From assembly GCF_007748075.1 (NCBI RefSeq), contig NZ_CP036280.1, forward strand, positions 690,001 through 722,000: a stretch of 32,000 nucleotides of DNA. Reading direction: 5' to 3'. Both the position numbers and the translations under genes were made by a program. This document shows, one piece after another, positions 1 through 32,000 of this stretch; positions within the stretch are counted from its first letter, which is position 1; every line of letters begins with the position of its first letter. The notes beneath the pieces were generated by a model. That model saw only the letters and a list, made by a program, of their open reading frames with translations, did no database searches and had not been told where the DNA came from. The DNA comes from Mucisphaera calidilacus. Its GTDB lineage: Bacteria; Planctomycetota; Phycisphaerae; Phycisphaerales; Phycisphaeraceae.

Positions 1-17
1 TCCGGGTCCGGGGTGGA

Positions 18-1076
18 TCACGACGCGTCTCTCGCAGGGGGGCGGTGGTATTCGATGATCGGTGTGGCCTTCCCGCGCAGGCGATTGATCAGGTAGGTGA
101 GGATACCGAGAAACTCGGGGTATTTGCCGAGCATCACGTACCGCGCGTAGGCCCATTGCGGCCGTCGCTGTTCGTCACGGATGGCCCGTGCGATGCGGAC
201 GTAAACGAGTGCGTGGAGTCCGACCAGTGCCGCGGCCGCGAGCCACCAGGCGGGGTGAACAAGGGCGGCGAGGGCGAGGGATCCAAGCAGCAGCACGGGG
301 ATGAGCAGCGCCCAGAGGAGGATGCGGACCACGTCACGCAGGTGGAGGTACTCGGGCGGTCCGCCGTGCAGAGCGACGCTCTCGGCGTAGGCGTGACCGG
401 TTCGTCGCGTGCGTCGCCACCACTGTGCGAGTCGCGTCATGTTGGCGTCGTGGATGGTCATGGGTCTGGAGACGCGTCGGATCAGCCAGTCGTGAAAACG
501 GATGCGCAAGAACATCTCGGCTTCTTCGCCGGCGATCATGGCGGCGTTGAATCCGCCAGCCTGCTCGAACGCCTCGCGTCGGACCATGAAGTCGCCGCCG
601 ACGGCCCTGACGAGGCCGGGTGGCTGGTTCCACTCGATGTCGGCGAGCCGGTTGTAGACGGACGCCTCGGGGTGGCGTTCGCGTCGCAGGCCCGCGACCG
701 CCGCGAGTTTTGGCTCGTCGTCCAGGGTGGCGATGGCGGTCTCGATCCATCCCGACTCGACCTCGCAGTCGCCATCGACGAACTGAACGTACTGCAGTTC
801 GGGGTGCTGCTGCGTGAGATGGTCGAAGCCGGCGTTGCGGCCGCGTGCCATGGTGAACGGGCGGGTGGTGTCGAGTTCGTGGACGTCGTAATCGAGCGAG
901 CGTGCGAAGGCGACGGAGTTATCGGTGGATCCTGAATCGACGTAGACCAGCCGGCTGATGCCCTGATTCTTGAGTGAGTTCAGGCATCGTTCGAGGCGCA
1001 GGCCCTCGTTGCGTCCGATGACGACGACACCAACGTGCGTGCGTGGCGTTGGGTTGGGCGATGGCGTCGTGCTCAT
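18..1076 (-). CDS. Glycosyltransferase family 2 protein with C-terminal membrane helices
   Basis: 352-aa ORF with high GC3. The N-terminus looks like a GT-A fold (VGVVVIGRNEG, VDSGSTD, FVDGDCE DxD-like motif). The C-terminus is hydrophobic (LLWALLIPVLLLGSLALAALV, WWLAAAALVGLHALVYV). It lies 7 nt downstream of the co-directional gene 1084..2409. Confidence 0.75.
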   Translation of the reverse strand: MSTTPSPNPTPRTHVGVVVIGRNEGLRLERCLNSLKNQGISRLVYVDSGSTDNSVAFARSLDYDVHELDTTRPFTMARGRNAGFDHLTQQHPELQYVQFVDGDCEVESGWIETAIATLDDEPKLAAVAGLRRERHPEASVYNRLADIEWNQPPGLVRAVGGDFMVRREAFEQAGGFNAAMIAGEEAEMFLRIRFHDWLIRRVSRPMTIHDANMTRLAQWWRRTRRTGHAYAESVALHGGPPEYLHLRDVVRILLWALLIPVLLLGSLALAALVHPAWWLAAAALVGLHALVYVRIARAIRDEQRRPQWAYARYVMLGKYPEFLGILTYLINRLRGKATPIIEYHRPPARDAS

Positions 1077-1083
1077 GGTGTGA

Positions 1084-2409
1084 TCAGGTCGTGCGGGTGG
1101 CGGGTCGGATGATGCCGGCGACGCCCGTGAGTGATCCGAGGATCAGCGTGTAGACGGGGTTGATCATGGCGTTGAGGATACAGTCGATCTGGAAGAGCAG
1201 GACGACCGTTGTCAGGCCGACAAAGGCCGGCACCCAGTCGTGATGCCAGGCCTCCGGCGGGATCTTTCTCAGGACGACGTAGCCCGGATAGCTGAAGGCA
1301 AGAGTGAACGCTCCGAGGCCAACCAAGCCGTTGACCCCGAAGATGATGATCCAGTAGCCGTCGGTGATGGTGATGTCCCGCCCCTGCTCGTTCTTGACGC
1401 GGTTGCGTCCCCAGCCGCCCCAGCCGAGCACGGGTCGGTTGAGCGCGTGCTCGCTGAGGCGGTCTTCATTGACAACGCGGGTGCGCAGGGACTCGACGCG
1501 GTGATCGTTGAAGAACGGCCGCACCATGCTGATGACGGTGTCCGCGGAGACGATCTGAGGCAGACGCAGCGCGTAGTAGGCGGTCGGTGTCGAGACCAGC
1601 AGGAGCATGAAGCCGATCCGCACGTAGCGATTCGGCACCAGTAGCGTGATCAGCCCGAGCGCGAGCAGCAGCCAGGCCCCGGTGGACTTGCACAGGATGG
1701 CGACGATCGCGAGCAGGCTCGCGAGCATGCTCATGGGAAAGCCCCAGAGCCCGCGTAGCGCACCGGTTCGCCAGAGCCAGATGGCGATCAGCGCGGTCAT
1801 GCACATCCAGAGACCGACCATCAGGCCGTGCTGCATGAAAACGGTTGGCCGCCAGCCGCCCATGCGAAACGACTGCGAGAAGGAGTGCTGGTGGAACCCG
1901 TAGATCATCGTGTGCAGCTGCGGGCTCATCCGGATCTCGTAGAGGCAGAGCGGCACGTAGAGCAGGCCGCCGATCACCAGCCCGCGGGCCAGTTCGCGGA
2001 TGCCATCGGCCGTGCTGAAGTAGGCACGCCCGACGAGGTAGGGCAGGCCCCAGGTCACCACCTGCCGCAGGGAGGCCGAGACGCCGTCGTAGGCTCCCAG
2101 ACCATTGGTGAGTGAGGAGAGGAACGGGCAGAGGCAAAACACCACGAAGGGCAGGTCGGCCCAGCGGGGTCGGAAGCGCAGCAGCGTGTTGGGGTCGAAG
2201 AGGGCGGCACCGAGAAGGATGCCGAGGCAGGTCGCGGACATCTTGGTGTAATCGGGCAGGCCCGGCAGGGTGAATCCGGTCATCGGGAGCATGAGCCAGC
2301 CGATGAGGATGGACCAGACCACGGCCTGCCTGGGTCGCAGGACCAGGAACATGGCCAGGACGACGGGCAGCCAGATAATCAGCACGAATTGGGCGAAGGC
2401 ATACGCCAC
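1084..2409 (-). CDS. O-antigen ligase / Wzy-like polysaccharide polymerase family membrane protein
   Basis: 441-aa ORF with about 10 or more hydrophobic helices. A periplasmic loop carries a motif typical of the O-antigen-ligase family (NRPVLGWGGWG). It is tightly linked to the GT2 gene. The family call rests on motif memory only. Confidence 0.6.
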   Translation of the reverse strand: MAYAFAQFVLIIWLPVVLAMFLVLRPRQAVVWSILIGWLMLPMTGFTLPGLPDYTKMSATCLGILLGAALFDPNTLLRFRPRWADLPFVVFCLCPFLSSLTNGLGAYDGVSASLRQVVTWGLPYLVGRAYFSTADGIRELARGLVIGGLLYVPLCLYEIRMSPQLHTMIYGFHQHSFSQSFRMGGWRPTVFMQHGLMVGLWMCMTALIAIWLWRTGALRGLWGFPMSMLASLLAIVAILCKSTGAWLLLALGLITLLVPNRYVRIGFMLLLVSTPTAYYALRLPQIVSADTVISMVRPFFNDHRVESLRTRVVNEDRLSEHALNRPVLGWGGWGRNRVKNEQGRDITITDGYWIIIFGVNGLVGLGAFTLAFSYPGYVVLRKIPPEAWHHDWVPAFVGLTTVVLLFQIDCILNAMINPVYTLILGSLTGVAGIIRPATRTT

Positions 2410-2464
2410 GGGAGCACTATCGACAGGCGGGGCGGTTGATCATGGACAGAATAGACACGTCCGC

Positions 2465-2492
2465 GTGACGCATCCGCTGAGTCCGATACAAT
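2465..2492 (+). promoter_or_regulatory. Candidate sigma70-type promoter for tRNA-Lys
   Basis: TACAAT sits at 2487..2492, exactly 10 nt upstream of the mature tRNA 5' end. A weak -35 (GTGACG, 2465..2470) precedes it with a 16-nt spacer. The same decamer CCGATACAAT with the same 10-nt offset occurs upstream of tRNA-Thr(UGU). Confidence 0.4.
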
Positions 2493-2502
2493 GAGGTGCT
2501 CC

Positions 2503-2575
2503 GACCGGATAGCTCAGTTGGTAGAGCATCGGCCTTTTAAGCCGCGGGTCCTGGGTTCGAGTCCCAGTCCGGTCA
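2503..2575 (+). tRNA. tRNA-Lys (anticodon UUU)
   Basis: Hand-folded cloverleaf. Acceptor GACCGGA/TCCGGTC, D-arm GCTCAGTTGGTAGAGC, anticodon loop CTTTTAA, T-arm CTGGG-TTCGAGT-CCCAG. It is 73 nt long and CCA is not encoded. Confidence 0.9.
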
Positions 2576-2620
2576 TTGGGTGGCGGCGCTGATTCTCCCA
2601 ACCCGCTGATCGAGGTTCCG

Positions 2621-3637
2621 ATGGAACTCAAGCTCCACGCCCTGTCCCTGCCGCTTCGACATCCGTTCCGGGTTGCCCACGGCGTCCGGGAGACGCAGGA
2701 GAACCTGATCGTCGAGCTGGTGGACGGTGATCACCGCGGATTCGGCGAGGCGGCGGCGATTCCCTACTACAACGTGACCCAGGACTCGATGTCGGCGAGC
2801 CTTGAGAAGGCACGTCACGCGATCGAGTCGGCGGCGTGGGACAGGCCTGAAGCTTTGTGGGAGCAGATCCATCCGCTGATGCGTGACGACCTGTTCGCGC
2901 TGGCGGCGTTGGACGAGGCGGCGCACGACCTGTGGGGGCAACGCGAGGGCAAGGCCGTCCACGCGTTGTGGGGACTCGACGTCTCGGCGATCCCGCTGTC
3001 GGACTACACAATCGGCATCGACACCATCCCGACGATGGTGGCCAAGATGCAGGAGTTCGCCGGCTGGCCGATCTACAAGATCAAGCTGGGGACCGATGAG
3101 GATCTCGCGATCGTGCGCGAGCTCCGCCAGCACACCGACGCGGTGTTCCGCATCGACGCGAACACGGCGTGGACGGCGGAGCAGACCATCGAGCTATCGG
3201 GCCCGCTCAAGGAACTGGGTGTCGAGTTTCTCGAGCAGCCGCTCAAGGCCGACGACTGGGCGGGGATGGAGCGTGTGAAGGCGGCGTGTGCGCTGCCGGT
3301 GATCGCGGACGAGAGCTGCATCATCGCGTCGGACGTGGAGCGTTGTGCCGGCGTGTTCGATGGCGTGAACGTCAAGCTGCTCAAGGCGGGGGGCATGACA
3401 CCCGCGAAGCGCATGCTCGAGCGTGCGCGCGAACTGGGCCTGAAGACGATGGTGGGGTGCATGACCGAGACCAGCGTCGGCATCGCGGCGATCGCGCAGC
3501 TCCTGCCGTTGCTGGATTACGTGGATATGGACGGGGCGCTGCTGCTGGGGCGCGATCCCGCGGAGGGCGTGACGATCGAGCGTGGTGTCGTGACGCTGCC
3601 CGATCGTCCGGGCAACGGCGTGATCTGGCACGGCTAG
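2621..3637 (+). CDS. Enolase-superfamily dipeptide epimerase (L-Ala-D/L-Glu epimerase-like)
   Basis: Catalytic and metal motifs appear in the expected order: KxK (YKIKLG), DANTAW, EQP, ADES, VKLLKAGG. The ORF-track start at 2576 is a TTG that abuts the tRNA. The ATG at 2621 (MELKLHAL) is the more plausible start. Confidence 0.8.
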   Translation: MELKLHALSLPLRHPFRVAHGVRETQENLIVELVDGDHRGFGEAAAIPYYNVTQDSMSASLEKARHAIESAAWDRPEALWEQIHPLMRDDLFALAALDEAAHDLWGQREGKAVHALWGLDVSAIPLSDYTIGIDTIPTMVAKMQEFAGWPIYKIKLGTDEDLAIVRELRQHTDAVFRIDANTAWTAEQTIELSGPLKELGVEFLEQPLKADDWAGMERVKAACALPVIADESCIIASDVERCAGVFDGVNVKLLKAGGMTPAKRMLERARELGLKTMVGCMTETSVGIAAIAQLLPLLDYVDMDGALLLGRDPAEGVTIERGVVTLPDRPGNGVIWHG

Positions 3638-3641
3638 CAAG

Positions 3642-3676
3642 AAAAAACCCACGGCGTGAACCGTGGGTTTCCGTGG
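3642..3676. terminator. Bidirectional intrinsic terminator between convergent genes
   Basis: A6 (3642..3647), CCCACGG (3648..3654), 6-nt loop, CCGTGGG (3661..3667), TTT, then a second CCGTGG arm (3671..3676). Read on the minus strand the hairpin is followed by T6. It lies between the stop at 3637 and the stop at 3697. Confidence 0.75.
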
Positions 3677-3696
3677 CAGCGTGGTGATGTCGGGGA

Positions 3697-4770
3697 TCAG
3701 CCGATGGCGACTTCCTTGCCGCCCTGCTCGGCGGACTGGTAGACGCCGTCGAGCATCTGCTGGACCATCAGGCCGTGTTCGGCGGGCGCGATCGTCGGGC
3801 CGTCGTTGATGCAGTGCTCGACGAACTGTCCGAGTTTGAGCGGGAAGTACTCGGGGTAGCTGGTGTCCCGGATCCAGCCGGGCTTGATGTTGAGCATGTG
3901 GCCGTGCTCGTCGGTGCGAACGGTGGCGTCTTCCCAGGTGGCCCCGCCCTTGGTTCCGTAGAGTTCGAAGTCCATCTTGTCCTCGAGGTGACCCGCGAAG
4001 GAGGCCTCGATGTGGATGACGGCGCCGTTCTCGAAGCGGATGGTGCCGACGGCGATGTCCTCGACGGTGTAGGTCTCGTGGTCCCAGCCGGCCCAGGGGG
4101 TGTGGATCTCGGTGGAGGGCTGGTCGCCGATGTAGGTTCGTGTCAGGCCGGTCGCGGCGACGGGCCTGGGCGATCCCATGACGTAGTGGCACTGCTCGAG
4201 CATGTGGACGCCGATGTCGATCATCGGCCCGCCGCCCTGGAGGTCCTTGCGGCCGAAGACGCCCCAGTTGGGGATGCCGCGGCGGCGCAGGGCCTGGACG
4301 CGTCCGTAGAAGATGTCGCCGAAGACACCGTCGTCGGCCATCCGCTTGAGGTACTGGGTGCGGGAGTCGAAGCGGAACTGGAATCCGATGACGAGCTTCT
4401 TGCCGGCGGCGTTGGCGGCGTCGATCATCTGCCGGGCCTCGGCGGCGTTCATCGCCATCGGCTTCTCGACGATGACGTGGGCACCGGCCTTGCTGGCCGC
4501 GATCGAGTTCGGAGCGTGCAGGCCGTTGGGGGTGCAGATGCTCACGGCGTCCGGCTGGATTTTCTCGAGCATCTCCTCGTAGTCGGTGAAGCAGCCCGAC
4601 GAGGGGATGTCGAATTCCTTGGCGCGCTTCACGATCGTGTTCTCGTTGATGTCGGCGAGGCCCACGATCTCGACGGCGTCGATCTTCTTGAGGGCCGTGA
4701 GGTGGTTGCCCGCGATACCTCCGGCACCGATGAGTGCGACGCGGAGATTCTTGTCATTGGAAGCGGTCAT
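3697..4770 (-). CDS. Gfo/Idh/MocA family NAD(P)-dependent oxidoreductase
   Basis: N-terminal Rossmann motif LRVALIGAGGIAGNHL and a family-typical EKPMA motif. The ORF runs to 4896, but the ATG at 4770 (MTASNDKNLRVALIG) places the Rossmann fold at the N-terminus and has a GGAG-like sequence upstream. Confidence 0.8.
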   Translation of the reverse strand: MTASNDKNLRVALIGAGGIAGNHLTALKKIDAVEIVGLADINENTIVKRAKEFDIPSSGCFTDYEEMLEKIQPDAVSICTPNGLHAPNSIAASKAGAHVIVEKPMAMNAAEARQMIDAANAAGKKLVIGFQFRFDSRTQYLKRMADDGVFGDIFYGRVQALRRRGIPNWGVFGRKDLQGGGPMIDIGVHMLEQCHYVMGSPRPVAATGLTRTYIGDQPSTEIHTPWAGWDHETYTVEDIAVGTIRFENGAVIHIEASFAGHLEDKMDFELYGTKGGATWEDATVRTDEHGHMLNIKPGWIRDTSYPEYFPLKLGQFVEHCINDGPTIAPAEHGLMVQQMLDGVYQSAEQGGKEVAIG

Positions 4771-4874
4771 GGTGGTGTGCTCCTGGATGCCCGATAGGGC
4801 AGAAGGTGGGTCGCGGAGTATCGTGTGGACTGCGTCGGTCTGCAAATCGGAGCCGGAAGTATCACAATAGGCAA

Positions 4875-5804
4875 ATGGCTGAACGGAGCGTTCCATCTAC
4901 CGGGGAGATCTGGCTGGTCATCCAGCCTTGGCTGGTCTCGGTCGCGGTGCACGCTCTGCTGGCGGTTTCGCTGGTGTTTCTGATCCAGATCGGCCCGGCG
5001 GGGGTGGCGGGGGTCGAGGTTGTTGAGCCGGAGGAGGCTCCCGTGGTGACACTCTCTGCGGCTCCCGCGCCGCTGGACGCACCGCCCGTGGCGATGGATC
5101 TGGCTCAGGATCTGGGGTTGGCCCCGGCCGACGGTATGGCCCTGGCGCTGGTGCCCGGACCGGTTCCGGGGTCGGTGACGGCCCCGGGGTTGTCGGCGGG
5201 GGCGGTTTCTTCGCCGACGCTCGATTCAGCAGCGTTGCTGGCGACGGTGGACCCGGGGGCGGCCTCGTTTTTCGGGATCGCGGCGCGGTCGAGCCGGGTG
5301 GCCTACGTGGTGGATGCCTCCGGGTCGTCGGCGGCGGACCTGCCCCAGATCCTCGGCGAGCTGCGGAATGCCGTGGCCGGCCTGGACGCCAGCCAGCGAT
5401 TTACCGTGCTGATCTTCTCTCGTGGCGGCGTCGTCGAGGCTCCGCCCGACGGCCTGAAGCCGGCTGATCCGGGGACGATCTCAAGCGTGCGGGCCTGGCT
5501 GAGGATCGATGGCGGCGTGGTTCGACCGGGAGGGCGTTCCGACCCGATCCCGGCCTTCGAGCGGGCCCTGTCGCTGGAGGTCGAGGAGATTCTTTTTCTG
5601 TCGGACGGGCTGAGCGGTTCGATCGGTTCGGACCAGATTCTCGAGCGTGTGGCTGCGGCCAATCGGGGGCGTGCGACGATCCACACCATCCACCTGCGTC
5701 CTGATGCCGACGAAGAGGGGCCGGATTCGATCATGGCCCGTATCGCGGCGGCGCACGGCGGGACCTATCGCGTGGTCAAGCCACCACCCGAGCCGCTGTT
5801 CTAG
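4875..5804 (+). CDS. Membrane-anchored von Willebrand factor A (vWA) domain protein with TonB/TolA-like N-terminal anchor
   Basis: 309 aa counted from the ATG at 4875. The ORF-track start at 4734 would overlap the divergent gene. Single N-terminal helix QPWLVSVAVHALLAVSLVFLI containing S22-x3-H26, then a Pro/Ala/Val-rich linker of about 100 aa. The C-terminal domain carries a MIDAS motif DASGS (D147-x-S-x-S), then FTVLIFS, GGRSD and LFLSDG as in vWA domains. Confidence 0.7.
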   Translation: MAERSVPSTGEIWLVIQPWLVSVAVHALLAVSLVFLIQIGPAGVAGVEVVEPEEAPVVTLSAAPAPLDAPPVAMDLAQDLGLAPADGMALALVPGPVPGSVTAPGLSAGAVSSPTLDSAALLATVDPGAASFFGIAARSSRVAYVVDASGSSAADLPQILGELRNAVAGLDASQRFTVLIFSRGGVVEAPPDGLKPADPGTISSVRAWLRIDGGVVRPGGRSDPIPAFERALSLEVEEILFLSDGLSGSIGSDQILERVAAANRGRATIHTIHLRPDADEEGPDSIMARIAAAHGGTYRVVKPPPEPLF

Positions 5805-5848
5805 CTCGTTACCATCTGATCGATGGCCTGAAACGGAGAGACCGTTCC

Positions 5849-6550
5849 ATGAATGATGTTGTTCAACTTGTGCTCGCTCAGGACCCGGGCGACGTGCCGG
5901 GTGGCGTGATGATGTTCTTTCAGGCCGGCGACAGCTTCGGTCAGGTGATCCTGATCATCCTGTGGCTGATGTCCTTCGTGGGTGTGGCGGCGGCGGTGTG
6001 GTCGTGGACGCGGGCGCGCGGCGAACTCGCTCTGCCGAAGAATCTCGAGCGTGGCCTGCTGGAACCGGCTCGTCGTGGCGATCTACGCGAGGTGCGGTCG
6101 GCGGCGCAGAGCCTGCGGGGTGTCTTCGGCCGGCTGCTGCGTGCGGTAACCGGTTCGCCGGTGGGCGAGGCGGCGCGTCACGCGGCGGACGAGGCGGCGG
6201 GCATCGAGTGGCAGAAGCTGACGCGGCCGGTCGAGGCGATCGCCCTCATGGGCCAGGTGGCCCCGATGGTCGGGCTGTTCGGCACGGTCTACGGCATGAT
6301 CCGGGCCTTTGTGGCGCTGGTGGAGTCGGGCCCGGCGGGTGGTGGCGACCTCAAGCTGGCCGCGGGCATCTCGACCGCGCTGGTCACGACGTTCTGGGGC
6401 CTGGTGGTGGCGATTCCCGCATCGATCATCGCGCAGGTGCTGCTGAGTTCGATCGAGCAGCGGTTGAGTGAGGCGTTGTCGGTCGCTCAGCGGATCGCGG
6501 GGATGATGCAGGGCGGCGATCCGGACGCCGATGCCGACGGACAAGGATGA
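5849..6550 (+). CDS. MotA/TolQ/ExbB family proton-channel protein
   Basis: 233 aa with three predicted TM helices. Family signature GQVAPMVGLFGTVYGMIRAF is present. A GGAG sits about 10 nt upstream of the ATG. Confidence 0.85.
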   Translation: MNDVVQLVLAQDPGDVPGGVMMFFQAGDSFGQVILIILWLMSFVGVAAAVWSWTRARGELALPKNLERGLLEPARRGDLREVRSAAQSLRGVFGRLLRAVTGSPVGEAARHAADEAAGIEWQKLTRPVEAIALMGQVAPMVGLFGTVYGMIRAFVALVESGPAGGGDLKLAAGISTALVTTFWGLVVAIPASIIAQVLLSSIEQRLSEALSVAQRIAGMMQGGDPDADADGQG

Positions 6551-6556
6551 TCGCTG

Positions 6557-7030
6557 ATGGGCGTGCGCTCTCGACACTTCGACCGCAAGCCGCTGACGCT
6601 CCCGTTGACGCCTCTGGTCGACGTGGTGTTCCTACTGATCGTCTTCCTGATGCTGGTGGGTACGCGATTCGAGACGGGTGCCGATGCGGCGCGTCTGCCC
6701 GAGCTGACCCTCCCCGGCGAACCGGCCTATCGGCCGCCCGAGCAGCTGGTGATCGACATCTATGCGGGTGAGGATCCGCTGGACGCGGAGCAGGCCTTGG
6801 TGCGTTATCTGACCGTGGAGGGGACGGCGGCGGAGGCGACAGCCGTTGCCGAATCGGTCGCCGCTGCGCTCGCGCGTTCGCCCGGCGTGCCGGTGCTGGT
6901 TCGAGCCGATGCCGACCTGCCGATCGCGACGGCCCGGCCGGTGCTCAAGGCCCTGCGGGAAGCAGGCGTGGATCGGATCCGGATCGCGGCGACGCGGCCC
7001 CGGCCCGAGATCGAGGGGGGTGACGGATGA
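6557..7030 (+). CDS. ExbD/TolR family protein (paralogue 1)
   Basis: 157 aa with a single N-terminal TM containing the conserved Asp (LTPLVDVVFLLIVFLML, D22) and a periplasmic C-domain. It starts 6 nt after the ExbB-like gene. Confidence 0.85.
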   Translation: MGVRSRHFDRKPLTLPLTPLVDVVFLLIVFLMLVGTRFETGADAARLPELTLPGEPAYRPPEQLVIDIYAGEDPLDAEQALVRYLTVEGTAAEATAVAESVAAALARSPGVPVLVRADADLPIATARPVLKALREAGVDRIRIAATRPRPEIEGGDG

Positions 7031-7503
7031 AGCACCACCGCCAGTCACGCTTCGCCCGTCGCAGCAGTGTCGGCTCGCTGCCGGTGGCGCTGGTCGACGT
7101 CGTCTTCCTGCTGCTGATTTACTTTGTGGTGGCGTTGGACATCACGCCCGACCGTGCCGAACTCGACATGCCGTTGCCTTCGCCGGACCCGGCGGCGGCG
7201 ACGCCCGAGCGGCTACCTGTCCAGCCGATGCGCATCGAGGTGGTGGCGACGGCCGAGGGCTGGGGCGCTACCGTCCCGGGGCGGCTGGGCTACGCGACCG
7301 ATCTGGTGACGTTCAAGCTCGCGGTGGAGCGGCTGGTGTTTGATCCCGAGGCGCGCGGGCCGACGGGTTACGTGATGTCTGAGGACCCGGTGCTGCTGAG
7401 CATGAGTGACGGCCTGCCCTGGGACCTCGCGGTGAACCTCGCCGACGCGGCACGACAGGCGGGGCTGCGGGCCGTGGCTCTCGACCCGGAGGTGCTGCCT
7501 TGA
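7027..7503 (+). CDS. ExbD/TolR family protein (paralogue 2)
   Basis: 158 aa with TM LPVALVDVVFLLLIYFVV and conserved Asp (D24). Its start overlaps the previous stop by 4 nt (ATGA). Confidence 0.8.
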   Translation: MKHHRQSRFARRSSVGSLPVALVDVVFLLLIYFVVALDITPDRAELDMPLPSPDPAAATPERLPVQPMRIEVVATAEGWGATVPGRLGYATDLVTFKLAVERLVFDPEARGPTGYVMSEDPVLLSMSDGLPWDLAVNLADAARQAGLRAVALDPEVLP

Positions 7504-10007
7504 TCCGATGCCTGCTGGTCGTGCTGCTGCTGGTCGGGCTTGTGCGCGCGCAGGAGTTATCCGTTGAGGATCTGACCGAGCAGGTGGAGCGTCAGACCGA
7601 GCGGGTGCGTGACGGACGCGTCTCGGCGGAGGATCGCGAGTCGGCGGTGCTGGAGCGGGTCGAGTCGCTGCGGCAGCTGGTAGTCGGCTTCCCGGAGGAC
7701 GAGGCCTACCCCGAGCACCTCGCGAACTGGGCCGAGGCCGTGCTTTACGAGCGGCTCGGTGCGCTGGAGAGTCTGGCAGTGGTATCCCACGAGTTCGGGA
7801 TACCGACCGAGGCGCACCGTCAGGCGATGGAGCAGACGCTTGGTGAACTGATCGAGCGGCTCGAGGCATTTGATGTCAACGACGACAGTGTCGACGAGCC
7901 GCTGCGCTGGCGGCTGCTGATGTCGTTGGCGACGGCCCGGCACGCGGCGGGGTTCCTGCCGGCCTTCGATCCCGAGGACACGCGCAGTGACGCATTGGTG
8001 GACATCTACCGGATTGTGGATGAGATCGATCACCGGCCGGTGCCTGCGGCTGTCCGGGTGCTCGAGGCTCGGGTCCGGCTGGCGCTGGGGGAGCTGCTTA
8101 CGGCAGGGGAATTGGTCGAGCCGCTGCTCGAGGTGGAGCCGTTGCCGATGGACGGCACCCACCGACTGGCTCAGCTCGTGCTGGCCGATTCGCTGCGGCG
8201 ACGTGGTGAGACAGAGCGCGCGGACGTGGTGGTGGCGGCACTCAGTCGTCGGTTGACCTCGGCTGCCGACGCGGCCTGGCGTCTGGTGATTGCTGATTGG
8301 CGTTACCGGGGACGTCCTGATCTTGAGATCTACCGGCCGCTGACGCTCGCGGGTCCAGGCGTGGCGTGGATCCGTGCCGTGCTCGCCGAGCGGTGGCTCG
8401 AAGCCTATCTCGATGCGTCCGAAGCAGAGATCGCATCGCTCCCGCTCTGGGTCCGGACACAGCTGCTGCACTCGGCGTGGGAGCGGCTGCCGGTTCATCC
8501 CGTCGAGGCACTGGCCTTTTCTTCGTCGGTGATGCTCGGCGACAGCGAGCGCGAGCGGCTGGTCTGGGTGGGACGGCTGGCCCGGATGCTCGCGCAGTCC
8601 ACGGACCTGCTGCACGACGCCAGGCAGGAGGCGGAACGGATCGCGGTGCTTGCCGAGTTTGCACGTTCCGATCGACGTCCCGAGGACGCGGTCGCAGCGG
8701 CAGAGGATCTGTTGGATCTGGCCGAGCGCAAGCGTCGCACGGCCGCCGCGGTGCTGGTGCGTGAGGCCGCGGACCTGCTCTGGCCGCACCAGTCGGCCTT
8801 CGTCACGGCAGACGAAGACCCGCTGACACCCTTGCTGCTCGAATCGATCGGCCGCGTCTTCGCCGAAGCGCCCCGGCTGCTGGCCGACACGCCGAACCAC
8901 GTGCTGATGGTGGCGCATTACATCGACCGGGTGGGCGTCGGAGCGCAGGAGGCCGTTGCGTTCTATCGACGGGTGCCGCTGGAGGCACTGGGCTACTGGC
9001 AGGCGCAGCCGCTGCTGCTGGTCGAGCTGCGTCGTGGGGCGAAGGAGACGATCGATCCGCCGGTGCGTCAGCGTCTGAGGCGTGACCTGCTGCTGGAGAT
9101 GGCGAGGCTGGATGCCGAGGGCGCACGCCAGCTGATGGACGAGGACGCCACGATCGCGCGTCGTGACGGGGCACGCACGGCCCTGTTCCGAGTCCGGCTG
9201 CTGCGTGCCGAACTGGCGGCGGAGGCGGGGGACGTCGCGTCGGGCCAGCGATGGTTGCAGGAGGCCGTTGCGATCGACGGCAGGCCGCGTGCGCGGCTCG
9301 AGGTCGCGGTGGTCCAGACCCGTTTCCTGATCGAACGCGACGACATCGCCGGTGCGCTGGAACGACTGAACCGCCTGCCGGCCCGAGAGTCGGTGGTGCG
9401 GCGTCTGGCGATCGACATGCTCAACCGCGTCGGCAGCCGACTCACGCCTGTCGCACTGCTGGAACTCGACCCGCCCGATGCATCGGTAGAGGTCATGCCG
9501 ACCGACCCCGCAGTGCTCGGGCTGGCCGAGCGGCTCTCCGGACGCAGCGTGGAGCAGATCGATCCCGCGGACCCAGACCCGGCGGCGCAGGCCGAGCTGT
9601 ACGCGGCTCGCCTGCTGCGTGCGCACATGCTGCTTCTGCGTGGTGATGCTGCGGCCTCCGCGACGCTCGCGGGCGAACTGGTCGAGGGCGCGTTCGCGAC
9701 GCCCGAGGTCATCGAGCTGGCGGTGGTGGCCAACCTGCGCGTCGGGACGCGCGTGTCTCTGTTTAACGCCTCGCTGATGGCGGATCGCGTGATCCAGGGC
9801 TACGACGCCCCGCCGTTCCCCGATCGCTGGTGGCGTTGCTGGCTCCGGCGACTGCTGATTCTTGAGCGGCTGCGCGTCGGGGTGGCTCAGGTCCCTCCCC
9901 AGGTCCGGCGGCTCCAGCGGATCAACCCGAACCTCGGCGGGCCGGAGCTCAAGCCGCGCTTCATCGAGCTGGCCCAGAGGGCCTCAACGCCGGCCGCGTC
10001 GGAGTGA
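7500..10007 (+). CDS. Secreted 835-aa all-helical (TPR/solenoid-like) protein of unknown function
   Basis: The TTG start overlaps the exbD-2 stop (TTGA). N-terminal signal peptide MIRCLLVVLLLVGLVRA-QE. The rest is rich in Leu/Ala/Arg/Glu and has no catalytic motif I recognise. Strong GC3 bias supports this frame over the 689-aa antisense ORF. Confidence 0.7.
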   Translation: MIRCLLVVLLLVGLVRAQELSVEDLTEQVERQTERVRDGRVSAEDRESAVLERVESLRQLVVGFPEDEAYPEHLANWAEAVLYERLGALESLAVVSHEFGIPTEAHRQAMEQTLGELIERLEAFDVNDDSVDEPLRWRLLMSLATARHAAGFLPAFDPEDTRSDALVDIYRIVDEIDHRPVPAAVRVLEARVRLALGELLTAGELVEPLLEVEPLPMDGTHRLAQLVLADSLRRRGETERADVVVAALSRRLTSAADAAWRLVIADWRYRGRPDLEIYRPLTLAGPGVAWIRAVLAERWLEAYLDASEAEIASLPLWVRTQLLHSAWERLPVHPVEALAFSSSVMLGDSERERLVWVGRLARMLAQSTDLLHDARQEAERIAVLAEFARSDRRPEDAVAAAEDLLDLAERKRRTAAAVLVREAADLLWPHQSAFVTADEDPLTPLLLESIGRVFAEAPRLLADTPNHVLMVAHYIDRVGVGAQEAVAFYRRVPLEALGYWQAQPLLLVELRRGAKETIDPPVRQRLRRDLLLEMARLDAEGARQLMDEDATIARRDGARTALFRVRLLRAELAAEAGDVASGQRWLQEAVAIDGRPRARLEVAVVQTRFLIERDDIAGALERLNRLPARESVVRRLAIDMLNRVGSRLTPVALLELDPPDASVEVMPTDPAVLGLAERLSGRSVEQIDPADPDPAAQAELYAARLLRAHMLLLRGDAAASATLAGELVEGAFATPEVIELAVVANLRVGTRVSLFNASLMADRVIQGYDAPPFPDRWWRCWLRRLLILERLRVGVAQVPPQVRRLQRINPNLGGPELKPRFIELAQRASTPAASE

Positions 10008-10062
10008 CTACAATCCGGGCCGGGAAGACTTGTTACTGACAGACTGTGAGGAACGACCGTTG

Positions 10063-11130
10063 ATGGATATGCGCACGATTCCCGGCACCGATCTGACCGT
10101 GTCGCTGCTGGCCTTCGGTAACTTCGTGTTCGGCACGAACTGGTGGGGCGACTTCTCCGACGACGAAGCGGTCTCGATTCAGAACCGGGCGGTCGACCTG
10201 GGCGTCACGTTTTTCGATACCGCGCCGGCTTACGGCAACGGCCGGGCCGAACAACTGCTGGGCCGGACGATCCGTGAGATCGGCCGAGAGAAACTGACCA
10301 TCTCCACGAAGTTCGGCTACGACCTCGTCGCTGACCCGGGCGTGGAGGGGTCGCATCGCGAGCGGCGGCAGAACTTCTCGCCAGCCCACGTCCGTCGTGA
10401 GCTTGAGCAGTCCCTGCGTGACCTCGATATCGAGACCATCGACCTCTATCAGGCGCACAACATCAAGCTCGAACACTACGCCGACGAGCTCTTCGAGACG
10501 CTGGAGACGCTCAAGGTCGAGGGCAAGATCCGGCACTGGGGCGTGGCACTCGGCCCGGCGATCGGCTGGCGGGAGGAAGGGCACCAGGCTCTTCTCGAAC
10601 GTAGCGCTGCGACCGTGCAGACCGTCTACAACCTTTACGAGCAGGCCCCCGGCCGGGAGCTGTGCGAGATCGCGACCCAGACCGGGAAGGGGGGTGTGAT
10701 CGCCCGTGTGCCGACCAACTCGGGGATACTCGACGACGAGTTCAAGTCCCCCGATCACAAGTTCGCCCAGAACGATCACCGCAAGTTCAGGGACAAGGCG
10801 TGGCTGGTCTACGGGCTGAAGAAGAACGACATGGTGCGGCCTGTTGCCGAGCAGCTGGGCTTGTCGCTGCGGCAGCTGGCGACGAAGTGGCTCGCGAGTC
10901 AGCCCGGGCTGGTGTCGATCGAGCCGAACATGCTGTCGCTGGAGGACGTAACGGAGTACGCTGCGGCCTGCGCCGGCGACGCGTTACCGGACGCCGTGCT
11001 CAAGCAACTGTCCTCGTGGTACGACGATGACTATGGGCTGGGCGACGAGGCTCATCCCTGCGACATCAAGTCCTCGACGGCCGAGGGCGGTGCGGTCCGA
11101 AGCGATTATCTGGCACCGAGCCTGACATGA
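10063..11130 (+). CDS. Aldo/keto reductase family oxidoreductase
   Basis: AKR-like N-terminus (LLAFGNFVFGTNWWG, FFDTAPAYGNGRAEQLLG) and DLYQAHN. The ATG at 10063 follows GAGGA. The ORF-track start at 9862 overlaps the upstream gene. Confidence 0.8.
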   Translation: MDMRTIPGTDLTVSLLAFGNFVFGTNWWGDFSDDEAVSIQNRAVDLGVTFFDTAPAYGNGRAEQLLGRTIREIGREKLTISTKFGYDLVADPGVEGSHRERRQNFSPAHVRRELEQSLRDLDIETIDLYQAHNIKLEHYADELFETLETLKVEGKIRHWGVALGPAIGWREEGHQALLERSAATVQTVYNLYEQAPGRELCEIATQTGKGGVIARVPTNSGILDDEFKSPDHKFAQNDHRKFRDKAWLVYGLKKNDMVRPVAEQLGLSLRQLATKWLASQPGLVSIEPNMLSLEDVTEYAAACAGDALPDAVLKQLSSWYDDDYGLGDEAHPCDIKSSTAEGGAVRSDYLAPSLT

Positions 11131-11681
11131 GTGACAATCACGCGGAACGGACCGAGGCAGAGCGAAGCGAGTTGACGCGTTATGCGCGGTTCGCGGTTGA
11201 GCAGATGCCTCTTGCTCGCCGTGATGGCGGGACGGTTCATGCCCAGTACATCCGGCCGGCCGACGCGGTGGTGGTTCTGCCCATGTTCGCCAACCGGGAC
11301 GTGATGATGATCCGCAACCACCGGTTTGCTGTGGGGCTGGAGCTCTGGGAACTGCCCGCGGGGACGATCGACCCGGGCGAGGACCCGCTGGTCTGCGCCC
11401 ACCGGGAACTCGAGGAGGAGACGGGATACGCAGCGGTGATCATGGAGCCGGTGACCGACTTCGTCACCTGTCCCGGGTTGTGCACCGAGCGGATCTACGC
11501 TTACATGGCTCGGGACCTGACCGCGTCGGAGCAGAAACTGGATCAGACCGAGCAGATCGTTCCCGAACGTGTGAGTTGGGAACGGGCCATGTCGATGGTT
11601 CAGGACGGGACGATCCGAGACGCCAAGACGATCGCGACGCTTTTGTTCGCGGAGTGCTTTCTGAGACAGGAACTGGGCTGA
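11127..11681 (+). CDS. NUDIX hydrolase (ADP-ribose pyrophosphatase-like)
   Basis: Nudix box GTIDPGEDPLVCAHRELEEETGY (Gx5Ex7REUxEExGU). Its start overlaps the AKR stop (ATGA). Confidence 0.85.
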   Translation: MSDNHAERTEAERSELTRYARFAVEQMPLARRDGGTVHAQYIRPADAVVVLPMFANRDVMMIRNHRFAVGLELWELPAGTIDPGEDPLVCAHRELEEETGYAAVIMEPVTDFVTCPGLCTERIYAYMARDLTASEQKLDQTEQIVPERVSWERAMSMVQDGTIRDAKTIATLLFAECFLRQELG

Positions 11682-12580
11682 TGAGTTTCGAGAACCGGGA
11701 CTATTACCGTGGTGAAGGCGGCGGGGGCTACCGCGGGGGCGGCATGGGCATGGGTGGCGGGCGTTTCTCGGGCGTGGTCAAGTGGCTGCTGATCATCAAC
11801 GTGGTGATCTACCTCTGGGACGGCATCATGCTCAGCAGCGCGCGTGGGCAGATGCTCGCGCTGATCCCGTGGAGCTATTTCTCGGTCGACCTGGCGATCT
11901 ACAACCTGCAGATCTGGCGTTTCATCACCTACCAGTTCATGCACTCGCCGAGCGACTTCACGCACATCCTCTTCAACATGATCGGTCTCTACTTCTTCGG
12001 CCCGCTGCTCGAACGGACGATCGGCAGCCGGCGGTTTCTGGCCTTCTATCTGCTCTGCGGTGTGAGTGGCGCGGTGGTGGCGTCGCTGCTGGGCGCGATC
12101 CCGGGGCTGATTTTTATGCCGCCAGAGATCCCCCTCGTGGGCGCGTCGGGCTCGCTCTTCGGCATCCTCGCGGCCTGCGCGGTGCTCTTCCCGAACATGC
12201 GGGTCATGCTGCTGTTCCCGCCGATTCCCATGACCATGCGCACGATGGCCTTTGTCTTTCTGGGGATCGCGGGCCTGTCGGTGCTCGCCGGGGCCATGAA
12301 CGGCGGTGGTGAGGCGGCCCACCTTGGCGGGGCGCTGCTGGGCTTCGTGCTGATCCGCAACCTGGGCTGGCTGAGCTTTGCCGACGGCGTCTCGCTGGAG
12401 GCATCCAGATCGGCCTTCGCACGCAAGATGGGCGAACTGCAGAAGGAGCAGCTCGCCAAGGAGCAGAAGGAAGTGGACCGCATCCTCGACAAGGTCCGCG
12501 AGAAGGGCCTGCAATCGCTCTCCAGCCGGGAGAAGAAGATCCTGCAGAAGGCAACCGACCGCCAGCGGAAGGCAAGCTGA
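11681..12580 (+). CDS. Rhomboid family intramembrane serine protease
   Basis: Multi-TM core with catalytic GASGSLFG (GxSG) and a downstream AHLGGALLG His. The ATG overlaps the Nudix stop (TGATG). The ORF-track start at 11480 lies inside the Nudix gene. Confidence 0.8.
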   Translation: MSFENRDYYRGEGGGGYRGGGMGMGGGRFSGVVKWLLIINVVIYLWDGIMLSSARGQMLALIPWSYFSVDLAIYNLQIWRFITYQFMHSPSDFTHILFNMIGLYFFGPLLERTIGSRRFLAFYLLCGVSGAVVASLLGAIPGLIFMPPEIPLVGASGSLFGILAACAVLFPNMRVMLLFPPIPMTMRTMAFVFLGIAGLSVLAGAMNGGGEAAHLGGALLGFVLIRNLGWLSFADGVSLEASRSAFARKMGELQKEQLAKEQKEVDRILDKVREKGLQSLSSREKKILQKATDRQRKAS

Positions 12581-12615
12581 GCCGGTTTCCGGTTTTCCGT
12601 TACCCTTGACGGGCT

Positions 12616-13857
12616 ATGCCTGCCTTGACCTACACCTTGCTGCGGGAGGATGGTGACCCCGGATCCCGGGCACGGCTGGGCCGCGTCGAGACGCCTCACG
12701 GCGGGTTTGACACCCCCGCGTTCATGCCGGTTGGGACCGCCGCATCGGTCAAGGGGCTGCTGCCCGAGGCCGTCGGGAGCATCGGCGCCCAGATCATTCT
12801 CTCGAATACCTACCACCTCCTCCTGAGGCCCGGCGAAGAACTCGTGCAGCGCATGGGCGGTCTGCAGAAGTGGATGCGCTGGGACGGCCCGGTGTTGACC
12901 GACTCCGGCGGCTACCAGGTCTTTTCCTTCGCCGACAAGAACAGCATCGGTGACGATGGCGTCAAGTTCCGGTCACACCTGGATGGCCGCGAGATCCACC
13001 TGAGTCCCGAGCGGTCCATTGCGGTTCAGAACGCGCTGGGCGCGGACATCATCATGGCCTTCGACGACTGCCCGCCGGCCCCCGATCGGCCCGAGGTGGT
13101 GGAGGCGACGGCGCTGGGACCCCGGCACGCGGTGCCCGACGCGGAGTATCAGGCCCGTCTGGCACAGGCCAACGACCGGACCGCCCGCTGGCTTGCGCGA
13201 TGCGTCAAGGCTCACCAGCGACCCGCGGATCAGGCGCTCTTCGGGATCGTGCAGGGAGGGATCGATCTCGATGCACGCAGGCAGAGCGTCGAGCAGGTCT
13301 GTCAGCACGACCTGCCCGGGTTCGCGATCGGCGGGGTAGCGGTCGGGGAGGGGTTCGACCAGCTCAAACGGGTGACCGAGCACACGGCTCCGCTGCTGCC
13401 CGAGGATCGGCCCCGCTACCTGATGGGGGTGGGGTACGAGCGGGACCTCGTGACGGCGGTGCGGGCCGGCGTGGACATGTTCGACTGCGTTCTGCCGACG
13501 CGAAACGCCCGGAATGCCAACGCTTTCACCCCCTTTGGCCAGATCCGGCTGCGGAACGCTCGCTTTTCGGAAGACGAGCGGGTCCTCGACGCCGGGTGCG
13601 ACTGCCCCGCCTGTGCGGGCGGGTTTTCCCGTAGCTACCTCAGGCACCTGTTTATTGCCGGCGAGATGCTGGGCGGGATCCTGCTGTCGTTGCACAATCT
13701 GAGGCACTTCCAGCGGCTGATGTTGGACATTCGGGCTGCGATCCGGGATAACACGTGGTCCGCCGTCGGCCGACACTGGCCGGTGACCCTGGCCGAGGGG
13801 CCGGGGACGGTGCGAAGCGATGGCCGTGACCTCTTGGAGTCTGATGCCGATGTCTAA
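12616..13857 (+). CDS. tgt: tRNA-guanine transglycosylase (queuine tRNA-ribosyltransferase)
   Basis: TDSGGYQVFS, GGVAVGE, MGVGYERD, VDMFDCVLPTR and the zinc motif CDCPAC...H. It carries about 30 extra residues after AFDDC (about 13072..13170) and a C-terminal extension. The tgt-yajC-secDF gene order is conserved. Confidence 0.9.
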   Translation: MPALTYTLLREDGDPGSRARLGRVETPHGGFDTPAFMPVGTAASVKGLLPEAVGSIGAQIILSNTYHLLLRPGEELVQRMGGLQKWMRWDGPVLTDSGGYQVFSFADKNSIGDDGVKFRSHLDGREIHLSPERSIAVQNALGADIIMAFDDCPPAPDRPEVVEATALGPRHAVPDAEYQARLAQANDRTARWLARCVKAHQRPADQALFGIVQGGIDLDARRQSVEQVCQHDLPGFAIGGVAVGEGFDQLKRVTEHTAPLLPEDRPRYLMGVGYERDLVTAVRAGVDMFDCVLPTRNARNANAFTPFGQIRLRNARFSEDERVLDAGCDCPACAGGFSRSYLRHLFIAGEMLGGILLSLHNLRHFQRLMLDIRAAIRDNTWSAVGRHWPVTLAEGPGTVRSDGRDLLESDADV

Positions 13858-14281
13858 TTCCCTGCCGGTCTGGGTTGCCCAGGCCGCCACGAATCCCGAT
13901 GCCCCCAACGTCGTCCCCGACACGCTCCCCGCAGCACCCTCCGCCCCGGGCGGGGTTGAGGGCCAACCGGGCACGACCGACCCCACGATGCAGCAGCAGC
14001 AGGCGACGGGGGGCGGTTTTGAATTCATGATGCTGATCTTCCTCGGCGTCATGGTTCTGATGCTCTTCTTCTCCTGGCGCTCGCAGTCGAGCGAGAAGAA
14101 GAAACGCGAAGCCATGCTCAGCAGCCTCACCAAGGGCGCCAAGGTCCAGACCATCGGCGGGATCCTCGGCACCGTGACCCAGCTCAAGGACGATGAGGTC
14201 GTTCTGCGCGTGGACGAGGGAACGACGCTCCGCTTCACGCGGGGTGCCGTGCAGTCGGTCCTCGACGAACCGGATGCGTGA
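13844..14281 (+). CDS. yajC: Preprotein translocase subunit YajC
   Basis: Single TM FMMLIFLGVMVLMLFF followed by the YajC-typical KGAKVQTIGGILGTVTQLKDDEVVLRV. The ATG at 13844 has GGAG 4 nt upstream. ATGs at 13820 and 13850 are alternatives. Confidence 0.8.
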   Translation: MPMSNSLPVWVAQAATNPDAPNVVPDTLPAAPSAPGGVEGQPGTTDPTMQQQQATGGGFEFMMLIFLGVMVLMLFFSWRSQSSEKKKREAMLSSLTKGAKVQTIGGILGTVTQLKDDEVVLRVDEGTTLRFTRGAVQSVLDEPDA

Positions 14282-14365
14282 TCCCGGGGGGATGAAACGA
14301 ATGTCTTGCCTCTTGGCTAGAGAGGTTGTCCAGCCTACGGGCTTATCGATCGGAAACGGCTGACG

Positions 14366-17300
14366 ATGAACGTGCCTGCCTGGAAGTGGATTCTGGTCCT
14401 CGTGGTGTTCGGGGTGTGCTTTGCGGCTTTCTGGCCGCCCGAGCAGCGGCTCAAGCCGGGTCTGGACCTGGCCGGTGGCACGACGCTGGTCTACACGGTG
14501 GATATCCCCGGCGGTCGTGATCCGGCGCAGGTGATCGACGAGACCATCGACGTCCTCCGAGACCGCATCGACCCGACCGGCACCCGCAACCTCGTCTGGC
14601 GACGCGTGGCCGGCAACCGCGTCGAGATCCAGATGGCCCTCGCCAGCCCCGAGACGCGCGAGCGCCGCGAGGCTTACTACGACCTGCAGGCGCAGGTGCT
14701 CGAACGCAACATCGACCGTCGACGACTCGACGCGGTGGTGCGGCTCGCACCCGAAGCCCGTGACCGAGAGATGCAGGCGATCGCCGGCGACGATCAGCAC
14801 TATTTCGAGAAGCTCCAGCTTTACGCGGCGACGCAGGATTTTGCAGCGGCCCTGCGCGAGCCTTACGAGGCAGCGGTGGCCGCCTTCGAGGAGCAGCAGG
14901 CACGGCTCGACGCGATGCCCGAGGGCAGCGACGGCCGCGCGACCGTCGAGGCTCGCGTGGATGACCTGTTCGAGGCGATGCAGGAGGCGACCCGAGCCTA
15001 TCTCGAAGCCCGCACCCAGCGTGACGAGGCCCGTGCCGCGGTGCTCGCAGCCAACATCGAGCCTTACGAGATCCAGCGGGTCCTCGATCAGCCGACACGG
15101 CCCATCGATAACGATGACCCCCAGGGCCCGACCTACCGCGGCGTCGCAGAGGAAGAGATGATCGCGGCCCACGACGACCGCGCCGAAGTTCTCGAGAAGC
15201 TCTTCGAGGCCTGGACGGCCTACGAGGCGGTCAAGGGCCCGCTCGACGACCCTAACGACCTGATCGCTCTGCTCCGCGGCTCCGGCGTGCTCGAGTTCCG
15301 CATCGCCCCTTACGTCGATGAGATCCCCGCGGAGACCTACCTCGAGCAGCTGCGTGAACGCGGCCCGCGCGCGGGTGGCGATCAGCCGTTCCGCTGGTTC
15401 GAGGTCGACGAGCCGGAAGACTTCGAGCCGGACCCGCAGACGCTCGTCACCGAGTACGCAGGCAACCAGTACATCCTCCTCTCGAACACACGCGACAAGG
15501 CGCTGACCAAGGACACCGAGGGCTGGCAGCTCGTCTCCACCTCGCCGACGCAGGACAATGTCGGTCAGCCGGCCGTGGCCTTCACGCTCAACGACTTCGG
15601 CGGCCAGCTGATGTCGCAGATCACCGGCCCGAATCAGGGCAAGCCGATGGCGATCATCCTCGACAACCGGGTGATCTCGGCTCCGACGCTCCGCAGCAAG
15701 ATCGGTGCGCGGGGCATGATCTCCGGCGGCACGGGCGGCTTCAACCAGCAGGAACTGACCTACCTGATCCGCACGCTCAAGGCCGGCTCGCTTGAGGGCC
15801 AGCTCAGCGAGTACCCCGTTTCGATCAAGACGACCGGCTCCGCGGCCGGTGCCGACAACATCGCCAAGGGCACCTCGGCGGCGCGGCTCTCGCTGATCGT
15901 CGTGAGTGTCTTCGTCCTGCTCTATTACCTCGTACCGGGAATCGCGACGACGCTCGCGCTGGCGTTCAACATCGTCATCATCCTTGGCGTGATGGCCATG
16001 CTCGGGGCGACCTTCACCCTGCCGGGTATCGCGGGCATCGTCCTCACCATCGGTATGGCGGTCGACGCCAACGTTCTGATCTTCGAGCGCATCCGCGAGG
16101 AGCTTCAGGACAAGAAACGCGAGCTGATGATTGCGGTGCGCAACGGCTACGACAAGGCCTTCTCGTCGATCCTCGACGCCAACCTCACGACGCTGCTGAC
16201 CTGCGTCATCCTCGGCGCGACAGCGACCTCGGACATCAAGGGCTTTGCCTACACGCTCGGCATCGGCATCGTGGCCACGCTCTTCACCTCGCTCTTCGCC
16301 ACCCGCGTGTTGATTGAACTCTACCTCTCGCGTGTGCGCTCCCTGCCCATGCTCACGCTGGTTTTCCCGTTCATCCGGACCCTTCTCCACCCGCGTCTCG
16401 ACTGGATCGGGCTGCGCTGGATGGTGCTCCCGCTCTCGATCACACTCGTCAGCTGGGGCGTCTGGATGGTCAACGAGCGTGGTGAGGACCTCCTGGACAT
16501 CGAGTTCCGCTCGGGCACGCAGGTGAGTTTCACGCTCAGCGACGAGGGCATGATGGAAAACGCCGAGGCTCGAACGCGCGTCGAGGCGCTCGGCGAGGTC
16601 TCGCGGGCCATGAAGGCCGAGGGCTTCGACCCCGCGTCGCTGTCGCCCGTGCAGTCCGAGCTTCTCCCCGTCGTGGCCGGCATCGAGCAGGACTCCGCCG
16701 ACCGGGTCGCCCGGCAGATGGCCGACTACGAGCAGTCGATCGAGGAGGGGCTGACCGCCGAGGCCCCGGGCAAGCCCGCCGACCTCTCGCTCCTGATCGG
16801 GGCCGCGGTCGTTCCCGAGGGTGACATCGAGGGCACCCGGGCATCGGGCTTCAGCGTCTCGTCGCTGATCACCGACGCCGACGCTGTTTCGGCCGCGGTC
16901 AAGGCCGCCTTCGCCGACGTGCTCGACACCACACGCCCGATCCGCTTCGCCGATTCGGGCATCCGCTCGGTCGGGCAGGCACCGGTCTTCGCCATCGCGG
17001 AGTCGGACGGTGAAGTCGCGACGCTTGGCGACAACATCGGACGCCCGGAGGTGACCACCGACGTGACCGAGTTCCTCGGCGGTGTGGCGATCGTCCTCGA
17101 TGACCTCCAGCCGCCCGCGACGCTCGACGACCTCGAGCAGCGCATCGAGCGCATGCGGCGACAGCCGGCCTACGAGCCGCTCGGCTTCCGCGAGTCGATG
17201 GTGATCCCGCTCGACCTGTCGGAGCAGACCACCGAGGACGGCACGCCGCTCTACGACGCGGTGGTGGTGGTGACACGCGACGAGACAACCAACTACGCCG

Positions 17301-18199
17301 AGGACCCCAGCGGCATCGTCGAGACCGACGGGCTGGCCGACACCGAGTGGAGCCTCGTTGTCGATGCCCTGAGCCGGGACACCTCGCTCAACTCCGTCAG
17401 CAACTTCTCGAGCCAGGTCGCCTCCTACCTGCGTAACAACGCCATCGCAGCGGTCCTGCTCTCGATGGTCGGTATCGTCGCCTACATCTGGATCCGCTTT
17501 GCCGGCTTCGACAAGGGACTCGCCGCGACCGCGGTGCTCGCGTTGGCGACATTCGCCGGCGGCCTGGGCCAGCTCGTGATCGCCCAGTGGCTGGGGATCG
17601 CCGTGCGTGGCGAGGGCTTCTGGATCCTGCTCGCGATCGCGGTCACCCCGCCCGCGCTGGTGCTCGGCATCGTGACGTGGTACTTCCCCGCGCTCCGCTA
17701 CGGCCCCGCGGCCATTGTCGCGCTCGTCCACGACGTGACGATCACCCTTGGCGTGGTGGCGACCGCCGGCTGGCTCTACCAGCGGCCCGAGCTCGACTGG
17801 CTGGCCCTGACCGACTTCAAGCTCAACCCTGCGATGATCGCCGCCATGCTCACCATCGTCGGCTACTCGCTCAACGACACGATCGTCGTCTTCGACCGCA
17901 TCCGCGAGAACCGCGGACGCCTGCCCTACGTCACCAAGGCGATCATCAACGAGTCGATCAACCAGACGATCTCGCGAACGATCCTGACCTCATTCACCAC
18001 GTTCCTCGCCGTCTGGGTGCTCTACTACTTCGGCGGCGACGCGGTGCACGGCTTCGGCTTCGCCATGATCATCGGCGTCCTCGTCGGTACTTACTCGTCG
18101 ATCGCGATTGCGGCTCAGCTCCTGCTCATCGGCCGACGACCGGTCGGCGATGAGGCTCCGCCCGAGGACAAGCTCCCGCCGATCGTCAGCGAGCGCTAA
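14366..18199 (+). CDS. secDF: Fused protein-export membrane protein SecDF (unusually large, 1277 aa)
   Basis: SecD N-terminal TM plus GLDLAGGT motif. SecD TM bundle with GMAVDANVLIFERIREE. SecF bundle with VALVHDV and GYSLNDTIVVFDRIRE. It follows tgt-yajC as in the classical operon. Confidence 0.9.
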   Translation: MNVPAWKWILVLVVFGVCFAAFWPPEQRLKPGLDLAGGTTLVYTVDIPGGRDPAQVIDETIDVLRDRIDPTGTRNLVWRRVAGNRVEIQMALASPETRERREAYYDLQAQVLERNIDRRRLDAVVRLAPEARDREMQAIAGDDQHYFEKLQLYAATQDFAAALREPYEAAVAAFEEQQARLDAMPEGSDGRATVEARVDDLFEAMQEATRAYLEARTQRDEARAAVLAANIEPYEIQRVLDQPTRPIDNDDPQGPTYRGVAEEEMIAAHDDRAEVLEKLFEAWTAYEAVKGPLDDPNDLIALLRGSGVLEFRIAPYVDEIPAETYLEQLRERGPRAGGDQPFRWFEVDEPEDFEPDPQTLVTEYAGNQYILLSNTRDKALTKDTEGWQLVSTSPTQDNVGQPAVAFTLNDFGGQLMSQITGPNQGKPMAIILDNRVISAPTLRSKIGARGMISGGTGGFNQQELTYLIRTLKAGSLEGQLSEYPVSIKTTGSAAGADNIAKGTSAARLSLIVVSVFVLLYYLVPGIATTLALAFNIVIILGVMAMLGATFTLPGIAGIVLTIGMAVDANVLIFERIREELQDKKRELMIAVRNGYDKAFSSILDANLTTLLTCVILGATATSDIKGFAYTLGIGIVATLFTSLFATRVLIELYLSRVRSLPMLTLVFPFIRTLLHPRLDWIGLRWMVLPLSITLVSWGVWMVNERGEDLLDIEFRSGTQVSFTLSDEGMMENAEARTRVEALGEVSRAMKAEGFDPASLSPVQSELLPVVAGIEQDSADRVARQMADYEQSIEEGLTAEAPGKPADLSLLIGAAVVPEGDIEGTRASGFSVSSLITDADAVSAAVKAAFADVLDTTRPIRFADSGIRSVGQAPVFAIAESDGEVATLGDNIGRPEVTTDVTEFLGGVAIVLDDLQPPATLDDLEQRIERMRRQPAYEPLGFRESMVIPLDLSEQTTEDGTPLYDAVVVVTRDETTNYAEDPSGIVETDGLADTEWSLVVDALSRDTSLNSVSNFSSQVASYLRNNAIAAVLLSMVGIVAYIWIRFAGFDKGLAATAVLALATFAGGLGQLVIAQWLGIAVRGEGFWILLAIAVTPPALVLGIVTWYFPALRYGPAAIVALVHDVTITLGVVATAGWLYQRPELDWLALTDFKLNPAMIAAMLTIVGYSLNDTIVVFDRIRENRGRLPYVTKAIINESINQTISRTILTSFTTFLAVWVLYYFGGDAVHGFGFAMIIGVLVGTYSSIAIAAQLLLIGRRPVGDEAPPEDKLPPIVSER

Positions 18200-18912
18200 G
18201 CGACACCGAGGTTCAGGTAGACATCGAACCGGAACCCACGCCCCACGACGGCGTGATGCGGGGTTCGTCCGCCCAGGCACGCTGCCCGACGCGGCCGCTT
18301 GACGGCAACACGTGGCACGCACGCCTCCAGGGCTGCCTCCAGCAACCGATGATCGTCCGTATCGGCGTCGCCCACGACGGCACGGAGCGACTTCATGGCC
18401 TGTCGTTCTCCCGCCTTGCGCTCAGCGGGAAACATCGGGTCGATCAGGGCCGCGTCGATTCCTGTCACCGGATCGGGGTCCGAACCCCACAAGGGTGTTG
18501 GCGTGATAACGCCTGTGAGCAGTTCGCACGCGTCCACGTGGAGAAGAGTCAGCCGCTTGTCGAGGTCCGGGATCCGGTCGGTTGCCGCGAAGCGACGGGC
18601 CGCATCGGCCAGAAGTTGTGCGATCACGGGATGTCGTTCGCAGGCGATCACCCTGCAGCCGGCCGCCAGCAGCAGGAGTGTGTCCTCGCCCCATCCCGCG
18701 GTGGTATCGAGAAGCGTGAGGCCCGCGAGACGCTGATGCTTCGACGCGATGGCACGAAACAGCGGTGCCTTCTGACTGCGACCCGGGCCGGAGCGAATAT
18801 CGAGCTGAGCCCAGTCCGGCCGGATCTCTCGGCCTTCGGGATCGATGAGCGTCAGCCCCGCGTCTGTCGGTCGGAGTTGGTATCCAAGTGGCAGGGCGGC
18901 GTCACCGCTCAT
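18196..18912 (-). CDS. rsmJ: Class I SAM-dependent methyltransferase, RsmJ-like (16S rRNA m2G1516)
   Basis: RsmJ-type motifs DTTAGWGEDTLLLLAAGCRVIACERHP and IDPMFP. Its stop overlaps the secDF stop (convergent). Its start overlaps the upstream gene's stop. Confidence 0.7.
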   Translation of the reverse strand: MSGDAALPLGYQLRPTDAGLTLIDPEGREIRPDWAQLDIRSGPGRSQKAPLFRAIASKHQRLAGLTLLDTTAGWGEDTLLLLAAGCRVIACERHPVIAQLLADAARRFAATDRIPDLDKRLTLLHVDACELLTGVITPTPLWGSDPDPVTGIDAALIDPMFPAERKAGERQAMKSLRAVVGDADTDDHRLLEAALEACVPRVAVKRPRRAACLGGRTPHHAVVGRGFRFDVYLNLGVA

Positions 18913-19874
18913 GAGTTCTCGGCGGCCTCGGCAAGCTGGTTCTCGTACCGCCGGCGGTTGGTGCGGTGGTCCATCAACACGAAGACGCGCTTACGGTCCT
19001 GCTCGGGGACGGTCTGCTCGATCGCCCGCCGGGCGATGTTCATGTTAGTGCGACGCGAGAGGTGCGTCAGCACGACGCTGGGGGAGGCGGCGACCTGCAG
19101 CAGGTCCACGATGTTCCGCAGGTGCAGGTGCTTGCCGACGCGAGCGCGGGCGTGATCGTCCTTCTCGAGGAACGTGCATTCCGTGATCAGAATCTGGGCC
19201 TGGAGCACGTCGGGTCGCTCGAAGTGCTCGCCCCATGCCGTGTCGCCGAGATAGGCCACCAGCGGGATCTCGAGCATCCGCGTGATCTCGACGCCCTGCT
19301 GCTTGAGCTCGACGAGCTTGGGCTGGGGCAGGCCGACGTACTCGGGCTTGAGCTTGGAACGACGCTCGAGGATCACGTAACCCATCGACGGCACGGTGTG
19401 GTTGGTCTCGAAAGCGCGGAGGTAGTGATCGTTCTTGATCTTGAACTCGGCCTCGTGCTCGAGTGGCATCAGGTTGTAAGGCGTCTTCTGGTTCTCGACG
19501 CTGATCCAGGCCTCCATCAGGCCCTTGAGCGGGGCTTCGAGCTCGGGATGGCAGAAGACCGTCCCGGTGCCCATGCCCTGGAAATGCCGCTGGGAGAGGT
19601 AGTAGGTGAGGGCCGCGGTGTGGTCCATGTGGCCGTGGGAGAGCGCCACGAAATTGGAGCTGAGCGCAGCACGCGGGCACAGCCCGATGTCAAAATTGAT
19701 GTCCAGCTCAGGGATCTGCACCACGGTTTCCTCGCCGGCGACCGAGATCCCCTGAACGCGGAAGGGCGGGAGATAGAGGAATCCGAGCTGAGAGCGACGC
19801 TGAGGTTCGTGCGGGAGCATGGAGGGTCTCGTGCGGCCGTGGGAGGCGGGTGCTGTCCGGCCGCGGGCGGACAT
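18909..19874 (-). CDS. MBL-fold metallo-hydrolase (RNase Z / RNase BN-like)
   Basis: HxHxDH motif (LSHGHMDHTAAL) and downstream His/Asp ligands (LTHLS). It is coupled to rsmJ by an ATGA overlap. The start is ambiguous between 19874 and the ATG at 19820. Confidence 0.7.
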   Translation of the reverse strand: MSARGRTAPASHGRTRPSMLPHEPQRRSQLGFLYLPPFRVQGISVAGEETVVQIPELDINFDIGLCPRAALSSNFVALSHGHMDHTAALTYYLSQRHFQGMGTGTVFCHPELEAPLKGLMEAWISVENQKTPYNLMPLEHEAEFKIKNDHYLRAFETNHTVPSMGYVILERRSKLKPEYVGLPQPKLVELKQQGVEITRMLEIPLVAYLGDTAWGEHFERPDVLQAQILITECTFLEKDDHARARVGKHLHLRNIVDLLQVAASPSVVLTHLSRRTNMNIARRAIEQTVPEQDRKRVFVLMDHRTNRRRYENQLAEAAENS

Positions 19875-20020
19875 GGACCCTAAGAAGCAGCCGTCGACGC
19901 GGTGACGCTGGCGGCTCGATGTGTATCTGGCGACTCGGCCAGCCCTTACAGCATGGCCGAGCCGACGGAAATGTCAATTCGGCGTCGTGTCCTTATCTTG
20001 GCTCTTGGTGCAGAAGCCCT

Positions 20021-20050
20021 TTGACCTTAGGCTGTAAACGTGCTTAAAAT
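20021..20050 (+). promoter_or_regulatory. Candidate sigma70-type promoter for the response-regulator gene
   Basis: TTGACC (20021..20026), 18-nt spacer, TAAAAT (20045..20050), inside an AT-rich intergenic island about 45 nt upstream of the ATG at 20095. Confidence 0.45.
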
Positions 20051-20094
20051 GGGACGCTATCAGGATCAAATCGTCTTTATTTTAGAGAACGCAC

Positions 20095-20733
20095 ATGCCC
20101 TCGCTGCTGAGATACCCCGTCTACCTCATTGATGGTGACCCGGAGATCCGGGAATCGGTCGGTGGCTGGCTGGACTGGGCGGGGTATCGTTCGGAGCTGT
20201 ATGACTCCGCGGAGGCTTTTCTCGCCAACGTCGGCGCGGATGCAAGCGGCTGTCTCCTGCTGGCCGCACGCCTGCCCGGGATGGATGGCGTCGCCTTCAT
20301 CGAGCAACTCGGGCGGGAGCACGCACGCCTCAAGGTCATCATGATCTCCGGCCTCGCCGGCATCCCCGACGCTGTACGTTCAATCAAGGCCGGCGCGCTC
20401 GACTTCCTCGAGAAGCCCCTCTCGCGTGACGAGTTGATCAACCGCGTCCGTGACGCCCTCAGGCTCTTCGCCGAACAAGAGAAGGAACGCGAAGAAGTGC
20501 TCGAGCTCCACGAACGCATGCAGACCCTGACCCCGCGTGAGGTGACCGTGATGGGGATGGTCGTTCAGGGCATGCTCAACAAGCAGATCGCCGAGGAACT
20601 GGGGCTGAGTCAGAAGACCGTCGAGGTCCACCGCTCGCACGTCATGCACAAGATGCGGGCTTCGTGCCTCGCCAACCTCATCCGCATGGTCATGAAGGTG
20701 GAGACCTCCGACCTGATCCCTGTCGCGGGCTGA
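20095..20733 (+). CDS. FixJ/NarL(LuxR)-type response regulator with atypical receiver (Ala at the phospho-acceptor position)
   Basis: The receiver has D13, S85 and K107 (FLEKP). The C-terminal LuxR-type HTH reads LTPREVTVMGMVVQGMLNKQIAEELGLSQKTVEVHRSHVMHKM. The segment LLLAARLPGMDG aligns to NarL ILLDLNMPGMNG, placing A57 at the Asp position. Confidence 0.8.
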   Translation: MPSLLRYPVYLIDGDPEIRESVGGWLDWAGYRSELYDSAEAFLANVGADASGCLLLAARLPGMDGVAFIEQLGREHARLKVIMISGLAGIPDAVRSIKAGALDFLEKPLSRDELINRVRDALRLFAEQEKEREEVLELHERMQTLTPREVTVMGMVVQGMLNKQIAEELGLSQKTVEVHRSHVMHKMRASCLANLIRMVMKVETSDLIPVAG

Positions 20734-20800
20734 CGCCCAGCGTGCCGGGGTGCGCGGATGTATTACAATTCCAGCCGGGATGACTCTGATGGAGCCGTGA

Positions 20801-23215
20801 TTGACTGCGCTGACGCTCGAGACGTTGATGACGTGGACGGATGAGGAGGAGGCTCGACGACTCTGGTCGGTCGCCGAGCGTCTGCCCGAGCGTTACCTGC
20901 AACACACCTCCGACGCGGGCAAGCTCGAAGACCTCAGGGTTCTCGCGCGGCTGTCACGCGAGCGTCCGGTCGAGGTGTTCGTCCAGCAGGTGGACGACCA
21001 CGACTGGTCGGTCGCGGTCTACGCCATCGACCGGGCCTCCGAATTCGCGGCGATCGCCGGCGTCCTCGCCTCGATGGGCTTCGAGGTGCGTGGCGGGCAG
21101 GCCTACACCCTCCCCGGAGCCGCGAAACCCGTTGCCTCGACCTCAGCGCCCGCGCGCATGCTGCGCGGGCTGCGTTCGCCCCGTGGGTTTCGGCGGCGCG
21201 TGACCCCACCCCGGTCGGGCGGGGCCCTGATCATCGACCGCTTCCGGGGCCACCGCACCCTCGTTTCGGACGATGCAAGCAACGAGGAGGCCGGACACGC
21301 CTGGCAGGTGGCGCTGCGCGATCGCCTGATCCAGACGCTGGAGGAACTCCACCGCTGCGCCGACGACGATGCGGTCCGTGCCTTGGCCGATCGCGTGACC
21401 GAGAGCGTGCTCAGCGTGCTCTCCGACCAGCCGACCGCCGTGGCCCGCGCTGCGCTGCTCCCCATCGAACTCGACCTCAAGCGCGTGGGCGATCGACGCA
21501 TCAGCCTGGAGGTGCGCGCCTCGGATACGCCCGCCTTCCTCTACACGCTCGCCACGGCACTCGCGGTGCGCGGCCTGGCGATCGATTCGGTGGAGATCCG
21601 CACCGACGACTCGGGTGAGCAGGTGGTGGACCGTTTCGAGCTCTCGCTGCCGCCGAGCATCACGGAGATCACCGACGACCTGCTCGACCGCATCCGAGTC
21701 TCGGCGTTGCTGATCAAGCAGTTCGGCTACCGCGTCGACCAGACACCCGAGCCGATCAAGGCGCTGGCACGGTTCCAGGACCTGCTCGAAGACATCTTTC
21801 TGCGCCGCAACCCCGCGCTGCTCAAGGCGTGGATCGAGCTGAGCGAACACGACCGCGCGATGCGCGGCCTCGCCAGGCTGCTGGGCACCTCGGACCGCCT
21901 CTGGGAAGAGTGCATCCGCGGCCAGTCGGAACGGCTGATCGACATCCTCCGCGCTCACAGGCGCGAGCAGTCGGTTGTCGGGACGCAGCAGAGCATGCCC
22001 CAGCGACTCGAGGAGGCACTGGACCGCGCCATCGGCATCGAGCAGCAGCGCGACCGTCTCAACGCCTTCAAGGACGACGAGCTGTTCCGCATCGACGCCG
22101 ACTACATCCTCGACCGCAAGTCCGATTTTTCGCGCTTGTCCGAACGACTCACCCAGCTCGCCGAGATTCTCGTCGGCCGATCCGCAGAACTTGTCTACGA
22201 GGACATGGTCGCCTCCTACGGCCATCCGGTCTCGTCCGTGCAGCAGCCCGCACAGAGCGCGATGCCCGGCGGGCTGATGTGCCCCGCTCGGCCCCGCCGT
22301 GGCTACGCGGTCTTCGCACTCGGCAAGCTGGGCGGCACCGCGATCGGCTTCGGCTCGGACATTGAGCTGCTCTACGTGCACGATCAGGACCCGAACGCCA
22401 CCACTGCCGGCGGCAAGCGCCCCGGGATCAGCTGCGCGGAGTTCTATACGCAGTTCACACAGGAGGCCTCCGCCTTCATCCGCGCCCGACGTGACGGCAT
22501 CTTCGAGCCCGACCTGCGCCTACGGCCCTACGGCAACGACGGCCCGCTGATCCCCGGCGTCGAGCTGTTCGAACGCTACTACGGGCCCGGCGGCCCGGCC
22601 CACCCCTTCGAGCTGCTCTCGCTCGTGCGCCTGCGTTGGATCGGTGGCGACCCGGAGCTGGGCTACCGCGTGCAGCGGCTGCGCAACCAGTTCGTCTACG
22701 AGCAGGCCGAACGCGTCCTCGACCTCGACGCGCTCTGGTCGATCTGGGGCCAGATGAAAAAGCAGAAGCTGCCCAACCCCCAGCGGATCAACGCCAAATA
22801 CAGCCCGGGCAGCCTCGTCGACCTCGAAGGGGCGTTGTTGATCCTTCAGGTCGCGCACGCGGAGCACGTCCCGCAGCTTCGAACGGCGAGGATGTCGCGT
22901 GCCTTCGAGGCGATGCGCCTGGGCGGCGTGCTCTCGCCTCAGGCCTACGCCGACGTGCGTGGCGGCTACAGCTTCCTGCGTCGCCTGATCAACGCCCTGC
23001 GCGTCGTCCGCGGACACGCCAAGGACCTCTTCCTCCCTGAGCCTGGATCGACCGAACTGACGCACCTCGCCCGCCGCACGGGCTATCCGCTCCCCACACC
23101 CGAAGACCCGACACCCTCGGGCGAACGCCTGCTCCAGGACTTTGAGTACCACACCGGGCGCATCCGCGTTTTCATCGAGCAGACGCTCGGCCGAAGATGC
23201 CCCGGCATCGAATGA
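20801..23215 (+). CDS. glnE: GlnE-like glutamine synthetase adenylyltransferase-family protein: two N-terminal ACT-like domains plus a single nucleotidyltransferase module
   Basis: GlnE signature FALGKLGGTAIGFGSDIELLYVHD, then EPDLRLRPYG, LVRLRWIGGD and KYSPGSLVDLEGALL, collinear with one E. coli GlnE module. ACT-like segments are WSVAVYAIDRASEFAAIAGVLASMGFEV and ISLEVRASDTPAFLYTLATALAVRGLAIDSVEIRT. The start is TTG at 20801, with ATG at 20828 as an alternative. Confidence 0.75.
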   Translation: MTALTLETLMTWTDEEEARRLWSVAERLPERYLQHTSDAGKLEDLRVLARLSRERPVEVFVQQVDDHDWSVAVYAIDRASEFAAIAGVLASMGFEVRGGQAYTLPGAAKPVASTSAPARMLRGLRSPRGFRRRVTPPRSGGALIIDRFRGHRTLVSDDASNEEAGHAWQVALRDRLIQTLEELHRCADDDAVRALADRVTESVLSVLSDQPTAVARAALLPIELDLKRVGDRRISLEVRASDTPAFLYTLATALAVRGLAIDSVEIRTDDSGEQVVDRFELSLPPSITEITDDLLDRIRVSALLIKQFGYRVDQTPEPIKALARFQDLLEDIFLRRNPALLKAWIELSEHDRAMRGLARLLGTSDRLWEECIRGQSERLIDILRAHRREQSVVGTQQSMPQRLEEALDRAIGIEQQRDRLNAFKDDELFRIDADYILDRKSDFSRLSERLTQLAEILVGRSAELVYEDMVASYGHPVSSVQQPAQSAMPGGLMCPARPRRGYAVFALGKLGGTAIGFGSDIELLYVHDQDPNATTAGGKRPGISCAEFYTQFTQEASAFIRARRDGIFEPDLRLRPYGNDGPLIPGVELFERYYGPGGPAHPFELLSLVRLRWIGGDPELGYRVQRLRNQFVYEQAERVLDLDALWSIWGQMKKQKLPNPQRINAKYSPGSLVDLEGALLILQVAHAEHVPQLRTARMSRAFEAMRLGGVLSPQAYADVRGGYSFLRRLINALRVVRGHAKDLFLPEPGSTELTHLARRTGYPLPTPEDPTPSGERLLQDFEYHTGRIRVFIEQTLGRRCPGIE

Positions 23216-23227
23216 GCCTGCCTGTAT

Positions 23228-23262
23228 GCCCACGAAAAAGCCCACGGGCAGGACCCGTGGGC
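23228..23262. terminator. Bidirectional intrinsic terminator between glnE-like gene and glnA
   Basis: A 9-bp GC-rich hairpin GCCCACGGG (23240..23248) / CCCGTGGGC (23254..23262). On the minus strand it is followed by T5 and a further CGTGGGC arm (23228..23234). The architecture matches the element at 3642..3676. Confidence 0.75.
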
Positions 23263-23287
23263 TCGTGTGTTGCGGCCGGGCAGCGAA

Positions 23288-24700
23288 TCAGATGTCGTAG
23301 TACATCATGAACTCGTGCGGGTGCGGGCGGAGACGCAGCTCGTCGACCTCGTTCTCCATCTTGTAGTTGATCCAGGTCTCGATGACGTCGGGTGTGAACA
23401 CGTCGCCCTTGAGCAGGAACTCGTGATCCTTCTCCAGCGCGGCCAGCGCTTCCTCGAGGCTCGCCGGCGTCTTGGGGATGCCGGCCGCTTCCTCGGGGGA
23501 GAGGTCATAGATGTTGACGTCGAGCGGGTTGCCCGGGTCGATCTTGTTCTGGATGCCGTCGAGCGCGGCCATCAGCAGAGCCGAGAAGGCGAGGTAGCCG
23601 TTCGCGGTCGGGTCGGGGCAGCGGAACTCGAAACGCTTGGCCTTGGGGCTCTTGGAGTAAACCGGGATGCGGACGGAGGCCGAGCGGTTACGCTGGCTGA
23701 TCGCGAGGTTGACCGGCGCCTCGTAGCCCGGGACCAGACGCTTGTAGCTGATCGTGGTCGGGTTGGTGAAGGCGATCAGGGCCGCTGCGTGCTTGAGGAC
23801 ACCGCCTACCGCGAACAGCGCGGTCTCCGACAGGCCCGCGTAGCCGTCGCCGGCGAACAGCGGCTTGCTGTCCTTCCAGAGCGACAGGTGGGTGTGCATG
23901 CCCGAGCCGTTGTCTTCGAAGACGGGCTTGGGCATGAAGGTCGCCGATTTGCCGAAGGCGTGCGCGGTCGACTTCACGATGTACTTGTACTTCATGAGCA
24001 TGTCGCCCATGGCCACCAGATCGCTGAACCGCATGTCGATCTCGCACTGACCCGCGGTCGCCACCTCGTGGTGGTGACACTCAACCGGGATGCCCGCGTC
24101 GAGCATGTGCATGATCATCGCCGATCGCAGGTCCATGAGCGTGTCGGTCGGCGGGCAGGGGAAGTAGCCTTCCTTCAGGCGGATCTTGTGCCCGAGGTTC
24201 GGGCCCTCGTCCGCGCCCGAGTTCCAGACCGCCTCGGTCGAGTTGATCGAGTAGAAGGACGTGTCGCGCTGCGAGTCGTACTGCACGTTGTCGAAAACGA
24301 AGAACTCGGCCTCGGGGCCGATGAAGCAGGTGTCCGCGATGCCGGTCGACCGCATGTGCTCGATCGACTTCTTGGCGATGTTGCGGGGGTCACGGGTGTA
24401 ATCCGAGCCGGTCACCGGGTCGGCGATGTTGCAGATCAGGCAGAGCGTGGGGATCTCGCGGAACGGATCAATAAAGGCCGTGTCCGCCTGCGGCTTGAGC
24501 AGCATGTCCGACTCGTTGATCGCCTGCCAGCCGCGGATCGAAGAGCCGTCGAAACCGAAGCCCTCCTCAAAGCAATCCTCGGTCAGCTCGGAGATGGGGT
24601 ACGAGGTGTGCTGCCAGGTTCCGGGGAAGTCGCAGAACCGAAGATCGAGGATCTTGCAGCCCTTTTCCTTGGCGAGTGCAATCACTTCTTTGGGTGTCAC
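23288..24700 (-). CDS. glnA: Glutamine synthetase, type I
   Basis: 470 aa. Motifs are [30 protein letters not shown] and the adenylylation loop NIYDLSPEE (Tyr398, codon 23507..23509). GTG start preceded by AAAGGAA. Confidence 0.95.
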
Positions 24701-24850
24701 GGGGGTTCCTTTCGTGGATGAACGGGGGTTCTCGAAAGCCGCAGACCTTCCGACCGGTCTGGCTGGGGGTGGTCCTCTCCGTAGGCCTGCGTGCTTGGAT
24801 GCGGCTTAGGAGACAATCATCGTGCGGGTCCATCCCCGACGACGCCCATC

Positions 24851-24879
24851 AACATAGCGGATGATGCTTTTCAATGCAA
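24851..24879 (-). promoter_or_regulatory. Candidate sigma70-type promoter for glnA
   Basis: On the minus strand: TTGCAT (24874..24879), 17-nt spacer, TATGTT (24851..24856). This would give a leader of about 140 nt. Confidence 0.35.
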
Positions 24880-25023
24880 TCTCATGTTGACTGCCTTATT
24901 TTTAGGCAGAGAGGTGTGACGGACGGCCAAAATGAATAGTGTTCATATTGGGGTGCGTGGCATGAAGGCAGCCGACGGGCTAAATTGAGGGTGTCTTTTT
25001 GAACCATCCGTACGAGGTACTGA

Positions 25024-26406
25024 GTGATGACCATGACCCCCTCCCGACCCGCCGCCGCCGAGACGTCCCGACCCCTCACCGGGGACCAGTTCGCCGCCTG
25101 GCAGCGCCGCTTTGACGAATCGCCCAGTGCCCAGCTCATGCAGAACGCCGTCTGTCGGCAGCCGATCGACGAAGTCGCACTCGACCGTCGTGTCGCAACC
25201 AGTACGGACTTTACGTTTAGTCACGTACTCGACGACTGGACCGTGACAAGTCAGAAGCAGTCCGGACGCTGCTGGCTCTTCGCCGGGCTTAACCTGCTCC
25301 GCGTCGGCGCGATGAACAAGATGAACCTTCAGGAATTCGAGTTCAGCCAGAACCACATCTTCTTCTGGGACAAGGTCGAACGAGCCAACTATTTCCTACA
25401 GCGGATCATCGAGACCGCCGACCGCGACATCGACGACCGCCACGTCGCCTTCCTCCTCGACCGCCCCTACGACGACGGCGGGCAGTGGAACATGTTCGTC
25501 AACCTCGTCAAGAAGCACGGGCTCGTCCCGCAGGCCGTCATGCCCGATTCGCACAGCTCCGGCTGCACGCCGCGGATGAACGGCAACATCCGCCACAAGC
25601 TCCGCGAGGGCGCGGTCCGGCTCCGGGCCGCCGCGGCAGCGGGTGCCTCCACCGAAAACCTCGAGGCCGAGAAGCACGCCATCCTGGAGACCGTCTACCG
25701 CATCCTCTCCATCCACCTCGGCACACCGCCCGCAGAGTTCGACTGGCAGTGGAACGACAAGGACCGCAAGTTCCATCGCGACGGCAAGGTCACGCCTCAG
25801 GACTTCGCCAAGCGCTACACCGACATCGACCTCGACCACTATGTCTGCCTCGTCAACGACCCCCGCAATCCGTACAATCAGACCTACACCGTCGAGTACC
25901 TCGGCAACGTCGAGGGCGGCGACCGCGTGGTCTATCTCAACGTCGAGACCGACGTGCTCAAGCAGGTCGCGATGAACACCATCACCGATGGCGAACCCGT
26001 CTGGATGGGCTGCGACGTCGGCCCCATGATGGAGCGCAAGCTCGGCCTCTGGGACGCTCGGCTCTATGACTACGAGGGCGTCTACGAAACCCAGTACACC
26101 CTCGACAAGGCCGATCGCCTCCGGGCTCACCAGTCGCTCATGACCCACGCGATGCTCTTCACCGGCGTTGACGTCGTCAGCGAGGCCGGCGTAGAGCGTC
26201 CTCGCCGCTGGCGCGTGGAAAACTCCTGGGGCGACGAGATCGGACGCAAGGGCTTCTTCCTCATGAACGACAACTGGTTCGACCAGTACATGTTCGAGAT
26301 CGCCGCCAACCGCAAGTACCTCAGTCAGGACCTCATCGCGGCCCTCGACACCGAGCCCACCGTGCTTCCGCCCTGGGATCCCATGGGTTCGCTCGCCCGT
26401 TCATGA
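25024..26406 (+). CDS. pepC: Aminopeptidase C / bleomycin hydrolase-type C1 cysteine peptidase
   Basis: Active-site motif QKQSGRCWLFAGLN and C-terminal WRVENSWG. The length is typical of PepC. 25024 is a GTG and the adjacent ATG at 25027 is equally possible. Confidence 0.85.
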   Translation: MMTMTPSRPAAAETSRPLTGDQFAAWQRRFDESPSAQLMQNAVCRQPIDEVALDRRVATSTDFTFSHVLDDWTVTSQKQSGRCWLFAGLNLLRVGAMNKMNLQEFEFSQNHIFFWDKVERANYFLQRIIETADRDIDDRHVAFLLDRPYDDGGQWNMFVNLVKKHGLVPQAVMPDSHSSGCTPRMNGNIRHKLREGAVRLRAAAAAGASTENLEAEKHAILETVYRILSIHLGTPPAEFDWQWNDKDRKFHRDGKVTPQDFAKRYTDIDLDHYVCLVNDPRNPYNQTYTVEYLGNVEGGDRVVYLNVETDVLKQVAMNTITDGEPVWMGCDVGPMMERKLGLWDARLYDYEGVYETQYTLDKADRLRAHQSLMTHAMLFTGVDVVSEAGVERPRRWRVENSWGDEIGRKGFFLMNDNWFDQYMFEIAANRKYLSQDLIAALDTEPTVLPPWDPMGSLARS

Positions 26407-26415
26407 ACCTGAAAA

Positions 26416-26488
26416 AGCCACCAGTCGGACTCGAACCGACGACCTGCGGTTTACAAAACCGCTGCTCTACCAACTGAGCTATGGTGGC
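26416..26488 (-). tRNA. tRNA-Thr (anticodon UGU)
   Basis: Minus-strand cloverleaf. Acceptor GCCACCA/TGGTGGC, D-arm GCTCAGTTGGTAGAGC, anticodon loop TTTGTAA, T-arm GTCGG-TTCGAGT-CCGAC. 73 nt, no encoded CCA, followed by T5. Confidence 0.9.
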
Positions 26489-26541
26489 GGCAGACGCGAT
26501 TGTATCGGCAAGGCCCCCAAAGCGGATGAGACAACGGGGAA

Positions 26542-26614
26542 AGCCATCGACTGGACTCGAACCAGCGACCTGAGCTTTACGAAAGCTCTGCTCTACCAAC
26601 TGAGCTACGATGGC
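26542..26614 (-). tRNA. tRNA-Thr (anticodon CGU)
   Basis: Minus-strand cloverleaf. Acceptor GCCATCG/CGATGGC, same D-arm as its neighbour, anticodon loop TTCGTAA, T-arm GCTGG-TTCGAGT-CCAGT. 73 nt, no encoded CCA. Confidence 0.9.
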
Positions 26615-26624
26615 GAGACGCAAT

Positions 26625-26652
26625 ATCTTAGCGAAGTCGGCCGGTGGCTCAA
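26625..26652 (-). promoter_or_regulatory. Candidate promoter for the tandem tRNA-Thr genes
   Basis: On the minus strand: TTGAGC (26647..26652, overlapping the helicase stop codon), 16-nt spacer, TAAGAT (26625..26630). The -10 hexamer ends 10 nt before the tRNA 5' end. Confidence 0.35.
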
Positions 26653-28064
26653 CCAGCCGCGGAGCCACTCGCAGCAGCCTTGACCCGGGGTTTCCGCTTC
26701 ATCGCACCCTTGCCCGGAGCCCCCGATCGTTGACGCCGTGAGGAAGCTTTCTTCCCGGCCTGAGGACGCTCGGACTTGCGTGCCGCCGCCGCTTTTCGCT
26801 GGGCCGCCGAACGCTGCTTGCGCGGCTTGCTCTTGTGTGCGGACTTCGCACCGGGCTTGCCGGGTTTCTCGGCCTGTGCCTCGCCGGTCGGCTTGTCGGC
26901 CTGAGCCCGAGCACCCGACGCTTCCGAAGCAGGGGGGGCAAAGCCCGCGTCCTCGATCGGCTCGATCGTCTGCCGGGTCGCACGCTCGATGGCCCGGAGG
27001 TTCTTGCGTTCACTAGGGTCGCAGAACGAGATCGCGTGTCCCGTCGCGCCGGCCCGTGCCGTGCGCCCGATCCGGTGCACGTAGCTCTCCGGCTCGTGCG
27101 TCAGGTCGTAGTTGAAAACGTGCGAGATCCCGTCCACGTCGATGCCTCGCGACGCGATGTCGGTCGCGACCAGCACGTTGATCCGCCCCTTCTTGAAGTA
27201 GTCGAGCGCACGCTGGCGTGCGTTCTGGCTCTTGTCGCCATGGATCGCGTCCGACTCCACGTTGGCCTTGCGCAGCTGGCGAGCGACCTTGTCGGCCCCG
27301 TACTTCGTGCGCGTGAAGACGATCGCGCGTTCGATCGACATTGTGCTCAGCAGGTGGGCGAGCAGGCGCGTCTTGTGCGGTTTCTCGATGAAGTAGACGT
27401 TCTGCTCGATCCGCTCCACCGTGGTCGCCGGCGGCGTGATCTCGATGTGCACCGGGTTGCGCAGCAGGTCGTCGGCCAGTTCGCGGATCGGCCCGGGCAT
27501 GGTGGCCGAGAACAGGAGCGTCTGGCGCTTGCGCGGGATCTCCGCCGTGATCCGACGGATGTCCGGCATGAAGCCCATGTCGAGCATCCGGTCGGCCTCG
27601 TCGAGCACCAGCGTGTCGATGCTCTCCAGGCGTGCGTGGCCCTGATTCATCAGGTCCAGCAGCCGGCCGGGTGTCGCCACCAGCACGTCCACGCCGGCAC
27701 GCAGCTTCTTGACCTGCGGGTTCTGATTCACCCCGCCGAAGATCAGCGCGCCGCGCAGCCGCGTGTGCTTGCTGTAGCCCTGAAAGCTCTCGGCGATCTG
27801 CACCGCCAACTCACGCGTCGGGCAGAGAACCAGGCAGGTCGGGTTCCGGTGCTTCGGGTTGCTCTTGAGCTCGGCGAAATGATTGATGATCGGCAGCGCG
27901 AACGCAGCCGTCTTGCCCGTCCCGGTCTGGGCACAGCCGAGTACGTCACGCCCGTCAAGCACCGGCGGGATCGCTGCGGCCTGAATCGGGGTCGCGGTGG
28001 TGTAGCCCTTGTCGGCCACGGCGCGCAGAACAGGTCCTGCGAGGGGGAGGTCACGAAAATCCAT
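26649..28064 (-). CDS. DEAD-box ATP-dependent RNA helicase (RhlE-like) with basic C-terminal tail
   Basis: Q motif TTATPIQ, motif I AQTGTGKT, Ia PTRELA, II DEAD, III SAT, VI HRIGRTARAG, and a Lys/Arg-rich C-terminal tail. The ATG at 28064 (MDFRDL) follows AAGGAA. The ORF-track start at 28133 adds 23 residues without support. Confidence 0.9.
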   Translation of the reverse strand: MDFRDLPLAGPVLRAVADKGYTTATPIQAAAIPPVLDGRDVLGCAQTGTGKTAAFALPIINHFAELKSNPKHRNPTCLVLCPTRELAVQIAESFQGYSKHTRLRGALIFGGVNQNPQVKKLRAGVDVLVATPGRLLDLMNQGHARLESIDTLVLDEADRMLDMGFMPDIRRITAEIPRKRQTLLFSATMPGPIRELADDLLRNPVHIEITPPATTVERIEQNVYFIEKPHKTRLLAHLLSTMSIERAIVFTRTKYGADKVARQLRKANVESDAIHGDKSQNARQRALDYFKKGRINVLVATDIASRGIDVDGISHVFNYDLTHEPESYVHRIGRTARAGATGHAISFCDPSERKNLRAIERATRQTIEPIEDAGFAPPASEASGARAQADKPTGEAQAEKPGKPGAKSAHKSKPRKQRSAAQRKAAAARKSERPQAGKKASSRRQRSGAPGKGAMKRKPRVKAAASGSAAG

Positions 28065-28358
28065 GGAGTTCCTTCGGGTTGCGTTCGACGGCAGAGGCGG
28101 CACAAGCAGCCCGGCTGGAAGGAGAGTCAGCAACCGTGTGGAACGCGCGGTCGGCCGGGTAGTGCGGGGCTAGCCCGACGGTGGCCGCCAGTGGGGAATC
28201 TAGTACTGTACCATAAATCGTCCATCAGTAGGGATTGTCGCCATAATTCACGGCCTGAGCGCGGTTTAGTGTCACTTTTCTGATTTGTGTTGGAGTCTTT
28301 CCTGCGAGCGGCTACGCTTCAACCTCGGGAAGATTCATTCAAGGAACGAGGAAGAAAC

Positions 28359-30053
28359 ATGGGTATGAAATCGCTCAGTGTCGCCGCGTCGCTCCTGATC
28401 ACCGGCGGTTACGCCCTGGCTCAGACCAACCCGATCATCCCGGTTGTCCCGAAGACGCCCTGGAAGGTCGTGCTCGAAGAGGTCGTCACCATCCCCGACA
28501 GCCTGGGTACCTACCCGCGACTGGAGGAACTGACCCACGCCCCCGGTTCAGACGACGCCTTCGTGCTCGATCAGAACGGCACCATCTACCGCTTTGATCC
28601 CTACGCGGCCAACCCGACGCCCCAGGTCTTTCTTGATCTCAACAGCGCCGTACCCGCCGGTTTCAGGACCGGTTCTCAGGAGGGCCTGCGCGGTCTTGCC
28701 TTCCACCCCGACTTCGCCACACCCGGAACCGACGGCTACCGCAAGTTCTATACATCCCACAGCCGCAGCGCGTTCACGGGCATTTACTTCGGCGACGGCG
28801 TGACACCCGTCATCTACGGCGCACCCGGCGGTGTCGATCACGACGCCTACGTCGCCGAGTGGAGCGTCAACCCCGACGGCAGCGTCGACACCGATTCGTA
28901 TCGCGAGATCCTGCTGGTCGGGCAGCCCCGAGCCGACCACAACATCGGCCAGATCGGGTTTGACCCGACCGCGCAACCGGGCGAAGACGACTACGGCAAT
29001 CTCTACATCACGCTGGGCGACGGCGGCGGACCCAATGACCCCAGCAATCTCGCCCAGAACACCAGCCAGCCCCACGGTTCCATCCTCCGCGTCGACCCGC
29101 TCCGCAACGGCAGCGACCCCTTCAGCCTGCCCGACAATCCACTGCGCACCAGTGACTCGCTCACCAACGCACGCAACCTTATCTATGCCTACGGCGTCCG
29201 AAACCCGCACAAGTTCACGGTCGATCCGGTGACCGGCAACTTCATCTTCAGCGACATCGGTCAGGCGAACATCGAGGAGATCAACATCCTCGAGCCGGGA
29301 GCTAACTACGGCTGGGACCTGCGCGAGGGCACCTGGACCCTCAACAGCAGCAACGTCCCCGGCACCCTCCCACCCAACCACCCCACCGACTCGGCCACCT
29401 ACCCCGTCGCCCAGTACGACCACGACCCCGAGAACGACGGCGTCAACGGCTCCTACGCCGTGGCAGGCGGGCACGTCTACCGCGGCAGCAGCGTGCCCGA
29501 ACTCACCGGCATGTACCTGTTTGGCGACTTCGGCACCAACCCCGGACCGATCTACGCCGTCGACGCTGACGACCTCACCCAACGCGATGACTTCACCGAC
29601 ATCGATCAGATCTTCGGCGGGTATCTCGCTCCGCTTGTTGAACTGACGCTCAACACCGAGGGCGACGCGACCGACAAGACCTTCCTCGACATCGTCAAAG
29701 AGACCAACCCCTTTATCCCACGCACCGACCTGCGCTTCGGCATCGACGCGGCGGGGGAGATCTACATCCTTTCCAAACGCGACGGCAAGGTCCGACGCAT
29801 CAGCGCGGTCATCGGGCTGCTCGCCGGCGACGCCAACCGCGACGGGATCGTTGACCTGCTGGACCTGAGCCTCCTCGCCTCCGGCTTCGACGGGCCCGGC
29901 GACTGGGGCTCAGGCGACTTCAACGCCGACGGGCTGGTCAATCTGCTCGATCTCAGCCTGCTCGCCAGCAATTTCGGCCAGACCTCCATCCCCCAGCCCG
30001 CCGTCGGGTTGATCATGCTCACGATGCTCTCGGGGTTCCGCCGCGGGGCCTGA
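28359..30053 (+). CDS. Secreted PQQ-dependent (glucose/sorbosone) sugar dehydrogenase-like beta-propeller with C-terminal dockerin repeats and PEP-CTERM-like anchor
   Basis: Signal peptide MGMKSLSVAASLLITGGYALAQ. Family motifs HNIGQIGFDP, LYITLGDGG and YAYGVRNPHKFTVDP...IGQANIEEINILEPGANYGW. Two dockerin-like repeats (DANRDGIVDLLDLSLLAS and DFNADGLVNLLDLSLLAS). The tail reads IPQPAVGLIMLTMLSGFRRGA. The ATG at 28359 follows AAGGAACGAGGAAG. Confidence 0.8.
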   Translation: MGMKSLSVAASLLITGGYALAQTNPIIPVVPKTPWKVVLEEVVTIPDSLGTYPRLEELTHAPGSDDAFVLDQNGTIYRFDPYAANPTPQVFLDLNSAVPAGFRTGSQEGLRGLAFHPDFATPGTDGYRKFYTSHSRSAFTGIYFGDGVTPVIYGAPGGVDHDAYVAEWSVNPDGSVDTDSYREILLVGQPRADHNIGQIGFDPTAQPGEDDYGNLYITLGDGGGPNDPSNLAQNTSQPHGSILRVDPLRNGSDPFSLPDNPLRTSDSLTNARNLIYAYGVRNPHKFTVDPVTGNFIFSDIGQANIEEINILEPGANYGWDLREGTWTLNSSNVPGTLPPNHPTDSATYPVAQYDHDPENDGVNGSYAVAGGHVYRGSSVPELTGMYLFGDFGTNPGPIYAVDADDLTQRDDFTDIDQIFGGYLAPLVELTLNTEGDATDKTFLDIVKETNPFIPRTDLRFGIDAAGEIYILSKRDGKVRRISAVIGLLAGDANRDGIVDLLDLSLLASGFDGPGDWGSGDFNADGLVNLLDLSLLASNFGQTSIPQPAVGLIMLTMLSGFRRGA

Positions 30054-30128
30054 ACGCCCGCCACTCTGCTACACTCTCGTGCTGCGCTAAGAGCGCACGG
30101 GAAGTTCGCAACCAGCAGGAAATATGCC

Positions 30129-31274
30129 GTGAAGCAGAAGACCGAGGCGATCCACGCCGGCGTTTATCAGGACAAGACATGGGGCTCCGTGACGACGCCC
30201 ATCTACCCGTCGTCCACCTTCACGTTTCCCAAACTCGGCGAACACCCGGTCTTCGACTACACCCGCTCCGGCAACCCGACCCGTGCCGGCCTCGAAGAGA
30301 GCCTCGCGGCACTCGAGGGCGGCAAGGTCGCTCTCGCTACCTCGACCGGCATGTCGGCCATCACGACGACGCTCTTCCTCTTCCAGTCGGGCGATCACGT
30401 CATCGCGGGCAACGACATCTACGGCGGAACCTACCGGCTCTTCGACGCCATCATGCCGAAGATGGGCATCAATTTCACCTTCGTCGACATGCGCGATCCC
30501 GATGCTGTCCGTGCCGCGATCCGACCCGAGACCAAGGGGCTCTGGATCGAGACGCCCAGCAACCCGCTGCTCAACATCACCGACGTCAAGGCCATGACCG
30601 CGATCGCCAGAGAGCACAAGCTGCTGACCATCGCCGACAACACCTTCCTCTCCCCCGTGTTCCAGCGGCCGCTCGACCTGGGTGTTGACATCGTGCTGCA
30701 CTCGACGACCAAGTACATCAACGGTCACAGCGACGTCGTCGGCGGGGCGGTGATCGCCGCTGATCCCGAGATCGGCCAGCGGGTGCGCGACGCCGGCAAC
30801 GCCATCGGCACGGCCTGTTCACCCTTCGACGCCTTCCTCGTGCTGCGTGGCATCAAGACCCTGCCCGTGCGCATGGCCGAGCACGCACGCAACGCTCAGG
30901 TCATCGCAGCCTGGCTCGAGAAACACCCAAGGGTCCAACGCGTCTATTACCCCGGCCTCGACAGCCACCCTCAGAAGGCTCTGATCGATCAGCAGATGCT
31001 CGGGCCGGGCGGCATGCTCAGCTTCGACCTGGACGCCGACGAACAGCAGATCCCCGCCTTCTACGGCGCACTCGAACTCTTCCTGCTGGCCGAATCCCTC
31101 GGCGGGGTCGAGTCGCTCGTCGAACAGCCCTGGTCCATGAGCCACGCCTCGATGGGGCCCGACGGGCTTGCCGCATCCGGCATCACCCCGCAGACGGTGC
31201 GTGTCAGCGTCGGCCTTGAGGCGACCGAAGACCTCATCGCCGACCTCGAACGCGGGTTCGCCGCGATCGGATAA
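30129..31274 (+). CDS. Cys/Met-metabolism PLP-dependent enzyme (cystathionine gamma-synthase / beta-lyase family)
   Basis: 381 aa with the PLP-lysine motif HSTTKYINGHSDVVGG, plus YTRSGNPT and ESLGGVESL motifs. GTG start. Which member of the trans-sulfuration family this is cannot be decided by eye. Confidence 0.85.
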   Translation: MKQKTEAIHAGVYQDKTWGSVTTPIYPSSTFTFPKLGEHPVFDYTRSGNPTRAGLEESLAALEGGKVALATSTGMSAITTTLFLFQSGDHVIAGNDIYGGTYRLFDAIMPKMGINFTFVDMRDPDAVRAAIRPETKGLWIETPSNPLLNITDVKAMTAIAREHKLLTIADNTFLSPVFQRPLDLGVDIVLHSTTKYINGHSDVVGGAVIAADPEIGQRVRDAGNAIGTACSPFDAFLVLRGIKTLPVRMAEHARNAQVIAAWLEKHPRVQRVYYPGLDSHPQKALIDQQMLGPGGMLSFDLDADEQQIPAFYGALELFLLAESLGGVESLVEQPWSMSHASMGPDGLAASGITPQTVRVSVGLEATEDLIADLERGFAAIG

Positions 31275-31437
31275 GCCCTGACAGACCGCCACGCGTTTCC
31301 CGGGGATCGTGAGCAAAGCCAACAGTCCGCCAACGCATAAGGCGATGACGACCTGTTAGTCTGATGACAGCGATCAGCCAGCTGATCGGGTTCAGTCCCG
31401 GGTCGCGGTCCGTTGTGTGCCCCCCCAGAATCGAGGC

Positions 31438-32000
31438 ATGCCGGTGGAAGCTCTCATCGTCGTCGTCGTACTGATCACGGTGATATCGGTGCCGCTGTGC
31501 GTGATCTACCTGCTCATCGCCAACGCAAGTGCCCGCCGCCGACTCGACGAACTGGAGCACGAGCTCAGGCTGGTACGCGCCCGAATGAATCAAGCGCTGC
31601 CACCGCCAACACCCCCGACCCCGGAATCGATCAGCAGTCAGCCGGTCGCCGAGACATCACCATCGCGCACCGAGCGGCTCCACGAAGTCCTTGCCGAAAG
31701 GCGAGCGCAGGCGACGGCCGAATCACAATCAGTCGCCGAGACACCTATATCACCCCCTGAAAGCCAGACCGCTGAGGGAAGCCCGCCGGAGGCAGCGGAA
31801 ACAACGAGCCCGATCGCGGACGACCTCGATGAGTCCGTAATTGTCACGAGCGATGAATCTGAGGACGACGACACTCCCGGCGAGCGTCCGTCGCCTGAAT
31901 CGCTTGAGGATGTGCTGGGTTCACGGATCTTCGTCTGGATCGGCGGGATCGCAATCGCTCTGGGTGGCGCGTTTCTCGTGAAGTATTCCTGGGACAACGA
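31438..32000 (+). CDS. DUF2339-like membrane protein, 5' fragment (runs off the window)
   Basis: This frame is not in the ORF track because it has no stop inside the window. I translated it by hand from ATG 31438 and found no stop up to 32000, with high GC3. It reads MPVEALIVVVVLITVISVPLCVIYLLIANASARRRLDELEHELRLVRARM, then an acidic Pro/Ser/Glu linker, then LGSRIFVWIGGIAIALGGAFLVKYSWDN. That layout is typical of DUF2339 proteins. Confidence 0.6.
   Translation, partial: MPVEALIVVVVLITVISVPLCVIYLLIANASARRRLDELEHELRLVRARMNQALPPPTPPTPESISSQPVAETSPSRTERLHEVLAERRAQATAESQSVAETPISPPESQTAEGSPPEAAETTSPIADDLDESVIVTSDESEDDDTPGERPSPESLEDVLGSRIFVWIGGIAIALGGAFLVKYSWDN

Follow-up and report, generated by a model that had tools for sequence, protein, structure and literature searches.

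The 32-kb window analysed here (the whole stretch of DNA, from Mucisphaera calidilacus) contains an operon of five co-directional genes on the + strand, between positions 4875 and 10007. The ORFs extend from 4875 to 5804 (vWA protein), 5849 to 6550 (ExbB), 6557 to 7030 (ExbD1), 7027 to 7503 (ExbD2) and 7500 to 10007 (835-aa TPR-like protein). When the junctions were read from the sequence, the TAG of the vWA gene (5802-5804) was separated from the ATG of the ExbB gene (5849) by 44 nt, and the TGA of the latter (6548-6550) from the ATG of ExbD1 (6557) by 6 nt. The two ExbD genes overlap by 4 nt (ATGA, 7027-7030), as do ExbD2 and the 835-aa gene (TTGA, 7500-7503). The five-gene unit described in an earlier sequence-only reading of this DNA, including these gaps and overlaps, was therefore borne out, and the 4-nt overlaps indicate translational coupling in the vWA-ExbB-ExbD-ExbD-TPR operon. 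The vWA ORF is nested inside a longer one (4734-5804), and the ATG at 4875 is backed by the N-termini of orthologues. The start of the divergent oxidoreductase gene located upstream is most likely near 4770 and, therefore, it does not overlap with the operon.

The first gene (4875..5804, + strand) encodes a vWA force-transducer protein of 309 aa, with an N-terminal transmembrane (TM) anchor, a disordered Pro/Ala-rich linker and a C-terminal vWA domain. It was 100% identical to the NCBI entry 'vWA domain-containing protein [Mucisphaera calidilacus]'. The TM helix predicted by AF2 comprises residues 9-38 (4899..4988, +) and carries a TonB/TolA-type motif, S22-x3-H26-x6-L33, with Ile37 at the fourth SHLS position. 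S22 and H26 were invariant in alignment A2. Of 85 homologous vWA ORFs, 71 have SxxxH within a hydrophobic helix, and several further cases were recognised by eye. In those 71 the MIDAS follows the helix at a distance of 107-185 residues (mostly 107-135). Ser is absent from the fourth SHLS position, and across the family A, I, V or T predominate at positions +11 and +15. The linker (residues 39-129; 4989..5261, +) showed AF2 pLDDT values below 50 over residues 41-128; it is about 90 aa long in M. calidilacus, the family median being 100 aa. Column conservation over 67 sequences revealed a short conserved strand-like segment in it, APVVTLSAA (residues 55-63), with the family consensus P-[PV]-[VI]-[LI]-[VT]-A-[DT]-[FLW]. 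From its sequence and its position after the TM helix, this segment is a candidate 'motor box', a concept taken from PMC12204202.

The vWA domain (residues 130-301; 5262..5777, +) was delimited by Pfam, AF2, Foldseek and alignment. The sole Pfam match of the protein was VWA_3, with 24.3 bits, just below the gathering score of 27. Despite this sub-threshold score the vWA fold was upheld by the AF2 model, with a pLDDT of about 90 for residues 130-301, and by Foldseek, which matched it to ITIH1, CMG2, alpha2delta and integrin I domains with E values as low as 2.5e-10. The earlier proposal that the transducer role is taken by a vWA protein whose anchor resembles that of TonB was correct. The MIDAS is complete (D147-x-S149-x-S151, S222, D244). 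It must be noted that the 80 loci give a biased picture of MIDAS conservation, as they were matches to a search pattern that demanded YVVD[AM]SG. Position 222 was S or T in 66 of 67 sequences, and position 244, the fifth MIDAS residue, was variable among relatives (T, D or S).

The three central genes encode the motor. ExbB (5849..6550, +; 233 aa) is an ExbB/TolQ-family pentameric stator subunit that matched Pfam MotA_ExbB with 84.1 bits. It scored under both the TolQ and the ExbB equivalog cut-offs of NCBIfam and was equally distant from solved ExbB and solved TolQ chains. The two ExbD/TolR paralogues, of 157 aa (6557..7030, +) and 158 aa (7027..7503, +), matched Pfam ExbD with 56.8 and 35.2 bits and carry the proton-binding TM Asp at D22 and D24, respectively, in agreement with the motor of one ExbB and two ExbD proteins recognised previously. 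This Asp was kept in all 108 ExbD ORFs of related loci (105 by regex and 3 by eye), and the order ExbD1-then-ExbD2, with positional orthologues, was found in 43 of 51 two-ExbD loci.

The last gene (7500..10007, +) starts with TTG and encodes a secreted all-alpha protein of 835 aa, with a signal peptide at about residues 1-18 (MIRCLLVVLLLVGLVRA, followed by QE) and no lipobox at its N-terminus. Its description as a secreted helical ORFan was correct as regards secretion and helical content, but not as regards the ORFan status. Although the direct Pfam scan of this protein gave no matches, an exhaustive profile search retrieved a family of 100 representative clusters (43 at E<=1e-10), several homologues cleared the Pfam TPR_14 or TPR_19 thresholds, and the structural model resembles TPR solenoids. 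The protein is a member of a diverged TPR family with a conserved C-terminal signature (residues 777-821; 9828..9962, +), identified by BLASTP against the proteins of loci L002 and L006 and by column conservation. The signature comprises W777-W778, L785, R804-L805, N/D809, L812-G813-G814 and F821, of which W778 was conserved in 53/53, L805 in 52/53 and G813 in 50/53 sequences. Foldseek matches of the model included chains 9hmf_K and 9hmf_L (TM about 0.17-0.20), which correspond to PflA/PflB, the flagellar stator-ring scaffold of Campylobacter jejuni. There too a large periplasmic TPR solenoid stands beside a MotA/ExbB-class stator, but the two are alike only in fold and the M. calidilacus locus has no flagellar context.

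Conservation of the neighbourhood was assessed in 53 species-level loci in which the sequence after the vWA gene extended for 5.5 kb or more. The full vWA(n)-ExbB-ExbD-ExbD-TPR cassette was present in 38 of them, so the vWA and 835-aa genes are syntenic with exbBD, and it was kept across Phycisphaerae and other Planctomycetota. The arrangement is not due to chance, since the same order was found again in dozens of species-level genomes. In the Pfam search of the five proteins no domains other than MotA_ExbB, ExbD and the sub-threshold VWA_3 came up, and neither TonB_C, TolA, TolB, Pal nor TonB-dependent receptor domains were found in the 32-kb window, in which 21 other ORFs were also scanned; the lack of these components noted from the sequence was thus extended to the whole window.

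Proteins of this kind have recently been defined as vWA force transducers (Mol Biol Evol 2025;42:msaf138, PMC12204202), predicted by computation and with no phenotypes reported. In these proteins a TM helix bearing the SHLS motif of TonB/TolA is followed by a disordered linker and then by a vWA head. Their genes adjoin tolQ, a pair of heterologous tolR genes and one for a TPR protein, and they are reported from several phyla, Planctomycetes included; in AF3 models the transducer His binds the motor at the site used by TonB/TolA (PMC12204202). The M. calidilacus locus is a new member of this kind. The earlier statement that no motor-driven vWA system had been characterised holds literally, but the idea had already been published there. 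Profiles of the M. calidilacus vWA family matched 3/3 transducers of Tichowtungia co-linearly from the TM helix into the vWA domain (38-54 bits), whereas the best generic PDB vWA reached 33 bits over the vWA core only; hhalign between the family and the Tichowtungia transducers gave 95.9% probability (E 6e-9). The Tichowtungia aerotolerans seed cluster (L091) shares with M. calidilacus the SxxxH helix, linker and vWA head, one tolQ/exbB, two different tolR/exbD genes and a large TPR-type protein. They differ in gene order, which is vWA-Q-R-R-TPR in M. calidilacus and TPR-(262 aa)-Q-R-R-vWA-vWA in the seed, and the latter additionally has a third, two-module vWA protein. Most Phycisphaerae relatives also carry a DoxX gene upstream of the cassette. 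The seed transducers are of 474-781 aa with a degenerate MIDAS (ILDADK), whereas M. calidilacus has only one transducer, of 309 aa, in which the DxSxS MIDAS is complete, and homology between the TPR partners was not detectable (hhalign 0.6%, no HMM match). Given this degenerate MIDAS and the variable position 244, metal-dependent binding may not be essential to the family.

Taken as a whole, the locus probably encodes a trans-envelope machine of the Ton/Tol class, whose transducer bears a vWA head in place of the C-terminal domain of TonB or TolA. The ExbB pentamer would encircle an ExbD1/ExbD2 heterodimer, with proton flow driving rotation, and the TM helix of the vWA protein would dock outside the pentamer via His26, as in TonB/TolA. 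The motor-box strand may touch the periplasmic part of ExbD, and the linker of about 90 residues would cross the periplasm. Through its metal site the vWA head would hold on to an acidic residue in a partner located close to the outer membrane, and the work of the motor would then pull on this partner. The direct partner or scaffold of the head is most likely the co-encoded periplasmic TPR protein, whose gene still adjoins the vWA gene where motor genes are missing. Such a machine could serve envelope tethering, uptake or surface adhesion.

With the Ton system (ExbB-ExbD-TonB) it shares a PMF motor of the 5:2 type and a transducer whose N-terminal S-x3-H-x6-L helix leads into a Pro-rich periplasmic spacer and on to a globular head at the C-terminus. 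Unlike it, the M. calidilacus transducer lacks TonB_C and, therefore, beta-augmentation onto a TonB box is not expected; moreover, no TonB-dependent receptor is encoded close by, ExbD is present as two paralogues rather than one, and ExbB falls under the ExbB equivalog cut-off. As in Tol-Pal (TolQ-TolR-TolA-TolB-Pal-CpoB), a motor, a TM-anchored transducer and a periplasmic TPR protein share an operon, but the TolA C-terminal domain, TolB and Pal are all missing from the window, and the 835-aa protein is unrelated in sequence to CpoB (about 260 aa). A substitute is plausible because, according to the supplement of PMC12204202, Pal is not found in Planctomycetes.

It is unlikely that the genes are co-located without coupling, the motor serving a canonical TonB or TolA encoded elsewhere and the vWA and TPR proteins forming a separate Bat-like envelope complex (BatA/B vWA plus BatC/E TPR) that shares the operon. 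In E. coli tonB is likewise unlinked from exbBD, and vWA-TPR pairs without motor genes occurred in 7 of the 53 loci and in L006. However, SxxxH is still present in those 7, the 71 helices that keep it include homologues without an adjoining motor, and the long vWA homologues that lack it have no adjoining motor either. Overlapping junctions, the order kept in 38 species-level genomes, a Pfam match that is VWA_3 and not BatA-type, and the absence of an AAA/MoxR-type ATPase domain among the window ORFs scanned also argue for the coupled machine.

Slightly more doubtful still is an Agl-Glt-type reading, that of a minimal machine for adhesion or gliding in which the motor would move or unmask a vWA adhesin for surface attachment or motility. 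A similar idea was put forward in PMC12204202, where gliding was raised as a possibility, and the Myxococcus xanthus machine (AglRQS, GltG/J, GltC, CglB) likewise joins a TolQ/TolR-type motor, a pentamer with the heterodimeric AglQ/AglS pair, to TM-tethered transducers whose disordered linker is about 124 aa long, to GltC, a TPR protein of the periplasm, and, at the output end, to the vWA adhesin CglB (PMC11761067). A TolQR-type motor is there already linked, albeit indirectly, to a vWA adhesin, and the earlier statement on motor-driven vWA systems needs correction in this respect. In M. xanthus, however, the vWA domain is on a separate outer-membrane lipoprotein shown by beta-barrels and the transducers bear TonB_C domains, while in M. 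calidilacus it is fused to the transducer, on an inner-membrane tether of only about 90 residues. Glt homologues were not detected and a lipoprotein signal is lacking, and neither the cassette nor the window ORFs scanned include an outer-membrane beta-barrel or a secretion component; with so short a tether, surface exposure of the vWA domain is therefore hard to see.

A Zorya-like anti-phage defence module on a MotAB/ExbBD-type stator, suggested by a weak match of ExbB to ZorA (15.7 bits, E 0.0013), is effectively refuted: the other four proteins gave no PADLOC matches, ZorC/D-like nuclease or helicase genes are absent, ExbB lacks the long ZorA tail, and the neighbours are housekeeping genes in conserved chromosomal synteny, such as those for DAHP synthase and ketoacyl synthase.

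The reading of the window ORFs placed five genes in one direction between positions 4875 and 10007 (+), encoding a vWA protein (4875-5804), an ExbB protein (5849-6550), two ExbD proteins, ExbD1 (6557-7030) and ExbD2 (7027-7503), and a protein of 835 aa (7500-10007). The stop codon of the vWA gene (TAG, 5802-5804) is followed by a gap of 44 nt and the ATG of ExbB (5849), and the stop codon of the latter (TGA, 6548-6550) by a gap of 6 nt and the ATG of ExbD1 (6557). The next two junctions are overlaps, namely ATGA at 7027-7030 between ExbD1 and ExbD2, and TTGA at 7500-7503 between ExbD2 and the 835-aa gene. The cassette genes are translationally coupled. Pfam matched MotA_ExbB to 5849-6550 with 84.1 bits (PF01618, gathering score 22.9) and ExbD to 6557-7030 and 7027-7503 with 56.8 and 35.2 bits, respectively (PF02472, gathering score 25.4), and both ExbD paralogues carry the transmembrane (TM) Asp (D22 and D24). 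For 4875-5804 there was a VWA_3 match of 24.3 bits, slightly below the gathering score of 27, and neither Pfam nor NCBIfam matched 7500-10007. For both the vWA protein and the 835-aa protein, NCBI has a 100% identical sequence from Mucisphaera calidilacus (Phycisphaerae, Planctomycetota), the species from which the window comes. The Pfam and NCBIfam searches revealed no TonB_C (PF03544), TonB_2, TolA, TolB, Pal or TonB-dependent receptor domain in the 21 other window ORFs scanned, nor TonB_C or TonB_2 on the vWA protein. The five-gene layout, its junctions, the stator proteins with their TM Asp and the lack of a nearby TonB, TolA, TolB, Pal or receptor, all claimed in the sequence-only reading, were thus borne out.

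Upstream lies a divergent gene for a GFO/IDH/MocA oxidoreductase, whose true start is probably near 4770. On the downstream side, the cassette is followed by genes for an aldo-keto reductase, a NUDIX hydrolase, a rhomboid protease and Tgt. The remaining window consists of housekeeping genes (SecDF, GlnE, GlnA, DEAD-box helicase and others). A scan of 4400-10400 showed no sigma-70 promoter, and the terminator-like hairpins found in it are located within genes and were judged to be due to chance. The G+C content of 5001-10000 is 0.68-0.71 versus 0.62-0.65 in the flanking kilobases, which probably reflects proteins rich in Ala, Pro and Arg rather than a foreign origin.

The AF2 model of the vWA protein, built from 9 sequences, consists of a confident TM helix (residues 9-38), a disordered stretch (41-128, pLDDT <50) and a confident alpha/beta domain (130-301, pLDDT ~90). 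The top Foldseek matches in the PDB were vWA domains, those of ITIH4, ITIH1, CMG2/ANTXR2, the calcium-channel alpha2delta subunit and integrin I, with E values between 2.5e-10 and 1e-5, and the vWA fold proposed earlier for this gene is therefore upheld. The MIDAS, the vWA metal site, is complete in the window protein (D147-x-S149-x-S151, S222 and D244). The TM helix, PWLVSVAVHALLAVSLVFLI, contains S22-x3-H26-x6-L33, that is, three of the four positions of SHLS, the motif by which TonB and TolA dock to the motor, with Ile37 instead of Ser at the fourth. The first alignment of orthologues shows no variation at S22 and H26, in agreement with the TonB-like anchor that had been noticed in the protein. 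The orthologues have basic residues ahead of the helix, and the topology would therefore be N-in, C-out, like that of TonB. A short conserved segment, P-[PV]-[VI]-[LI]-[VT]-A-[DT]-[FLW], follows the Ser at a distance of ~30 residues and is represented in the window protein by APVVTLSAA (residues ~55-63). It is a candidate for the motor-box strand of TonB and TolA, and the AF2 monomer model has no strand there.

To collect relatives, one genome of each GTDB species was searched with a back-translated pattern, and the best 80 of 233 loci, nearly all from Phycisphaerae or other Planctomycetota, were kept. It must be noted that the search pattern demanded YVVD[AM]SG, so that MIDAS conservation among these 80 loci is in part a product of the selection. 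The ORFs of each locus were searched with the window proteins as queries and, for the 835-aa family, also with an iterated profile. They were crude longest-ORF calls in high-GC DNA, some with over-extended N-termini, and artefacts of overlapping ORFs and a few gene orders were corrected by hand. Within the best 80 of 233 loci, 85 vWA ORFs had a recognisable MIDAS motif, and 71 of these carried SxxxH within a hydrophobic helix located 107-185 residues (mostly 107-135) upstream of the MIDAS. On inspection, a few further vWA homologues had SxxxH, TxxxH or AxxxH. The median linker across the family was 100 aa.

A full-text search led to a single paper in which this layout is described (Mol Biol Evol 2025;42:msaf138; PMC12204202). 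Its vWA force transducers are tethered to the inner membrane by an SHLS TM helix, followed by a disordered linker, in which a motor box is located, and by a C-terminal vWA domain, and occur in Proteobacteria, Planctomycetes, Verrucomicrobia, Bacteroidetes and Rhodothermaeota (PMC12204202). AF3 models placed the transducer His at the TonB/TolA site of the motor, and no phenotype was reported (PMC12204202). The seed protein, from Tichowtungia aerotolerans, was rebuilt from the supplement of that paper, and its locus (L091) was compared with the window. Profile HMMs of the window family matched three of the three Tichowtungia vWA transducers with 38-54 bits, in alignments co-linear from the TM helix to mid-vWA, and the control, the best generic PDB vWA, gave 33 bits over the core only. 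Additionally, hhalign of the window family against the seed gave probabilities of 95.9% and 94.6%, and BLASTP an E value of 6e-6. By these seed matches, the window vWA protein is a distant member of the vWA force transducer family. It shares with that family the SxxxH TM helix, the disordered linker of ~100 residues and the vWA fold, together with one tolQ-like and two heterologous tolR-like genes in synteny. A TPR-like gene co-occurs in both loci, although on opposite sides of the motor, the gene order being vWA-Q-R-R-TPR in the window and TPR-262aa-Q-R-R-vWA-vWA in the seed. The window encodes a single short transducer with a complete MIDAS, whereas in the seed locus there are three longer paralogues, whose MIDAS is degenerate (ILDADK). 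Therefore, the earlier claim of novelty must be withdrawn, since the layout was published in 2025 (PMC12204202); as to whether it belongs to an already characterised family, the layout is known and systems of this kind are functionally uncharacterised. The locus is not a new class but a clean, compact example of the kind predicted in 2025. Membership in TPH-vWA, the second family of the same paper, was rejected, as the TM helix has no Asp and two exbD genes are present. In the seed locus, the third transducer (L091:2267-4612, 781 aa) has one SxxxH anchor and two tandem vWA-like modules, and upstream of it there are an ORF of 110 aa and another large TPR protein.

The pore Thr motifs can be recognised in ExbB (GLFGTVYGM and STALVTT). 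The protein scored far below both the TolQ and the ExbB equivalog cut-offs of NCBIfam (59.5 bits versus 221 for TolQ) and was at the same distance from solved ExbB chains as from TolQ chains, and is thus placed at the level of the ExbB/TolQ family only. The TolR equivalog of NCBIfam likewise stayed below its cut-off (29.8 bits versus 127). ExbD1 and ExbD2 had no match by phmmer against PDB sequences. In the best 80 of 233 relatives, the TM Asp was kept in all 108 homologous ExbD ORFs and ExbD1 preceded ExbD2 in 43 of 51 loci, so that the two constitute an old, fixed pair.

The N-terminus of the 835-aa protein, MIRCLLVVLLLVGLVRA/QE, resembles a signal peptide without a lipobox, as do those of its orthologues, and its AF2 model is a run of ~40 helices (mean pLDDT 74.5), in keeping with its earlier description as secreted and helical. 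A word-indexed search recovered only 3 orthologues plus the protein itself, and pairwise BLASTP against its positional counterparts in L002 and L006 aligned only the C-terminal 60 residues. Its family membership emerged only through local jackhmmer and an exhaustive search of profiles among 1.84 billion cluster representatives. The latter yielded 100 proteins with E<=1e-3, of which 43 had E<=1e-10; most were of 850-1000 aa, and the best match was in the C-terminal 120 residues. Four of the homologues (P0016, P0018, P0020 and P0092) pass Pfam TPR_14 or TPR_19, and the label of ORFan given to the protein does not hold. The Foldseek matches of the model in the PDB were TPR solenoids (CTR9, TTC7B, TFIIIC, SKI3 and IFT-A), those of CTR9, TTC7B, SKI3 and TFIIIC having E values from 4e-7 to 1e-4. 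A further match was the periplasmic TPR scaffold from the flagellar motor of C. jejuni. TM scores were low throughout, as would be expected of flexible solenoids. Judged from profile and model, the 835-aa protein is probably a diverged TPR protein. An alignment of 53 sequences revealed a C-terminal signature comprising W778 (53/53), R804-L805 (L805 52/53), D/N809, L812-G813-G814 (G813 50/53) and F821. The TPR partner makes up a fast-evolving family of its own, in which this C-terminal signature is fixed. Homology to the canonical TPR protein of the seed locus, TPR938, was rejected, as no relation was detectable.

Arrangements were counted in the 53 loci, from the best 80 of 233 relatives, with at least 5.5 kb downstream of the vWA gene. 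The order vWA(n)-ExbB-ExbD-ExbD-TPR was found in 38 of them, the vWA gene followed directly by the TPR gene, without the motor, in 7, the motor without a recognisable TPR gene in 3, and the vWA gene alone in 5. The synteny of the vWA and 835-aa families with exbBD thus extends to relatives, and in Phycisphaerae these vWA proteins occur predominantly within the full cassette. P0006, a distant metagenomic relative (32% identity), has the same five genes. In 47 of these best 80 of 233 loci (for instance L053:5623-6300), and also in L002 (7116-7991) and L006 (189-956), the vWA gene is directly preceded by a co-directional gene for a DoxX-family membrane protein; given its presence in most Phycisphaerae loci, the usual cassette has six genes. 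Neither the window nor L011, the other Mucisphaera locus, has the DoxX gene. L017, L018, L020, L024, L029, L032 and L059 have two or three vWA paralogues in tandem ahead of the motor, and in one paralogue type Tyr replaces the docking His (L032:5431-6570 and L059:7587-8762). Between vWA and ExbB, L017 further contains a secreted helical ORF of 369 aa without Pfam match (10055-11164).

Loci in which vWA and TPR genes are adjacent without ExbB/ExbD between them are L027, L031, L038, L077, L083, L086, L088 and L006. All seven vWA-TPR loci of the count retain SxxxH. Their motor genes are therefore probably located elsewhere in the genome, a situation comparable to that of E. coli, where tonB and exbBD are not linked. 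The vWA-TPR pair appears to be the conserved core. In contrast, the five vWA homologues that stand alone are long (760-1070 aa) and have neither SxxxH nor a motor; P0008 (L001) and P0009 (L005) also stand alone and are not motor-linked. Homologues without the docking motif thus lack the adjacent motor as well, a correlation that argues for coupling between the vWA protein and the motor. The stand-alone proteins (L022:5880-8771, L026, L030:5340-8546, L051:6504-8795 and L087) have no adjacent TPR gene, and the long homologues contain very long Pro/Thr-rich regions, a differing architecture within the same vWA clade.

We consider it probable that the locus encodes a motor-coupled vWA transducer. 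ExbB5 and an ExbD1/ExbD2 heterodimer would turn proton flow into rotation, the vWA protein would ride on ExbB via His26, and the strand after the TM helix would engage ExbD. The vWA head would then take hold of an acidic residue in a partner close to the outer membrane. The most plausible partner would be the co-encoded TPR protein, or something scaffolded by it. A more specific version, in which the ligand gripped through the MIDAS is the C-terminal WW...RL...D-x-LGG module of the TPR protein and the machine replaces Tol-Pal in Pal-less Planctomycetota (Pal is absent from this phylum; PMC12204202), is unlikely. If it were true, the (DoxX)-vWA-ExbB-ExbD1-ExbD2-TPR cassette of Phycisphaerae would be a third functional class of Ton/Tol-type machine, with a metal-ion (MIDAS) contact instead of beta-strand augmentation, and would assume the role of Tol-Pal in outer-membrane tethering or constriction. 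Slightly less likely still is the main rival of the coupled transducer, in which the motor energises a TonB encoded elsewhere and simply shares its location with the vWA-TPR pair; against this, the homologues that lack the docking motif also lack an adjacent motor.

Among other known systems, the nearest analogue studied experimentally is Agl-Glt of M. xanthus, with a TolQ-type pentamer, a heterodimeric TolR-type pair, the periplasmic TPR protein GltC, the vWA adhesin CglB and transducers tethered by a TM helix with a disordered linker of ~124 aa (PMC11761067). In Agl-Glt, however, the vWA domain is on a separate outer-membrane lipoprotein, unlike in the window, where the transducer itself bears it. 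Tol-Pal proper was rejected because the TolA C-terminal domain, TolB and Pal were all absent from the window ORFs scanned. The Bat operon was also rejected: VWA_3 is the only Pfam match of the vWA protein, in which no BatA-type domain was therefore detected, and no AAA/MoxR-type ATPase domain was found among the window ORFs scanned. Zorya was dismissed, since of its components (ZorA/ZorB plus ZorC/D or ZorE) only a generic ZorA match of 15.7 bits on ExbB was found, and PADLOC gave no support for a defence role.

To our knowledge, TonB and TolA were for a long time the only known routes by which the proton-motive energy of the inner membrane reaches the outer membrane. A transducer with a vWA head would give the same motor a third output module, with another binding chemistry, and Mucisphaera calidilacus offers a compact, single-transducer version of it with an intact MIDAS. 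The dominance of the cassette, the signature of the TPR family, the motor-less vWA-TPR pairs and the usual DoxX gene go beyond the published description, and H26, D147/S149/S151, D22 and D24 of the ExbD proteins and the WW/LGG module of the TPR protein are targets for mutagenesis.

Some additional observations were made in the related loci and in the window. In L013 (340-4511) and L014 (296-4467), the opposite strand (-) carries, ~4 kb upstream of the vWA cassette, another ExbB-ExbD pair and, after it, a gene for a canonical TPR protein of 849 aa (TPR_6, 90 bits). L079 encodes an Omp85/BamA-type protein with five POTRA repeats (13134-15650), ~3 kb downstream of a cassette without a recognisable TPR gene. 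In the window, the rhomboid protease (11480-12580), three genes (~1.5 kb) downstream of the cassette, has a C-terminal DUF6576 and a sub-threshold rhombosortase match. The 1277-aa ORF at 14366-18199, with SecD/SecF C-terminal domains in three stretches and a SecDF P1 head, is apparently a fused SecDF. Finally, 28287-30053 combines a GSDH (glucose/sorbosone dehydrogenase) domain with a C-terminal dockerin type I (22.7 bits versus a gathering score of 22.9), a combination that is unusual in a planctomycete.

Follow-up and report, generated by a model that had tools for sequence, protein, structure and literature searches.

To our knowledge, the Ton and Tol systems are the only well-understood routes by which inner-membrane energy reaches the Gram-negative outer envelope. 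In both of them, the anchor helix of TonB or TolA docks on the motor and a Pro-rich linker spans the periplasm, and a TPR protein, CpoB, is also part of tol-pal loci. More recently, a class of vWA "force transducers" was proposed by genome analysis (Mol Biol Evol 2025, PMC12204202). Members of this class, which occurs in Planctomycetes, combine an SHLS transmembrane helix, a disordered Pro-rich linker of ~100 residues, and a vWA C-terminal domain, and beside their genes lie a single tolQ-like gene, a TPR gene, and two tolR-like genes that differ from each other (PMC12204202). AF3 models of relatives place the conserved His at the TonB/TolA site of the motor, and the class is treated as a third system; no deletion phenotypes were reported for its members (PMC12204202). 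A second vWA family described in the same study, the trans-pore-helix family, likewise has a vWA head on one transmembrane helix and a TolQ-like neighbor, but it carries an ExbD-like Asp in the helix and has neither SHLS nor tolR neighbors (PMC12204202).

Here, we analyzed a 32,000-nucleotide stretch of the Mucisphaera calidilacus genome (contig NZ_CP036280.1, positions 690,001 to 722,000; hereafter the window, with positions counted from its first letter), in which a putative vWA force-transducer gene with a TonB-like anchor lies at 4875..5804 on the + strand. Its 309-aa translation is 100% identical to the NCBI M. calidilacus "vWA domain-containing protein." A first-pass annotation of this gene had proposed that the product copies the topology of an energy transducer while carrying a MIDAS vWA head. 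This proposal is supported by the three lines of evidence detailed below, namely, the conservation of the anchor Ser and His in orthologues, the Rossmann-like vWA fold of the head, and the adjacency of exbBD genes. Because this concept had already appeared in print in 2025 (PMC12204202), the reading is right yet not a discovery, and the present work is a confirmation and extension of it.

The M. calidilacus protein belongs to the published class by its anatomy, by its gene neighborhood, and by homology. Tichowtungia aerotolerans transducer 2, the sequence of which was taken from the supplement of PMC12204202, matched the family profile at 65.5 bits (E = 6.7e-13, Z = 1.8e9), with S/H and FFG in register. 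Nevertheless, the two proteins and their settings differ: the Tichowtungia protein is 474 aa long, with a long insertion and an extension in its second half, whereas the M. calidilacus protein has 309 aa; the former reads DANKL and lacks DxSxS, whereas the MIDAS of the latter is intact (DASGS, S222, and D244); and there are two transducers in Tichowtungia compared with one at the M. calidilacus locus. In addition, vWA genes of the published class are often found 3' of the motor and TPR genes, whereas the order in M. calidilacus is vWA-tolQ-tolR-tolR-TPR. The M. calidilacus member is thus one more representative of a known class, marked by a MIDAS that is intact, a gene order of its own, and an ExbB variant with Thr in place of Glu.

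Anchor helix and Pro-rich linker

The vWA protein has the single N-terminal helix that had been described for it. Residues 13-37 (4911..4985, + strand), assigned as a transmembrane signal anchor from hydropathy, the modeled helix, and conservation, are the sole strongly hydrophobic segment (Kyte-Doolittle, 19-residue maximum of 2.47 at residue 19), and in the AlphaFold2 (AF2) model a single helix covers residues 9-39 at pLDDT >90. The positive-inside signal is weak because the N-terminal tail has one Arg only; the tails of the homologues are Arg-rich. Within the helix (WLVIQPWLVSVAVHALLAVSLVFLI), S/H are present and Asp is absent. The motif SVAVH occupies residues 22-26, with the codon of S22 at 4938-4940 and that of H26 at 4950-4952, and L33 lies seven residues beyond H26, in agreement with the spacing and codon positions noted at first pass. 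Membership in the trans-pore-helix family was considered and rejected, as the helix holds S/H but lacks Asp, and a pair of exbD genes is adjacent.

In an alignment of 91 homologues, which are 23-36% identical apart from three that are closer (64-76%), all 91 sequences keep both S22 and H26, with the adjacent helix positions taken by freely exchanged hydrophobics; L33 is kept in 41/91. Among the locus-derived copies that include an N-terminus (n = 90), Ser is found in 83 and His in 86, and the exceptions form a small AxxxY subclade. At E <= 1e-30, the family comprises 3,308 cluster representatives (clusters at 50% identity), and the best 150 of these 3,308 are mostly 300-400 aa long and cover nearly the whole profile.

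The resemblance to the E. coli TonB anchor suggested in the first-pass annotation stands in part. S22, H26, and L33 agree with it, but the fourth SHLS residue is missing (position 37 is Ile here and V/A/T across the family), as is any significant similarity of its sequence to those of TonB and TolA. Searched with a 56-sequence profile of the first 64 residues, neither PDB chains nor Pfam yielded a TonB or TolA match at E <= 10; therefore, homology of the anchor to TonB/TolA is not demonstrable by sequence statistics. A single-sequence search of the PDB with the full vWA protein returned only noise, and no TonB model in Pfam or NCBIfam was matched.

The likeness is one of architecture. With TonB, the M. 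calidilacus protein has in common a predicted N-in single-pass anchor with SxxxH and a Leu seven residues past the His, a short hydrophobic stretch past the helix as a candidate motor box, a Pro-rich linker of the periplasm-spanning kind, and an operon shared with exbB and exbD. With TolA, it has in common the SxxxH anchor and the three-domain logic. Of a TonB/TolA-type architecture, an SxxxH transmembrane helix, a disordered Pro-rich domain II, and genetic linkage to a motor are present, whereas the C-terminal TonB_C domain of the TonB family is absent and the head is a vWA fold with a MIDAS; TolA domain III is absent as well.

Between helix and head, residues 38-129 (4986..5261, + strand) form a disordered, acidic, Ala/Pro/Val-rich linker, as judged from composition, net charge, and pLDDT. 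The spacer had been put at about 100 aa; it measures 92 aa and contains 22% Ala, 15% Pro, 13% Val, and zero Lys/Arg, for a net charge of -10, and its pLDDT in the AF2 model is ~50-60. This linker is the counterpart of TonB/TolA domain II, although, unlike that of TonB, it is acidic and has no Glu-Pro or Lys-Pro repeats. About 20 residues past the helix, the alignment columns point to a candidate "motor box," PVVTLSAAP (residues 56-64; 5040..5066, + strand). Across the 91 sequences, columns 56-60 are mostly V/L/I, V, V/A/I/L, S/T, and F/L, and P64 is kept in 57. The candidate lines up without offset with the segment ISVTMVTP of E. coli TonB, at -2.2 bits only, and the AF2 monomer model predicts no strand at residues 56-64.

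The vWA head and its MIDAS residues

The vWA domain spans residues 130-305 (5262..5789, + strand), as delimited by AF2, Foldseek, and profile comparison, and includes an F132-x-G134 hairpin before strand beta-1, of which F132 is found in 91/91 and G134 in 89/91 sequences. In Pfam, the protein matched VWA_3 at 3.6e-5, under the cutoff of that model. The predicted fold is that of a Rossmann-like vWA domain, as had been expected: the AF2 model shows beta/alpha elements in alternation with pLDDT 93-98, Foldseek matched many vWA domains with a probability of 1.00, and, with E values between 2e-11 (ITIH and CMG2) and 1e-4, the matches included ITIH1/ITIH4, CMG2/TEM8, integrin I domains, and Cav alpha2delta. 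The family profile also matched the vWA domain of ITIH4 (1e-13), and in this alignment the MIDAS positions correspond. An assignment to the BatA/BatB aerotolerance type was rejected, with no BatA_N or other Bat-family Pfam match and no Bat neighbors found.

The three motifs named in the first-pass annotation are in place, with DASGS at residues 147-151, GGRSD at 219-223, and LFLSDG at 240-245. The MIDAS DxSxS was located by alignment at D147/S149/S151 (5313..5327, + strand) and, together with S222 (5538-5540) and D244 (5604-5606), all five MIDAS positions are present, with Ser at the Thr position. S222 is placed at the MIDAS Thr position because the family "GrsN" aligns with the ITIH "GGTN," and D147 corresponds to the ITIH1 residue that is changed in the D298A MIDAS mutant; D244 was assigned by the canonical "LSDG" position, without structural superposition. 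Conservation decreases along the site: D147 is found in 91/91 sequences, S149 in 90/91, and S151 in 66/91, position 222 is Ser in 61/91 and Thr in 25/91, and position 244 is Asp in only 29/91. Since Asp244 occurs in about a third of the family and the Tichowtungia protein has no DxSxS, metal-dependent binding cannot be the class-wide mechanism.

Compared with the eukaryotic MIDAS vWA domains (ITIH1/ITIH4, CMG2/TEM8, integrin I, and Mdn1), the M. calidilacus domain has a common fold and, by alignment, a common five-residue metal site, but the identity is only 12-22%, and the domain here is bacterial and predicted to be periplasmic. MIDAS catch bonds have been reported for Mdn1, which provides an example of a MIDAS bond that bears mechanical load (PMC8837202).

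Motor genes, the TPR-like protein, and synteny

The motor genes, identified by Pfam, lie directly downstream of the vWA gene, giving the five-gene order vWA, ExbB/TolQ-like, ExbD1, ExbD2, and TPR-like secreted protein. The operon is partly translationally coupled, with 4-nt overlaps at two gene boundaries (exbD1/exbD2 and exbD2/TPR-like). The ExbB/TolQ-like proton-channel subunit (233 aa; 5849..6550, + strand) matched Pfam MotA_ExbB at 9e-24 and, in NCBIfam, TolQ at 4e-16 and ExbB at 3e-13, both under cutoffs. In its TM3 (GISTALVTTFWGL), a PDB chain alignment places T176 at the site of ExbB E176 and TolQ E173, and Thr is found at this canonical Glu site in 53 of 65 related ExbB copies. Without the Glu of the canonical motors, the ExbB-like protein may therefore work not exactly like ExbB/TolQ.

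The transmembrane Asp is kept in both ExbD/TolR-like subunits. It is D22 (6620-6622) in subunit 1 (157 aa; 6557..7030, + strand; Pfam ExbD at 3.2e-15), which had no match to PDB sequences at E <= 0.01, and D24 (7096-7098) in subunit 2 (158 aa; 7027..7503, + strand; Pfam ExbD at 1.5e-8). In a comparison with the Tol system, the motor proteins score slightly better against the TolQ/TolR than against the ExbB/ExbD models of NCBIfam, all of these scores being far under the equivalog cutoffs. Neither tolB nor pal was found in the operon or the window, and the supplement of the class description states that Pal was not found in Planctomycetes (PMC12204202).

The last gene of the operon (7500..10007, + strand) encodes a predicted secreted, all-alpha TPR-like solenoid of 835 aa, as judged from AF2, Foldseek, and a signal-peptide-like N-terminus. 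The AF2 model, built on a shallow 7-sequence alignment, has ~40 helices at pLDDT 80, and Foldseek matched it to the TPR scaffolds CTR9, Ski3, TTC7B, and APC/C subunits, with low TM-scores to any scaffold. The 835-aa protein itself has no Pfam match; TPR models are matched by 6 of 36 members of its family, and a profile search for homologues of this TPR partner retrieved a small number of family members, the rest being generic TPR proteins. Its conserved C-terminal tail, RWWRCW...RLQRINPNLGGPELKPRF (9825-9971), follows the family motif W-x-x-W...RL-x-x-(I/L)(D/N)P-x-LGG. A comparison of residue 244 of the vWA protein with the TPR-tail sequence as a contact signal was dropped, as the pattern tracks clades and is not independent evidence.

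Related loci were retrieved with a 10-sequence alignment. As at the M. calidilacus locus, exbB and exbD (usually two exbD) lie immediately 3' of the vWA gene in 58 of the 74 informative Planctomycetota loci, which bears out the exbBD adjacency on which the first reading depended. By a C-terminal-tail HMM, the TPR-like gene ends at least 35 of the 58 motor-bearing operons, and one 29%-identical homologue has the identical five genes in the identical order. In other loci, the TPR-like gene directly follows the vWA gene or is fused to the vWA protein. Anchored homologues with no adjacent motor are a minority (in 7 loci the TPR gene is the sole partner, and in 4 the vWA gene stands by itself), and five of the nine motor-less loci classed as alone encode long proteins with no S/H anchor.

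The fusions form seven clusters of ~900-aa proteins, each made up of an anchored vWA protein and a TPR-like protein (blastp 2e-46 to a separate 641-aa gene). One of them, in a 3.3-Mb Phycisphaeraceae genome, lies at the DoxX/Tmk-flanked position that split forms also occupy. When the C-terminal extensions of the fusions (~900 aa) were searched by phmmer with the 835-aa protein, no direct match was found, and the two are linked only via intermediates and the C-terminal-tail HMM.

A proposed envelope machine and its alternatives

Taken together, the five genes most likely build a PMF-driven envelope machine of the Ton/Tol type, with the vWA protein as its transducer. The vWA protein would be inserted N-in/C-out via its single helix, and the invariant Ser22/His26 face may dock this helix on the outside of an ExbB5-ExbD1/ExbD2 motor, by analogy with TonB and TolA. 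The short hydrophobic strand PVVTLS past the helix may engage the periplasmic domains of ExbD, and the 92-residue Pro/Ala-rich linker would span the periplasm, allowing force to be transmitted from the motor to the head. There, the vWA domain would stand in place of the TonB/TolA C-terminal domain and would bind a partner via its complete MIDAS, with the metal coordinating an acidic side chain. Its likeliest partner, or co-worker, is the TPR-like solenoid, which is presumably made from the same transcript and which some relatives carry as a fusion with the vWA domain.

A bolder version of this proposal is tentative and, as a whole, rather unlikely. The module could be a third self-contained PMF machine of the Planctomycetota, composed of a Thr-ExbB, a heterodimeric ExbD, an SxxxH-vWA protein, and a tailed TPR solenoid, in which an acidic residue, on either the TPR partner or a target in the outer membrane, would be bound by the MIDAS via its metal in a bond that bears load, replacing the beta-augmentation of TonB/TolA. 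Such a machine might serve Tol-Pal-like outer-membrane tethering or division.

The tight linkage of the TPR-like partner and its occasional fusion to the vWA protein could also be attributed to a local function at the motor. In that case, the vWA protein and the TPR solenoid would serve in the periplasm as a scaffold or regulator by which ExbB-ExbD1-ExbD2 is positioned or gated. The S/H helix would still dock on the motor, but the protein would be an anchor or assembly factor associated with the stator, and not a transducer that pulls over a long range on an outer-membrane target. A Foldseek match to the Campylobacter flagellar-motor periplasmic TPR scaffold chain 9hmf_K (E = 5e-6, TM-score only 0.16-0.17) and the absence of an outer-membrane receptor gene from the operon and the window are consistent with this explanation. 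However, the TM-scores are low to every scaffold, a target might have its gene at another locus, the usual situation for TonB, and the disordered Pro-rich linker of ~90 residues, of the type with which TonB and TolA span the periplasm, is conserved as a feature. We regard a scaffolding role as unlikely.

It is much harder to see the protein as an ordinary vWA protein anchored in the inner membrane, be it like BatA/BatB or like a generic adhesin, for which the SxxxH motif and the exbBD neighbors would be incidental. Planctomycetes do have many vWA proteins, the VWA_3 score is under its cutoff, no TonB model was matched, and some homologues have no motor neighbor. Yet this explanation fails on conservation, with S/H invariant across 91 sequences in an otherwise variable helix, and on synteny, with the vWA-exbB-exbD-exbD order recurring in 58 of 74 loci, and both the overlapping gene boundaries and the absence of Bat-family Pfam matches speak against it, which leaves it very improbable.

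Equally hard to sustain is the idea that the protein is the functional TonB of M. calidilacus, energizing TonB-dependent transporters with a vWA domain in place of TonB_C. Its topology is equal to that of TonB and its motor is ExbB/ExbD-like, but vWA domains bind via the MIDAS or surface loops instead of beta-augmenting a TonB box, the window was found to hold no TonB-dependent receptor, and a canonical ExbB with a GIAEAL motif is also encoded in at least one related locus (L023). Moreover, such proteins are counted as a third system in PMC12204202. Finally, a role in Zorya-like anti-phage defense on a MotA/ExbB-type motor is extremely unlikely, as the weak ZorA match of the ExbB-like protein (PADLOC E = 0.0013, 15.7 bits) spans the generic MotA/ExbB/TolQ core only, the other four operon proteins have no PADLOC match, the module occupies a conserved housekeeping location, with DoxX/Tmk as its flanks in relatives, and GC content is uniform across the region.

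For the PMF-driven machine with a vWA transducer, the M. calidilacus member provides a useful test case, since it comes from a named species rather than a metagenome assembly and has a complete MIDAS, and its operon is useful for tests in being compact and partly translationally coupled. In the light of the natural fusions, the TPR solenoid is the candidate partner. A widespread family with a putative motor-docking helix but a vWA/MIDAS head would imply a different coupling chemistry and a further energized process.

Anatomy of the vWA protein and its anchor

The gene at 4875..5804 (+) encodes a 309-aa protein with 100% identity to an NCBI "vWA domain-containing protein" of M. calidilacus (Phycisphaerae, Planctomycetota). 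The ATG at 4875 is likely its start codon, because the divergent GFO/IDH/MocA oxidoreductase upstream, as read from the sequence, most plausibly begins at about 4770 of the minus strand (Pfam matches its long ORF from residue 51 onward) and because the starts of close homologues coincide with this ATG. The sole strongly hydrophobic segment is a helix at residues 13-37, modelled by AlphaFold2 as a single helix over residues 9-39 (pLDDT >90), which carries S22 (codon 4938-4940), H26 (4950-4952), and L33, seven residues C-terminal of H26. Directly after it comes a 92-residue linker (Ala 22%, Pro 15%, Val 13%; pLDDT ~50-60), much as the first-pass annotation had claimed in describing an Ala/Pro/Val-rich spacer of about 100 aa; it lacks Lys and Arg and carries a net charge of -10. 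The vWA domain (residues 130-305; alternating beta/alpha, pLDDT 93-98) includes DASGS (147-151), GGRSD (219-223), and LFLSDG (240-245), and translation bore out every motif position of that annotation.

A word-indexed search retrieved 10 homologues, and an exhaustive profile search retrieved 20,310 cluster representatives at E <= 1e-3 and 3,308 at E <= 1e-30, the best 150 being mostly 300-400 aa long with near-full profile coverage. Across 91 aligned family members, which share 23-36% identity with the query apart from three close relatives (64-76%), neither S22 nor H26 varies (91/91 each), while the remaining helix positions are mixed hydrophobics; the L33 position is Leu in 41 of the 91, and the fourth SHLS residue is V/A/T across the family. 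Among 99 vWA copies from related genome loci (aligned N-terminus absent in nine), Ser is retained in 83 and His in 86, with AxxxY replacing SxxxH in a small subclade having tandem genes. The S/H pattern is therefore conserved in homologues, and, judging from these alignments, the SxxxH anchor is under selection. Ten relatives of the same vWA subfamily (P0011, P0014, P0018, P0025, P0027, P0056, P0057, P0069, P0084, and P0155) have a cleavable-looking signal peptide where the S/H anchor would be, together with tandem vWA domains (two or three), and seem to represent periplasmic forms, either soluble or lipoprotein.

About 20 residues past the helix, conservation marks out a candidate strand-like motif (a hydrophobic residue, V, another hydrophobic residue, S/T, F/L, and finally Pro; PVVTLSAAP in the Mucisphaera protein), and TonB/TolA have a "motor box" at a comparable position (PMC12204202). 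With filters off, the N-terminal profile aligned in register with E. coli TonB at only -2.2 bits: S16 and H20 of TonB face the family S and H, and its ISVTMVTP faces vvvSFdxP. The proposed TonB/TolA likeness of the anchor is real in motif and register. Searched at E <= 10 with a profile built from the first 64 residues, neither PDB nor Pfam gave a TonB or TolA match. Homology is not demonstrable by statistics, and the resemblance alone is too short to establish common descent.

The vWA fold and its predicted metal site

Although the Pfam VWA_3 match was weak (24.3 bits, cutoff 27), Foldseek matched the modelled domain to ITIH1/ITIH4, Cav alpha2delta, CMG2/TEM8, Rpn10, Mdn1, and integrin I domains (E = 2e-11 to 1e-4, probability 1.00), and the 91-sequence family profile matched ITIH4 at 1e-13, upholding the C-terminal vWA fold. 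When the family profile is set against ITIH, D147 aligns with the ITIH1 residue altered in the D298A MIDAS mutant, and the family motif "G-r-s-N" aligns with "GGTN", so that S222 falls where MIDAS sites have Thr, with D244 in the canonical "LSDG" position. With D147/S149/S151, S222, and D244 all placed, the five MIDAS positions are therefore all present in the Mucisphaera protein, and the DxSxS motif (DASGS) is intact, as first described. Across the family, D147 is Asp in 91/91 and S149 Ser in 90/91, S151 is Ser in 66/91, position 222 is Ser in 61 and Thr in 25 of 91, and D244 is Asp in 29/91. Metal-dependent binding is plausible for the Mucisphaera domain; owing to this uneven conservation, it cannot be a general rule of the vWA transducer class.

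Right before strand beta-1 of the domain, F132-F133-G134 (window 5268-5276) lie in a short hairpin, a family-specific feature. F132 (91/91) and G134 (89/91) are conserved at the level of the MIDAS Asp and recur in the Tichowtungia protein (which reads NFFG).

Operon, motor, and TPR-like protein

Four same-strand genes follow directly 3' of the vWA gene: an ExbB/TolQ-like gene (5849-6550, +; Pfam MotA_ExbB 9e-24), two ExbD/TolR-like genes (6557-7030, + and 7027-7503, +; 4-nt overlap) whose products differ from each other and both keep the TM Asp, and a gene overlapping the second exbD by 4 nt (7500-10007, +) for an 835-aa TPR-like protein. The N-terminus of the latter resembles a signal peptide. 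Pfam returned no match for the protein itself, TPR models were matched by 6 of the 36 members of its family, and its AF2 model (pLDDT 80) is a solenoid of ~40 helices with fold matches to TPR scaffolds including CTR9, Ski3, TTC7B, and APC/C subunits. Its Foldseek matches are mostly eukaryotic TPR scaffolds; the match to 9hmf_K, a periplasmic scaffold chain of the Campylobacter jejuni flagellar motor, is too weak to bear an interpretation (E = 5e-6, TM-score 0.16-0.17). The remaining window genes are housekeeping, with no TonB_C gene, TonB-dependent receptor, tolB, or pal among them. A 1,277-aa ORF (14366-18199) with SecD/SecF C-terminal, SecDF P1-head, and MMPL matches appears to be a fused SecDF with no relation to the vWA operon.

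Around a homologue of 29% identity (P0006), content and order of the five-gene set are unchanged. From species-representative genomes, 80 loci were fetched, nearly all titled Planctomycetota (chiefly Phycisphaerae, with Isosphaeraceae and Planctomycetia; a few with another or no taxonomic label), and 74 had enough downstream sequence. The expected exbB/exbD adjacency was found: exbB lies directly 3' of the vWA gene in 58/74, usually with two exbD, and a TPR-like gene, identified from the tail at its C-terminus, comes last in at least 35 of these 58. At 7/74 loci, the TPR-like gene directly follows the vWA gene with no motor between, and 9/74 have neither, five of which encode long proteins without the S/H anchor. 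Two or three tandem vWA genes precede the motor in some loci (e.g., L057:8412-10759, L030:3955-6567, L015, L016, L018, and L022); tandem transducer genes are described for Tichowtungia (PMC12204202). In L057 and L030, both vWA copies have AxxxY, and L057 still precedes exbB-exbD-exbD.

TM3 of the window ExbB, GISTALVTTFWGL (residues 173-190, window 6365-6418), was aligned to GIAEALLATA.GL of E. coli and Serratia ExbB and to GIAEALIATAIGL of TolQ; the conserved Glu (ExbB E176, TolQ E173) is therefore replaced by Thr (T176, 6374-6376), and both ring Thr are kept. Of the 65 ExbB copies taken from related loci, 53 likewise have Thr there (signature GI(G/S)TAL.TTFWGL), and one locus (L023) has a second, unlinked ExbB with canonical GIAEAL. 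On this signature, the motor of the vWA family can be assigned to a distinct ExbB subfamily.

Seven 50%-identity clusters (P0051, P0075, P0087, P0089, P0111, P0126, and P0140) are fusions of ~900 aa, in which the anchored vWA module is extended by ~570-640 residues. These extensions and the stand-alone TPR-like gene are homologous (blastp 2e-46 and 2e-37 against the 641-aa protein downstream of P0007; 8e-8 against the C-terminus of the operon-final 749-aa protein of L002), and fused and separate forms share the tail (F/Y)W-x-A-W...LE...RL-x-x-(I/L)D-x-x-LGGEPW-x-x-RL. The consensus W-x-x-W...LE...RL-x-x-(I/L)(D/N)P-x-LGG(EPW)-x-x-R(L/F) ends operon-final proteins at about 40 loci (e.g., L075, L082, and L087); in the window protein, the tail is recognisable as RWWRCW...LILE...RLQRINPNLGGPELKPRF (9825-9971). 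W778 and L805 of the tail are invariant in 36 sequences otherwise 12-20% identical to the window protein (its three close relatives excepted). One fusion, in a 3.3-Mb Phycisphaeraceae genome, lies between DoxX and thymidylate kinase (L089:8001-10685, DoxX directly upstream), as does a split form without motor (L006:943-3899); the five-gene form with motor at L002:8001-13121 also has DoxX directly upstream. Two examined forms retain S/H (P0007, SLAVH; P0051, SLALH). The natural fusions point to the TPR-like protein as a candidate vWA partner. Asp or Arg at vWA position 244, the fifth of the MIDAS, occurs mostly with LGGEP(W/Y) tails, and Thr, Ser, or Ala mostly with tails lacking that Glu, a pairing that could hint at a contact signal, is uncorrected for phylogeny, and tracks clades.

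Membership in a published class and proposed mechanism

Proteins of the published class have an SHLS helix, a disordered stretch in which a motor box is predicted, a domain II of ~100 residues, and a C-terminal vWA domain; members come from Proteobacteria, Planctomycetes, Verrucomicrobia, Bacteroidetes, and Rhodothermaeota, AF3 models place the conserved His at the TonB/TolA site of the motor, and no deletion phenotypes are reported (PMC12204202). Tichowtungia transducer 2, taken from the supplement of that paper, matched our family profile at 65.5 bits (E = 6.7e-13, search space 1.8-billion sequences), and S31/H35, FFG, and the first vWA half stay in register; the Mucisphaera protein is therefore, by profile comparison, a true though distant relative of the type member. 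Unlike in Tichowtungia, the vWA gene comes first, there is a single transducer rather than two, the protein is compact (309 aa), and DxSxS is intact where Tichowtungia has DANKL. A second family in the same paper, with an Asp in its trans-pore helix and no tolR neighbours, was rejected as a match, since the Mucisphaera helix lacks Asp and its operon includes two exbD genes.

The operon probably encodes a Ton/Tol-type machine, with the anchor on the motor, the linker across the periplasm, and the vWA head engaging a partner. The S22/H26 face would dock on the ExbB5-ExbD1/ExbD2 motor, the linker would cross the periplasm, and the head would contact its partner, plausibly via the MIDAS site, the TPR solenoid being the leading candidate partner or co-factor. 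The analysis establishes anatomy, conservation, fold, synteny, fusion, and homology to the published class; docking, force transmission, metal binding, the ligand of the head, and the biological role are inferred. That the protein instead serves as a stator-associated scaffold or regulator, and not as a long-range puller, is unlikely, while an incidental anchored vWA protein, set beside the recurrent exbB adjacency, is very improbable. Equally improbable is a TonB replacement serving TonB-dependent transporter uptake; the window holds no TonB-dependent receptor. A Zorya-like defence system, for which a weak generic ZorA match is the sole support, is scarcely credible.

The energy-transducer reading of the first-pass annotation is thus supported and its observation confirmed, and the Mucisphaera protein joins a recently published class. 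To that class, our analysis makes additions that are all modest: S/H invariance and synteny quantified in Planctomycetota, natural vWA-TPR fusions and a conserved TPR tail, the Glu-to-Thr ExbB subfamily, and uneven MIDAS conservation.

Follow-up and report, generated by a model that had tools for sequence, protein, structure and literature searches.

A GlnE-family protein of Mucisphaera calidilacus with a GlnD-type ACT pair and a single nucleotidyltransferase module

The cascade that adenylylates glutamine synthetase (GS), running through GlnD, PII and GlnE to GS itself, is a textbook model of metabolic signalling and, to our knowledge, has been dissected almost solely in Proteobacteria and Actinobacteria. 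Canonical bifunctional GlnE consists of two tandem modules, an N-terminal adenylyl-removing (AR) and a C-terminal adenylyl-transferase (AT) module, and its AR and central regions receive the PII signals. Within the same superfamily, actinobacterial GlnD adenylylates GlnK. In Legionella, attachment and removal of AMP are divided between two enzymes, the effector DrrA/SidM and SidD, which sets a precedent for AT-only logic.

Two groups of described proteins are relevant to the locus reported here. An N-terminally truncated GlnE of Herbaspirillum seropedicae, comprising the central and AT domains, is glutamine-responsive without ACT domains; in vitro, this delta-NT-GlnE (residues 438-928) AMPylates GS and responds to glutamine (IC50 ~87 uM), and unmodified GlnB has no effect on it (bioRxiv 10.64898/2026.09.02.748916). 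The same preprint describes the C-terminal glutamine site of the E. coli enzyme as previously established (bioRxiv 10.64898/2026.09.02.748916). GlnD itself depends on its ACT domains to respond to glutamine (Zhang et al. 2010, cited in PMC11190351). GlnD-like ACT domains also serve as glutamine-responsive modules on unrelated catalytic domains in plant ACR11 and the Chlamydomonas alpha-amylase AMA2 (PMC11190351, PMC3173338).

The protein described here brings elements of both groups together in one natural gene. It is encoded in a 32,000-nucleotide stretch of the Mucisphaera calidilacus genome (the window) by an intact open reading frame at 20801..23215 on the forward strand, recovered from an ORF list, and is matched by the Pfam families GlnE and GlnD_UR_UTase. 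Translation from a TTG codon, with GGAG placed 6-10 nt 5' of it, gives 804 aa; an alternative ATG at 20828 would give 795 aa. The N-terminus of a homologue with 75% identity (P0002), 'MSLLTQETL', matches 'LTALTLETL' of the present protein. From N- to C-terminus the domain order is lead-in helices, ACT1 with a basic insert, a linker helix, ACT2, a helical region, the AT core and PF08335, all discussed below with their positions on the forward strand. The reading frame stops where all short-form homologues stop, its end sharing an alignment column with those of four other short forms. As this end column is shared and the convergent glnA gene lies 72 bp downstream, a second module has no room. 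A truncated or mis-assembled two-module gene was considered and ruled out on the same grounds, the end recurring in many independent short forms and the gap that follows measuring 72 bp.

In profile-profile alignment, the approximately 300 N-terminal residues prove homologous to the ACT pair at the C-terminus of GlnD (hhalign 98.85%, E 4.2e-17, 239 columns), and NCBIfam GlnD models match residues 4-281 with E-values from 1e-7 to 2e-10, so that the likeness to GlnD proposed in the initial annotation is statistically solid. The two ACT-like segments that it had drawn at ~20996..21355 and ~21497..21700 also agree with the AlphaFold2 (AF2) model (pLDDT 82-84), in which strand/helix patterns occupy residues ~57-185 and ~223-311. 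Each of the two predicted units runs strand-strand-helix-strand-strand-helix with pLDDT mostly >85, and this order of predicted elements suggests that strand 1 is flanked by a strand from the N-terminal, not the C-terminal, side. Foldseek aligns the region with the ACT-like domains 9c7o and 9c7n (probability 1.0, target TM 0.76-0.81, rmsd 2.2-2.6) and also with ACT-bearing large GDH (E 2e-7). A profile search for an ACT fold in residues 60-300 gave a divided answer, with Pfam ACT_4 (16.1-18.5 bits) and ACT (14.6 bits) staying below the gathering cutoff of 27 while hhalign, AF2 and Foldseek all find the region ACT-like. Pfam ACT matches are below threshold in 13 of 18 family members. Homologous modules in P0204 and P0208 rise above the Pfam cutoff, with 29.1 and 27.1 bits for ACT and 29.4 and 37.3 bits for ACT_ACR9_3rd, respectively.

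A helical lead-in at 20843..20950 (residues ~15-50; AF2 helices spanning 6-41 of P0001) shares homology with the helices ahead of ACT1 in GlnD and aligns in hhalign with GlnD 'MSPRYLLYTSTESILEHIRLHESL'. ACT-like domain 1, at 20969..21355 by AF2 secondary structure and by hhalign to GlnD ACT1, has the order strand-strand-helix-strand-[insert]-strand-helix and carries an invariant Asp (D68 in P0001) in its strand-helix loop. The basic insert said to interrupt this first segment is indeed present in both sequence and model: a disordered Arg/Pro-rich stretch between strands 2 and 3 at 21125..21217 (pLDDT <50 at P0001 residues 100-130), with the basic sequence RMLRGLRSPRGFRRRVTPPR at 21155-21214. 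It is the only long low-confidence stretch of the N-terminal region, and it varies in length and sequence across the family (columns 120-180 of alignment A1), whereas GlnD has a gap at this place. A long helix at 21365..21427 (AF2 helix, P0001 residues 180-200) joins the two ACT-like domains. ACT-like domain 2 lies at 21467..21733, as placed by the sub-threshold Pfam ACT_4/ACT matches, by hhalign to GlnD ACT2 and by Foldseek, and contains the family-invariant loop D-T-P-A-F-L-Y at 21524-21544. In both domains the loop Asp between strand 1 and helix 1 and its neighbouring residues are invariant in the family alignment, and the position of this Asp is conserved in glutamine-responsive GlnD-type ACT domains (PMC11190351). 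By analogy with these domains, a role of the ACT pair as a glutamine sensor is plausible.

The remaining 500 residues are of GlnE type. Pfam GlnE (PF03710) matches once, at residues 357-625, scoring 112.4 bits (cutoff 24, E 3e-32), and PF08335 (GlnD_UR_UTase) matches residues 662-794 with 36.7 bits (cutoff 21); both domains, which the initial annotation had named for a profile search, exceed their Pfam cutoffs. Custom module HMMs likewise detect one module, in keeping with the earlier claim of a single GlnE module, and no second nucleotidyltransferase module was detected by these Pfam and HMM searches. The motifs on which the claim had been built all occur where they had been placed: FKDDELFRIDADY at 22067-22105, GKLGG...GSDIEL at 22322-22369, DLRLRPYG at 22511-22534 and SLVDLEGALL at 22811-22840. 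A helical region at 21752..22219, supported by a Foldseek alignment to the E. coli AT fragment 3k7d (519-524 columns) and by a PRK11072 match that begins at model position 514 of 946, precedes the nucleotidyltransferase core. Its counterpart in 3k7d is the part ahead of the AT core, which is named the central or regulatory domain in the literature. The core itself (22289..22702), placed by its motifs, its AT typing and its alignment with E. coli AT 'GKLGGWELGYSSDLDL', has the G-loop and catalytic D-x-E (GKLGGTAIGFGSDIEL) at 22322-22369 and DLRLRP at 22511-22528. The G-loop/D-x-E/D triad is intact, and GKLGG...SDIEL and DLRLRP are invariant in the family. The C-terminal helical GlnD_UR_UTase domain follows at 22784..23182.

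Several lines of evidence bear on which of the two canonical modules has been kept. NCBIfam GlnE models match the protein through their C-terminal halves and none of the equivalogs PRK11072, PRK14108 and PRK14109 reaches its cutoff (145 bits against 487, 114.5 against 625 and 112.3 against 724), and the tandem AR and AT modules of canonical bifunctional GlnE are not both present. The E. coli AT domain 3k7d scores 84.6 bits and the AR domain 1v4a 69.2 bits; in Foldseek, the former is matched with E 7.5e-18 over 519 columns and the latter with E 1.2e-15 over 452 columns. Scored with HMMs of canonical C-terminal versus N-terminal modules, the module studied here lies +63 bits towards AT; the same HMMs choose AT in 21 of 21 first modules of the family and AR in all 16 second modules. 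With hhalign, the family's first module scores 461.8 against AT and 409.5 against AR, and its second module 498.8 and 619.6, respectively. At six diagnostic columns obtained with a relaxed criterion (a strict criterion yielded none), the residue equals that of AT at four and that of AR at none. Among neighbour-joining bootstraps, 64.5% assigned the first-module clade to the AT side and 27% recovered the exact AT/AR split. Given this weak tree support, the typing rests mainly on profiles, hhalign, diagnostic columns and fold. The module is of AT type; all tests point this way, most of them clearly. The placement against the two GlnE halves suggested in the initial annotation therefore came out in favour of AT by profiles, hhalign, residues and fold, and in the tree with a support of only 64.5%.

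The likenesses and differences with described systems can now be set out. With canonical E. coli GlnE (1v4a, AR; 3k7d, AT) the protein shares the nucleotidyltransferase fold, the motifs, PF03710 with PF08335 and a presumed GS tyrosine substrate, and it aligns over essentially the whole 3k7d fragment; unlike canonical GlnE it has one module, no AR module and an additional ACT pair of 300 residues. Its C-terminal 500 residues have the same domain content as the engineered truncations E. coli AT-C and H. seropedicae delta-NT-GlnE, and this part is the full counterpart of E. coli AT-C. Those truncations, however, are laboratory derivatives of two-module enzymes, whereas the present gene is natural and adds an ACT pair. 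Lead-in helices, ACT1 and ACT2 are homologous to those of GlnD, and PF08335 is common to both, yet the ACT pair is N-terminal instead of C-terminal, the GlnD-type N-terminal nucleotidyltransferase and HD domains are missing, ACT1 carries the basic insert and a loop Gly has become Ala. An identity as GlnD was rejected: the nucleotidyltransferase is of GlnE type, a Pfam scan of the protein gave no match to an HD domain, and GlnD models match through the ACT region only, with 21-39 bits against cutoffs of 519-1010. Fusion of a GlnD-type ACT regulatory region is shared with ACR11 and AMA2, with differing catalytic partners and lineages. The DrrA/SidM AMPylation domain is likewise a single GlnE-like module adding AMP only (weak structural match to 6yx5, E 1.7e-3), but it belongs to an eukaryote-directed effector acting on Rab GTPases, has no ACT domain and is unrelated to nitrogen control.

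The initial annotation had read the protein as a hybrid. It is not a unique one; the protein represents an AR-less branch of a large family with an ACT pair before AT. A word-indexed protein search with the alignment of the N-terminal ACT-pair module (N module) gave no matches and was replaced by an exhaustive search of representatives, which returned 276 protein clusters at E<=1e-30; the ACT-pair module occurs in the genomes of at least 554 species, spread over Planctomycetota, Spirochaetes, Desulfobacterota, Verrucomicrobiota, Kiritimatiellae and others. The family N-module HMM gives 301 bits for the present protein and found no N module in any of 59 canonical GlnE proteins. In every complete member examined the N module lies directly before the AT module, and most members have an AR module as well, either downstream (N-AT-AR) or upstream (AR-N-AT). 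The two-module relatives (for example, N-AT-AR P0004 and AR-N-AT P0204) share with the present protein the N-AT unit at 34-42% identity, the invariant residues and glnA linkage, and differ from it in retaining an AR-type module; the literature search found no characterised member among them. The present protein falls within a Phycisphaerae/Planctomycetota clade without AR, its nearest relatives being Phycisphaeraceae proteins with 37-39% identity in the N module. This short-form clade is broad, its conservation extending over many Phycisphaeraceae genomes, and a second, basal short-form group lies near AR-N-AT proteins in tree order. Literature on ACT-containing or naturally one-module GlnE was not found in a search that was thin on subscription journals, so that this absence is no proof; the ACT-GlnE branch is apparently unstudied.

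Convergent with the gene, at 23288..24700 on the reverse strand, lies glnA for a type-I GS of 470 aa (Pfam Gln-synt_N and Gln-synt_C; PDB alignment), whose adenylylation-loop Tyr398 (NIYDL) is encoded at 23507-23509. This GS is the probable substrate. In the PDB alignment the loop Tyr is found also in the cyanobacterial GS 3ng0, and since GS of cyanobacteria is not known to be adenylylated, a loop Tyr is required but does not suffice. Adjacent glnA genes, mostly just upstream and on the same strand, were seen at 30 of 79 family loci (27 of 62 long-form and 3 of 17 short-form). Searching six-frame ORFs at E 1e-8 and the main ORFs by Pfam revealed no PII, GlnD or AmtB in the 32-kb window, confirming that glnB, glnK and glnD are missing from it. 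That the enzyme bypasses PII, as had been concluded from its architecture, is not implied by that architecture and finds no support in the long forms: some two-module members sit in amtB-PII-glnA-glnE loci, and some have glnD nearby. A LuxR/FixJ-type response regulator (Pfam) at 20095..20733 on the forward strand, 67 bp upstream, is possibly co-transcribed with the gene, and the pair of response regulator and ACT-GlnE gene recurs in two other loci (L005 and L008). A weak match to a promoter-like site was noted at 20021-20050.

Taken at the strength that these observations allow, we favour, as reasonably probable, an intact single-module GlnE-family AMPylase of the neighbouring GS in which the ACT pair acts as an allosteric sensor gating AT. 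The enzyme would AMPylate loop Tyr398 of the type-I GS and would thereby turn GS down when nitrogen is plentiful. The ACT pair, from its homology to GlnD, may sense an amino acid and gate the adjacent AT site, with glutamine as the leading candidate ligand. This protein has no AR module with which to remove AMP; removal would instead need a separately encoded enzyme, PPi-driven reversal of AT, or protein turnover and dilution. With the retained module being of AT type, the question of the deadenylylation route is sharpened. A broader proposal, that the GlnD-derived pair gates GS AMPylation by glutamine or another amino acid without PII and that the AT-only form is one-way or pyrophosphate-reversible with no dedicated removal, is tentative and we regard it as rather doubtful. 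Direct glutamine sensing, put forward as a possibility by the initial annotation, is plausible from GlnD homology and is in itself not new for GlnE, given the ACT-independent response of the truncated H. seropedicae enzyme.

The same response gives weight to a different role for the ACT pair. Canonical AT halves sense glutamine unaided, so the pair may bind something else, such as another amino acid, 2-oxoglutarate or a nucleotide, or may serve in dimerisation or in docking GS or PII, replacing the AR and central regions. The usual ligand-loop Gly (D-x-P-G-L-L in GlnD) is replaced by Ala (D-T-P-A-F-L), long forms share loci with PII and GlnD genes, and the variable, disordered basic insert in ACT1 resembles an interaction or tethering segment. 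Against this stand the invariance of the loop Asp residues and the homology of the whole 290-residue module to the GlnD region needed for the glutamine response; we consider a non-glutamine role possible, while leaning against it. A split enzyme is unlikely. The protein would then be the AT half of a pair whose AR-type module has its own gene at another place in the 3.49-Mb genome; GS would be under conventional, reversible control and the ACT pair would be an extra input. The AR module is indeed modular in the family, where it may be upstream, downstream or absent, and basal short forms near AR-N-AT proteins in the tree are what gene splitting would produce; but no AR-type ORF was found within 10 kb of any of 17 short-form loci or in the 32-kb window, and among the best 120 AR-profile matches, none of them from the source contig, no stand-alone AR protein was recognisable, all resembling N-terminally truncated long-form fragments.

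A target other than GS, such as a PII-like protein, is very unlikely; the enzyme would then be a nucleotidylylating GlnD-like sensor on a GlnE chassis, and the glnA adjacency would be coincidental. The core and flanking domains are of GlnE AT type and not of GlnD type, there is no HD domain, and same-strand linkage of glnA and glnE is strong across the family. Such a role would nonetheless suit the GlnD origin of the N module and the 14 of 17 short-form loci at which glnA is not adjacent, and the action of actinobacterial GlnD on GlnK (title of PMC3612183) indicates that target and chemistry can shift in the superfamily. A decaying remnant, non-functional or acting as a regulatory pseudo-enzyme after loss of AR, seems far-fetched. 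This protein and P0002 do have the most divergent first modules, with the lowest AT-profile scores, and both have a disordered insertion ahead of the G-loop; however, the frame is uninterrupted, none of the invariant catalytic and structural residues has been lost, the AF2 model is confident, and the short-form clade remains broad and conserved in many Phycisphaeraceae.

For annotation, the consequence is that ACT-GlnE genes are entered as adenylyltransferases, either ordinary or 'bifunctional', and no one-module form can be classically bifunctional. For the family, a large GlnE branch emerges that joins GlnD sensor domains to the adenylylating half. It shows three domain orders, and in one of them the removal module is absent. 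Provided that the ACT pair does act as an effector site, such proteins would offer compact natural systems for studying glutamine sensing and signal relay to the AT site, and for asking whether GS AMPylation can run without PII or a dedicated deadenylylase. Should an AT-only, PII-free switch prove true, its regulatory logic would differ from that of the classical bicyclic cascade.

The open reading frame at 20801..23215 (plus strand) is intact and encodes 804 residues when counted from a TTG start, whereas the 795-residue form held in the protein collection (P0001) begins at an alternative ATG at 20828. The TTG codon has a GGAG a short distance upstream and is a plausible start because the extended N-terminus agrees with that of P0002, a homologue with 75% identity. 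The initial annotation had described the product as a single GlnE nucleotidyltransferase module preceded by two GlnD-style ACT domains, and the motifs it quoted are all present where it placed them. The single module is borne out by a Pfam scan, which found one stretch each of PF03710 (GlnE; residues 357-625, 112 bits) and PF08335. As both defining domains score above their cutoffs, the protein belongs to the GlnE superfamily. It is not, however, a canonical bifunctional GlnE equivalog, having one module and NCBIfam equivalog scores far under the whole-protein cutoffs; residues 310-795 align with the C-terminal halves of these models, in PRK11072, for example, at positions 514-916 of 946 (E 2.5e-42). 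The protein was also rejected as a GlnD, since it lacks an HD domain and has a GlnE-type nucleotidyltransferase.

The N-terminal 300 residues (the N module) are a GlnD-type ACT pair. Residues 4-284 align with the ACT-bearing C-terminus of the NCBIfam GlnD models (E 1e-7 to 2e-10). Further, when a profile (A2) built from the N-terminal regions of 18 family members was compared with the last 266 residues of GlnD proteins from related loci, the two aligned over 239 columns that span both ACT domains and the helices leading into them (probability 98.85%, E 4.2e-17). In Pfam, ACT_4 (residues 234-275) and ACT stay below threshold in the window protein; Pfam ACT is matched in 13 of the 18 family members, and the homologous N modules of P0204 and P0208 exceed its curated cutoff. 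The whole-protein AlphaFold2 model (pLDDT 84, pTM 0.79) and that of the isolated N module (pLDDT 82, pTM 0.82) agree with each other. In both, three predicted helices are followed by a strand-strand-helix-strand-[insert]-strand-helix unit, which a long linker helix joins to a strand-strand-helix-strand-strand-helix unit, matching the initially proposed limits of both ACT segments and of the insert. Within the N-terminal region, low confidence extends over a long segment only in this Arg/Pro-rich insert (P0001 residues 100-130), which differs in length between family members and is missing from GlnD. The Gly usual in the ACT ligand loop of the GlnD alignment is Ala in the window protein. Among solved structures, Foldseek matched the N-module model (window 20828..21751) best to the 180-kDa large glutamate dehydrogenase of M. 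smegmatis (7jsr, E 2.4e-7), in its N-terminal region, which carries ACT-like domains. Isolated ACT-like domains also match (target TM 0.76-0.81, rmsd 2.2-2.6), and there are weak Pfam matches to GDH_ACT1, GDH_ACT3 and GDH2_N. The likeness may reflect an ACT-repeat sensor module common to nitrogen-metabolism enzymes.

Canonical GlnE proteins combine an N-terminal adenylyl-removing (AR) and a C-terminal adenylyl-transferase (AT) module, and one HMM was built for each from 57 such proteins. Control E. coli fragments rebuilt from PDB alignments behaved as expected (AT fragment, +113 bits towards AT; AR fragment, -100), and the window module scored +63 bits in favour of AT. Comparison with hhalign agrees (AT 461.8 vs AR 409.5). 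At the six columns best separating AR from AT, the window protein agrees with AT in four and with AR in none. In one of these columns AR modules have a 100% conserved Asn ('ELN') and the window protein has Gly; another is the Lys/Arg column. The best solved relative in both sequence and fold is the E. coli AT fragment 3k7d, covered nearly end to end, and the catalytic G-loop, D-x-E and third Asp are intact. Phylogenetic placement, proposed at the outset, put the clade of the window module on the AT side, albeit in only 64.5% of neighbour-joining bootstrap replicates. As this support is weaker than that of the other tests, the AT assignment is considered well supported but not proven.

The first search returned 20 proteins sharing the full arrangement of N module and nucleotidyltransferase module: four short forms (~770-800 aa) and 16 long forms (~1140-1315 aa) with a second, C-terminal module, which is AR-type in 16/16. 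Patterns for the N module were confirmed in at least 554 species-representative genomes, including those of Phycisphaeraceae, other Planctomycetota, Spirochaetes, Deltaproteobacteria/Desulfobacterota, Verrucomicrobiota, Kiritimatiellae, FCPU426, Firestonebacteria and Chloroflexota. An exhaustive N-module HMM search of 1.84 billion representatives gave 276 clusters at E<=1e-30, rising to 1470 when the limit was E<=1e-10. Among the best 150 clusters, which were typed for architecture, 48 were N-AT-AR, 42 N-AT (fragments among them) and at least five AR-N-AT (for example P0204, P0208 and P0228). In these three and in P0195, the ACT pair is inserted between the two modules of a GlnE of otherwise canonical order. 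The N module lay directly N-terminal of the AT module in all cases typed and was absent from all 59 canonical GlnE proteins checked. Short forms with a clean C-terminus, including the window protein, are concentrated in one Phycisphaeraceae/Planctomycetota clade, and the five short forms of the first search form a single clade in 89.5% of bootstrap replicates. A second short-form group is basal and close to the AR-N-AT proteins, which suggests that loss or separation of AR occurred at least twice. One-module forms of Planctomycetaceae and Chloroflexota (loci L034, L057, L071, L073 and L010; P0097 and similar proteins) carry an extra C-terminal tail of 110-190 residues beyond AT; that of P0097, the only tailed member scanned, had no Pfam match.

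A type-I glutamine synthetase gene, glnA (23288..24700, minus strand), converges on the studied gene across a 72-bp gap. In the 79 family loci that were typed, glnA is a direct neighbour in 27/62 long-form and 3/17 short-form cases, mostly directly upstream on the same strand. The window enzyme retains the loop Tyr (Tyr398 in NIYDL). Its closest solved relative is Synechocystis GS 3ng0 (E 4e-199), with an identical 'IYDLSPEE' loop; cyanobacterial GS is, to our knowledge, not adenylylated, so the loop Tyr alone is no proof of adenylylation. Neither the window nor the 10-kb surroundings of the short-form genes yielded a PII, GlnD or AmtB gene or an AR-type ORF, in line with the initial statement that the window lacks PII and GlnD genes. 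The bypass of PII then proposed does not follow from the architecture: some long-form loci have the order amtB-PII-glnA-glnE and some a glnD-like gene close by.

GlnE without its N-terminal part (central and AT domains) AMPylates GS in a glutamine-responsive manner, and unmodified GlnB has no effect on it (bioRxiv 10.64898/2026.09.02.748916). The studied protein would AMPylate the neighbouring GS, with the ACT pair as a putative allosteric input into the adjacent AT site and glutamine as its first candidate ligand. Because canonical AT halves already sense glutamine, the pair may add a second signal or replace PII-receiving functions of the missing regions. The protein cannot remove AMP by an AR module; candidate routes are an enzyme from a separate gene, the AT reaction run backwards with pyrophosphate, as reported for E. 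coli ATase, or turnover. A precedent is found in Legionella, where DrrA, a GlnE-like AMPylase with a weak fold match to the studied protein, is paired with the separate removal enzyme SidD.

Just upstream lies a LuxR/FixJ-type response regulator (20095..20733, plus strand) with Ala at the phospho-acceptor Asp position ('CLLLAARLPGMDG' vs 'LILLDLNMPGMNG' in NarL) and GD in place of the acidic DD pair. Judged by these residues it may be phosphorylation-independent; its orthologues at L005 and L008 keep the Asp. The pair of response regulator and short glnE (window 20095..23215), two same-strand genes separated by a short gap, recurs in these two Phycisphaeraceae genomes (L005 9028-12268, L008 2493-5624). 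Co-transcription is possible, and the regulator is preceded by a weak sigma-70-like site (20021-20050). L084 (8630-16510) has three further genes close to the short-form gene P0003. They encode a glutamine-dependent asparagine synthase, an HD-domain response regulator and a sensor kinase of very large size in which an ammonium-transporter domain is fused to PAS/HisKA/HATPase/receiver/Hpt domains; this set may give these bacteria another way of sensing ammonium. Elsewhere in the window, a 1277-aa ORF (14366..18199, plus strand) appears to be a fused SecDF, since it combines three stretches of SecD/SecF C-terminal domains with the SecDF P1 head and a region resembling MMPL; it is overlapped by a longer opposite-strand ORF (13652..17731), as is typical for high-GC sequence. 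An 835-aa ORF (7500..10007, plus strand) downstream of a MotA/ExbB-like gene (5849..6550) had no Pfam match at E<=0.001, and a glucose/sorbosone dehydrogenase-like protein (28287..30053, plus strand) ends in a dockerin type I domain.

No description of an ACT-bearing or naturally one-module GlnE was found in the literature, of which coverage was incomplete, and public annotations call family proteins simply 'glutamate-ammonia-ligase adenylyltransferase'. The chemistry is expected. What stands out is the fusion of a GlnD sensor to the AT half of GlnE, its three domain orders and a lineage without AR, which together open old questions on how the GS cascade senses effectors and is reversed to direct tests.
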